Source of the DNA: Neoechinorhynchus agilis
Taxonomy: Eukaryota; Animalia; Acanthocephala
DNA length: 64,000 nucleotides
Direction: 5' to 3'
Assembly (NCBI GenBank): GCA_051530055.1
Contig: CM121341.1
Coordinates: 496,001-560,000 of the forward strand
Part shown: piece by piece, positions 1-64,000 of the stretch
Position numbering within the stretch: position 1 is the stretch's first letter
Layout of the letters: the number at the start of each line of letters is the position of its first letter
Notes under the pieces: generated by a model
The model's database searches: none
Seen by the model: the letters and a program-made list of their open reading frames with translations, nothing else
Told to the model about the DNA's origin: nothing
Translations under genes and position numbers: made by a program

Positions 1-59
1 CTTATCGCCTCAGATGCCAATAATCAACTTCAATACATGCGAATTTTCCTCGATCGAAT

Positions 60-1262
60 AGCTTACCTCACTGTTGATTTCGTTTTTCTTTTTGTCATGC
101 TGGTGGCTATGAGTGTTCTCTCGTTCTTCGGCAATGGCTAGCTAATTTCAGTTAATTAAAAATTCGACTAATGAGAAACTACAAAAGGAACAACCGAGGT
201 CGGACAACTGACAGTAACATATTCAAAAGGCTCAGCTAAGTATTAATCACGTTCGTAAAAGCACTGCTTTGACAAGAAATAATGATATCTATTATTAATA
301 TTTGCTGTCAGCCATACGCTAAATAGTCGGATGAAAGCTGAAAACCTTTCGATGTTGATAACTCCATAGAAATCATCAACGTTTGTTTCAAATATTTTAA
401 GGATCTTCTCATTGTTCTAAATGGCCTAGATCTAAGGATTAAGCCCGGATTCAAGGTCATCATAAGTAAAAGCACTTTCTGGGGATTTTCGACACTGCAA
501 ACAAATAGGTAGCTATTGTTGGACCACCTGGAACTGAATCAATGAATTTCAATCAACTAAGACACAGTATTTCACTCCTTCCATAGTTAAAATCGATTTT
601 TACCATACAAATCCACTGAGTTATATTTTTAGGAAGCGGTATTGATGAATATTATTATTCGGCTTAACTTGGATCCGTTGCAAGAAAAGTCCGATAGCAA
701 GTGTGATTATTTTTTTAGTTTAAATCAAAGTATAAAGTTATAGGTTGGACTGGATAATCATCGAATTCGGCAACCAAGCTTTAGCTATTCTACAAACAAG
801 CTCGATTACGTGTGCGAAAGCGAATTGGAATTTGGAGAAAATGAGAGGTAGTTATTGTAGTTGGCAAAGATACTTCTAGAACGGAAATTAATTGTTGTGA
901 TTTACGAGGCCAGTTCCAGCGTCAACAAGCAAACGCAGATCAAAATCCAAGATATTATAACTAGCGAGCTAAAGGAAAGTACTATAATCAGTATAATGCA
1001 CAAGGTCCAAGATGCAATCTACAGCGATGTAGTTATGCTTGTGAAAGGTGGAGATTTGGCCGAGAGTGGAAAATCACCAGAGTTGCTAGCGAACGGAAAC
1101 AAGATCTTCCATCGGATGACGATCACCAGTGGCAAATATGCTGAGGTTACAGATATAAAAATAATATCGAATACATTGAGTTTTGGAAGCGCGAAGAGAA
1201 TTAAACAAATTCAGCAAGAACGAAAGTGGCTACTAAGTTTGCTAACGGGCGCCGTTATTTGA
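60..1262 (+). pseudogene. Decayed ABCC/MRP-type ABC transporter, C-terminal TM/NBD2 region
   Basis: ORF 861-1262 (IVVIYEASSSVNKQTQIKIQDII...STIISIMHK...SPELL) aligns by eye to the ABCC NBD2 tail (LDEATAAVD...TIAHR...SP.ELL), with degenerate Walker B, D-loop and H-loop. Upstream are a Walker-A-like VAIVGPPGT (~505-535) and in-frame stops at ~848-870. Confidence 0.65.
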
Positions 1263-1779
1263 AATCCCCAAAACACGTACCAGCTTCTTTCCTTTCGGAG
1301 ATGAGCCATGTCGAGAACTTAATGGAATCGTTAAGGGTTTAAAAGAGTAGATATCGGAATTCGTTGTGACCACATCAACTTGCTCAATAAAAATACGATT
1401 GAAAAAGAGCGAGTTTTAAGTCAATGAACGTATAGTATAAAAGCTTAAGTGCAAGATACATAACTGCAATGATAAGTTTAAATGTTGGCCTATTTGATGA
1501 GAGCGTAGTATAAAAAAGGGAATCCGGCGACCGTTGCAACCGTCAATCCTCACAACTGTCTCAGATTCTAGTTTTACCATGAACTAAGAGGATTTACGTC
1601 CAAGTAATCGAGTCCTCGATCACGAGACCAAATCTCAATAATATGCGCAGGGGTTGCGGGTCCTCATCCCCTGTTCTTTTATGAATGGAAAGCAATATAA
1701 TAAATCAAGATACGGCTAGGGCGTCCCCTCCCGTAAGCGACCCGGTACATCATCCCCAGGTTTAGAAGCTATAAACTAA

Positions 1780-4400
1780 AGAAACGTCATGTCCCACTTA
1801 AGATCACAGCGAGAAATATCCGAACTCTTCTAGACAAGGGCACGGAACGTCCATCCCAAAGAGCTGTTCTTAACAGAAAAGCGGCGGTAAAATCCAAGAT
1901 TCCGACTCTGGATACACTTTCTTTTGGGAAGGAGAAAGAAGAGTTGAAAATTCGCCGCCAAAACGAAACTTGTTGAGGATCACAGTCTGCATCTTTTCAA
2001 CGTTAGGGAAAGACTCATGTTCGTACGCATTCCCCCAACCCTCCTCCACCTATCTGACTGTGATCTCTGCCTACACACCAAACTTCGGCGCAACTGTCGA
2101 TTGGTGATTTGAAAGGTTGCACCGGCGATAACAATGAACTTTGGACTTATCTAAAAGTGCAACTCAAACGGGCTCTGTTATTAGGGCGGTGTGAAGAATT
2201 CTGGCGGTGGCTGCAGCCTTGATCAATGCACTTGCCCTACATTGACTTCGTAATTACAGAAATTGACGACTGTTGGACGGACCACAGATGGCTCCTTTTG
2301 AAGCTCAAATTCCAATTGGCGATGAAGACGAAGCATCCGACGACGGATTCAACCAGAAGATGGAACATCGCAAAAAATAACGAATTAGCGACAGCATAAG
2401 CCTTCCAAGAGGCCGTCAACCAACATATCCAGAATTCCACATGCAAAACGGCATCCGAACACCGAGAAAGCTTGAAGTCCTCCATAATTTAAGCTGCCAA
2501 TGAATATCTCGGTCCCAAAAGAGAAAATAACCTGATTGGTTTAATGAAAATAATGCAGATATTGCAACGATATTTGAACAAAAAAAGCCAGAATTGCCTT
2601 TGAAAACGATCCTCGATTAACATCGAGGAAGGAACAATTTCTAAAAGCGAAAGTATTCACTTATAAATGCATTCGCCAGATTCAAAATGACAGTAGGGTC
2701 ATGAAGTTCGAAGAACTCCTACAACGTGATGACGGTCACCACAAGGGGATCTTTTCGCTGGTGCTCGTGCCATCCATGGCCTCACTCCACAGTCATCAGT
2801 CACAATGTAGTGTACTGAAAGCACAATGACCGTAATCACTGAAGGAATCCGTTAGCGCTGGGGGAACCACTATCCCCAACGCGCCATCAGTAGCTTCCCC
2901 ATAGGTTTTGTATCCTGGTCCAACAATGAGAACAACAAATCCTTGGATCAATAGACTTATCGACTGAGCCGGTCAAGTACGGAGGAAAGAAGTTCGAGCA
3001 AAGCTCCATATGATCACTCACCCACCGGACTTACGGAATTCAGTCATCATACCAACCTTCAAAAGGGAAGATAGATCCATGGAGTCGCGCTAGGCAGGGA
3101 ACCAGTTGCAAGAATCCTCCTGAATAGGCTGCTTCCCCTCACGGAAGGAATTCTACCTGAAGGCCAAAGTGGATTCAGGGCTCAGAGGGGAACCATCGAT
3201 GCAATCTTCTGCGTTGATCAGCTTCAACCAAGAAATATTATTGACCTCTCCTTATGACCACCATGTTTGATATATCCCAAGCCGTCGTTAAAACGTGCTA
3301 CGCGATACCCTTTGAGAAGATGTGCATCGCTTTGGACCCCACCATGATTTGTGAAGATGGTACACTCAATTCATGAAGGAATGGCTGTCATGGTCAGATA
3401 TCATGGCCAACTGACAGAACCACTCTCAATCGGAGTTAAACAAGATTTCGTCCTCGCTTCAACACTCTTCTCGATCTACCACGCAGCTCTCCTGTATAAC
3501 ACGAATGGACAGAACTAAGATATTCAAATTCAATATCGTTATGACGGATGAGGTTTCTTCAACCTCAACCATCTAAAGAGTAAAATGAAAACCTTCGAAG
3601 TTACAATGGTGCCCCACCTGACGATCCCGTCAAACTGGAACAACTGACGGCTTCTTTGTGAATTGTTTGGACTGAAGAAAAACACCATCAAAAACAAAGT
3701 CCTTGTGCAGCATATCTCACAAAATCCATTTCCGGCCTTCGAAATCAACATAAATGATGCGTCACTTGACCAAGTCGACAAATGTTGTTACCTGGGGAAC
3801 ACACTGCATAACAAGAGGTCTTTGCAAGAATTCGAGCAGCGCACACATCCTATTGAAAACTGTGCTTGCTGTCCTTTCGACTCAGAAACCTGGACCGCGC
3901 GAAACGAAAGCACATCAAGATCAAAAACTCCGACAAATCCTCCGTTTCAGATGGGTGGACTATGGGGCTAACAAGCAAGTAGTTGTGAGATCAAAATCCG
4001 TGAGTATAGAATCTATGCTAATTGCCTGACAGCTTCGCTTGCTTGAACTTCTCGAGAGAATGGATGACACACTGAACCCGAAACAACTGTCCTCTATATC
4101 GAGCTAACTAAAGAAACACGAAAATGCGGGGACAATACAAGTGATTTAAATTCCAGATCAAAACTATCATGACAGAAAACAACATCGACCACAAAGCCTG
4201 CGTAAATCTCGTTCAAGACCGACTAATCTGGAAATGCACCTACTGAACTGCGACACCCAAACGCGAAACCAACCGCACGGAAGAGAGAACGACAAGAAGA
4301 AAGGAAACAAAGACTGAGCCCCCGATGTCTGAGAACGTTCCCAAATCGCATTGCTCTCCCATCTAAGAACACGTGGACGAATCCGAGGCAACCAACGACG
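1780..4400 (+). mobile_element. Decayed RTE-clade (BovB-like) LINE
   Basis: Fragments read PLKITARNIRTLLD (APE start), GTIDAIF, GVKQDFVLASTLFSIY, IQYRYDG.GFFNLNHLK and a C-terminal CPRCLRTFPNRIAL..HLRT motif. Many stops and frameshifts. Confidence 0.85.
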
Positions 4401-4439
4401 ACAAACATAAAAACTGAATAATACCCAAGAAATTCGTTA

Positions 4440-5450
4440 GAATATTCAACTCGGACTTACCACGTTTAACATACATTTTGAAACTCCTTCAAAATCAAGC
4501 ATTTGAGGCCCATCACAATAAATATCCTTCCCCTTTAAACTTTCTTTCCTCCAAAATTCGTTCGGGTGGCAATTAAACATGGTGGCGGGCCGTCAAGGAC
4601 TCTCTTGGTCTGCGCCGTCCAGGCACCGATGCCCTACTTTGTATTTATGACACGTTTCTACGTAACCTCGACAATATTCCCTCCCACTTCACCCGTCTCC
4701 TTCAACTGGATTTATCTAAAGCTTTCGACTCCGTGGACCATTCACTCCTCCGATTTTGGTCTCAAATTGTGGCAGATCCGCTGGCTCGAATCTTATCTTC
4801 ATAATCACAAACAATACATTCATTGCCGCATCAAAGACGTTCCTCAAGGTGCCGTAATCTCACCACTTTTATCAAACCTCTCTCCTCTCGCTCTAAACTT
4901 TTCTTATATGCCGACGATATCTCCCTTATCACCCATTCACCACCCCGCTTCTCCCGACTGGTATATCACTCTCTCCCTCAAGCTCAATACCTTCAAAAAT
5001 TATCTCCTCAAACGCCTCCGACATTTAGGAATCCCTTCACTCGATCTCTACAAATTTTACTTCAGCTTTATTTTACCCTCCCTCACCTACGGTTATCCCG
5101 TCTTTTGCAACCTATCCAAATCTCAAATCCGTCGCCTTGAAATGTTTCATAAAGGAGTATCTAAAATTTGCACAACTTACTTTCCCCCTCTCACCGAATG
5201 CCTTGACACTATTTTCATAAAACAATCAAAACGACAAGAGCATAACACTCGTAATCCTAATTCTTATCATCCTCCCTCAACCTCACACCTCCCTATACCT
5301 ACACTCTTTTTTCCTTGCTGCTCAATCTTCTCGGATATCATAACTTGTAATGAATCTTAGGAAAGACCAACCTCACAAACTCTCCTTATGAGGATCCAAA
5401 AGTACATGGGTCCTATTGTTTGTTAATTAACAAATAAACATGTAATTATT
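4440..5450 (+). mobile_element. Internally deleted L2/CR1-like LINE with 3' tail
   Basis: DLSKAFDSVDH-like and KDVPQGAVISPLL motifs, plus FLYADDISL in a second frame. 4980-5350 is nearly identical to the minus-strand copy at 18980-19330. The 3' stem-loop lies at 5392-5413. Confidence 0.85.
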
Positions 5451-5714
5451 ATAAATTTCAATTATTGGCATGTAAAATCGGATCGAGTTTCATAGGGGAA
5501 ATGCAAAAATTACTGAAGAATGGACGATTTAAGCGATAAATCTCAATGATCCACAAATTTGATTGGAAAAAGCACTACTTTTATTACCAAAAAGAAGGTG
5601 AAGAAATATAACTTAACATTTCGTCCTCTACGCGTGAGCTTAAGAATTGCTTCTAAGTTCGTGTACTCACATACATAGTATGTGTTCCTTGTATTTTTTT
5701 CCCATTTTTATTTT

Positions 5715-5810
5715 AATTGATACTTGGGCTGGCTGTTGTAATGTGATAAATAAAAATCTTTATTTCCGAACTTTCGCAGTCTCACGGCTTCTTCAGGAAT
5801 CTACAAAGGG
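5715..5810 (-). mobile_element. Inverted Penelope pseudo-LTR with hammerhead motif
   Basis: The reverse complement (gtagattc CTGAAGA A GCCGT gag ACTGC GAAA GT TC ggaaataaagattttt atttatcacattacaacagc) matches the plus-strand pLTR at 6785-6860. Confidence 0.75.
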
Positions 5811-5849
5811 CCCATGGAGATACGTAGTTTGTTAAAGTAGTGACATTGA

Positions 5850-6880
5850 TGTGTGGAAAGTACGACAAATCCAGTCGATCCGGTAACATTGACAACAACG
5901 TCTTTTCTTAAATGTAGACCGATTATTTCGGTAGTCAATGGTCCTGCGTGCCGATTATCTCATTTCCTGGCGATTAGCCCACTTATTCAAAGAAAGAGTT
6001 CCTATTTGCAGAATGTAGGCAATTTACCGTTGAGATGCACAGGACTGATTTGCTCATCATCATCATTAACGGAGAAACGATGCAATTTTCGCCAATAGTG
6101 GATAAGAAGTAACGATATCATGTGGTTCCAGCAGCGGTGTGATTCACGGGAGGAGAAGCGGAAAGATGATCGCTTAATTAATCGATATAAAGCAAAAACC
6201 GGATTCTCAAGATTCCATATTTCAGTGAAAATTAAACTAATGACGCTCGAAAGCAACTGCTACGATTGAGAATGGATGTCCGGATTGTCCACCGACGCGC
6301 GCCTACCCTAAGGCGAATCCTGACGAGAACTGGGCATTATGAAATTCCGGAAACAAGTCCAGCATCGTTCATTGATGTGTACAAATGAAAGAAAAGATTC
6401 AATTTGCACTCCAAGCTTCTTGGTCTACGAGATAACCAACGAACGACGTTTGGCCGATAACAATCGCGACTTAATCGTTCGAGCCGTTTCGTAACCTAAT
6501 TAACCGGACGCAAAATCATGGCCACCCCACGGATAAAGCACCACTCAGAGCGCCACATCGACAGAGAAGTAAAACTCTCGACGCGAGTACCTTTTGGAAC
6601 TATATATCGCCGAGGCATTACTTATATCCCGGACGGATGGAAGGGGATGGTATTTCTAACGGGCAATGCTACTGATAGTTCTAGAAATCAGCCCGACCAA
6701 GCCCCAAAATTGCTCAATCGGTAAGACGAACTTTCTACACTTCAATGTCGCTACTTTAACTCAGTTGAGATCTTTATACGACGGTAGATTCCTAAGGAAG
6801 ATGTAAGACGGTGAAAGCGCTCAGAAATAAAGATTTTAATTTATCACATTACAACAGCAGCATAAAAGTATCTATTTTCG
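5850..6880 (+). mobile_element. Decayed Penelope-like element (copy 1 of a tandem)
   Basis: RT piece PIISVVNGPACRLSHFL. The segment RIVHRRAPTLRRILTRTGH (~6280-6335) is homologous to RIVHRGCRTLRRMLTRTRH in ORF 7099-8262. It ends in a pLTR with a mutated hammerhead core (CTAAGGA). Confidence 0.75.
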
Positions 6881-7009
6881 AAAACAAAAACATGATAAAT
6901 TTTGTGGTTAACATATGAAATAGTATTTCACAATAATACTTTTTTCGAAAACAATCTTGATAAAGGCACAAGATGGTGCCGACCTAATAAATTCAACTTT
7001 TCTGAAGCA

Positions 7010-8400
7010 ATTCTAAATACGTCCTACGCGTAAATCGCCTTGGATAGCATGTTTTTCGTTATCGAAACCAGCTATATAAGCAAGTTCGTGGTCTTGCAAT
7101 GGGAAATAGTTTGGCTCTGGTATTGGCCATCCTCTACCTCGATGACCTGGAAAGACTGCACATCTATCCACATTTAGCGTCGAGTCAAGTTTACCTCCGC
7201 TATGTGGACGATGTGTTGCTGACCTTCACCGAGGATGATGAGGTCGATACCATTGAGTCACTATTAAATTCAATGGACTCGAATAGGAGGATTCAAGTTA
7301 CAAGAGACCAACCTTCGGACTACCTGCCATTCCTAAATCTTCGCTTCAAATCCGACGATGTGTCCAACTTCAATTGGTATCGAAAGCCATGCAGGAAGTC
7401 GATTGTGACGCACCGAGATTCTCACCATCCTTGGGCGATGAAAGCGGCGATATACGCTGGTATGCATAAATCGGCAACCACCTGCTCATCGTCGTGGGAC
7501 GCGAAGCGTGGAGCGGTGGAAGCAGTAAACAAGATCTTCGCGGACAACGGATATTCGACAGAGGAGACCGAAGGATTCCAGCGAGAAGTGGAAAATAGAA
7601 TTAGACGAGACGCTGGACCCATGAGGGAACGAAAGGACGATAGGCCGATCCTACGAATTCCGTACGTGAGTGAAATGTTCACGAAGAGAGTCAAAGTACT
7701 GCTCAGGCAAGCAGGGTTGAATGTGCGTATTGTGCACAGAGGGTGTAGAACGCTGCGGAGGATGCTGACGAGAACGAGGCATCATGAGGATCATCAGGAA
7801 TGCCCTCGGTCGTGCCTATTGTGCAGATACGCAGCAGGTGCGAGGATGGACGAGGAGCGTCAGCAAGCCATTGATCGTGACTGGAAGATGTGCGATCAGA
7901 GCAGTGTGGTCTACGAGATCCGGTGTGAACGGTGTCGGATTGACCGTGGCCACTTGGTCACGTACGTGGGCAAAACAGAAAGGCCACTTCGCCAAAGAGT
8001 GGCCGAGCATGTACGAAACTCGTTGAACCCAAGTGCGCAATCGTATGTGGCGAGACCGTGGGCGAAACATTATTCGCGAGTCCACCCGGATGGAACAGTT
8101 CAGCTGTCCACGCGCATAATGTACAAAGCGCAGGATCCCGTCGAACTGTCGATAGCGGAAGCGCTGATCATATCCCGAGAGACCCGGGATCGTGAGGACT
8201 CTAGCGGGCATCGGTCGGTAGGACACTCATTAACCAGAAGGATGAGTTGTCTGCCGTCATGAATCTCATGTGAACCTCCACTCGCATTGCAGATTACACC
8301 CTGAAGAAGCCGTTGGACGGCGAAAGCTAGGTGTTTCAATAAAATCTCTTTCAGTCGGATTGTCAATCAAACAATCATCAATAGATAAAACATGCGACTG
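7010..8400 (+). mobile_element. 5'-truncated Penelope-like element: RT C-terminus plus GIY-YIG endonuclease, open ORF 7099-8262
   Basis: MGNSLALVLAILYL (MGSPLSP-like), YLRYVDD, LPFLNL, WYRKP, and GIY-YIG VVYEIRCERC...TYVGKTERPLRQRVAEH. A hammerhead follows in the 3' pLTR. Confidence 0.93.
8296..8334 (+). ncRNA. Minimal type I hammerhead ribozyme (PLE-associated), intact
   Basis: ACACC-CTGAAGA-A-GCCGT(tgg)ACGGC-GAAA-GC-TA-GGTGT. Perfect 5-bp stem I, 5-bp stem II, full core, palindromic AGCT at stem III and a UA cleavage site. Confidence 0.9.
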
Positions 8401-8832
8401 AACAACCAAGCAGCGCTTAGTAATCTCATGTTTAGAATTAAAAAAAAGTGGCCGAACTGGTTTGACACTCGATCCTTTTCAGAAAATAATTAAAAATCGC
8501 CACTTACATGCTCTATTTGATAATTTTCGTCCTTCGAGTAGACCATCTTCACCAATTTATTGCTCTTGTAAGTTTTTAAATATGTAAGTTTGCCTCCTAT
8601 TTAAAAATATAGAAGAGCAATAGACTGATGAAGGGGGAAAATTGTCAAAAATAAATCAATATTATAATTCGCCATAAAAAAGTGAATGATGAGCATCTTT
8701 ATAACAAACACTTGCATGCTCCAAAGTAGCTATTTTTCTCAGTAATTAACTACTAAAAGCGTCCGAACGTCTTTCACGAGTGCGCTACAAAACATTTGAG
8801 AAAAACCCTCCGACAAATGACGTAATTTCGTG

Positions 8833-8840
8833 CTTCTTCC
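8833..8840 (+). promoter_or_regulatory. Possible TCT initiator / 5'TOP pyrimidine tract of RPS16
   Basis: CTTCTTCC lies ~55 nt upstream of the RPS16 ATG, which is typical of ribosomal protein genes. The motif is short and the TSS is unknown. Confidence 0.3.
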
Positions 8841-8893
8841 GCGCATTCGTCGCAACGTGCCGTGTCAGTTGGCATGGTGCTTCGAACACTGAG

Positions 8894-9355
8894 ATGTCTT
8901 CTTCACCTAGCGGACTCAAGGAGCGCAAATGCGTCACTACTTTCGGAAAAAAGAAGACGGCTACAGCGACTGTGAAGGTCTGTGAGTGTCGGAACAAGAG
9001 CGGTACCATTCTGGTTAATAGTCGTCCTATTTCACTTGTTCAACCCGAATGCCTTCGTCTAAAGCTTGAAGAGGCTACGATGCTCATTAGGCCATCGAAA
9101 TTACGTGAATTAAACATCCGGGTTCATGTCCGTGGTGGTGGGCATGTTTCTCAAATTTATGCCATCAGACAAGCTATCGCTAAAGGAATCGTTGCCTATT
9201 ATCAAAAATACGTCGACGAGCAGAGTAAAAACGAGTTAAGGAACGCTCTTCTTTCCTACGATCGATCGCTTTTAGTCGCCGATCCACGAAGATGTGAACC
9301 GAAGAAGTTTGGCGGACCTGGAGCGAGAGCCAAGTACCAGAAGAGTTATAGATGA
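8894..9355 (+). CDS. RPS16: 40S ribosomal protein S16 (uS9), intronless
   Basis: [61 protein letters not shown]. The first ATG is at 8894; the track start at 8780 is a GTG. Confidence 0.98.
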
Positions 9356-9938
9356 GAAATAAATACTATTTCATTTGATAGGAGGCATCGTTTTTGGTTC
9401 GTTAACGAACATTGAACCCGATTTTGCTTTTGTAATCGAACCGAAATTGGCAGTTTTTATGTGAATTTCAATTCGAGGTTACATTTTCAAAGACCTGAAT
9501 GCACGAACAAGATGACACTAAAAACATTAGTATTCGAAATCAGACAAAAAAGTCGTTTTAAAAGCATCAAATTCTTTAAAGCCCTTAAAAGTGAGCACTG
9601 GAAGCCGTTTTTATGTGAATACGCATTTGACTTTACCGGCATTGGTTTGAAAATAAGTTTGTCAAATCTATGAAACGCGATTAAGTACAATTTAGATATT
9701 TCAAAATGTAATCTTCTAATTCAAGTGAGCAACTCAAGTCGCTAAGAAAACATAAATCACAGGCGGTTTTAGTCAGGAGTAACCCTTTTTTCTTCTATCG
9801 ATTCAAGATTCGATTTTTTTATCGCGTCGTTTTATGGTTTTCCTTTTTAAGAATCAATTTCCACGTTCATTTCCTTTAGAGGAATTTGAAATAGACTAAG
9901 CAGAAACGTCGAATCCATCTACGACGAATCGTCCGTAC

Positions 9939-11085
9939 TTATTCGCATGAGTCATTTTCGGGGCAATCATCTTTAAGTTTCCTTCGTCTCTCATACTCCA
10001 TCCAATTGGTGACTTCAACAACACTGGCTAAAACACTGAACTGATTATTATCGAATGCATAGATTTGATCGAGTAATCGTTTGCTCGTCCACGCGAGTTT
10101 CGATTTCACTTCATTGTATTTGAAAGAACAATTACCGACATCATTCAGAGAATCGATTGGATCACGAATACTCAAATGCTGGTTTACGCAATCACTTACA
10201 CTAAAAACGGCTCCTTGACGTTCGACAAATTCAAGTTTGTACGCACTGTGATCGAATCGGTTTCCGTAAAAATCTAAGAAGCGAAGGAGGACTTCTCCAA
10301 GATTAAGGAGACTTTGAAACACTGGACCATATTCCCGCATCATGAAATGAGTAACCATAAGAAAGATAGCATACGAACCAAGACCGCCGCGATAAGGACG
10401 ATTAAGATTTGATTCGGCCAAAATGTGTTTTACGACAAACAAAATGTATTTTACGTCAGGATAAAAACGGAGGTACTCAAGATTGGGTGGAATCTCGGTA
10501 AAGAAGCTTTCCACCGATACTGACATTCCACGGTTCTTTAACAAGTGTAACGCACTTAATGGCATTTTCGCGATTGACACTCACATCGACACTAATGCCG
10601 GATTTTGGATCTTTTATACGGATAATCTTAACGCGAGCATTAATCAAATGAATGCAATTTTTCGGGACATCGTTCTCGTTTATCAAATAATTCTCAAGTC
10701 CTTCAAGGAAACCGTCTTCTTCACCGCTTTTCACGAGTACCACAAGGTCGATATCGCTGGTTGGGAAACAGAGGCGGGTACTGTAGCTTCCGACCGCGTC
10801 GACGTGTTCAACTGCACGCATTAATGAAATCATCGCCATGTACTTTGAAGCAACGCTTTCTCGTAGCTCGTTTTCTCGCATCGTTGGTGTCATGTATTCG
10901 TAGAAGCGAACTATTTCCACGTGAAGCTGGTCAATGGCCGGACCCATCGAGTGAAACAAGCGAAAGCGACGATTACGGCATAGTCCGAATTGGCGATCGG
11001 TCGAATGAGCCAGCCATGGGGCCGATACAATGTTCCGTTCAGTGAAATCCGAAACCTTAGAGGAAGCCATCAACATATCGCGCAA
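9939..11085 (-). CDS. TENT4: Non-canonical poly(A) polymerase, TRF4/PAPD5-7 (TENT4) family
   Basis: LHVEIVRFYEYMTP, GSYSTRLCFPTSDIDLV, NARVKIIRI, DVSVN, GGLGSYAIFLMV, LSIRDPIDSLNDVG. The two ORFs are joined by a short intron within 10479-10536 whose boundaries are ambiguous. The exact start is uncertain. Confidence 0.92.
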
Positions 11086-11320
11086 TTGCAGCCAATCGGA
11101 ATCGAGAATTTCTTCTTCAGGGAAAGGGGTGTTTACACAAGTGTAATACTGAACGTCTGAAAAAACAACAACGAAGAGCTAAAAAACGTATACGATATTT
11201 GGATTCCTCAGTGAACAACCGGTCGTCTTTATTGACTTTAACTCACAATTTGGCGAATTTCTATCGGAAAAGGTCTGATCGAAAATGAAGCGCGCACACA
11301 CACACAAATCACAAGAAAAT

Positions 11321-11900
11321 TCACGTTATAAAAAAGAAATCAATCGAATATTGCGACTCTTGCGAGAAATCCAATAATAGCAATTCTATAAACACAAGTC
11401 TATGTGTTTGCGTGTACGACTTTAGCAGTAGTTTTTGGCCGTCGTCGATTTCATTGAAGATGTTTATAACTCGCTCATTAACAATTTGAACCATCTTTAG
11501 TAAAATGGACGACGATAAAAACAACAGCGAATTTCCGTGCAAATATGATGAGTTAAGTGCAAAACTCTGTTTATTATGAAGTGCCAAAAACAACAACTGG
11601 TGACTATTCTTTCGCCGCAATCCCGCATATTTAAAACTTGAAAAGATCCTTTTAAAAAGGAATTCTCCACTTTTCCCCAATATGAAAGAATTTTGTCTCG
11701 ATTAAGGGTTCACAAAACGTCTAATTTTGTGCGTTTAACGAAAACAAGAAGAGCATCATTTCCGGCTGTTAAAACACGAATAAACTGACGCAGTAGTAGA
11801 AACCTTTTTTATCTCTTTCCCATTATGTATCGTGTCGAAAACTTTCTCGCACACGCAAAGCCAGCTATTTGATTCGACATCTCGCTGACACGCAATTGAG
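11321..11900 (-). CDS. Possible small multi-exon gene of unknown function between INCENP and TENT4
   Basis: ORFs 11321-11680 and 11756-11947 and several GT...AG intron-like segments (e.g. gtttct...ttttaacag) are present. No confident model or homology could be built. Confidence 0.25.
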
Positions 11901-11937
11901 CTAGAGTTCAGTAATTTTGAAATATATTGTTGTTTTT

Positions 11938-13121
11938 TCATTTCCAATTGGATTTATTGCGTTTGCTTTCTGGAGGCTTGGGTGAAGGCGATCCGATAGT
12001 GAGAATTGAGACGCTTAAGTCATGGATCGAAGGTTCTTTAAAGGAATCCCAAATGGCAGAACTTGTTCGCTGACGCACTCCTTTTGGCCCAAACACATCT
12101 AGGGCACTGACTTCAGGAAATACACTAAAAATCGAATAGTTTCGATGCCGTCGAAGTGCTCGTCGCACATAGTCCTTATTGGCCCAAGATGGAATCTTCT
12201 TTGCAGGTTGCTCATCATCATCGGTGTCGTCATCCGTCCCGAGATCCGATATTCCGTAATCATCCTCCGGTCTCGGAACATGCACGTCTTCCTTCTTCAA
12301 CCGATTGATTTCAGCTCCAATGTTACCGCATATCTCTTGTAGAACCTTAGGCGGAGGAGGTCGTGGAAGGTTTCGAATGAACACGGGAACGGATGAGGGC
12401 TGTACGGGTAACTTGAACAGTGGCCTGCCTGGAAGTCTTTTTCTAGTGGGCAACAACGGCCTCATTTCACTGAGAGCTTTAAATCCACTTGCTTCCATCA
12501 TATTGGCAGCATTTAAGCGGCGAACAGTCTCACGATTAGCAACATATCCTCTCAAAAAAACAGGAAGAAGGGTAATTTATGGTGAAGAAAAACGAAGTCA
12601 AAACCACATATTCTTATGTGAGGATACTGCTTTCTAACAGAACTTCCCGAAGCAAGAATGGACGGAGGAGTTGTGAATTGTAGTTGAGTTTGAATTGGCG
12701 TACTTGGATTCATATTTGTAGGAGGCACCTTTGCGGGTGCTTTAGAGCAAACTTTTAGAGGCATGATTCGGGTTGGTATTTTTGAGGTTCCTGATTTCGT
12801 TGGGTGCACTTTCTTTACCGGTGTTCGTTTCACTTCCTGTGGTGGTAGCTTGGTTTCGAGAATCGGACGATGATTAGTCGCAGTTTTATTAGTGTTTTTA
12901 TATAGGACCGCTAACGCATTCTTTTGAGTATTCAAATGTTTCGCTCTCGTTTCTCTGCTTTTGCCCGGCGGCATTTCATTAAATCGACGTTCACTCTCGC
13001 GAACAAATCCAGCAAAAACCTCTTTACATTGATTAAATTGATCCATAACGTCATCAAGAGCCTCTTCAATATGTTCATTTACCTGATTCAATACACATGA
13101 TGTAATTGTGTGCTCAGTCAT
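11938..13121 (-). CDS. INCENP: Inner centromere protein (INCENP), ~368 aa, two exons
   Basis: C-terminal IN-box YGISDLGTDDDTDDDE..KKIPSWA...F..V..LDVFG....QRTSSAIW and an N-terminal helical segment ending in MPPGK. Predicted intron 12551-12627 (gtatcc...tttgag) restores the frame (1107 nt total). Confidence 0.88.
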
Positions 13122-13399
13122 CTACAACAGAAGATCCTTCTCAAACATAACAAAATAAACGTAACAGGTAAACTTAAAAATGAGAGCAATCAGCCCGTTT
13201 TCTTAAAAAAAACCATACATAACATCAAACCTCCACGCAAAAGAACGAACAATTTCCAACGCCACTTGTTTTAATCGCGTACGTCGTCAACAAAACAACG
13301 TCCGAATTCTATCAGCAAAATAGCGCTATTTTTAATACTCTTTCGTAATTATAGCGCTCATTCAAACACACTGAAAAACTGTTGTAGGAATTGTTCGTT

Positions 13400-13605
13400 T
13401 ATGTGTTCTTTGGTTTTTAATAAAAATAGAAACTGTTCTATTAATTCTAAAAAATATTTCATTCGTTTCTTGTCGGACTTGTTCAGGTTGTTAAAGTGAT
13501 TAATTCGCAAAATCCCTTAACAACCTGAAGAAGTCCAGCAAGAGACGAAATATTTTTGAATTAATAGAACAGTCTCTATTTTTATTAAAAACCAAAGAAC
13601 ACATA
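13400..13605. repeat. ~206-bp imperfect palindrome (arms of ~90-95 bp, 22-nt loop) made of inverted pLTR-like copies with hammerhead remnants
   Basis: 13400-13494 is the reverse complement of 13517-13605. The right arm contains CTGAAGA-A-GTC..GAC-GAAA-TAT. Confidence 0.9.
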
Positions 13606-13689
13606 CTGGAAAAACTTGTAAAATTTGTTTTTCCATGACATAAGAAAAAATTAAGCTACCAGCTCGTTGCCGGCTCCTCGACCCTTTTT

Positions 13690-14400
13690 TCTGTGTTACC
13701 TCCTTGTATGGCTAGGCTTCTAATACTTTGTTATGAGTTTTTCTTTTTGGTTCTCCTGTTTTGTTGTATTAAGCGGCGAGCAGCTCTTCGTTTCTCAGCT
13801 GTCGTCACTTCAGTCTCCCGAGATGCTTTGGTTCACATTCCACAGTAGGACATTTTAGCTAGCGAAAGGAAAAGATTGTAATCCTGTCGGGACGCTTGTA
13901 GTCTGAACGGCATAGGTAACTCGGTTCGATAATGTTAGAGGCGTAATTGTATGTGGCTCACGATGGCTGATTTTTAGCTACCGAGCCGTGCGGATCTGAC
14001 ACGTCCTCGCGCCCAATGTGCAGATCGGAATAGAATTGAGCTATAATCCAGACTCCTTGGAGAGCTCGGCACCGATCGTGCCCGAGAAACGATATAGTCT
14101 TTGACAGCCAAACGGAGACATAGCGATTGAACTAGACGCTCACGATGCATCGCATTGAGCAATCATTGTGGTTGCGTTCCATAGAGGAGAAGTGGGGTTC
14201 GCTCAAGGTCGACAGGCAACGTTGTTTTGATCATGTATTGAAAATGCGACCTGAGTAATTTACCCAGCAATTCCGGACGCTCGAAGTAAAGAGCAGATCT
14301 AAATTTATGTACAAAATTCGGAATGTAAAGGCAATGCCTCATGTCTTGAGTTCACAGCATTTAATAGATCCCCTACAATCTCACGCTCGACGTTGGATTT
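13690..14400 (-). mobile_element. Decayed CR1/L2-like LINE 3' fragment
   Basis: The minus strand reads QSLCL...LDYSSILF and later WN.LP-like C-terminal LINE remnants, with stops. Confidence 0.5.
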
Positions 14401-14634
14401 TAGGACGCAACTGCCAAGAAGGGTTAATTGACTCAAATTTGCGTGTCAACAACCTTCAGAGTCAATAATAAATCATTTTAATGTTTCGTCATAACAATCT
14501 TCAAACATAAAATTCTTCGTCGATAATGGACACTGAAGTTTGGGTTTTCGCGATCATACTACCGATATTGAGGTCAATTTTGGGAGCACAAAAGGAGTGG
14601 ATGGACAATGAGAAGCTTATTCTTTTTTTTATAG

Positions 14635-16019
14635 ATGGACTCATCGATTACCTTCGCTGACCTTTTCCTATCTGATAACGTTCTCGCTTCGTGCCAACGA
14701 ACCAATTTCGGTCAACCAACTCCAGTTCAACTTGCTTGTATCCCTCAAATCATCTCAGGTGCTAATGTTCTCGCTTGTGCTAAAACCGGAACCGGTAAAA
14801 CCGCAGCTTATGTATTGCCAATATTGACTCACATGGAACGTGACCGCCATGCATTCCATACACTCGTTCTGGCTCCAACTCGTGAATTAGTGGTACAGAT
14901 CGCAGACCAATTTCGAACCTTTGGAAGTGGCCTTGAAGTCAGCGTGACTTCTGTAATAGGAGGAATGGATCGTAGTGATCAAATGTCATCTCTTGATCAA
15001 CTACCGGAGATTGTAGTCGCCACTCCCGGACGACTTGCTGATCTCATCCGAACCTCAGCCCCGGAAAATGATGATAATCGCCGTCTTAAGTTCGACCGAA
15101 TTTCGTTTCTCGTTCTCGATGAGGGTGACCGTCTACTCGTCGATTCATTTACCGAACCCTTTGAAATCATTATGGATTCTATTGGATCAAATCATCGCCA
15201 AACACTTCTTTTTTCTGCAACTTTAACCGAAAATATGGAACGAATCAAATCGCTAATTCCGGATCTGTTTATTTATTTCGCTGAAAATGAAACGACTTGT
15301 TCATTGCTCAGTCAAAAGTACGTCTTAGTCAATATGAAACTCAAGGATGCTTATCTTTTTCTCATGCTTATATCTTTCTTTAAACGAGATGAGCAGGACA
15401 GAAGTAGTGTAATGGTGTTTGTAAGGACTTGCGAATACTGCGAAATACTCTGTAAATTCTCGGCTATTTGATGATGGGTTGTCTTTTGGTGCACATCGTC
15501 GAGACTAAAATGTTCAACCGATACATATCTGACCATACACCGTTCAATATCGGCGCTACTGCTCTACATTCACTCATTGGTCAAAAGCAGCGACTTTCCG
15601 CCTTATCCCGATTCCGATCCAGGCAAGCTAAAGTGCTCTTTGCGACTGATGTGGCTAGTCGTGGCCTCGATATTCACACTGTCGACCTGGTTGTCAATCA
15701 CAATGTTCCTCTGACCGGTAAACAATACCTGCACAGGGTTGGTCGAACTGCACGGGCTGGTCGCTCAGGTAAGGCAGTTACGTTTGTAACACAATTCGAG
15801 CTTAAACGAATGCATCGATTGGAAAATGCGATCGATCAAAGTCTCACTGAGATTGAGGAGGAAGATGCCGTTGATCAGAGGGCTGCAATCGCTCTTCTAC
15901 CGAATCTTTATCTTATGAAGGCCGCAGTTAAACTTGAACTTGAGGATGAAGGATTCGCCCGGTCGTCAAAGCTAAAGTATTCTTATGAAAAAAACGCAGA
16001 CGCTCTAGCTAAGTTGTGA
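14635..16019 (+). CDS. DDX49: DEAD-box RNA helicase, DDX49/Dbp8 family
   Basis: Q motif PTPVQLACIP, AKTGTGKT, LAPTRELVVQIADQF, VLDEGD, LFSAT, ATDVASRGLDI, YLHRVGRTARAGR. The junction between the two ORFs at 15450-15545 is unresolved. Confidence 0.9.
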
Positions 16020-16316
16020 TTTGCGCTTCTTTGTAGCAAATGCGCTCTATCTACATGATTTATGGTTTCTGACTTGACTGAAAAATTATGGGTTTTGGCT
16101 CTGAATGATGGTAGTCTTAGCACCCTCGAGTGTACAGCCATCAGACGCAAGGAAAACTCATGGTTTTCGAATTGAGATTGTGTAAACACGACTCGTTTCT
16201 AGTTACGGCAATGGATTTTAATTTTTGGTAGCGCAACTCGTTGTTCCACCAAACGTCACTCCTCGTCTTCTTTTAAACTCACTCGAATCCGGTGTCATGT
16301 TTTAGTCTTATAGATA

Positions 16317-16740
16317 ATGCAGAGTGAGGGAATCCATGCCCTTCTGGAAGCTGAACAGCAAGCATCCGCGAGAATTAATGAAGCTAAGAAAAGTAAGATT
16401 CGATCAAGTTGTCCACTGTTCGGATTCGTTTTTCCTGAATTTAGAGAAGGCTAGAAGACTTAAGCAAGCCAACGAGGAAGCCATGGCAGATTTAGAGAAG
16501 TTTAAGCGAGATAGAGAACGAGAACTTGAACTGCTCAAAGAAAAGGTATTTTTGCAAGTGTGCGCACTCTGAAAACGAACTTAGACTAAGAAAATCCGAG
16601 AAGAGTTTGAAAGTCACAATCGATCAAGTAATCAACAAAATATCGAGGAAATCGGGCGAATTTACGAACGCAATAGGAAAATAGCGATTCACTTGTTCAT
16701 GAAGGCGTGCTTTCCTACCATTTGTTTGACAAACAAATAA
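16317..16740 (+). CDS. ATP6V1G: V-type ATPase subunit G, three exons
   Basis: The spliced model reads MQSEGIHALLEAEQQASARINEAKKKKARRLKQANEEAMADLEKFKRDRERE...NRKIAIHLFMK. It uses two GT-AG introns (gtaaga...ttag; gtattt...cttag). Confidence 0.9.
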
Positions 16741-16971
16741 ATGTGATCGACGTGAGTACTATAGATCGCATATTAAACGTGCTCAACAAAATAACGCTTA
16801 CAACTTTGCCATTTTCTGACGTTACAGTGAGGACTTGTTGTGATTATAAAAAAATCGGCAACTTAAACAATGAACCTTAAACTTTTTAGAACACTTCCTA
16901 TTTTTCCCTTGAATTTTTTAAAATACGTTTATTGTTGAAGCTTCATCGGTAATTCTTTTACATTAAATTTT

Positions 16972-17350
16972 AATATACTTTTGGTGAACATACTCCTGGT
17001 CATAAACTATTTCATTCAAGAAACCTGTAAGCATCGCGCGGATTTTGGTGGCACCAACTTTATAGAAGTAGAACAAACTTAAAAAGACGTCTTGTTTTGA
17101 GGGCCTGACCAACACAAAGCTAATTTTAGCTTGAAACTTCCAGCCAGCGACGTGTTTAAAATCAATACTAAAATCATGGGAAAACGTAGTACAGCGGTTC
17201 GAGGAGATAATAAAACATAATTTTAGATGACTGAAGAGGCGAGCTTACCTCCTTCGAAATATCTCCAATAAATCAAAACCAAATAGGTTATGGCCGGGAG
17301 TATGTTCACCAAAAGTATACATTGATTAACCCGGAGGATTTTCTATCGAT
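16972..17350 (+). mobile_element. Penelope 3' fragment / pLTR with hammerhead motif and a short inverted pLTR tail
   Basis: 17020-17350 is nearly identical to the reverse complement of 53505-53850, which is attached to a GIY-YIG remnant. CTGAAGA...GAAATATC lies at 17231-17263. 16972-17012 is inverted relative to 17281-17322. Confidence 0.85.
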
Positions 17351-17755
17351 AAATTCTAATATTTAACGTTTTTCAGCATAAATAAATCGATGGCAGAATT
17401 TAAAACCACATTTTGTCTCAAAGCATAATTATATAATTTTCGCCAGTGTCAAAAGTTTTAGAATGAAAATCGCGACATAAAATGAGGCACAAAAATGGAA
17501 TAACGATCCCACCACTCGTAAGGATGGAGTAGAACATGACGATTCAACGTTTTATATAATTTTTGTAAAGACACTCCACGATAAAATCTTTTTAAATTTA
17601 CAAATTCACAACTAGTTAACGAATGATCCTTTTTTATGGAAAAGATGACTACGCAAAAAGATTGAACGCCCCATGAAAATTCTGACGGCCTTCGAACATA
17701 AAAAGTCAATGACATCATTCATTTCAAATTACTCTTCCAGCTCTATACCGCGTTT

Positions 17756-18352
17756 ATGAATAAGCGCCTAATTTTGGATTTAATTGGGGGTCGAAATCAT
17801 CGGTCAATATCCATGGCGAGCGACCGTATCGATGCAAAGTTGATCGCTTGTCTCTCCGAAAAGCAGAATAAATCAACCTGCTCAACGCCAAACTCAGACC
17901 GCTCGAATGTTGCTTTCGTTCACATTGCCACGCCGTTTCCATTATCTGAAACGTACGAAATGCGTAGTTCGATGTTTAAGGACGTTACAAATGAGTTTTT
18001 AAACGAGGTTGAATCAAGCGGACAAAGTGGTCAAGAGTGGTTTAAGCAGTTTTTAGAAGTGAAAAATCTAGTGGGAGTGGACCGAACAAAGGCAATGGAG
18101 AAAGCGACTTGTTTGTATAAAACAATATCAACGACGGACAACAAACTGACCGCGTTTATGTGGCGATCAATATCTTCATTATTCACATCCCTTTCAATGG
18201 ATTACGAATCGATTTTCTGTTTTAACAAAGCGATTCATCTAACTAATAAGCTTTTAATCGAAGAGGATAGCCGGGACAGGACTTTAATGGAAGAAAATGT
18301 TCCTGTCGGCGGTCACGATAAGCGAGTAAGGAACACCAAGAAACGAGGCTGA
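17756..18352 (+). CDS. Uncharacterised 198-aa ORF with one TPR-like segment
   Basis: Open ATG ORF within the gene island. FMWRSISSLFTSLSMDYESIFCFNKAIHL resembles a TPR helix pair. Confidence 0.5.
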   Translation: MNKRLILDLIGGRNHRSISMASDRIDAKLIACLSEKQNKSTCSTPNSDRSNVAFVHIATPFPLSETYEMRSSMFKDVTNEFLNEVESSGQSGQEWFKQFLEVKNLVGVDRTKAMEKATCLYKTISTTDNKLTAFMWRSISSLFTSLSMDYESIFCFNKAIHLTNKLLIEEDSRDRTLMEENVPVGGHDKRVRNTKKRG

Positions 18353-18469
18353 TCAGTCTTTTATTCATCGATGCCATAATATGGTGTTTTAAGATTTACA
18401 ATGTTTTCGTTATGTTTTAGGTTCCGATAAAATATTCCATCCTTTTGATTGGATATAGAATTGCTCGTG

Positions 18470-20200
18470 TGCCCTCTGTCAACAATCGACCTAATCAATC
18501 GTGACTGGTTCACATCGATTCTCAACTGAAAATGCGTTCCTCACACTGCCAATCACTTATCCCAACTCAAATTTTCAATTCGCTCCCGGACTTCTCTCTT
18601 TGGGATAATCAGTCCTTTGAGATCGAAAACTCGTATTAATTCCTCACTTAATCCATCACCCGCGACCAGCAATGCAACCTCAATCTCCCTCATTTCCAGC
18701 CCCAATATACCCAAATCAAAAATTACCTTCCCCATCCTACATTAATAATAACACTTTTTATTTGTTGATGCACAAAGAAGAGGACCCATGTACCCTTGGG
18801 TCCCCATAAACACACGAATCTTGGTGGGATAAGAATCTGGCTATTGATTTTGGAGTGGATTACGAGTCCGGGCGGGAGGTAATGTCCGGTCGGGTTGAAA
18901 GGTCCGTTCTGGTGGAGATTGGTGGTTATTGTTTTCAGGAGCACTTGTAAGGTCGGGTCGTTTCTCCGATTCATTTCAAGTTATGATATCCGAGAAGATT
19001 GAGCAGCAAGGAAAAAAGAGTGTAGGTATAGGGAGGTGTGAGGTTGAGGGAGGATGATAAGAATTAGGATTACGAGTGTTATGCTCTTGTCGTTTTGATT
19101 GTTTTATGAAAATAGTGTCAAGGCATTCGGTGAGAGGGGGAAAGTAAGTTGTGCAAATTTTAGATGCTCCTTTATGAAATATTTCAAGGCGACGGATTTG
19201 AGATTTGGATAGGTTGCAAAAGACGGGATAACCGTAGGTGAGGGAGGGTAAAATAAAGCTGAAGTAAAATTTGTAGAGATCGAGTGAAGGGATTCCTAAA
19301 TGTCGGAGGCGTTTGAGGAGATCAATTTTAAAGGTGTTTGGTTTGAGGGAGAGGATGTGCGAGTCCCATTTCAAGTTTGATTGGAATTGGAAACCCAGAA
19401 TTCTGAGGAAGGTTGCTCGTAGAATGTTATTTAGAAGCTCAGGGAGGATTGATGGTATCATTTTCAAGCATTTAGAGAAATTCAGGTGGAGTTTGTGATT
19501 GGTGCAGAAATCTTTTATGCGTGTGATTTCGTTAGAGGTTAAGGAGAGGGAGAAGTGGAGTGGTGTGGGTGATATCGCCTGCGTATAAGTAGAGTTTAGG
19601 GTGAGAGGAGAGAGGTTTGAAGTCATTTGGAAAATATTAAAGAGAAATAGTGACAGCACAGCACCTTGAGGATAGACTGATAGAGGAGGTAGAACGACAG
19701 TGGATGTATTGTTTGCGATTGTGAAGATAAGATTCGAGCCAGCGGATCTGCCATAAGTTGAGATCAAAATCGGAGCAGACCTAGAGAAGGAGTAAATAAT
19801 TCACAGAGTCGAGTGCTTTCGACAAATCCAGTTGAAGGAGACGGATGATTTGGAAGGGATCATGGTCGAGGTTACGAAGGAGCGTGTCATAAGTGCAAAG
19901 TAGGACCTCAATCTTCTCGGATATCATAACTTGTAATGAATCTAAGGAAAGACCAACCTCACAACCTCTCCTGCAAACAATAACCACCAATCCCCACCAG
20001 AACGGACATGCCCAGACCGGATATTCAAACCCGAACGGACTTCCCCCGAACTTACCAAATCCGCATTTCATAGTTTCAATCCAATATGATTTATCGTTCA
20101 AGTAACGATTACCCTATCTTCATCAAAAACAATGTAAAAAGGATGACCTAAAAGTACACGGGTCCATTTCTTGTTAAAATGTCGATATGCGGGGTACCGG
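18470..20200. mobile_element. Rearranged L2/CR1-like LINE copies: plus-strand fragment 18470-18740, minus-strand copy 18750-19900, plus-strand 3' end 19907-20200
   Basis: PQGAVLSLFLF, LRILGFQFQSNLKWDSHI, LQLDLSKALDSV. The segment atcttctcggatatcataacttgtaatgaatc occurs on both strands. 3' stem-loops at 18782-18803 and ~20143-20166. Confidence 0.85.
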
Positions 20201-20470
20201 GAAATGCGATTGGAATTATTGTTTAGGTTTACATCCAATAAATGATTCTTTATTAAAGACGTCTCGAACCGTCGCGATACTTTAATTAAACAAAACATCC
20301 GTCAAGAGTTTAGGTCGTTCTTATTGATATATTCCCATAGACTCTATCTTGAATAATGCCTTTTAAGAAATTAAATAACAGATCGTGCTATAAAGTTGAG
20401 AATTTTTTTCATTTCACGCTCTTTATCGTCAAAAATCTAAACTAGTTTATATCGTTCTAGAAAATTAAAA

Positions 20471-21214
20471 TCACAATACTAATCTATAATATATGTATTT
20501 TCCAGAAGCTTCTGAAGATCTGACGATCCGCACTAAAGTTCCCTTTTCGAAGCCGTAATACTTGGCGACTGGATCGGTTCTTAGGAGAACTGGAAGTTGG
20601 TTTTCCGACAATCCATACTTTTCAAGAATCACTTTCTTTTCGTCCTCGCTCATTCTTATATGTGGCGGAACGAGTTCGTGTTGAGTTATGTTAAACATTA
20701 ATTCACTGTCCAGGAAGTGTTCAATGGTGCACTCATGTTTTCCGTGTTTCATTAGATTCATTGCTATTGGCGTTGGCAGTTCTTTTGAAATTAAAATACA
20801 ATGCTCGATCTTTTCCGTATAAAGTTTTAATATTGTCGTTTCGATAAAATGGATGCCAAACTTTTCGGATTCCACAAAATAGACAAGAAGATTCCTCGAT
20901 GCGGTCTGATCCGTAACAAGAATATCAAGATCGGCTCGCTTGATATCACCGTCGTGAGTTCGGAACTTTTCCATGAATTGTTCGAATGTTTCATTAAGTT
21001 CCTCATGTCGAATGGCATATCCTCTATCGCGAATCATTTGAAAAACCGTTTTTCGAATCCGAAAAAGAGCTCGATCTTTCATTGACTGCTCTGTTGGGAT
21101 ATTGCACTTCGTTATGAATTCGTCACCCGGAAGCTTACCAACGACGATCTTCTTAGATTCATCCTGTAACAAACTTGGACTTGAAGCTGTCGACTGTTTC
21201 GATTGCCCTGTCAT
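20471..21214 (-). CDS. POLR2E: RNA polymerase I/II/III shared subunit RPB5, intronless
   Basis: LFRIRKTVFQMIRDRGY, LMFNITQHELVPPH, QLPVLLRTDPVAKYYG...VRIVRSSEASGKYIYYRLV. Confidence 0.97.
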   Translation of the reverse strand: MTGQSKQSTASSPSLLQDESKKIVVGKLPGDEFITKCNIPTEQSMKDRALFRIRKTVFQMIRDRGYAIRHEELNETFEQFMEKFRTHDGDIKRADLDILVTDQTASRNLLVYFVESEKFGIHFIETTILKLYTEKIEHCILISKELPTPIAMNLMKHGKHECTIEHFLDSELMFNITQHELVPPHIRMSEDEKKVILEKYGLSENQLPVLLRTDPVAKYYGFEKGTLVRIVRSSEASGKYIYYRLVL

Positions 21215-21689
21215 GAATACGCCGGAACACGAGATGAGTATCGATAGGTAATAATGATTGAGTATTTAGGAGGTCTCTTCGATTCGTCACATCCTCGTTC
21301 CATCATAATTGCCAACAACAAATATTGTGTGTTGGTGTTTTTGTTTAGAGGATCAAATAACTAAATAAAACACAAACATTTTTGCTTACTAATGAGTTGT
21401 TGATTAACAGAAAGTTCAAGCTCGAAACTGATTTGAAAGTTTTCAACGAAGCGTTTTCTTTTTTGTAAATTTATTGCCCACTTTATCACAAATATGGCAA
21501 TCATCGCAATTTTTTAGTGTACCAACACATTCAAAAGCTTTTCAACAAAAATTTAAATTCCTGTACGCAGTTCTACTCTTCTTTTAGTTCCTATGAAAAA
21601 TTATTTTGAAAGTATACCGAAAAATAGACCAAAATCCTGAATGCGGCCTCTTTAAAGTTGACAAAATCTCGCGCTTTAAATACTCAGAA

Positions 21690-21830
21690 ATTGATTTTCT
21701 TTTCTAACTTCACGGGGAACAGCTCTATAAGAATATTTCAAAAAAGATATTAAAAGTTGGCTCCCTGGAGTTAAGAAATACTGGCGATATGTGGACGATG
21801 CGTTCATCATCGAAGATAACACAGAGGCCA
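21690..21830 (+). mobile_element. Penelope RT fragment
   Basis: PGVKKYWRYVDDAFIIED at ~21765-21815. Confidence 0.7.
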
Positions 21831-24700
21831 AAAATTTAAATGAACCGTCGGATATTGCGAAGCTAATAAAATCAAAATGGGAGAAAGAGGAGAGCCTCGG
21901 AGGACACCGGCGAGAGGATAGTAGAGGGTTATGGTGGTGTCAATCTCATAACAAAAAGATTCGGTAAAAAGAATGTAATGGATCCTCATGATTAAATTAT
22001 GCGGGACGCTGAAATAGTCCAAAAATTTTATTACAAAAGAGAGCGAGATCTTATGAAAGGCTCAGGAAAGGTCGACAGCTAAAATGGCTCGAATGGCCAG
22101 GTGGGAATAACCGTATCTATAGTTGAGATTTGCCTTCCTGAAATCCATGGCAGTTGGGTGAGACGCAATTACGTCCGCCGATGAAGGAACGCAAACCGTT
22201 TGTAAGGGCGCGTTCGTATATGGTCACGAAGGAGTTCCGCAAGGATATAGGGCGTAGATCATTTGGCTGCTTGTTCGCTTTCTTGCCAGCAATATGCGAC
22301 GAGAGATATTGATCTCTCTCCATGCAAACGGCGAACATCTAAGCATCACATTTTTTATTTATTTATTATCAAAGGCCACATACACTCATTGGTCTTGCGA
22401 CATCTTCTTTGATAGCTTCGGCTATATTTCTTTTTTTGAGCCTTTCGACTAACTTGCACACAACGGAAGCGCTTAGCCGCACTCGAAGGAACAGGGCCAA
22501 CCCCCTTTGGGGCCGATGGGCGATCTCAAAACCTGACCCCACCCCTTCCAGCAGCCTCGCACACCCGTGGAACCCAGCGACCGGTGGCGTTGAACCAGCT
22601 ACATATCAAGCGCATTATGAACACGCATACCACACGGCCACTGGGCCCCAAGCATCACATTGGCCAAGTGTACGATGCAGTCGCCCGGTAGAAAATTAAA
22701 CACTTTAGTGCCCAAACTGGAATTTTATGACGCAAGTCTAGGACTGCCGATCCATACCTTGATGATATCTTCAGGAGCCAGATCAAACCTATTAGCTAAG
22801 ATTCTTCTAAAAACTACACGAGTTAACTCGTCCTTCAACGAGCCTACAGCGTGGAATTTAAAGATTTCGTCCAAAATGTGATCTATGGTTGAAGTAGACA
22901 GTCACGCAGTAATTTTAGATTCCCAAGGAATAAACTTTTTTCTTTGGAAGGCGTGCCACCATCTAGAGGAGAAAGGTGTAAGGTTTCCCATGAGAGCATC
23001 GTCGTTCTGTTGCTGCTGGCGGCATCGAGCTGCCCAGAATTGCTTGGAAAGGACACTGGCGAGGGCTCCGTCATCGGAACGCTTAGCGAGGAAAAGTTGA
23101 CGTCCAAGGAAGCGTAGAGAGCGACTCTCGTAGGGACGATTAAACACCCTCACCGTACGTTGGAGAAAAAGGTTCGTTACGGTGTTCAGGGCGGAATTGA
23201 TTAAAGGTAGCGCGTACGATGGATCGATGTGATAAGTAAATCCTGCTAGGAAGCGTTTACTGACTAGACGGAAAAAGGCAACGTTAAGTGGCGAAAAATG
23301 GTATGATTTGCGCAGCTCATCGTTGAGACCAGAGGACTATATTAATATATCGTAACCCGAGAGGTCAAACGAAGAGACTTGACGATCGTTCTGGATCGAA
23401 AAATTGAGATATCGTCTATAGATGACCCGGTCGAGGAAGGAATGTTGATTGGACGATAGATTGTGGAAGGCAGGTGTTTCAGGTATAGCGAGGGCGAAGA
23501 AAGACCACTGAATTTGCGATAGCTTTAGTCCACTTCAATGACGGGTTTCCATTTAACTCGGTCCTTAATACAAGGCCGATGGATAAAATATGGTCGTGTG
23601 TACAAATTGATAAAAGTAATATATTTACAATTAATTAGTATTTTAAAAAGCGAGTAAGACATTTCCGATGAAGTGAAGGAAGATATGAGTACTGGATCGA
23701 GGGAGGCTTTAAAAATGGAAGCAAGATCTTTAGACGCGACATTAGCAGATGGTGTCACGAAGGCTACATATTCCGCTGAATCAACCTGATCCGTAGATGA
23801 GAACACAGAGAATCTAAATTGCAGATACTTTTCGTTTTCTGAATTAGGACTATAGACACTCCGGATAGAAAACGCGCGAGCTTCCTGAGATTAGTCGCCC
23901 CACCACAGTTACATTGAAACATCCGAAGATTCCCCACCAATACTTGAGAGGAGCCATCAGTGTTTCCTGGCTGAGGCATTCTTGATTAGATCCACTGTGC
24001 CTTTGTTGATCAAATTCGTTTGGGTGGCGATGATAGCGGAGACAAACTCGTTGTCCGATTCCTCGACTTCCGTGCGATAGTCATCGTTGTCCTCCGCCGC
24101 TACATCGTTAAGCTTCTTCATTTTCGTGTATCTCATGTCTTCCTTTGTGGGTCTTTTAGAAGAATAGGTTTTTTGGATTGGGGCACCTGAAGCAAGAAGG
24201 TCAGGAAGCTTGAATATATTGTCAAAGAGCTTGCAAATCTTGCTCTCGAAGGTTGCGATCGATTCAGAGAAACGAGCTTGTATGATAGCCAAAAGTTTGT
24301 TACATGTCTCATCCATCAACATTTACTGCTTGTGATGAGGTAGGGGGCTCTTATGAAACCTGTCCAGAGAATCAACAGTGGCAGGTTGCTAAGTTCGTTG
24401 AACGTGCGTAATCCTTTAAACCTGACTCTTTTGGAACCACGTCCAGTTTTTCTTGAAGTGTGAACACCCGCGGTAAAAAACAGAGTGCTTTCCGCTACAA
24501 TTGGAACAATATTTGTTGTTGCCTTTGTTGGGCATTTATCCGCCGAGTGATCGGTTTATGAGCAATCGGTGCATTTGGTGCTCTTTGGATTTGGGCATTG
24601 TTATGGGAAAGTTTCCGAGATTTCGGAATTAGCGATGACCGCGAATGAAATTAAAGATTCCGATCTCATAAATATTCTTCATAAGACAGCAAGCTACGAG
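21830..24700 (-). mobile_element. Decayed APE-type LINE relics (RT pieces and ORF1 zinc knuckles)
   Basis: GVLRGSPLSP, LRPISLRNSFVTIYE...HGFQEGKS, and CSNCSGKHSVFYRGC-type knuckles at ~24450-24600. Probably more than one element. Confidence 0.7.
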
Positions 24701-25309
24701 GAAAACTAACCGCTAATCGACATTATCAGTACAATAGGAAATAAGATTGTTGAAATATTTAATACCCAACCTCTAGAAATGTCCTTTTTTACATGGAAGA
24801 TGAATCAGGATCACAATTGAAGAAAAAATTACCAAACGAATCCATTTTAAAAAAAATCAACAAAGCTGTCAGTTTAAATGAACTTGAGCACCGAGAAACT
24901 ATGCGATCGTCTTAAAAGTATCTTGGACGAGAAGTTCACCGCTCGTAACCACGCGGTGCTAAAGCCGATATTCAGCGCGATGATTAAACGTGAAATAGCG
25001 CCGAGTAAAATTATCTCAATAACAATTTGATGGACAATCTTACTCAAGCTACTATAATTCCTCTAAATTTTGAACGCAAGGGTCAGATCGAAAAATTGAC
25101 GAGGAAAATAAATCGTACGACGGCTGATATTGATGAAGACAAGTTTGAATCTCGAAAACGAGTAGTGGTACGTAGAAATAAAACCGAAAGAAAAATGTTG
25201 GCGACGAAAACAACGGAACAGCAAAAAATGAAAGGTTTTTGAGTTCCCGAACATTGCAAGTAGCGAACCTGTCAACCCGAGCCTATTAGAAAAACATAGG
25301 AATGACAAT

Positions 25310-25410
25310 AATCAAAACTATATTTAGATGATTGAGAAGGCGAGGTTTCCTCGCGAAATATTTCAGAAGAATAAAATGATTTTTTACCTGGAGTATCTTC
25401 ACCACAAGTC
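25310..25410 (+). mobile_element. Diverged solo Penelope pLTR with degenerate hammerhead
   Basis: tttagatga TTGAGAAG GCGAGG ttt CCTCGC GAAA TAT followed by ggagtatcttcacca. Homologous to 17222-17315 and 54155-54245. Confidence 0.7.
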
Positions 25411-25751
25411 AAAGTTAAACCTCACGATGGATTCTCTCGATATGAGTCTAAAATGCGTTTTATTATGTGGAACGTAGGTAATGCTCCGACGATATCATAA
25501 CGTAAAGCCAATGAATTAATATGTCGACGTAATACGATCGACACTAAAAAAATAAAACCGTACTTCTTCCGTATTTAAAAAGCTTTTTTCTCAACGTCTA
25601 ATTTAGTGCGCGCTTCATTTCACCGTTTTTATAGTACAGCGTCGATGTGTTCTTCTAAGTGACATAAAGTGAGTGCGAGCATTTCTACTTTTTATACTGA
25701 GAATTGATCCAGGTTCAATTAAAAAAGTAATTAATCTTTCAATTTTTTCAC

Positions 25752-26936
25752 CGGCAAGGCAAGGTCTACTAGCGCCCAAATGCCCAATCCCCCAGATGAC
25801 ACAGGCAATGAAGCTTGTTGCCACGCCTCATCTGAGAGCTGGACATTTAAAATACGCTCGAGACAAGCCTTCACCTTGCCGTCGAGCTTAGCCAATCCTT
25901 CCTTATGTTTGAAAAATGTTGCTGTGTGAACCTTGTACAATAATTTGGGGATGAAGAGCGCGTTCTTTATGAGAAACAAGGCTTCATGAGCCGAGAGAGC
26001 GCACACCCTATCGCACAGCAACGAAAGTTTCGGTATGATATGGCCGATCTCATCTTCCACATTGTAATCGAAGACGCAACTGCCCAGGTGGCTGAGTTGC
26101 TCCCGAGTCACGAGTTTCAGACCTGGAGCCACGGCCTCGAACCCAGCCATTAGTTCTTTGACTTTAGCGGCGTCTCCAATATTCAGTACAAGGAGCTCAC
26201 ATTTTCCAGCATTAAGCTCAATGCCCATCTTCGAGGTCTCCCTAATCAGCGTCTCCAGATCGCGCAGTACAACGGAGGGATCATCTCCGAGCGTAGCGTC
26301 ATCCAAGTAACAAGCGTTGAAGCTGGAATGGAGAGAATGCGCTATTGGATTTACTGTTAGGGAGAATGCGATTGGACCGAGGGGATCTCCTTGCTGCACT
26401 CCTCTTTCGGACCAAATGAGGTGGTCTTCGAAAAGCAAAGGAGTCGCCGTCCCTTAGGCATTGAGAAAATACTAGAAAGCTTCTGGGCATGATCTCTAAT
26501 TTCGCAGCACGCACGGCTCTGAGCTTCCCGTAGCAAAGGGACGCCGCGTGTGTGGATACCCTCGCAGCCAGCAACATCCGTTACTCCCTCGAAATCGCCG
26601 GTGGTGCCGCCAGTGCAGCGGAAGGGAGGAAAATACCGAAATATATTCAGTTATCGAGGGCTCACTATTTTGTCCCCTTTGGGGTAGAGACGTATGGAGC
26701 GCTCGGCAGCTCGGCATTCTCTCTGCTCCAGGATATCTCGAAGAAATTGAGAGGCAGCCGGAGACTCAAGAGCAGGTGTATTCCTTCGACAAAATATCTC
26801 GCTAGCAGTACAACGGGGCAATGCTGCCAGCATGATGGCGACGGTAGAGGAAGGACAAAAGCTGGAATTCGGCGGGAGTTGGTGAGTGTGTTAATTGTCG
26901 AGAAATGAAGATTGATTGAATACATTTGTAAACAGT
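25752..26936. mobile_element. CRE-clade retrotransposon fragment with 5' inversion: RT on minus (25752-26537), endonuclease and 3' end on plus (26540-26936)
   Basis: Minus: GVQQGDPLGPIAFSL...YLDDATL, nearly identical to 55980-56680. Plus: DTLAASN...FVPFGVETYG, homologous to 57295-57650. Confidence 0.9.
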
Positions 26937-27439
26937 CAATCATCCTCGTGTTTTATTGAGATTAAAAGATTCTATGGAAACAATTGTTTCCGTAAGGAAT
27001 GTAAAAAAAATTTTCACGGAATTACGGTAAAATTTTTAAATGCGGAAATCATTAAATCCCCTTATTGTTTCTTTGGCTTTCAAAATTCTATTCATTTTAA
27101 TCTTTCTGAGCCTTTTCGTGCGCTGCGATTTGTTGAGTTCGCTTTGGATTTAAACGCTTGGTTTCTCTTTTGATTGTCTTCGAATCAAGTATTCTACTGA
27201 GTTTCATTGGAATCTTCAATATGCCACAAGGCATTCATTAGCGTTTTCTGTTTGTTCTTAAGTCCTTTATGATGGTAGCTTGTCATTAGGCAAACCTTCG
27301 TCCCGGTAAAAAATTGTAGTACCCTCGCATTCCTTTCTAAGGCAAGGTAGTGTCGAAGTTTTTCATCGAATAACAATGCTCTGAAATCCGTCAAGATATC
27401 GTCCAATAATTCACCTATTGAGAAATCAAACTGCTCATG

Positions 27440-28420
27440 ATTGTTGTGTGGTGGCGACAATTATTTTGTAAATTTATTGAATCGATATTTCGGCTCAATT
27501 CAGTGCCTTTATCAAGATCTGAAAGGTCAGGATAACATTTACACGACTCTCATCTGTAAACCGTGATCCGCTTTGTTGCCTTCCACCGTTTTTAATTTTC
27601 GAATTATTATGGCACTGCGAATCATGATTTTGGTTTTATCAAAATCCATAAGGTGCCCATGATGGGCAAAATGATTGAGCACGGCAGAACTTCTATCAGT
27701 TCCCCTTTGAGTGCGTATTGATGCTCTTTAATTTTTAGGACTATATCGTTCGTCTGCTCAACGTAAGAACAATCACAGCTGATGCACGGAATTTTGTATA
27801 CCACACCTTTGGTCGCATCCTGACATCTCTTGTGTCCGACCCATGATCCTAAGGTGTTCTTCGTGCATATTGTGATGTCCTTGTCCTTTGGCGTTGTCAT
27901 CTTGATGATCCTCTTCAAATCACCGTTTATCGCTTCGTTGACATTGGGGATGCTAATGTGAATTCTAGATTTGTCCGTTATTCTTTTTGTTTTGCTCCTA
28001 GCCCACATGCTATATCTTCTAATCATGTTCGCTGGATATCCCCTGGTTTTAAGGATCATGTTTAGATGATTCAACTCTTTATTTAAACATTCGCTTGTTG
28101 AACAATACATGTAAGCCCTCGAATAAAGTGATCTCATGATGCTTATCTTGTCATTGATTGGTGACATCGTGTTGAAAGGAGCGATATTGGTAATAATCCG
28201 GACTTTCCGATAGACTCTGGTTGCAAAGATATCAGTTCGCTCAATTTCGATATCCAAGAAAGCAAACTTATGATCCTTTTCGGCATCTGCTGTCCGCTGT
28301 ACATTTGTATCCTTTGAATTGAGAATATAGGTAAAAACATCGACATCAACATCTTCATCAATCAAAATAAACGTGTCGTCAACATACCGCTGCCACATTA
28401 ATAATTCATCGATACCTTCT
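27440..28420 (-). mobile_element. 5'-truncated Penelope-like element (RT C-terminus plus GIY-YIG) with degenerate hammerhead at 27481-27518
   Basis: WQRYVDDTF, FAFLDIEI, VYRK, GVVYKIPCISCDCSYVEQT...EHQYA. The 3' motif reads atc TTGATAA A GGC...GCC GAAA TA TC gat. Confidence 0.92.
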
Positions 28421-28429
28421 TTTGTTTTC

Positions 28430-30545
28430 TTAGAATGCTCTGCTTTTCTTGGCATTGGATGTTTCCCAAAACTCTTTAGCCTCCACGATAGCGCCTTTTC
28501 CGTAAAACGTTTTCGTGCCTATAGCAAATTTCGTTTATTCCCGCAAATTGTCCCGGAATGAAATGTTTGCAGGATATGCCGTCGTCGGCATAAGCATGTG
28601 TCCGTACATTGGTTTCGCATTGTATTTCCCATCTTACGTGGCAATTGGCCGTGATTTGTTTAAGGTGATTCTTGCCTTGCCGCCGTAGGACACATTCACT
28701 TTACAGTCGGCCCTCTTTGATTTCTTGAATGAATCAAGCTTCCTTGCTCAACCCTTGCCATCCGTGACATTTCCTATTTTTGCTTATGCAGTATAAGGGC
28801 CATCGCCGCCTGTATTGGTGGGACAGGTAGTGGCTCCATCTAGGCGCGGCAATTGCAGATTCGTTAAGTGCATTTGCACTTTCCTCTACCAGATCACTGA
28901 TTATCTCAGCCCTCTGTCTGGGCGAGAACAACTTAATGCTGTTTGTATTTGACACTCTTCTAATGAGTTCCTGTGACATCCTGTATTTAGCGCAGACCAG
29001 CTCGAGAGTGCGGTCCCTGCTCTTTGCAAAGCCACGCTTGTTGTGGGTCAGCAGGAAGAGTTCTGCCTTCCTTCGATTTTCTTCTACTTGTGCAGGATCT
29101 ATTTCCTTGAAACTGAGGTTTTGGGGCTGACTCATGTCGAGACCAGCCGCTATAAGCTGTTCTCTTATATCGCAGCAGTACTCCTCATCCACCCGATGTC
29201 TCAAAATCCCTACGTAGGCTCGGGCCTTCCTATCCTCTTGAAACAACCTCTGCCAGGCGATCAAACATTTCCCAATATTCGTTCTACAATTTCATCACGT
29301 CTGACTCTCCGTGGGCTGGGACATCCGTCAGCAGCTTTTCTAGTTCTCCTTTCTGCTTGAGCTTGGGTTCTTTGAGCTCAAGCCTACCCTTCAATCTGAG
29401 CCATTCTTTTATCTGGTATGCAGAATCGCACTTCAGTTCTTGAGAGGCTAATTTGTGCGACTAACCCTGAGCATCTTGCAGGCACATGAACCAATTTATT
29501 GTTTCGACCGCTATCATGCGATAGAATTTTGGATCCATACCCTATCTTAGCATATTAACCACTTGGCTTGCCACTGCAGTAATCATGCCTTCTATATTTC
29601 GCACTGACTCTTTGTACCAATTTTCGGAGCAGTAAGTTGCGATGATTGGAGGCAAGGGGCTCCTCGCAATGGGCTCGTCCCTAGCACACATAAGTTGCAA
29701 AACTCATTCCTTCAGCCAACAGCAGTTTCGCTCTTTTGCCTTCATGAACAGATATTTCAACTATATGCTCACGTAGGCCACTGTGGTCACCCAAACTCCA
29801 GTGAACACCACTTCATCGTCACCAGACTTAACCTTGTCACTGAATGGTATTCTTAATCCTGTCACCTCAGCTAAATTGGTTAGAATGTGGTCATATCAGC
29901 GTCGCGTGCATGTAATGAGCCCTGCAAACACTCTCGCTTGCTCCGCAGACGAATCTTCTGAGGAATGTGCGAACCTTCAGCAGTAGCTTTTAGCCAGCTC
30001 CTCCGGTTTGCTCGCCTTAGCCACATAGTGCTGATTGTACGAACTGAAGTTGTATGAAACTGCCCATCCATGGGGCCGCTTCCGATGTTTTCCTGCCCAA
30101 GTCAACACGTCTTCTGGCTGTTGGGAAATTCAAATTCCGTGATCCGGATAAGCCCTCTCCATGTTGCCAGTCGCATGTGCACTGATAAAGGAGTGTATGT
30201 CATTAGATGCGTGTACAGGTTCCTATTCTTATGACCTGGTTCATGCTACGTAAAAGTCCTCACTATAGTATATGCTGACTACCCAAAAACCTCCCAGCAC
30301 ACCTTCAAGCTTTAACATCTCCACTGTCACCTTGCTCATTTCGTTGTCAGTTGTAATCGATTTGGCGCATCTTTTCAGGAACACGCAGGAGAAATCAATA
30401 TTGTGATTGTTCATGAATCTTGTGCACAGTTGCTTAGTCAGATGGTTTCGAGTATAATAATAACACGTTTTCATTACCACACACCCAAACAAGCACGGGA
30501 ACCATGTATCTTTGGAACTAGTCTCCGCATGTGCATGAGCCTTTC
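28430..30545 (-). other. Endogenous viral element: decayed RdRp of a toti-like dsRNA virus (Ghabrivirales-like)
   Basis: Manual translation of 30540-29225 keeps one frame with ~12 stops: HASNDIHSFISAHAT..MERAY..GI.I.QQPEDVLTW, motif A SYNFSSYNQH (30030-30060), RVFAGL, motif C SGDD (29815-29826), LQLM...PLPPIIATYCSENWY (29614-29655). It continues after a frameshift as ORF 28734-29264. Confidence 0.78.
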
Positions 30546-30552
30546 CTCCGAT

Positions 30553-32175
30553 TCAGGCCGTAGACTCATGGGTTGATTGTGCGATGGCAAACAATGATTT
30601 TTTATTTAGTGTGGTGCGAGGGAGAGGCGGCTTGAATCGGTTCGGGCATCGTGTGTTTCGGACGGGTTCCCTTGGCGAGATGAACGGGAGAAATTTAGAT
30701 GGAAGGGAACGCAGGGAGGTAATGTATTTATCGAAGATTTTGGAAAGATGTTCTTCGATTGGTGGGAGGTCCTTGGAGCAAATTTTCCAGGCTCGTTTAT
30801 TTAGAGAGGAGAGCAAGCGCAGTTGATGGATAAATTGCAAAAGGTTGGGTATGCATATGAGATTGCGGGGACCACAACGGACCAATAGAAATGTGCTAGA
30901 TCGCGTGGGCTGACTCCGAGGAAATGCAAGCGCTTGATAAAATACAATTTAGCAGTGGCTTTTGCTACGACGCCATTAATTTGGATGTCCCATTTGAGGT
31001 TGTGTTGGAAGATTAAGCCCAGAATCCGAAGCGATGTGACGCGTTGGATATCGAGAGGGAACGGTGGAATATCAGTCCTAGGTTTTCGAAGCGACGGAAT
31101 AAGTTCATATGATTTGGAGAAATTAATTGAGAGTTGATGGGTGGTGCAAAAATCTTTAAGATTTTCAATCTCTGCGGACGTGAGGCTGAGCGAGAGTGAT
31201 GGAGGAGCATGGGTTATGATGGTTAGGTCGTCCGCATAAAGGAAATATTTAGCGGACGTTGAGAGGGGTGTAAGGTCGTTGAGGAAGATATCGAAAAGTA
31301 AGGGCGATAGTATAGCTCCTTGTGGTACATCCCAATGTATGGGAAGCTTCGTTGAGCAGGTATTTCCCCATTGAAAATATTGCGACCGGTTTGCGAGGAA
31401 AGAAGTGAGCCAGCTTATTTGCCAGGGTAAGAAGCCAAATTTCTCGCAGGCCTTAACGAGAAGATCGTGATCTACAGAGTCAAAGGCCTTGGCAAGATCC
31501 ACCTCGATGATGCGACAAACGAAAGACGGTTCTTGGTCAAGATTGCACAGAATCGAATCGTAAATGCCCAAGAGGGCGTCGGTACATCAGAATCCTGGTC
31601 GGAAGTCGAATTGGTTAGACGAAATGTTTTGTGAAAAGATGGGGAGGATGCGAGTTTTAAAACATTTTTCAAAATTTTTAGGAAACGGCAGGAGTAGAGA
31701 TATAGGGCGAAAGGAAGTCGGCAAAACCAGTCTCCCCGCCTTAGGGATAGGAATGACGAGAGCAGTCCTCAGGCAATCTGGAAAAAAACCCGTTTGAAAG
31801 CTAGAATTGATGATATGAGCTAGAGACTCAAAGATCAAGGAAATGATGAATCGGAGCGTTAGGGGATGATGTACGTGGTAGTTTTTGAGCAGCAGGAAAA
31901 CCGCAAGGATGGAGACGCGTGAATGATGAACGCAGGACCTATGGTTGCGATCGTCGCAGGGGCGTACGACGGTTGTGTCAGTGGAAGATCTGGGAGGGCA
32001 CATGGTAGCGTTCATCGAGTTGAGGGTGTTTCCGAGCTGAAATTTATTCAGGTTGACGAAAGGCTGAGATCTGTGAAGGCCTATGGCATTTTTGATCTCG
32101 CTCCACCAGGAACGATCAGGGATGACGGTAGTTTGGAAAAAGGAAGGTTTTGCGCGCGTGAAGAAGGCGCTCAGT
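30553..32175 (-). mobile_element. L2/CR1-like LINE (RT), 5' side cut by the satellite
   Basis: HIINSSFQTGFFPDCLRTALVIPIPK...FRPISLL, DLAKAFDSVDH, VPQGAILSPLLFDIFLND, YFLYADDLT, LRILGLIFQHNLKW. Confidence 0.92.
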
Positions 32176-32180
32176 GAATA

Positions 32181-35100
32181 TGGAAGAAAGGAAGCTTTTG
32201 CAGGCAACAAGTATTTTGTGAGTTAGTGCATTTTGTAGGTGAGCGATAGGCTGATAGAGAAGGCAGAACGGCAGTGCCGCCTAAACGAATTTTGGAAGAA
32301 AGGAGGCTTTTGCGGGCAACAAGTATTTTGTGAGTTAGTCCATTTTGTAGGTGAGCGATAGGCTGATAGAGAAAGCAGAACGGCAGTGCCATCTAATCGA
32401 ATTTTGGAAGAAAGGAGGCTTTTGCAAGAAACAAGTATTTTGTTAGTTAGGGCATTTTGTAGGTGAGCGAAAGGCTGATGGAGAAAGCAGAACGGCAGTG
32501 CCACCTAAACGGATTTTTGAAGAAAGGAAGCTTTTGCAGGCAACAAGTATTTTGTGAGTTAGTGCATTTTGTAGGTGAGCGAAAGGCTGATAGAGAAAGC
32601 AGAACGGCAGTGCAACCAAAACGAATTTTGGAAGAAAAGAAGCTTTTGAAGGCAACAAGTATTTTGTGAGTTAGTGCATTTTGTAGGTGAGCGATAGGCT
32701 GATAGAGAAGGCAGAACGGCAGTGCCACTCTAAACGACTTTTTGGAAGAAAGGAAGCTTTTGCGGGCAACAAGTATTTTGTGAGTTAGTGCATTTTGTAG
32801 GTGAGCGAAAGGCTGATAGCGGAGGCAGAACGGCAGTGCCACCTAAACGCATTTTGGAAGAAAGGAAGCTTTTGCAGGCAACAAGTATTTTGTGAGTTAG
32901 TGCATTTTGTAGGTGAGCGATAGGCCGATAGAAGAGGCAGAACGACAGTGCCACCTAAACGAATTTATGAAGAAAGGAAGCTTTTGCAGGCAACAAGTAT
33001 TTTGTGAGTTAGTGCATTTTGTAGGTGAGCGACAGGCTGATAGAGGAGGCAGAACGGCAGTGCCACTAAACGGATTTTTGAAGAAAGGAAGCTTTTGCAG
33101 GCAACAAGTATTTTGTGAGTTAGTGCATTTTGTAGGTGAGCGATAGGCTGATAGAGAAGGCAGAACGGCAGTGCCACCTAAACGACTTTTGGAAGAAAGG
33201 AAGCTTTTGCGGGCAACAAGTATTTTGTGAGTTAGTCCATTTTGTAGGTGAGCGATAGGCTGATAGAGAAAGCAGAACGGCAGTGCCATCTAATCGAATT
33301 TTGGAAGAAAGGAGGCTTTTGCAAGAAACAAGTATTTTGTTAGTTAGGGCATTTTGTAGGTGAGCGATAGGCTGATATAGAAAGCAGAACGGCAGTGCCA
33401 CCTAAACGGATTTTTGAAGAAAGGAAGCTTTTGCAGGCAACAAGTATTTTGTGAGTTAGTGCATTTTGGGTGAGCGATAGGCTGATAGAGAAAGCAGAAC
33501 GGCAGTGCCACCTAAACGGATTTTTGAAGAAAGGGAAGCTTTGCAGGCAACAAGTATTTTGTGAGTTAGTGCATTTTGTAGGTGAGCGATAGGCTGATAG
33601 AGAAGGCAGAACGGCAGTGCCACCTAAACGACTTTTGGAAGAAAGGAAGCTTTTGCGGGCAACAAGTATTTTGTGAGTTAGTGCATTTTGTAGGTGAGCG
33701 ATAGGCTGATAGAGAAGGCAGAACGGCAGTGCCACCTAAACGACTTTTGGAAGAAAGGAAGCTTTTGCGGGCAACAAGTATTTTGTGAGTTAGTGCATTT
33801 TGTAGGTGAGCGATAGGCTGATAGAGAAAGCAGAACGGCAGTGCCACCTAAACGAATTTTGGAAGAAAGCAAGCTTTTGCAAGAAACAAGCATCTTGTTA
33901 GTTAGGGCATTTTGTAGGTGAGCGATAGGCTGATATAGAAAGCAGAACGGCAGTGCCACCTAAACGCATTTTTGAAGAAAGGAAGCTTTTGCAGGCAACA
34001 AGTATTTTGTGAGTTAGTGCATTTTGTAGGTGAGCGATAGGCTGATAGAGAAGGCAGAACGGCAGTGCCACCTAAACGACTTTTGGAAGAAAGGAAGCTT
34101 TTGCGGGCAACAAGTATTTTGTGAGTTAGTGCATTTTGTAGGTGAGCGATAGGCTGATAGAGAAAGCAGAACGGCAGTGCCACCTAAACGGATTTTTGAA
34201 GAAAGGAAGCTTTTGCAGGCAACAAGTATTTTGTGAGTTAGTGCATTTTGTAGGTGAGCGATAGGCTGATGGAGAAGGCAGAACGGCAGTGCCACCTAAA
34301 CGACTTTTGGAAGAAAGGAAGCTTTTGCGGGCAACAAGTATTTTGTGAGTTAGTGCATTTTGTAGGTGAGCGATAGGCTGATAGAGAAAGCAGAACGGCA
34401 GTGCCACCTAAACGGATTTTTGAAGAAAGGAAGCTTTTGCAGGCAACAAGTATTTTGTGAGTTAGTGCATTTTGTAGGTGAGCGATAGGCTGATGGAGAA
34501 GGCAGAACGGCAGTGCCACCTAAACGACTTTTGGAAGAAAGGAAGCTTTTGCGGGCAACAAGTATTTTGTGAGTTAGTGCATTTTGTAGGTGAGCGATAG
34601 GCTGATGGAGAAGGCAGAACGGCAGTGCCACCTAAACGGATTTTTGAAGAAAGGAAGTTTTTTGCAGGCAACAAGTATTTTGTGAGTTAGTGCATTTTGT
34701 AGGTGAGCGAAAGGCTGATGGAGAAGGCAGAATCGCAGTGCCACCTAAACGGATTTTGGAAGAAAGGAAGCTTTTGCAGGCAACAAGTATTTTGTGAGTT
34801 AGTGCATTTTGTAGGTGAGCGAAAGGCTGATGGAGAAGGCAGAACGGCAGTGCCACATAAACGAATTTTGGAAGAAAGGAAGCTTTTGCAGGCAACAAGT
34901 ATTTTGTGAGTTAGTGCATTTTGTAAGTGAGCGATAGGCTGTTAGAGAAGGCAGAACGGCAGTGCCACCTAAACGGATTTTGGAAGAAAGGAAGCTTTTG
35001 CAGGCAACAAGTATTTTGTGAGTTAGTGCATTTTGTAGGTGAGCGATAGGCTGTTAGAGAAGGCAGAACGGCAGTGCAACATAAACGAATTTTGGAAGAA

Positions 35101-38100
35101 AGGAAGCTTTTGCAGGCAACAAGCATTTTGTTAGTTAGTGCATTTTGTAAGTGAGCGATAGGCTGATGGAGAAAGCAGAACGGCAGTACCACCTAAACGA
35201 ATTTTGGAAGAAAGGAAGCTTTTGCAGGCAACAAGTATTTTGTGAGTTAGTGCATTTTGTAGGTGAGCGATAGGCTGATAGAGAAAGCAGAACGGCAGTG
35301 CTACCTAAACGGATTTTTGAAGAAAGGAAGCTTTTGCAGGCAACAAGATTTTGTGAGTTAGTGCATTTTGTAGGTGAGCGAAAGGCTGATGGAGAAGGCA
35401 GAACGGCAGTGCCATCTAAACTAATTTTTGAAGAAAGGAAGCTTTTGCAGGCAACAAGTATTTTGTGAGTTAGTTCATTTTGTAGGTGAGCGATAGGCTG
35501 ATGGAGAAAGCAGAACGGCAGTGCAACCAAAACGAATTTTGGAAGAAAGGAGGCTTTTGCAGGCAACAAGTATTTTGTGAGTTAGTGCATTTTGTAGGTG
35601 AGCGATAGGCTGATGGAGAAAGCAGAACGGCAGTGCCATCTAAACGGATTTTGGAAGAAAGGAAGCTTTTGCAGGCAACAAGTATTTTGTGAGTTAGTGC
35701 ATTTTATAGGTGAGCGACAGGCTGATAGAGAAGGCAGAACGGCAGTGCCACATAAACGACTTTTGGAAGAAAGGAAGCTTTTGCGGGCAACAAGTATTTT
35801 GTGAGTTAGTGCATTTTGTAGGTGAGCGACAGGCTGATAGAGAAGGCAGAACGGCAGTGCCGCCTAAACGAATTTTGGAAAAAGGAGGCTTTTGCGGGCA
35901 ACAAGTATTTTACGAGTTAGTGCATTTTGTAGGTGAGCGATAGGCTGATAGAGAAAGCAGAACGGCAGTGCCACATAAACGACTTTTGGAAGAAAGGAAG
36001 CTTTTGCGGGCAACAAGTATTTTGTGAGTTAGTTCATTTTGTAGGTGAGCAAGAGGCTGATGGAGAAGGCAGAACGGCAGTGCCACCTAAACGGATTTTT
36101 GAAGAAAGGAAGCTTTTGCAGGCAACAAGTATTTTGTGAGTTAGTGCATTTTGTAGGTGAGCGATAGGCTGATGGAGAAGGCAGAACGGCAGTGCCACCT
36201 AAACGGATTTTTGAAGAAAGGAAGCTTTTGCAGGCAACAAGTATTTTGTGAGTTAGTGCATTTTGTAGGTGAGCGATAGGCTGATAGAGAAGGCAGAACG
36301 GCAGTGCCACATAAACGAATTTTGGAAGAAAGGAGGCTTTTGCAGGCAACAAGCATTTTGTTAGTTAGTTCATTTTGTAGGTGAGCGATAGGCTGATAGA
36401 GAAGGCAGAACGGCAGTGCCACCTAAACGGATTTTGGAAGAAAGGAAGCTTTTGCAGGCAACAAGTATTTTGTGAGTTAGTGCATTTTGTAGGTGAGCGA
36501 CAGGGCTGATGGAGAAGGCAGAACGGCAGTGCCACCTAAACGGATTTTTGAAGAAAGGAAGCTTTTGCAGGCAACAAGTATTTTGTGAGTTAGTGCATTT
36601 TGTAGGTGAGCGATAGGCTGATGGAGAAGGCAGAACGGCAGTGCCACATAAACGAATTTTTAAAGAAAGGAGGCTTTTGCAGGCAACAAGTATTTTGTGA
36701 GTTAGTGCATTTTGTAGGTGAGCGAAAGGCTGATGGGAGAAGGCGAACGGCAGTGCCACATAAACGAATTTTTGAAGAAAGGAAGCTTTTGCAGGCAACA
36801 AGTATTTTGTTAGTTAGGGCATTTTGTAGGTGAGCGATAGGCTGATAGAGAAAGCAGAACGGCAGTGCCACATAAACGACTTTTGGAAGAAAGGAAGCTT
36901 TTGCAAGAAACAAGCATTTTGTGAGTTAGTGCATTTTATAGGTGAGCGAAAGGCTGATGGAGAAGGCAGAACGGCAGTGCCACATAAACGAATTTTGGAA
37001 GAAAGGAAGCTTTTGCAGGCAACAAGTATTTTGTGAGTTAGTGCATTTTGTAGGTGAGCGATAGGCTGATGGAGAAGGCAGAACGGCAGTGCCACCTAAA
37101 CGGATTTTTGAAGAAAGGAAGCTTTTGCAGGCAAATAAGTATTTTGTGAGTTAGTGCATTTTGTAGGTGAGCAAAAGGCTGATGGAGAAGGCAGAACGGC
37201 AGTGCCACCTAAACGGATTTTTGAAGAAAGGAAGCTTTTGCAGGCAACAAGTATTTTGTGAGTTAGTGCATTTTGTAGGTGAGCGATAGGCTGATGGAGA
37301 AGGCAGAACGGCAGTGCCACATAAACGAATTTTGGAAGAAAGGAAGCTTTTGCAGGCAACAAGTATTTTGTGAGTTAGTGCATTTTGTAGGTTAGCGATA
37401 GGCTGATGGAGAAGGCAGAACGGCAGTGCCACATAAACGAATTTTGGAAGAAAGGAAGCTTTTGCAGGCAACAAGTATTTTGTGAGTTAGTGCATTTTGT
37501 AGGTGAGCGAAAGGCTGATGGAGAAGGCAGAACGGCAGTGCCACCTAAACGGATTTTTGAAGAAAGGAAGCTTTTGCAGGCAACAAGTATTTTGTGAGTT
37601 AGTGCATTTTGTAGGTGAGCGAAAGGCTGATGGAGAAGGCAGAACGGCAGTGCCACATAAACGAATTTTTGAAGAAAGGAAGCTTTTGCAGGCAACAAGT
37701 ATTTTGTGAGTTAGTGCATTTTGTAGGTGAGCGAAAGGCTGATGGAGAAGGCAGAACGGCAGTGCCACATAAACGAATTTTGGAAGAAAGGAAGCTTTTG
37801 CGGGCAACAAGTATTTTGTGAGTTAGTGCATTTTGTAGGTGAGCGAAAGGCTGATGGAGAAGGCAGAACGGCAGTGCCACATAAACGAATTTTTGAAGAA
37901 AGGAAGCTTTTGCAGGCAACAAGTATTTTGTTAGTTAGGGCATTTTGTAGGTGAGCGATAGGCTGATAGAGAAAGCAGAACGGCAGTGCCACATAAACGA
38001 CTTTTGGAAGAAAGGAAGCTTTTGCAGGCAACAAGTATTTTGTGAGTTAGTGCATTTTGTAGGTGAGCGAAAGGCTGATGGAGAAGGCAGAACGGCAGTG

Positions 38101-41100
38101 CCACATAAACGAATTTTGGAAGAAAGGAAGCTTTTGCGGGCAACAAGTATTTTGTGAGTTAGTGCATTTTATAGCTGAGCGATAGGCTGATAGAGAAGGC
38201 AGAACGGCAGTGCCACCTAAACGGATTTTTGAAGAAAGCAAGCTTTTGCAGGCAACAAGTATTTTGTGAGTTAGTGCATTTTGTAGGTGAGCGATAGGCT
38301 GATAGAGACGGCAGAACGGCAGTGCAACCTAAACGAATTTTGGAAGAAAGGAGGCTTTTGCAGGCAACAAGTATTTTGTGAGTTAGTGCATTTTGTAGGT
38401 GAGCGAAATTCTGATAGAGAAAGCAGAACGGCAGTGCCACCTAAACGAATTTTGGAAGAAAGGAAGATTTCGCGGGCAAAAAGTATTTTGTGAGTTAGTG
38501 CATTTTGTAGGTGAGCGATAGGCTGATAGAGAAGGCAGAACGGCAGTGCCACTTAAACGAATTTTGGAAGAAAGGAAGATTTCGCGGGCAACAAGCATTT
38601 TGTGAGTTAGTCCATTTTGTAGGTGAGCGACAGGCTGATAGAGAAAGCAGAACTGCAGTACAACCTAAACGAATTTTGGAAGAAAGGAAGCTTTTGCGGG
38701 CAACAAGTATTTTGTGAGTTAGTGCATTTTGTAGGTGAGCGATAGGCTGATCGAGAAAGCAGAACTGCAGTGCCACCTAAACGAATTTTGGAAGAAGGAA
38801 GCTTTTGCGGGCAACAAGTATTTTGTGAGTTAGCGTGCATTTTGTAGGTGAGCGAAAGGCTGATGGAGAAAGCAGAACGGCAGTACCACCTAAACGAATT
38901 TTGGAAGAAAGGAAGCTTTTGCAGGCAACAAGTATTTTGTGAGTTAGTGCATTTTATAGGTGAGCAAAAGGCTGATGGAGAAGGCAGAACGGCAGTGCCA
39001 TCTTAACTAATTTTGGAAGAAAGGAGGCTTTTGCAGGCAACAAGTATTTTGTGAGTTAGTGCATTTTATAGGTGAGCAAAAGGCTGATGGAGAAGGCAGA
39101 ACGGCAGTGCCATCTAAACTAATTTTGGAAGAAAGGAGCTTTTGCAGGCAACAAGTATTTTGTGAGTTAGTGCATTTTGTAGGTGAGCGATAGGCTGATG
39201 GAGAAAGCAGAACGGCAGTGCCATCTAAACTAATTTTGGAAGAAAGGAGGCTTTTGCAGGCAACAAGTATTTTGTGAGTTAGTGCATTTTGTAGGTGAGC
39301 GATAGGCTGATGGAGAAAGCAGAACGGCAGTGCCATCTAAACGGATTTTGGAAGAAAGGAAGCTTTTTGCAGGCAACAAGCATTTTGTGAGTTAGTGCAT
39401 TTTATAGGTGAGCGAAAGGCTGATAGAGAAGGCAGAACGGCAGTGCCACATAAACGAGCTTTTGGAAGAAAGGAAGCTTTTTGCGGGCAACAAGTATTTT
39501 GTGAGTTAGTGCATTTTGTAGGTGAGCGATAGGCTGATAGAGAAAGCAGAGACGCAACAGTGCCACATAGACGACTTTTGGAAGAAAGGAAGCTTTTGCG
39601 GGCAACAAGTATTTTGTGAGTTAGTGCATTTTGTAGGTGAGCAAAAGGCTGATGGAGAAGGCAGAACGGCAGTGCCACCTAAACGGATTTTTTGAAGAAA
39701 GGAAGCTTTTGCAGGCAACAAGTATTTTGTGAGTTAGTGCATTTTGTAGGTGAGCGATAGGCTGATGGAGAAGGCAGAACGGCAGTGCCACTTCAGGTAA
39801 CAAGAAGTTTTTGGAAGAAAGGGCAGAAGCTAATTTTGCGGGAAACAAGTATTTTGTGAGTTAGTGCATTTTATAGGTGAGCGAAAGGCTGATGCAGAAG
39901 GCAGAACGGCAGTGCCACCTAAACGGATTTTTGAAGAAAGGAAGCTTTTGCAAGAAACAAGCATTTTGTTAGTTGTGAGGGGCACTTTGTAGGTGAGCGA
40001 TAGGCTGATAGAGAAAGCAGAACGGCAGTGCCACCTAAACGAATTTTGGAAGAAAGGAAGCTTTTGCAAGAAACAAGCATTTTGTTAGTTAGGGCATTTT
40101 GTAGGTGAGCGATAGGCTGATAGAGAAAGCAGAACGAAGCGGCAGTGCCACATAAACGACTTTTGGAAGAAAGGAAGCTTTTGCGGGCAACAAGTAGTTT
40201 CATTTTGTAGGTGAGTTAGTGCATTTTATAGGTGAGCGAAAGGCTGATGGAGAAAGCAGAACGGCAGTGCCACCTAAACGAATTTTTGAAGAAAGGAAGC
40301 TTTTTGCGGGCAACAAGTATTTTGTGAGTTAGTGCATTTTGTAGGTGAGCGAAAGGCTGATGGAGAAGGCAGAACGGCAGTGCCACCTAAACGGATTTTG
40401 AAGAAAGGAAGCTTTTGCAAGAAACAAGCATTTTGTTAGTTAGGGCATTTTGTAGGTGAGCGATAGGCTGATAGAGAAGGCAGAACGGCAGTGCCACATA
40501 AACGCAGTGCTTTTGGAAGAAAGGAAGCTTTTGCGGGCAACAAGTATTTTGTGAGTTAGTGCATTTTATAGGTGAGCGTGATAGAGAAAAAAGGCTGATA
40601 GAGAAAGGAAAGGCAGAACGGCAGTGCCACCTAAACGATCAAAACTAATTTTGGAAGAAAGGAAGCTTTTGCGGGCAACAAGTATTTTGTGAGTTAGTGC
40701 ATTTTGTAGGTGAGCGACAGGCTGATAGAGAAGGCAGAACGGCAGTGCCACATAAACGACTTTTGGAAGAAAGGAAGCTTTTGCGGGCAACAAGTATTTT
40801 GTGAGTTAGTGCATTTTGTAGGTGAGCGACAGGCTGATAGAGAAGGCAGAACGGCAGTGCCACATAAACGACTTTTGGAAGAAAGGAAGCTTTTGCGGGC
40901 AACAAGTATTTTGTGAGTTAGTGGATTTTGTAGGTGAGCGAAAGGCTGATAGAGAACGCAGAACGGCAGTGCCATCAAAACGAATTTTGGAAGAAAGGAG
41001 GCATTTGCAGGCAACAAGTATTTTGTGAGTTAGTGCATTTTATAGCTGAGCGATAGGCTGATAGAGAAGGCAGAACGGCAGTGCGACCCTAACGACTTTT

Positions 41101-44100
41101 GGAAGAAAGGAAGCTTTTGCGAGGCAACAAGTATTTTATGAGTTAGTGCATTTTGTAGGTGAGCGATAGGCTGATAGAGAAGGCAGAACGGCAGTGCCAC
41201 CTAAACGAATTTTGGAAGAAAGGAAGCTTTTGCAGGCAACAAGTATTTTGTGAGTTAGTGCATTTTGTAGGTGAGCGAAAGGCTGATAGAGAAAGCAGAA
41301 CGGCAGTGCCACCTAAACGAATTTTGGATGAAAGGAAGACCTAAACGAATTTTGCGGGCAACAAGTATTTTGTGAGTTAGTGCATTTTATAGGTGAGCAA
41401 AAGGCTGATGGAGAAAGCAGAACGGCAGTGCCACCTAAATGAATTTTGGAAAAAGGGAGGCTTTTGCAGGCAACAAGTATTTTGTGAGTTAGTGCATTTT
41501 GTAGGTGAGCGAAAAAGGCTGATAGAGAAAGCAGAACGGGAGTGCCACCTAAACGAATTTTGGAAGAAAGGAAGCTTTTGCGGGCAACAAGTATTTTGTG
41601 AGTTAGTGCATTTTATAGGTGAGCAAAAGGCTGATGGAGAAAGCAGAACGGCAGTGCCACCTAAACGAATTTTGGAAGAAAGGAAGCTTTTGCAGGCAAC
41701 AAGTATTTTGTGAGTTAGTGCATTTTGTAGGTGAGCGATAGGCTGATAGAGAAAGCAGAACGGCAGTGCCACCTAAACGAATTTTGGATGAAAGGAAGAT
41801 TTTGCGGGCAACAAGTATTTTGTTAGTTAGTGCATTTTATAGGTGAGCGAAAGGCTGATGGAGAAAGCAGAACGGCAGTGCCACCTAAACGAATTTTGGA
41901 AAAGTGGAAGCTTTTGCAGGCAACAAGTATTTTGTGAGTTAGTGCATTTTGTAGGTGAGCGAAAGGCTGATAGAGAAAGCAGAACGGCAGTGCCACCTAA
42001 ACGAATTTTGGAAGAAAGGAAGCTTTTGCGGGCAACAAGTATTTTGTGAGTTAGTGCATTTTGTAGGTGAGCGATAGGCTGATAGAGAAGGCAGAACGGC
42101 AGTGCCATCAAAACGAATTTTGGAAGAAAGGAAGCTTTTGCAGGCAACAAGTATTTTGTGAGTTAGTGCATTTTGTAGGTGAGCGATAGGCTGATAGAGA
42201 AGGCAGAACGGCAGTGCCACTTAAACGAATTTTGGAAGAAAGGAAGATTTTGCGGGCAACAAGTATTTTGTGAGTTAGTGCATTTTGTAGGTGAGCGATA
42301 GGCTGATGGAGAAGGCAGAACGGCAGTGCCACCTAAACGAATTTTGGAAGAAAGGAAGCTTTTGGAGGCAACAAGTATTTTGTGAGTTAGTGCATTTTGT
42401 AGGTGAGCGATAGGCTGATGGAGAAGGCAGAACGGCAGTTCCATCTAAACTAATTTTGGAAGAAAGGAAGATTTTGCAAGAAACAAGCATTTTGTTAGTT
42501 AGGGCATTTTGTAGGTGAGCGATAGGCTGATAGAGAAGGCAGAACGGCAGTGCCACCTAAACGAATTTTGGAAGAAAGGAAGCTTTTGCAGGCAACAAGT
42601 ATTTTGTGAGTTAGTGCATTTTGTAGGTGAGCGATAGGCTGATGGAGAAAGCAGAACGGCAGTGCCATCTAAACTAATTTTGGAAGAAAGGAAGATTTTG
42701 CAAGAAACAAGCATTTTGTGAGTTAGTGCATTTTTAGGTGAGCGAAAGGCTGATAGAGAAAGCAGAACGGCAGTGCCACCTAAACGAATTTTGGATGAAA
42801 GGAAGATTTTGCGGGCAACAAGTATTTTGTGAGTTAGTGCATTTTGTAGGTGAGCGAAAGGCTGATGGAGAAAGCAGAACGGCAGTGCCATCTAAACTAA
42901 TTTTGGAAGAAAGGAAGATTTTGCAGGCAACAAGTATTTTGTGAGTTAGTGCATTTTGTAGGTGAGCGAAAGGCTGATAGAAAGCAGAACGGCAGTGCCA
43001 CCTAAACGAATTTTGGATGAAAGGAAGATTTTGCGGGCAACAAGTATTTTGTGAGTTAGTGCATTTTATAGGTGAGCGAAAGGCTGATGGAGAAAGCAGA
43101 ACGGCAGTGCCACCTAAACGAATTTTGGAAGAAAGGAAGCTTTTGCAGGCAACAAGTATTTTGTGAGTTAGTGCATTTTGTAGGTGAGCGATAGGCTGAT
43201 AGAGAAAGCAGAACGGCAGTGCCACCTAAACGGATTTTGGAAGAAAGGAAGCTTTTGCAGGCAACAAGTATTTTGTGAGTTAGTGTATTTTGTAGGTGAG
43301 CGACAGGCTTATAGAGGAGGCAAAACGGCAGTGCCACTAAAACGAATTTTGGAAGAAAGGAAGCTTTTGCAGGCAACAAGTATTTTGTGAGTTAGTGCAT
43401 TTTATTGGTGAGCGAAAGGCTGATGGAGAAAGCAGAACGGCAGTACCACCTAAACGAATTTTGGAAGAAAGGAAGCTTTTGCAGGCAACAAGTATTTTGT
43501 GAGTTAGTGCATTTTGTAGGTGAGCGATAGGCTGATAGAGAAAGCAGAACGGCAGTGCCACCTAAACGAATTTTGGAAGAAAGCAAGCTTTTGCAAGAAA
43601 CAAGCATTTTGTTAGTTAGGGCATTTTGTAGGTGAGCGATAGGCTGATAGAGAAGGCAGAACGGCAGTGCCATCAAAACGAATTTTGGAAGAAAGGAGGC
43701 TTTTGCAGGCAACAAGTATTTTGTGAGTTAGTGCATTTTATAGGTGAGCGATAGGCTGATAGAGAAGGCAGAACGGCACTGCGACCCTAACGACTTTTGG
43801 AAGAAAGGAAACTTTTGCGGGCAACAAGTATTTTATGACTTAGTGCATTTTGTAGGTGAGCGATGGGCTGATAGAGAAGGCAGAACGGCAGTGCCACCTA
43901 AACGAATTTTGGAAGAAAGGAAGCTTTTGGAGGCAACAAGTATTTTGTGAGTTAGTGCATTTTGTAGGTGAGCGATAGGCTGATCGAGAAAGCAGAACTG
44001 CAGTGCCACCTAAACGAATTTTGGAAGAAAGGAAGCTTTTGCGGGCAACAAGTATTTTGTTAGTTAGTCCATTTTGTTGGTGAGTTATAGGCCGATAGAA

Positions 44101-44789
44101 GAGGCAGAACTGCAGTGCCACCTAAACGAATTTTGGAAGAAAGGAAGCTTTTGCGGGCAACAAGTATTTTGTGAGTTAGTGCATTTTGTAGGTGAGCGAT
44201 AGGCTGATAGAGAAGGCAGAACGACAGTGCCACCTAAACGAATTTTGGAAGAAAGGAAGCTTTTCCGGGCAACAAGTATTTTGTGAGTTAGTGCATTTTG
44301 TAGGTGAGCGAAAGGCTGATAGCGGAGGCAGAACGGCAGTGCCACCTAAACGCATTTTGGAAGAAAGGAAGATTTTGCAAGAAACAAGCATTTTGTGAGT
44401 TAGTGCATTTTGTAGGTGAGCGAAAGGCTGATAGAGAAAGCAGAACGGCAGTGCCACCTAAACGAATTTTGGATGAAAAGGAAGCTTTTGCAGGCAACAA
44501 GTATTTTGTGAGTTAGTGCATTTTGTAGGTGAGCGATAGGCTGATAGAGAAGGCAGAACGGCAGTGCCACCTAAACGAATTTTGGAAGAAAGGAAGCTTT
44601 TGCAGGCAACAAGTATTTTGTGAGTTAGTGCATTTTGTAGGTGAGCGATAGGCTGATAGAGAAAGCAGAACGGCAGTGCCACCTAAACGAATTTTGGAAG
44701 AAAGGAAGCTTTTGCAGGCAACAAGTATTTTGTGAGTTAGTGCATTTTGTAGGTGAGCGATAGGCTGATAGAGAAAGCAGAACGGCAGT
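32181..44789 (+). repeat. 112-bp tandem satellite, ~12.6 kb, about 112 units
   Basis: Consensus gtgagttagtgcattttgtaggtgagcgataggctgatagagaaggcagaacggcagtgccacctaaacgaattttggaagaaaggaagcttttgcaggcaacaagtatttt. Track ORFs recur at 112- and 224-nt offsets. Confidence 0.99.
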
Positions 44790-45424
44790 TCGGTCCGAGG
44801 CATCTTGCCCACAGGTCGTGCAACAGTTCCTTTTCTGGAAGCCAACGACATTTTATCGTAATGGCAAAGGTAACTGTCGTACATACGATGACCTGATTTT
44901 AAGAGACGCGAATTGCCCGCATAACAGGACTGCTGTCGTGTATTTTAGATCCCTCGCGGAGTCTAATTCTATTTGACGGGCTTATACCTACGGTGCAACG
45001 TAGGAAGGTACCGTTGCATACATACATACTTATACAGCCAAAAATTGGACCTTTTGAGAGGATTTAGATATTTGAAAGATTTCGCTGGACAAGTGAGACT
45101 TTGCGAACAATTCCAATTTCTTAAGCCACTTCTGATCTGTTAGATAAATCCCTAATGTTCCGCCGGAATAGGTTACTCTATGCGCTTTATTCCGTCGTTT
45201 TATAATGATCGAATCAAAGGCGTTAGAGATTGAGAATATATCACATCCTTTGGGATGATTGGATTTGAAGTAATCCTTAATATATGTAGCCACCTTTTTA
45301 TGGGAAGAGCCAAGTATTCCTCCGCGGTCGAGATTGATGTCAATCCTGGGCCTGAGAGCAGTTGCTCTCGAACAGCCGAGGGGGTGCGAAGAGAATTGGG
45401 TGGCCGTTTGCCACCCTCCGTCAA
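44790..45424 (-). mobile_element. Decayed LINE RT fragment abutting the satellite
   Basis: CDIFSISNAFDSI (DISKAFD-like) and LGIYLTD, with large internal deletions. Confidence 0.6.
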
Positions 45425-45600
45425 CGACTAAACGTTGGTCTCTGCCATTTCAAATCACGCTGTGAATTGTGGACATCAAATTGATTTTGACTAAGCTAAT
45501 GTGTGATAAGCGTACAACCGAATTTACGAAATCGATTAATAATGGAAGCCAAGCCGCAAACACGTGAACGAAACAAATTCAAATAGCTGAATCGTAAGTA
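45425..45600 (+). mobile_element. Penelope GIY-YIG C-terminal fragment
   Basis: SAISNHAVNCGHQIDFD at ~45438-45490. Confidence 0.65.
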
Positions 45601-45701
45601 ACAACATTTATCCACATATACGCATCCCTGGCTCACGCTCATGAACGCGCGTAAATACACATTCATGTAAACGTATATGCTCATAAAAAATGAACGCGGT
45701 C

Positions 45702-45736
45702 TAATTTATACAAAAATTTGTCTTTTGTATAAATTA
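45702..45736. repeat. Perfect 14-bp inverted repeat with 7-nt loop
   Basis: taatttatacaaaa-atttgtc-ttttgtataaatta. Confidence 0.85.
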
Positions 45737-46255
45737 AATGCTGTTATTTGCTCAGTGAAGTTGTTGATTTAAATTTCGTATTTTTAAATAAAACGGCGTC
45801 GGTTCCTATTGTAATGCATTTATTAGCAAAATGTAAGAAAATCGAACAATTCAGACGCATCTCAAACATTCCTTAATGAGCATCTCCTTCCAAGTGCCGT
45901 TTAAAAGAGCTTCATCGATGTCTTCATCGTAAAAGTTGAATACCTTCTGTTTTGTGCAATTTACGTTAAACGACTTTAAGATGGCAAAAAGAGAGCTATA
46001 CCGCGTAAACTTCGCCATCTTCATACCAAGGTTCAACGTATGGATGTCTTATTAAACAACCATCATTTTAGGCAAATTCCCAAATATGCAATTGCTTGGC
46101 TCAAGTTGCTTTGCGCGAATACTTTATTTACAAAGATAAACGACAAATATTTAGAATTGCATCGAATTTAAAACCAAAATCTGAATGGGGCTATTTTTTT
46201 AAAGGGAAAATTTTCAAAAAAAATCAATGTAGTCAATGCACAAGTACAGCGGCGC

Positions 46256-48013
<1,758 letters not shown>

Positions 48014-48339
48014 CTTAGGACTTACTATTATTTAGTAAAGAAATTACAAACTTTATAAAATAAGACATCACGACAGGGAATGACCGCGACACGTATAAAG
48101 TACAAAATGCTTTTTAAATGCATTTTACAGACGTGACTGTATGAATTTAAAGCTAACATGAAGATTTAGTCTTCAATGCATAACAACAGTTAAGTATAAA
48201 AAGATGTAAGGGGTAAATGCAAAGAACATCATAGATAATTAAAAACTAAAATCATACAAAAATGATTAATGCAGAGAACATTACCCGCAACCTTGAATTC
48301 AGCAAGTGCAGAATAGCAACAATAACGTTCTAATTATTA

Positions 48340-48506
48340 GAATTGTGGTGATAATAATCCAGGATATAAGATATTTTATTGATATGAAATATTTCCCGAT
48401 GAAGCCTCGAATTATCAGTCGTTGTTTAAGTGCATTAGTCGGACTTGAATGTAGTATTTCATATCAATAAAATATCTTTTATCCATTATTATCATCACCA
48501 CAATTC
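48340..48506. repeat. Inverted repeat (~52-bp arms, 63-nt spacer) with a hammerhead remnant on the minus strand
   Basis: 48340-48391 pairs with 48455-48506. The reverse complement of 48385-48421 reads cga CTGATAA T TCGA ggcttca TCGG GAAA TA TT tca. Confidence 0.8.
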
Positions 48507-48719
48507 AAACATTATCTCCCCGAATGATGGTTTGTCAACAAAAGTCAATGGATTGAACGAACTTTTTGCAATTGTAAGAATCAATCAACAGTTTTTGTAA
48601 CTAAAATAAGTTTTCAAAGTTTACAAAAAGTATTCAATTGGCAATGCCCTCAAGTTTAATTTAAATAATAACACGTTTTATTTTGGGGAATACAAGCCAA
48701 CGAAAAATGCAGCTCATGT

Positions 48720-49330
48720 ATTTAGTGAAACCTGTAATTTGTGAGTTTTGTACCACTTTTTATTGTTCCACATTTGCAGCTCCAAAACATTAGTTGCAGG
48801 CTGTTGTTTTTCGCTTTTTCCTCTGAATCAATTCGCATTTGGAGAATTGAGCGAAGAAAGATGGGAGGTAGAGATTTTTGCGAGGAACTGAAGGATGGAA
48901 AATGTTGGGGCGACGCGAGTGGTGTAAATGTGAGTAAAGGGAGAAATGTGATGTAGAAATTGAGGAGAAAGACAATGAAGCCGCTTTGAGTGCTTTTAAA
49001 AGAATAAAGGTGTTTTTCTAATGACATATTTTCGGAGGGTGAGCGAAGGTAGGATGACAGACATCTTTGAATGACATTCCAAGGAATCGGAGGCGCTAAA
49101 GAAGATATTGTTTAATAGACCCTTAATGCAACCAAACTGATAGGTGCTTGTCACATTTTGGACTTTCCTGAGCAAAATGCTTGAACGTGAGAAATCTCGG
49201 ACAGTTAAAGGGGAGCCGTTGCATGCGTAATGATTGTTAGATTATCAGCATACAATAAGTATTTTGAATAAGAAGAGGGTGGAGTAAGATTGCTTAGGAA
49301 AACGTTTCAAAGAATGGTGAAGCTGAACAG
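48720..49330 (-). mobile_element. Decayed LINE 3' fragment
   Basis: Composition and residual reading frames resemble the L2/CR1-like C-terminal region seen at 30553-30900. The motifs are weak. Confidence 0.4.
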
Positions 49331-49417
49331 ACCCTTGCGGACTCCCTTGATTATTGCTAAGATGTTCGAGGTAATGCTATATATTTCTGTAAATTTTTTT
49401 ACCAACATAATATATTT

Positions 49418-50581
49418 TCAACAAATCAAACAATCTGTTTGAAGCACTCTCACCACCTCCCGCCAAATTCCAGCTTTTGTCCTTCCTCGACCGTCGCCAT
49501 CACGCTGGCAGCATAGCCTCGAGTGTACTGCTAGCGAGATATTTTGTCGAAGGAATACACCTGCTCTTGAGTCTCCGGTTACCTCTATCAATTTCTTCGA
49601 GACATCCTGGAGCAGAGAGAATGCCGAGCTGCCGAGCGCTCCATACGTCTCTACCCCAAAGGGGACAAAATAGTGAGCCCTCGATAATTGAATATATTTC
49701 CGTATTTTCCTCCCTTCCGCTGCACTGGCGGCACCACCGGCGATTTCGAGGCAGTAGGGGATGTTGCTGGCTGCGAGGGTATCCACACACGCGGCGTCCC
49801 GGAGAAGGCATTTGCCCTCCCGCCACGGGAAGACCGAAATTCCATCGGGCCTACGGCCGTCTAGTCTACAGAGGTGGGCGGGTTCCAGGATGTTCGGGAA
49901 ATTCCTTTCAAAATCGTTAAATATTTGTTCAAAGGAGGCTAACCTTTCCTTGATTGTTGATGTCAAAGACACCCCAGAATCACCGCTGGTGCAGAGGACT
50001 AAGCACGGGCAAGCGAAGAGTCGTGTCCATGATGGCGCACAGTTCGTTTGAAGGCAATCGTTGACCAATCCCGTAAATGCTTTGGCGACCAGATATCGCG
50101 CGCCTTTAGGGATCCGTTTCAGGACGTTCCTGGGCAGAAACCGCACGATATCAGGTATCGAAATAAAATCACTGGTGATCTGAGGGGTCCCAGGCACGAA
50201 AGGTTCGGTTAATTGTGGTGGAGAACCAGACCCACTACAGCGGAGATTCCGGGGACCATGGACAAACAAAACCCCCAGATTGGCTAATTTAAAAGACTTA
50301 CCGCAAACCGGACACAAACCAGTAGAAACGCGTGGGAGCCCGGCAGCGTTGGTCTTCTCAGGTTGATAATGATCGATGAGTGGCGCGTTCAAATTATCTG
50401 CGTCAGCAGCGTCGATTGTAGGCGATTTGAACACATTGTGACGTAATTTGGAATTTCGGCAAAACCTATCCGATGCTGAGATCGTCCTGAGCCTTCTTGG
50501 AGGTATAGGGCTGGGAGGTGAATCTGATCCGTCGCTATATCCATCGTCTGATTTCCTCATATTCGTTCCGTCAATTTCCAT
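49418..50581 (-). mobile_element. Internally deleted CRE element with an intact 387-aa ORF (zinc finger plus restriction-like endonuclease, no RT)
   Basis: CPVCGKSF...HGPRNLRC, then an in-frame junction DFERN|FPNILEP, then RPDG...DAACVDT...KY...FVPFGVETYG. Both halves are nearly identical to 54612-55196 and 57193-57690. Confidence 0.93.
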
Positions 50582-50849
50582 TGTTTCGCAGGATTTCGTA
50601 GTTTTAGTCTGTAATCCGCCTTATTTGATTGGAATGTGTCATTATAGTCAGCGTATGTAGAATGCCATTATCCTCACTGCTTGTGCATTACAAGCGCAAC
50701 TCGACTTCAAAAGTTTTAAACAATTGTGAGCAAACGTATCGCGATAAAAATCACTTTGTTAGGAATGATTTCAACCTCTTGATTTGCCGGGCGGCAAGAC
50801 GAAACTTAAATCATGACTCAAGGAGAAGATTGTGATCAATGGAATCAAA

Positions 50850-51300
50850 AGCTTTATAAATGTCGATTCGGATGGGTCGAGAGATAAATGAAGGGCGTGC
50901 ATAAAGATTATAACGAAGAGAATTGACTTTTGAGATGGAAGGTAAGATGGAGATGGCCGGAAAATTTTAGGTGGATATTAGTTAGCCTCCCTGCAGGAGC
51001 AAGGTTGCCAGAGCTCTTTAAGGCAATTAGGGAAGATTCCAGTCATGAAACTTTGGTTGATTATATGAGTCTGAGGGTCAATTAAAACTGGGATAATAAA
51101 GTGTAAAGCCCAATTGGGAATGGGAAGGATAGGGGAAGATTTGCGTGGTAGTTTCCGAAGGAGCATGAGGATATCATACGCAGAAATCATGGTAAGTAAA
51201 GCAGTAGAAGTTGAGTACAGTTGCATAATTCTGGAAGGAGATGATGGTTCGTTTGTGGTAGGGTTAGAATTTCAGAGTTGAGCATTGACAGAGTTCAGTC
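50850..51300 (-). mobile_element. L2/CR1-like LINE fragment
   Basis: HIINQSFMTGIFPNCLK...FRP, the same family as 30553-32175. Confidence 0.75.
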
Positions 51301-52337
51301 TAGCAAAAAGATCAGAGTTTTTATATTTCTATACCTAAAGCGTTTTCGAGTTTTTCCATCAGAGGCGAAAATCTTGACGGATGTTTTATTAAATCATCAT
51401 CAAATATATTTCAGTTTAATTAAAGTGCCGCAATGAAAATCAATATAATAATGCGTTTTATTAGTTAATGCACAAAGAATAGAACTCACATGCCTTTGGG
51501 TCCTTATGAACACTCGAGTTCGTAAAGGATAAGTGATTGTAGCTGTTGATTTTGGAGTGGATTGCAGGTCCGGTCGGGTGTGGCAATTTTCTCTTACTGT
51601 AAAAAAACTCAATGTATAGAGCAACGCTTTAAACACAGACCGAGCATTTCTTATACTGTATAAAAAGTCAATATCGTTCTTAATAACCAGCATTATTTTC
51701 CGGTATCTTTTTAATAGAGTCAGCGCAATATTTAACTCTACGTCTCTAAGTTTTCCTTGAATGTCAAACTTAAAAGTGGCCAAAGTAACGATTTTAAGAA
51801 CCGATCTCCAGTTGTCTGATGTAGAGAATATTCCAGTATCAAACGACTGCTCGACTAGTGGCCATAATTCGATCATTTTATCTTCTTGTCTAGACGCAAG
51901 CATGAAGTGCGAGTAAATTCGTTGAGCACGAATTCAATAGATGTTCGAAAAATCGATATTTTCTATGAACAAAAGCTCTTCTTATAATGAATTTATTAAA
52001 AAAGGATCATGTTCATCGCGAACTATCGATGTGGCTGTCAAGCGAGGGAACGCGACGGCGATCTTGGTCGTGATCGAAATAAATACATAAAAGTTGAATA
52101 AAAAGACACGAACTTGAAGAATAATTTCAAGAGAGGCTTTGACGACAGTCACCTTTGTCTCCAAAAAAGGTTTTTTCCTTGCAAGTCCACATTAGACGAA
52201 TTGATTGACAGGGTCTTAGACCTCACGCCGAGACCCATTGACAGTGCGAATGTGAAACGAGAGTTTGACAGCGAACCCCAGTCGCACTCAGCAGTTAATT
52301 GAATTTTAATATATTTCTAATTTTAACATAAAAGAGG

Positions 52338-52751
52338 TCATATAAGAGCTACATGTAAAATGTAACTAAAAAGGGTAGCTATGCTTGGTAAATATTGTTT
52401 GGCATTGTTGCAATAGTAATAGAAGCAGTGGCACAGAGCATCCTTCGGCTTTGCAAACTCTCGATAGCATATATCCTCGTGTTTTTCAACATTGTGCTCG
52501 ATACAACGTCTCTGAATTTCATAAGAATCATTAGTAGTCCATCTAAGAACCTTCTCACATCCTACTTTGCAGTTCAATATTTTTGACGGCTGACATCGAT
52601 TGTTAGTTGCCCCTTTGAGGGAAGTGCAATTTTCCGAATAGCATTTAACTTTAATTTCTTTGCCATCATCCATATCTCCCCACGGTCCGAAGTAGCTAAG
52701 ACACCTTGAACCAACAGTCAGTGAACTTATTAACAGGTAAACTAAGAGCAT
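52338..52751 (-). CDS. Ly6/uPAR three-finger protein (quiver/sleepless-like), probably GPI-anchored, 137 aa
   Basis: Hydrophobic signal peptide (MLLVYLLISSLTVG), ten Cys ending in CHCFYYYCNN, and a hydrophobic C-terminal tail. The first ATG is at 52751. Confidence 0.75.
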   Translation of the reverse strand: MLLVYLLISSLTVGSRCLSYFGPWGDMDDGKEIKVKCYSENCTSLKGATNNRCQPSKILNCKVGCEKVLRWTTNDSYEIQRRCIEHNVEKHEDICYREFAKPKDALCHCFYYYCNNAKQYLPSIATLFSYILHVALI

Positions 52752-53324
52752 AATCGGTGAAGTTAAGAACGAGAGAACTTGGATATTCACGTTGAAAAGA
52801 TTTTGTTATATATAACGAGACTCATAAAGAAAGTGTCTCACCAATGTATACTCATTTGAAATAGAGTTCGTGACGATAAGAGCGAGTAATGCGGCTTTAT
52901 GGGTTCTATCGGAATCCAATAAAGCTCCAAATACGGTAAGTTGTTAAAAGAACAAAGCGCATTTAAGAGCTTTTGAGCATCCATAAAAAGAAAGCATGCG
53001 AAGAGCAATAATACGATTTTTCATTAGTTGTCTATTCGCAATCCAATCATTAAAAAAAGCACAAGAAAAGAGTTTGCAGTTGAAAAATCTAATTGCGATT
53101 TTCTTAAAGCGCTGTTAAATGTTTACTACACCGACGAGAGTTCTCATATTTAAAAGAACTCAACCTCATTCAATGACTCGAACTTTGTTGTAAGTGCATT
53201 GAGTTTGGTAGTTTTAACAATTTGCAATGTGTTCAATCGGATGAAAAGATAAGAAAGTTTATGAACTTTACAACTCTTGTAACCACAATCACGGATAAAT
53301 TTACTTTTGTTCACGTTACAGATT

Positions 53325-53455
53325 TTTTCCCTGTTTACAAATGTATTCAATCAATCTTCATTTCTCGACAATTAACACACTCACCACCTCCCGCCGAATT
53401 CCAGCTTTTGTCCTTGCTCGTCCGTCGCCATAACGCTGGCAGCATTGCCCCGTTG
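53325..53455 (-). mobile_element. Short 3' end of a CRE element (subfamily B)
   Basis: The reverse complement matches 26812-26936 (caacggggcaatgctgccagc...gaatacatttgtaaacag). Confidence 0.85.
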
Positions 53456-53504
53456 ATTATACTTTTCAGAAAATGCTGCTCGAATAAATACTTTCAATTG
53501 AATC

Positions 53505-54260
53505 ATCGATAGAAAATCCTCCGGGTTAATCAATGTATACTTTTGGTGAACATACTCCCGGCCATAACCTATTTGGTTTTGATTTATTGGAGATATTTCG
53601 AAGGAGGTAAGCTCGCCTCTTCAGTCATCTAAAATTATGTTTTATTATCTCCTCGAACCGCTGTACTACGTTTTCCCATGATTTTAGTATTGATTTTAAA
53701 CACGTCGCTGGCTGGAAGTTTCAAGCTAAAATTAGCTTTATTTCCTTCCATTGTGTTGGTCAGGCCCTCAAAACAAGACGTCTTTTTAAGTTTGTTCTAC
53801 TTCTATAAAGTTGGTGCCACCAAAATCCGCGCGATGCTTACAGGTTTCTTGATGATTAGAGATTGCCGAGGACTGCTCAAATCGACTGCAAGCTTGCTTA
53901 TGTTGAATGACCCCCTTCTTAATGCCCTGCATCGTTTGTCCGATGTAGACTATCACACTATTTACAGTGCATTCTATAGATCCCATGAATCGGCTCAGTT
54001 TTATCCTTCCTCTACCGAAGTGTTAAAATCAATGCTAAAATCATGGAAAACCAGTATTACAGCGCAGGGGGGTTCGAGCGGATAATTGGTCCCCGAACTT
54101 CGAGTTTGGCGATCCCGCGCACTACAGCATAAATCCTTAAGGTGAAAAACATATTTTTAGATGACTGATGAGGTGATGTTACCTCGCGAAATACCTTAAA
54201 TAAATCTAATAAAAAAAGGTTATGACCGGGCGTATGTTCACCAAAATTATACTTTCAATT
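53505..54260. mobile_element. Penelope remnant: GIY-YIG plus pLTR on minus (53505-53990), inverted pLTR on plus (54020-54260), each with a hammerhead motif
   Basis: VYIGQT...QHKQA...SAISNHQETCKH. Hammerhead motifs at 53588-53630 (-) and 54160-54195 (+). Confidence 0.85.
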
Positions 54261-54611
54261 AAGTGTGCGATAAAGAGAGATTAGAGGGAAGATTCCGGGA
54301 TTTTTTTACTAAAAAGTGTCCTTTAAAGTCCTCTCGTTCATTATGCAATAAGATTTTTTATATTTGAAAATAGAGTAGGCATTTTGAACTTTTGATTCTC
54401 TTTATTAATACGGCTGCTCAGATTATATCATCACTTTTGTTGGAAGCATTTTTGCTCTTAGCCGGATGAGGTTATTGGAATTGGGAAGATTGCTTCTGAT
54501 ATTCAATGGAGTACATCCGGCATTGCGTGTATCTAAAGGTAATAATTTCAGTTGGTTTTATCTGAACACAATTGATTGCAAGTCATGACGATCACTGGAG
54601 CTTTAGCGTGT

Positions 54612-57600
54612 ACGATCTCAGCATCGGATAGGTTTTGCCGAAATTCCAAATTACGTCACAATGTGTTCAAATCGCCTACAATCGACGCTGCTGACGCAGA
54701 TAATTTGAACGAGCTACTTATCGATCACGTGCAATCTGAGAAGACCAACGCTGCCGGGCTCCTACGCGTTTCTACTGGTTTGTGTCCGGTTTGCGGTAAG
54801 TCTTTTAAATTAGCCAATCTGGGGGTTTTGTTTGTCCATGGTCCCCGGAATCTCCGCTGTAGTGGGTCTGGTTCTCCACCACAATTAACCGAACCTTTCG
54901 TGCCTGGGACCCCTCAGATCACCACTGATTTTATTTCGATACCTGATATCGTGCGGTTTCTGCCCAGGAACGTCCTGAAACGGATCCCTAAAGGCGCGCG
55001 ATATCTGGTCGCCAAAGCATTTACGGGATTGGTCAACGATTGCCTTCAAACGAACTGTGCGCCATCATGGACACGACTCTTCGCTTGCCCGTGCTTAGTC
55101 CTCTGCACCAGCGGTGATTCTGGGGTGTCTTTGACATCAACAATCAAGGAAAGGTTAGCCTCCTTTGAACAAATATTTAACGATTTTGAAAGGAATCTCC
55201 GCGAGGTTCGTAAGGGACGCACGAAGGAAGAGTTTCGCTGCCGTTTTTCAAAGCGATCACTGACTGAACGTGTCTCTTCGAAGCTTGCGGACGGAGATGT
55301 TCGCAGGGGGCTGTTCGGTTATTGTCATCCTCCGACAGTTTCGCAAAAGGAGACAGCGAGACGCTACAAATACTCCGATCGAAGCACCCATGTAGTAGCG
55401 GAAGTTTCGAAATTCCATCTCCTCCCATACAAGACAGGACGCCCGCTCAAATTTCAGAGTTACAAAAGGCCATCTCATCTTTTGCAAATGGTTCGGGTCA
55501 CGGGCTCTACGGACTAAGGCCTCAGCACCTAAAGGACATGATGTCCTTTTCAACTGGTGAAGCAGCTCTCGCTCTAGAAAGTGCGCTTTCTCGAATAGTC
55601 GACCGCCTGACTGGAGAGGACCTGAACCCCGTTGCAAAGGACCTATTTTTCGGAGCCTCATTGTGTGCGCTCACAAAAAAAGAAGGTGGGATCCGTCCCA
55701 TCGCCGTATCTTCGACGATACGCCGACTCGCAGGAAAAATTCTCTGCAAACGTATTACAGAGAAAACCGGACAGCAACTTCGCCCAGTCCAACTGGGCTG
55801 CTGCACATCCTGCGGGGCGGAAGCTATTGTCCACTCGCTCCGAAACTTTGCTACGAGAAGCTCAGAGCCGTGCGTGATTCTTAAGTGTGATTTTCAGAAC
55901 GCCTTTAACTCTCTCAATAGAGAAAGCATGTTCTGCGCAATTAGAGATCATGCCCCAGAAGCCTTCCAGTATTTTCTCAATGCCTACGGGACGGCGACTC
56001 CTTTGCTTTTCGAAGACCACCTCATTTGGTCCGAAAGAGGAGTGCAGCAAGGAGATCCCCTCGGTCCAATCGCATTCTCCCTAACAGTAAATCCAATAGC
56101 GCATTCTCTCCATTCCAGCTTCAACGCTTGTTACTTGGATGACGCTACGCTCGGAGGTGATCCCTCCGTTGTACTGCGCGATCTGGAGACGCTGATTAGG
56201 GAGACCTCGAAGATGGGCATTGAGCTTAATGCTGGAAAATGTGAGCTCCTTGTACTGAATATTGGAGACGCCGCAAGTCAAAGAACTAATGGCTGGGTTC
56301 GAGGCCGTAGCTCCAGGTCTGAAACTCGTGACTCGGGAGCAACTCAGCCTCCTGGGCAGTTGCGTCTTCGATTCAAATGTGGAAGATGAGATCGGCCATA
56401 TCATACCGAAACTTTCGTTGCTGTGCGATAGGGTGTGCGCTCTCTCGGCTCATGAAGCCTTGTTTCTCATAAAGAACGCGCTCTTCATCCCCAAATTATT
56501 GTACAAGGTTCGCACAGCAACATTTTTCAAACATAAGGAAGGATTGGCTAAGCTCGACGGCAAGGTGAAGGCTTGTCTCGAGCGTATTTTAAATGTCCAG
56601 CTCTCAGATGAGGCGTGGCGACAAGCTTCATTGCCTGTGTCATCTGGGGGATTGGGCATTCGGGCGCTAGTAGACCTTGCCTTGCCAGCCTTTCTTGGAT
56701 CGTATGAGGGGAGTCAACCGATAGCGTAGATAATTCTGAAGGGAAAGTTCTGTCTTGACCGGGATTTCGTGGGGGCGGTTGAGGAATGGCGCCAGCAGAC
56801 AGGCGCTAACCATGTTCCCGTGAATGGCCTCAGACAGTCGATCTGGGACGGACCTCTTGTCGCGAGAGCTCACAGCTCTCTACTTTCAGGTTCTCGCGAT
56901 GGGGTCGTCCGAGCTAGACTGTGGCGAGTTAGCAGTTTCAACACGAGAATCTGGGGCGTGGTTGGAGGCTGTTCCTCTGGCATCAGTGGGAACTCTTCTT
57001 ACTGATCTGGTAACGAGGATCGCAGTATCCTTAAGACTTGGTCTCCCGATATGCACGCCCCATCGCTGTCGATGTGGGTCTTTGGTTGATGCTTTCGGGT
57101 GACACGGTCTCGTCTGCAGAAGGTCAGGAGGAAGGTTCTCGCGCCATTCTGAAATCAATAAAGCAATTTCTCGGGCGTTGAGAACGACGAACTTCCCGAA
57201 CATCCTGGAACCCGCCCACCCTTGTCGACTACACGGCCGTAGGCCCGATGGAATTTCGGTCTTCCCGTGGCGGGAGGGCAAATGCCTTCTCTGGGGCGCC
57301 ACGTGTGTGGATACCCTCGCAGCCAGCAACATCCGCTACTCCCTCGAAATCGCCGGTGGTGCCGCCAGTGCAGCGGAAGGGAGGAAAATACCGAAATATA
57401 TTCAGTTATCGAGGGCTCACTATTTTGTCCCCTTTGGGGTAGAGACGTATGGAGCGCTCGGCAGCTCGGCACTCTCTCTGCTCCAGGATGTCTCGAAGAA
57501 ATTGATAGAGGCAACCGAAGACTCAAGAGCAGGTGTATTCCTTCGACAAAATATCTCGCTGGCAGTACACTCGAGGCTATGCTGCCAGCGTGATGGCGAC

Positions 57601-57690
57601 GGTCGAGGAAGGACAAAAGCTGGAATTTGGCGGGAGGTGGTGAGAGTGCTTCAATCAGATTGCTTGAATTGTTAAAAATGTATTATGTTT
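54612..57690 (+). mobile_element. Near full-length CRE-clade (RLE-type) non-LTR retrotransposon, inactivated
   Basis: Zinc finger, GLRPQHLKD, LCALTKKEGGIRPIAV, KCDFQNAFNS, GVQQGDPLGP, YLDD, CRCG...H..C, RPDG, FGVETYG. It carries about three frameshifts (~55305, 56278, 56930) and two in-frame stops (56727, 57100), and lacks the N-terminus present in the 50581 copy. Confidence 0.93.
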
Positions 57691-57987
57691 TTCAGCTAAA
57701 ATTAGCTTTATTTCCAAAAAAATTTTGGAGAAAGGGTAATTCATTTTTTTCTTAAAAAATTAAAATATCAAAAGATAATTCAATACTGCTAAAAGGGAAC
57801 TGTATCAAGGATTTGACTATAAACGATCATCAATTTGTTATTTTTTGTAGCTGGTGTCATTAGCAAATAAAACTTTTATTTTTGGTTCATGAAAACGCTG
57901 CTGCTAGGAAAACAAAGAACCCAAATTAGGAATGTGTGACTAGATGGCTAGAATTCACTACCACTATAATACGTTTAAATTAAAATT

Positions 57988-60900
57988 TCAATTACTATCA
58001 CAAATCAATGCCACTCCTCGAAGAACCCAATGGTTCGCGTTCTTGTTACTTGATAGCATAAAACTAGTAATATAATTAAGTCCGCCTCTCCCGGCCTTTC
58101 TGTAAACTGGGCATTCATACGGACCAGCCTTCTCCTTTGTTTTGGCAGCCAACTTTGGCTTTTGTGGTATCATCGGCTTAATGGCTCTTCTGGTTCCCAG
58201 CTTTTTTAGAGCATTTAAATCCGCTTCCTCCTTTTTGCGCCTTTCTTCACTTACTCTGTTGTTTACAGCATATAGATGAATGATTGGCATTCGGCAGAGC
58301 TGTACTTTGTTGGTAGCCTCAACCAAAATTCGACGAGCCACATCCCATCCCGCTCCTTCCAGACTTAGTCCATAGATGTATACACCTTCCACGGGTTCAT
58401 CAATAACGTCATTTTCGTAGATCTGAAGAACTTTACTTTCAACGCGTACAGAGTCCAAAGCCCAATCGGCATGCCGGCGAGTTACTTCTTGTCGCATCGC
58501 GGTCACAAATCCAGCTGGATTAAAGAATCCTGAAAACCAAAAACACTTTGGTCTTCCTTCATAGAGCCAACCGTGAAGTTGTTGGTGCCTTTGTTTCAGC
58601 TCAGACAACCAAAATCCAAGAGCACTTGAAGTCCATGATACTTTTGCCCATGTTGGTGGAACTCGTCCGTCATAGATGTTATCTAGAACCTGTCGAAGTT
58701 CATCAGTCATTATTATGAGACCATCAATGGCACTTTGAAGATCAGTTAACGAATTCCGGACGATATTTAATACCTTCTGCATTCGATTGATTTCTTGGTG
58801 AAGAAATATTGTCATCGGTTGAATTCTCCCCATCGAAATAATTCGCTCCCTAATTTCTCTTTCAATGAAACGGCTGGGAAATTTTGATAAAATATCTTTC
58901 GAAACTTTAAGAACCACATTTTCTCTAGTCTCACCTCCACCAACAAAGGAATCTTTTGGTTGGATATTTACGATAGTTGTCAATGCGTATTGAGCCCGCC
59001 GAGCTTGATACGTTATGTCCGCATTTGGATGAAGTCCGAATAGATTTGCAGTATCGGCACTTGAAAAAGTGCTTTCGATCTGAGCAATAACATCAGATAT
59101 TTGGCCTTCTGGAACATGGTATCGTCCTCGTCCATGATGTGACGACACGAATGTAAAATCTTTTTCAAGTAACTGATTTCCGAACCATTTTTGGGTATAA
59201 GCTTCAAGGATGCGCCGATCAAAATCATCGGTGACGCGGCCACCGTATTGAATTTCAGCGATCATGTATTGAATGGCGTCCCATTGAATCGCAATATCGG
59301 TTGGAAGACCAAACACGCTTTTCTGAATATACTTAAACGTTGCTTCAAAATCCGTTTGACTGAATTCATAAGGAACATTCCATCCCACAGGACCATATTT
59401 CCGTCGTTCTTGTAAAATACTATGAAGAAAAGCCAGCGCATAAACTATTCGGATTCCATCCTGTCCAGCCGAAGATGAAACTGCTGCAGAATCCAATGAG
59501 CTCATAGTTGTTAAAATTCCTGCTCTAACGCCTTGCGGTGGCTCGCTGGTGAATTTTGTGCAAGCTTGGAGCATTTGAATAGGAAAATCCGGGTGGACTT
59601 CGGTAGTAAGCCACATTCTAAAATTAGGATTCGTGTTCTCGGTATATCCCAATGATCCATACAGTTCATTCATGTACTCCAGACCAAGGTGACAATTCTG
59701 CAAAATAAGCCAATGCCCATTCTGTCGACATTGTTCCAATCGCAGACGAGCTTGTTCCTCCTGTCCTTGTCCCATACTGACTACATAGCATTCTCGGTCG
59801 GTCTGTTTTGCCATCAGCAGAATATCATTGGTTGGGTCACTTCCACTGGTTAATAGACCTAGAAAAGGTGTCTTTGTTGAGCCTTCTTCAACAAGCATTG
59901 CTTTCATTTCGAAGATGTAGGGATTCGCAAAATACTGACCGAGAGTGTCATTGATAAAAGTTCGTGCTGCCGCCAAAGTTCTATCCGGGGCACATGAGCG
60001 AACAATTATGAGACGTTCAAAAGAATCCTTGATAGAATTCATATCTCCTGGAAACGATGCATCTTCAGGGTTTGGCAGAGATATCCATCGTTTCCATTCA
60101 GATTCGAACATGCTGAATTGGCTCAGTATACTGTTGAATTTCGGTAAATAGCTGAGTTGAACCAAGTTTAACCAAATTGCGTCCTGAATCCAAGGAGCAA
60201 CTTTTGCCGGACAATTCTTAAGATCCAACATTGCGCCACCTTTTATGAGCGTTAGAAACTCCTCCTGACTAACTCTCTCCTCTCTCATTGCAACTCTAAG
60301 AGCCAACAAAAGGGTGAAGATTGATCGATCCACTCGATATAAGCCTCTTGAAATGTAAAGCCAAACTATTCTTGTCAAATTCCCGACAATACTTGAGTCA
60401 GCCACTGGCTTTATTTCTTTTGGTTCAGCATCATTCTCTTTTGTAACAACGGTTTTTCGCGATTTCCGGGTACTCATCCGAGATGATGTTGATAGAACAT
60501 TTGGCAAGTTAGCTTGGATCGGTTCCTCCGATTGTTGATCTGTCTCCAGGGGTTTCGTACTAGTCATAGAGCGCACAAAAAGACCAATGAATTGTGCCAG
60601 CGATGTCTGGTACATGATATTAACTGCTGCCATCTGAGTAATCAAGAAATATAAAATTGAACCACGAATCGCAACATCACGGTATTGCTCTCGAACCAAA
60701 ATAAGATCTTCTTTAGTCTTCTTCGCTATAATCATCTTCTCCTTTATTTGAGCTGATACCTCCCTGTTGTTATTAAGAACTCTCAGCAATTCTTCGTCTT
60801 CAACAACACTTCCTTCAATACTAGATAGCTTTTCCAACAGTACATCCTCTAGTTCCTTCAATTGACGCTTATTCCTCGATGTCTCAGATGCAACGTTTAT

Positions 60901-63900
60901 TCTTTCCTTTTCAAGATATGCCTTTTGGTTCATCACAGTTATCGCTAATAGTTGCTCTTCTAGTCCTTGCATTGTTACAGCGAAGTCGATTAAAGTGCAC
61001 CGGGCGCTGATCTCCGGCGAATAACTCGGATTTGCCAATTTCGTCGTAAAGAACAATTGGAATTCTGGATGAACGTCTACATCCCGATCTCCAACCATGC
61101 ATTTTATTTTTGTACCAAGTTTAAAATAATTTTTGTCCAAAATATTGTCAAAAATAGGATCAATTTCTTCTTCGATATCTTCAAGCAACAGAGAATATCC
61201 ACCTGAGAGACTATTTTCAACAATTGTGCGGAGCTGTCGAGAGTCCAGTGTAGTGACTACTATATCTGGGAAATGTCTGAGAATCCAATTTTTTCCTTGA
61301 AGTTGAGGATCGATCAATAACGGATATCGTGACGCGTTTGTGATTATAATTCCATTGCCGGTCGACAGTTGATCTGAAGGCAGACCTTGTAAATTCCATT
61401 CATCGACAATGGCTTCGTCAATGAAGCTATTGATCAAATCGAATCGTTTTGCATGCGGGATTCCAGAATTATTAATCTTTTCCATCCATCCACTTAATAT
61501 GGAAACCCGTTCATCTTGATCGAAAGCTCCGCAGTAGGTCAAGTAAGCTGTAGACAACAGTGCATCCCCAACCAGTCTTTTTAAACTTCGTTCAAATTCA
61601 AGACTTTGTTCAGACCAGCGCTTCTTTTCACTTGCCAGTCCCATCACAAGAGATGCGGCACGGTCTCGTTTTGCCTGTAGAGCATCGAAATCTGCTTGGA
61701 TTTTGTCTTTTTCTGCCATGGCACGATTGTAATCCACAAGACTACTTTGAAGAACTTCATCTACCAAGGCAAATTGGGTTGCAGCGTCGGTCAACTGTTT
61801 TGTTGCTTTATCGTGTTGATTCTGCATCATACGGACATCCTCCTTTAGAGGAACAACTTCCTTATTTTTAATGTAGTATTGGTCCATTATTTTGCCCCAT
61901 GTGACAAGAGGCGCTAAATTCTGAAAAACGGACTTTGCTTTCTCGTAAGTATAGCCACTGTAGTTAAAGTAAGCACTCGTGAGTTCGAGCATTTCATCAT
62001 TCAAATAATCGGGGTTTAGTTCGTAAAGTGTTTCAAGGAGTCTAGGGCGGAATAGCATTTTACGTATTTGATTCAAATTCGGCTTGTAAAATGGAGGAAG
62101 TTTAGATCCAACGTTCATATTAAAACTGATACTTTCTAAAGGATATCTTAAGATTGGGAGAATGGAATCAACAATGATCATAATTAGTCCTGGAGGATGA
62201 TTAAGTTTTCGCAGGTATTCAATATCACCCGCTGTTATCGCCTTAAGGGCCCGTTTTGACTCCATCAGAACTTCGTTTGCGGCTTCCATCTGCTCGTCCA
62301 CCTTCTTTTTCGCAGACGAAATCACTTCGACTAAAAGCTCGGCTCTTTCCTTAATGGCTTTGACCTCCTTTGCCTTAGATTCCGCTTTTTCTTTTATGCC
62401 TTCGGTCTTCTTTAGCTCAACGCCAGCTTTTTGGTTGATCACAATAATATCCTTTTCTTTAAATTGAAGTTCGCGTGAAATTTCCTTGACCTGTTCACTC
62501 GCTTCAGCCAATTTCTCAACTCCAGTAATCATCTTAATTCGTTCAGCCTCAAAATATATTTTCTTCTCATCATAATGCTTCAAAAAGTTCAGTAAAAATG
62601 AGAGATACGTTTTTGGAGTCACATGAACTCTTCTTCGTGTTTTCTGAAAATAAGTCTCGCAAGTACCACGAATATCATTATGGACAGTGGCCATAAATTG
62701 CACCACAGACTCTTTAACGTGATCATTGCAATCGAGTTCGTGCCTATTGATATACTCTCGTGACACATTAAGGAGTGCATCAATTGGCCATCGATGATAA
62801 TAATCGATTGTGCATCCACTTATAAGTCCAGGAAATTTCATTGCTCTTTCTCTGAACCTTTTGTTATCTGGAGAGAAGCACAAAATCATATGAAGATTTT
62901 TTCTAATTTTGGCACGAAAATATGCCATCAGCACCTCATGCGTCTGGACCAGTTTAGGCTGTACTCTTCTTAATGAAAAAGACAGTTCATTCAACAGAAG
63001 TGCAGTGTCTTCTTTACTGAACAACCCTACTATCTCGCCCGTGGTCAGCATAATGTTCACATATTCCAGCATGTTTTCATCATTTATGTCATTGTCGGAC
63101 AAAATGAACACAACACCATTTTCGCGCTTTATAGCCAACTTAAACAGAGTTCTCATATCATCCAAAAATGAGGATATGTTGTAAGTCCGGGTTACTTGAA
63201 TTCTAAATATCTTCATGTCGTTTATATAGGCAGCCAATCTGCTTAGAGACTGCTTTCCAGATCCTCCAACTCCAACTAGTAATGCATGACCCTTATCAGT
63301 GTTCAAAAGGCGAGAAATCCGTAGGAGATGTTCAATCGCATCTTTGAAAAATACCAAGTCCATGTTATTTCCCCTAACTTCAGCATTCATTCGGTTCATA
63401 ATTGAACGAAGAATTCCACTTAGCCCATCAATGTCAGTCACTTGTTCATAGAACCGCTGATCGAAATCCTGTTGAGAGATTCCGCCTAGCATGAGTGTAT
63501 CCGCTGCATCCTGCTCTAACCGAAGAAAGTTACAGAAAAGCGGATCTCCGTTGCTCTTGTCCACCAAGATTTCCTGTTCCATTGTCGTATCCTCTTCGAA
63601 ATTTTCTTCAGCATTCTCTTCGTCGTAATTTTCACTCGCAAAACTATAATCATCACCACTACCGTTATCTTCTTCAAACTCTACTTTTTCCTGCTCCTTT
63701 GGTATCGGCAATAGTCCGATGGCAGTTTCCTCTAACTTTTCATTGAACCAATCAATTTCGCTTTGGTCAACAAGTCTGTCCCTTAACACACGAGAACATT
63801 CATGTTTCCAAAGAAGAACTAGGTCTAAGGGATTTTGGCATTGTCCGCTTCTGACGTGTAGCATTCCTTCCCAAATTCTACTCAAATCTCGAAGATTGAA

Positions 63901-64000
63901 CACATAATGAAACTTCGCTGGGGTGGGTAGAAGAGTGCTCTTTACATCTTGCCAAAGAAAACGAGTTGCTTCAATCACATTCGGAATAAGTTCAATAACT
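57988..64000 (-). CDS. Axonemal outer-arm dynein heavy chain (DNAH5/DNAH8-like), 3' portion; the gene continues beyond the window
   Basis: KFHYVFNLRDLSRIWEGML, GHALLVGVGGSGKQSLSRL (P4), RYPLLIDPQLQGKNWI, QERRKYGPVGWNVPYEF, IQYGGRVTDDFDRR, HWVLRGVALIC. One uninterrupted ORF of ~2000 codons. Confidence 0.97.
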   Translation of the reverse strand, partial: VIELIPNVIEATRFLWQDVKSTLLPTPAKFHYVFNLRDLSRIWEGMLHVRSGQCQNPLDLVLLWKHECSRVLRDRLVDQSEIDWFNEKLEETAIGLLPIPKEQEKVEFEEDNGSGDDYSFASENYDEENAEENFEEDTTMEQEILVDKSNGDPLFCNFLRLEQDAADTLMLGGISQQDFDQRFYEQVTDIDGLSGILRSIMNRMNAEVRGNNMDLVFFKDAIEHLLRISRLLNTDKGHALLVGVGGSGKQSLSRLAAYINDMKIFRIQVTRTYNISSFLDDMRTLFKLAIKRENGVVFILSDNDINDENMLEYVNIMLTTGEIVGLFSKEDTALLLNELSFSLRRVQPKLVQTHEVLMAYFRAKIRKNLHMILCFSPDNKRFRERAMKFPGLISGCTIDYYHRWPIDALLNVSREYINRHELDCNDHVKESVVQFMATVHNDIRGTCETYFQKTRRRVHVTPKTYLSFLLNFLKHYDEKKIYFEAERIKMITGVEKLAEASEQVKEISRELQFKEKDIIVINQKAGVELKKTEGIKEKAESKAKEVKAIKERAELLVEVISSAKKKVDEQMEAANEVLMESKRALKAITAGDIEYLRKLNHPPGLIMIIVDSILPILRYPLESISFNMNVGSKLPPFYKPNLNQIRKMLFRPRLLETLYELNPDYLNDEMLELTSAYFNYSGYTYEKAKSVFQNLAPLVTWGKIMDQYYIKNKEVVPLKEDVRMMQNQHDKATKQLTDAATQFALVDEVLQSSLVDYNRAMAEKDKIQADFDALQAKRDRAASLVMGLASEKKRWSEQSLEFERSLKRLVGDALLSTAYLTYCGAFDQDERVSILSGWMEKINNSGIPHAKRFDLINSFIDEAIVDEWNLQGLPSDQLSTGNGIIITNASRYPLLIDPQLQGKNWILRHFPDIVVTTLDSRQLRTIVENSLSGGYSLLLEDIEEEIDPIFDNILDKNYFKLGTKIKCMVGDRDVDVHPEFQLFFTTKLANPSYSPEISARCTLIDFAVTMQGLEEQLLAITVMNQKAYLEKERINVASETSRNKRQLKELEDVLLEKLSSIEGSVVEDEELLRVLNNNREVSAQIKEKMIIAKKTKEDLILVREQYRDVAIRGSILYFLITQMAAVNIMYQTSLAQFIGLFVRSMTSTKPLETDQQSEEPIQANLPNVLSTSSRMSTRKSRKTVVTKENDAEPKEIKPVADSSIVGNLTRIVWLYISRGLYRVDRSIFTLLLALRVAMREERVSQEEFLTLIKGGAMLDLKNCPAKVAPWIQDAIWLNLVQLSYLPKFNSILSQFSMFESEWKRWISLPNPEDASFPGDMNSIKDSFERLIIVRSCAPDRTLAAARTFINDTLGQYFANPYIFEMKAMLVEEGSTKTPFLGLLTSGSDPTNDILLMAKQTDRECYVVSMGQGQEEQARLRLEQCRQNGHWLILQNCHLGLEYMNELYGSLGYTENTNPNFRMWLTTEVHPDFPIQMLQACTKFTSEPPQGVRAGILTTMSSLDSAAVSSSAGQDGIRIVYALAFLHSILQERRKYGPVGWNVPYEFSQTDFEATFKYIQKSVFGLPTDIAIQWDAIQYMIAEIQYGGRVTDDFDRRILEAYTQKWFGNQLLEKDFTFVSSHHGRGRYHVPEGQISDVIAQIESTFSSADTANLFGLHPNADITYQARRAQYALTTIVNIQPKDSFVGGGETRENVVLKVSKDILSKFPSRFIEREIRERIISMGRIQPMTIFLHQEINRMQKVLNIVRNSLTDLQSAIDGLIIMTDELRQVLDNIYDGRVPPTWAKVSWTSSALGFWLSELKQRHQQLHGWLYEGRPKCFWFSGFFNPAGFVTAMRQEVTRRHADWALDSVRVESKVLQIYENDVIDEPVEGVYIYGLSLEGAGWDVARRILVEATNKVQLCRMPIIHLYAVNNRVSEERRKKEEADLNALKKLGTRRAIKPMIPQKPKLAAKTKEKAGPYECPVYRKAGRGGLNYITSFMLSSNKNANHWVLRGVALICDSN

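What the first reader, a model, noticed from the sequence alone, without database searches (positions are those of the whole stretch)
28430..30545. Hidden endogenous dsRNA-virus polymerase (toti-like RdRp) missed by the ORF track
Seen: one minus-strand frame from ~30540 to ~29225 reads as protein through ~12 scattered stops, with ordered motifs ASNDIHSFISAHAT..MERAY, QQPEDVLTW, SYNFSSYNQH, RVFAGL, SGDD and LPPIIATYCSENWY. Knowledge: this order matches motifs A, B and C and the downstream '..AT..SG.WY' block of Ghabrivirales (toti-like, Ustilago maydis virus H1-like) RdRps. Inference: it is a germline-integrated fossil of a probably undescribed dsRNA virus of this animal. The catalytic Asp of motif A reads as Asn and motif B looks damaged, so it is not a functional enzyme.
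Basis: partly seen in the sequence, partly recalled or inferred. Interest (0 to 1): 0.85.

Follow-up and report, generated by a model that had tools for sequence, protein, structure and literature searches.

The report
Fossil toti-like virus polymerase gene
A broken, 5'-truncated copy of the RNA polymerase gene of a toti-like double-stranded RNA virus sits in a chromosome of the thorny-headed worm Neoechinorhynchus agilis. It is a genuine viral fossil of a well-known kind, apparently the first toti-like one noted in this animal phylum.

Summary
The quoted peptides are in the stated minus-strand frame, which has 12 stops in 438 codons against 26 +/- 4.9 in shuffles. Pfam, a word-indexed search and a PDB sequence search on the window's own translation all found nothing. 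An exhaustive HMMER search found 61 relatives, the best at E = 1e-83, and 51 of 52 aligned relatives match Pfam RdRP_4.

Viral homology spans about 28824-30281 (-), with the frame open to 28734. It covers roughly the last 60% of an RdRp. The N-terminal third and the capsid gene are absent from the whole window. The copy has 10 in-frame stops, at least 2 frameshifts and 7 indel blocks. It keeps 27 of 38 invariant columns: motif C 4 of 4, A 2 of 3, B 2 of 6.

The window comes from Neoechinorhynchus agilis (Acanthocephala). Two sister loci in that genome are the fossil's closest relatives, followed by an unnamed 5.5-kb two-ORF virus-like contig. Named relatives are toti-like viruses; no Ustilago maydis virus H1 match appeared.

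Corrections: the bounds are too wide, the motif labels are shifted by one block, and GenBank already carries a 221-aa hypothetical gene on the C-terminal part.

It is a new member of a known kind (toti-like endogenous viral elements).

The parts
28734..30281 (-). Endogenous toti-like viral element: a 5'-truncated, broken copy of a viral RNA-dependent RNA polymerase gene. It covers profile positions 282-781 of 804, roughly residue 316/341 to the C-terminus of relatives. Breaks: 10 in-frame stops, at least 2 frameshifts, 7 indel blocks, net about 50 codons shorter than the nearest paralogue.
   Evidence: phmmer against 1.84 billion proteins, best E 1e-83. tblastn of P0001 and P0003. Profile hits at i-E 5.7e-67, 4e-10 and 6e-5. 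Break and invariant-column counts. Viral homology is demonstrable from 30281 to about 28824; the frame stays open to the stop at 28734.
28734..29415 (-). GenBank gene model ACOME3_000057 (KAL7673775.1, 221 aa, 'hypothetical protein') laid over the C-terminal part of the fossil. It contains the 176-aa ORF 28734-29264, and one short predicted intron bridges a frame change.
   Evidence: P0007 maps at 100% and 86% identity in two pieces. Name and accession. ORF list.
30282..30552 (.). Unassigned spacer between the fossil's 5' end and the end of the neighbouring non-LTR reading frame. It includes most of a 98-codon open stretch (30250-30543) that shows no viral similarity.
   Evidence: No similarity to RdRp N-termini, the capsid-like protein of L004, L002 or L003. 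About 27 open stretches of this length are expected by chance in 64 kb (my arithmetic).
30553..32210 (-). Upstream neighbour: fragment of a non-LTR retrotransposon (reverse transcriptase ORFs 31587-32210, 30801-31571 and 30553-885), in the same orientation as the fossil.
   Evidence: Pfam RVT_1 at 2.3e-20 and 1.6e-3. Protein similarity to other RT copies at 4989-5222 and 19102-19335. Frames read.
28456..28733 (.). Unassigned spacer between the fossil's terminal stop and the Penelope-like ORF. The viral/retroelement junction lies somewhere here or just upstream. No poly(A) run is visible.
   Evidence: Sequence read. No Pfam hit. No similarity to the other Penelope-like copy.
27622..28455 (-). 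Downstream neighbour: ORF with a reverse-transcriptase YVDD motif and a C-terminal GIY-YIG-like region. I read it as a 5'-truncated Penelope-like retroelement, in the same orientation as the fossil.
   Evidence: BLASTP E 9e-10 to ORF 7099-8262, which has a weak Pfam GIY-YIG hit. There is no direct Pfam hit, so the family assignment is an inference from motifs and architecture.

Best explanation
The region is a non-retroviral endogenous viral element. It is a DNA copy of the 3' part of the plus-strand RNA of a toti-like (order Ghabrivirales-type) dsRNA virus, covering about the last 60% of its RdRp gene.

Shown: it is fixed in a chromosome-scale scaffold of the acanthocephalan Neoechinorhynchus agilis. 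It is now a pseudogene, with 10 in-frame stops, at least 2 frameshifts, several indels, no N-terminal third, no capsid gene, and motifs A and B no longer intact. It therefore cannot act as a polymerase and cannot give rise to a virus.

Inferred: like other such elements, it arose when a host retroelement's reverse transcriptase copied viral RNA in the germ line. A truncated Penelope-like element lies directly downstream and a non-LTR element directly upstream, both in the same orientation as the fossil. That layout fits template switching during retroelement reverse transcription but does not prove it.

Any present role would be indirect, as a transcript or small-RNA source. Nothing here shows such a role.
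For: - P0001 scores 1e-83 and P0003 8e-40.
- 9 of the 10 best hits tested, and 51 of 52 aligned relatives, match Pfam RdRP_4 above the curated cut-off.
- A profile of 10 relatives hits three collinear pieces of the window's minus strand (i-E 5.7e-67, 4e-10, 6e-5), covering profile positions 282-781 of 804.
- 27 of 38 family-invariant columns are kept, including all 4 of motif C.
- Neighbour-joining tree on 300 columns: the window groups with the two N. agilis paralogues in 100 of 100 bootstraps, and with P0003 in 99 of 100.
- P0003 lies on a 5551-nt contig with two ORFs of 947 and 888 aa and an overlapping stop/start, which is a toti-like genome layout. Other relatives lie on 5.2-6.5 kb contigs.
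- Named relatives by sequence: Phytophthora palustris toti-like virus 4 and 7, Beihai barnacle virus 15, and a MAG labelled Totiviridae sp..
- Named relatives by fold, using the model of P0001 (pLDDT 82.7): Erysiphales associated totivirus 24, Ahus virus, Hubei toti-like virus 6 and Tinsley toti-like virus. All top PDB matches are viral RdRps.
- Host context: the window's RPB5 gene is found on CM121341.1 of GCA_051530055.1, and the window also holds a dynein heavy chain, a DEAD-box helicase and retrotransposons.
Against: - The window's own translation gives no direct Pfam hit, no hit in the word-indexed search of 5.8 billion proteins, and no PDB sequence hit.
- Integration rests on the published hybrid assembly. 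No reads were inspected.
- No poly(A) tail was visible at the two junctions read. Target-site duplications were not searched for, and both junctions fall in about 270-nt stretches that I could not assign.
- The last 168 codons are free of stops (P = 0.018, post hoc). That is slightly odd for uniform neutral decay.
Confidence: 0.93

Rival explanations
1. The C-terminal part (28734-29415, gene model ACOME3_000057) has been co-opted by the host as a small protein-coding gene, while the rest of the fossil decays.
For: All 10 in-frame stops fall in the first 344 aligned codons and none in the last 168 (hypergeometric P = 0.018). The corresponding parts of the L002 homologue are equally prone to stop mutations. 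A gene model exists in GenBank. In planthoppers a toti-like element with a recombinant N-terminus is translated (PMC10636211).
Against: The P value is post hoc and marginal. The gene model bridges a frame change with a short predicted intron, as an automatic predictor would do. This part is no better conserved than the rest: 45% against 55% amino-acid identity to L002. The ORF has no Pfam domain, and no expression data were available.
Confidence: 0.06
2. The locus works as a source of antiviral or regulatory small RNAs. It would be a viral fragment embedded among same-orientation transposon fragments, like piRNA-cluster EVEs of arthropods. This is compatible with the fossil reading rather than exclusive of it.
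For: Four successive pieces lie on the minus strand between 25.7 and 32.2 kb: an RT fragment at 25731-26438, the Penelope-like ORF, the fossil and the non-LTR fragment. Most disrupted toti-like elements of planthoppers yield 24-29 nt small RNAs (PMC10636211).
Against: Four elements in one orientation is a 1-in-8 event by chance. No small-RNA data were available. At 31-39% protein identity to the nearest virus-like contig, there would be little nucleotide complementarity to any known relative.
Confidence: 0.12
3. Assembly artefact or contaminant: the RdRp-like stretch is not part of the worm's chromosome.
For: The assembly is a hybrid of short and long reads from pooled worms taken from fish gut, scaffolded with Hi-C (PMC12690905). 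One sister locus is on an unplaced 61-kb contig.
Against: A dsRNA virus is not sampled by DNA libraries. The copy is truncated and full of stops and frameshifts. It is continuous with worm retroelements and lies 7.5 kb from a host RPB5 gene on a 19.4-Mb scaffold. A second locus lies on a 7.8-Mb chromosome scaffold.
Confidence: 0.02
4. It derives from a cellular or transposon polymerase rather than from an RNA virus.
For: It is flanked by two reverse-transcriptase elements. The window's translation has no direct Pfam hit.
Against: Every significant relative tested is an RdRP_4 protein. There is no similarity to any RT in the window. Fold matches are viral RdRps only.
Confidence: 0.005

Closest known systems
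[quoted passage not shown]
   Same: RdRp-derived or capsid-derived DNA copies of toti-like dsRNA viruses in animal chromosomes. Most have disrupted frames. Several loci occur per genome, and some are fused to unrelated N-terminal sequence.
   Different: The host is an acanthocephalan, not an arthropod. No expression or small-RNA data exist here. The window copy is an RdRp fragment only.
Totivirus-like genes in fungal genomes (Taylor and Bruenn 2009, PMC2805616)
   Same: Non-retroviral integration of totivirus RdRp and capsid genes. The same question arises of purifying selection against decay.
   Different: The fungal copies are often intact and expressed. The window copy is clearly broken.
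Mononegavirales-like RdRp elements in the acanthocephalan Pomphorhynchus laevis (PMC12548735)
   Same: Same host phylum. These are RNA-virus polymerase fragments hidden among 'hypothetical proteins' of a genome annotation.
   Different: They come from a different virus realm branch (negative-strand, rhabdo-like). They lie on unplaced contigs whose host origin was uncertain, whereas this one lies in a chromosome-scale scaffold. That paper reports no toti-like element for the phylum.
Sister loci in the same genome: L002 (KAL7667764.1, 866 aa model) and L003 (KAL7669277.1, 777 aa model)
   Same: They form one clade with the window copy (100 of 100 bootstraps), at 46-57% amino-acid identity.
   Different: They are far better preserved. 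L002 reads through almost the whole RdRp length as two ORFs in one frame. L003 is one intact 786-codon ORF. The two differ mostly at third codon positions (dN/dS 0.017).
Nearest virus-like sequences: unnamed 5551-nt two-ORF contig from run SRR6291360 (P0003). Nearest named: Erysiphales associated totivirus 24, Hubei toti-like virus 6, Tinsley toti-like virus, Phytophthora palustris toti-like viruses 4 and 7
   Same: RdRP_4 polymerase with the same order of conserved blocks. The genome layout is a capsid ORF followed by an RdRp ORF.
   Different: Identity is low: 31-39% to P0003 and 20-32% to named viruses. No described virus is close.

Membership tests
Toti-like viral RdRp (Pfam RdRP_4, PF02123; Ghabrivirales-type) | Significant sequence similarity to proteins that carry the RdRP_4 domain | tested here: met
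   61 hits, the best at 1e-83. 51 of 52 aligned relatives match RdRP_4. Profile against the window: i-E 5.7e-67.
Toti-like viral RdRp (Pfam RdRP_4, PF02123; Ghabrivirales-type) | Direct match of the window's own translation to the Pfam RdRP_4 model | tested here: not met
   No Pfam family at E <= 10 for the X-marked frame. The copy is too decayed and divergent; even the intact paralogue P0001 scores only 34.9 bits.
Toti-like viral RdRp (Pfam RdRP_4, PF02123; Ghabrivirales-type) | Palm motifs A, B and C in canonical order, with GDD in motif C | tested here: met
   The order is kept. Invariant columns kept: motif C 4 of 4, A 2 of 3, B 2 of 6, pre-A block 11 of 13, post-C block 7 of 10. The motifs are recognisable but not all intact.
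Toti-like viral RdRp (Pfam RdRP_4, PF02123; Ghabrivirales-type) | Relatives are small dsRNA-virus-type genomes of about 5-7 kb, with a capsid ORF followed by an RdRp ORF | tested here: met
   L004 is 5551 nt with ORFs of 947 and 888 aa and an overlapping stop/start. Other relatives lie on 5.2-6.5 kb contigs.
Toti-like viral RdRp (Pfam RdRP_4, PF02123; Ghabrivirales-type) | Named members of the group come back as relatives | tested here: met
   By sequence: Phytophthora palustris toti-like virus 4 and 7, Beihai barnacle virus 15, MAG Totiviridae sp.. By fold, for the paralogue: Erysiphales associated totivirus 24, Hubei toti-like virus 6, Aedes aegypti toti-like virus and others.
   It is not among the 30 hits whose names were looked up, nor in the top 50 fold matches.
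Non-retroviral endogenous viral element (nrEVE) | RNA-virus-derived sequence contiguous with host chromosomal DNA | tested here: met
   It lies within a 19.4-Mb scaffold of N. agilis, between host genes and retroelements. This holds at assembly level only.
Non-retroviral endogenous viral element (nrEVE) | Raw DNA reads or PCR products span both junctions | not testable with these tools
Non-retroviral endogenous viral element (nrEVE) | Incomplete and/or disrupted viral coding capacity | tested here: met
   10 in-frame stops, at least 2 frameshifts and 7 indel blocks. The N-terminal third of the RdRp and the capsid gene are absent from the whole 64 kb.
Non-retroviral endogenous viral element (nrEVE) | Vertical inheritance: the same locus in other individuals or related species | not testable with these tools
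   No other acanthocephalan genome could be searched at DNA level.
Co-opted (domesticated) EVE gene | Intact reading frame kept by purifying selection, with expression | tested here: not met
   The window copy is broken. The result is inconclusive only for its last 168 codons. Expression was not testable.

The most novel reading that the evidence does not exclude
The window fossil may be the oldest trace of a toti-like virus lineage specific to acanthocephalans, one that has entered the N. agilis germ line repeatedly and is still biologically active in some form. Two sister loci differ by 12.5% of nucleotides but only 3% of amino acids (dN/dS 0.017), and one of them is an intact 786-codon fusion ORF. 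Either the host keeps RdRp-derived genes under selection, as planthoppers do with NlToEVE14, or two strains of an exogenous virus of this worm integrated recently. The second case would point to the first virus known for the phylum. The stop-free, annotated C-terminal 168 codons of the window copy could then be a third, partly co-opted piece.
Probability: 0.3. Interest if true: 0.6.

Novelty: new member of a known kind. Interest (0 to 1): 0.4.

Why it matters
Toti-like endogenous elements are well documented in fungi, arthropods, nematodes and plants, so the kind is not new.

This case adds a host phylum. Acanthocephala have no described exogenous virus, and the only earlier EVE report for the phylum is of rhabdo-like fragments on unplaced contigs of uncertain host origin. 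This copy sits in a chromosome-scale scaffold.

With its two better-preserved sister loci, it shows that a distinct toti-like lineage has been associated with these fish parasites. It also gives a probe for finding the living virus in the 74 published RNA-seq libraries.

For annotation, it shows that at least three 'hypothetical proteins' of the N. agilis gene set are viral polymerase relics.

Tried and rejected
- Pfam scan of the window's X-marked frame and of the 176-aa ORF: no family.
- Word-indexed homology searches: none for the frame, none for the Penelope-like ORF, and only 4 hits for the profile. The word index misses this family.
- PDB sequence searches: none for the frame. Profile A1 gave only chance hits. 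Profile A3 gave marginal hits to norovirus and picobirnavirus RdRps at E 0.02.
- First structure model from a 4-sequence alignment had pLDDT 38 and was discarded. The second, from 52 sequences, was used.
- Search for the missing RdRp N-terminus and for capsid-like sequence anywhere in the window: noise only.
- Idea that the 98-codon open stretch at 30250-30543 is capsid-derived: rejected. The tblastx hint was a sum-statistics artefact in another frame.
- My by-eye reading of Penelope-like RT motifs in 28456-28733: not supported by Pfam or by comparison with the other Penelope-like copy, so dropped.
- DNA or protein repeats of the fossil within the window: none.
- Origin of the N-terminal about 410 aa of the L003 fusion ORF: no Pfam hit, no IMG/VR relative, no similarity to the L004 genes.
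- Rfam and tRNA scans of the window: nothing.
- Paper search for run SRR6291360: nothing.
- Same-orientation RT elements downstream of all three loci: too weak to count as evidence for a mechanism in this transposon-dense genome.

Full report
**The observation**

Between 29225 and 30540 this frame has 12 stops in 438 codons. Shuffles of the same bases give 26.0 +/- 4.9, and the lowest of 300 shuffles had 14.

The region is single-copy in the window at both DNA and protein level.

**Identification**

Direct tests on the window's own translation (stops marked X, frames never joined) all failed:
- no Pfam family at E <= 10;
- no hit in the word-indexed search of 5.8 billion proteins;
- no PDB sequence hit.

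The exhaustive HMMER search of 1.84 billion representatives settled the matter. It returned 61 proteins at E <= 1e-3, led by P0001 (1e-83), P0002 (2e-47), P0003 (8e-40), P0004 and P0005 (1e-23).
- Nine of the ten best hits tested, and 51 of 52 aligned relatives, match Pfam RdRP_4 above its curated cut-off.
- A profile built from ten relatives hits three collinear pieces of the window's minus strand, in two reading frames. The i-E values are 5.7e-67, 4e-10 and 6e-5, covering profile positions 282-781 of 804.
- A model of the nearest paralogue P0001 built from 52 sequences is confident (pLDDT 82.7, pTM 0.84). Its best named matches in BFVD are RdRps of Erysiphales associated totivirus 24, Ahus virus, Hubei toti-like virus 6, Aedes aegypti toti-like virus and Tinsley toti-like virus, followed by chryso-, megabirna- and fusagra-like viruses.
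- In the PDB, all top matches are viral RdRps, led by rotavirus VP1.
- Names found by sequence among the more distant hits are Phytophthora palustris toti-like virus 4 and 7, Beihai barnacle virus 15 and a MAG labelled Totiviridae sp..

**Host and integration**

The window's RPB5 gene is found exactly on CM121341.1, a 19.4-Mb scaffold of assembly GCA_051530055.1. Cluster look-ups name the organism as Neoechinorhynchus agilis, an acanthocephalan parasite of mullets. The genome paper describes a hybrid Illumina, Nanopore and HiFi assembly with Hi-C scaffolding and BRAKER annotation, and says nothing about viruses (PMC12690905).

The window also carries a DEAD-box helicase, a ribosomal protein, a nucleotidyltransferase, a 1996-codon dynein heavy chain ORF and many retroelement fragments. 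A dsRNA virus cannot enter a DNA library as such, and this copy is truncated and broken. It is therefore integrated DNA, although I could not inspect reads.

**Anatomy**

- Extent. Viral homology runs from 30281 to about 28824, and the frame stays open to the stop at 28734. This corresponds to residues 341-852 of P0001 (866 aa) and 316-875 of P0003 (888 aa).
- What is missing. The N-terminal third of the RdRp and any capsid-like sequence are absent from the whole 64 kb.
- Breaks. I count 10 in-frame stops, at least 2 frameshifts and 7 indel blocks relative to the L002 copy. The net loss is about 50 codons.
- Conserved columns. 27 of the 38 family-invariant columns inside the span are kept: pre-A block 11 of 13, motif A 2 of 3, motif B 2 of 6, motif C 4 of 4, post-C block 7 of 10. 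The gene cannot encode an active polymerase.
- Motif labels. The string called motif A belongs to a conserved block upstream of A. The string called B is the family's motif A. True motif B lies between RVFAGL and SGDD.
- Existing annotation. GenBank carries a 221-aa 'hypothetical protein' (ACOME3_000057) on 29415-28737, which bridges a frame change with a short predicted intron.

**Neighbours**

- Upstream, on the same strand, is a non-LTR reverse-transcriptase fragment at 32210-30553 (Pfam RVT_1). It abuts a 12.6-kb satellite.
- Downstream, on the same strand, is ORF 28455-27622. It has a YVDD motif and is homologous (E 9e-10) to ORF 7099-8262, which has a weak GIY-YIG hit. I read both as Penelope-like elements; this is an inference from architecture.
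- About 270 nt on each side of the fossil could not be assigned, and no poly(A) run is visible at either junction.
- The same-orientation sandwich fits the established view that RNA-virus sequences enter genomes through retroelement reverse transcription with template switching. The step is inferred, not shown.

**Relatives and history**

On 300 columns of the single-frame main piece, the window groups with the two N. agilis paralogues in 100 of 100 bootstraps. That group joins the unnamed contig of P0003 in 99 of 100. P0003 lies on a 5551-nt contig with a 947-aa ORF and an 888-aa RdRp ORF whose stop and start overlap. I used that contig only as two separate gene products plus a 21-base junction read.

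Against L002, the window copy differs at 37%, 28% and 54% of first, second and third codon positions. Much of the divergence therefore arose under selection, presumably in the virus, before or between integrations.

From 10 stops in 344 codons, a rough neutral estimate is about 0.2 substitutions per site since inactivation. This is my own arithmetic and is only indicative.

**One oddity**

All stops lie in the first 344 aligned codons and none in the last 168 (P = 0.018, post hoc). I treat co-option of that part as a low-probability rival.

**Comparison with what is known**

- Toti-like endogenous elements are established in fungi (PMC2805616).
- They are also established in plants (PMC3136472) and crustaceans (PMC4231630).
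- In planthoppers most are disrupted small-RNA sources, and one is translated with a recombinant N-terminus (PMC10636211).
- For Acanthocephala, the searchable literature holds only rhabdo-like RdRp fragments in Pomphorhynchus laevis, with the remark that no virus of that host is known (PMC12548735).
- No paper combined acanthocephalans with toti-like viruses.

**Verdict**

It is a new member of a known kind, of moderate interest. Most of that interest comes from the host phylum and from the better-preserved sister loci.

Noticed in passing
L002 9686-10693 and L003 9258-10265 (same genome, other scaffolds): Two sister RdRp-derived loci are 87.5% identical in DNA but 97% identical in protein. 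104 of 126 differences are at third codon positions, with dN 0.015, dS 0.88 and ratio 0.017, and neither has a stop over 336 codons. Either two related virus strains integrated recently, or the host keeps these genes under purifying selection.
   Followed up: partly
L003 8001-10361 (chromosome CM121343.1): An intact 786-codon ORF fuses about 410 residues of unknown origin in frame to the C-terminal about 370 residues of the toti-like RdRp. The unknown part has no Pfam hit, no IMG/VR relative and no similarity to the virus-like contig's genes. A further RdRp N-terminal piece lies 1.6 kb upstream, at 6160-6356. It recalls the recombinant planthopper NlToEVE14.
   Followed up: partly
L002 3492-4271 and 8081-10744 (unplaced contig JBMGUZ010000010.1): A nearly full-length RdRp frame is split into two ORFs in the same frame. 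It matches residues 6-848 of the virus-like RdRp in one alignment. Two capsid-like fragments lie upstream in swapped order. This is a much younger or better-kept integration than the window's.
   Followed up: partly
window 32181-44789: A 12.6-kb satellite of about 112 copies of a 112-bp unit (91% matches) has a strong, constant GC skew of about +0.4. It abuts the 5' end of the non-LTR fragment.
   Followed up: no
window 7099-8262 (+) and 27622-28455 (-): Two divergent ORFs have a reverse-transcriptase YVDD motif followed by a GIY-YIG-like end. This architecture is typical of Penelope-like retroelements. Only one has a (weak) Pfam GIY-YIG hit, and neither has relatives in the word-indexed protein search.
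   Followed up: partly
window 57988-63978 (-): An uninterrupted 1996-codon ORF encodes the C-terminal part of a dynein heavy chain and runs off the window end. That is unusually long for an intron-free stretch in an animal gene.
   Followed up: no
window 26538-26890, 49445-49800, 57293-57648; ORFs 49418-50581 (-), 54576-56729 (+), 57178-57675 (+): Several about 95% identical copies of another retroelement family point to recent transposition in this region. Its RT-bearing ORFs have a cysteine-rich N-terminal part.
   Followed up: no
It has no detectable similarity to viral or retroelement proteins. It is probably chance, since about 27 such stretches are expected in 64 kb.
   Followed up: yes
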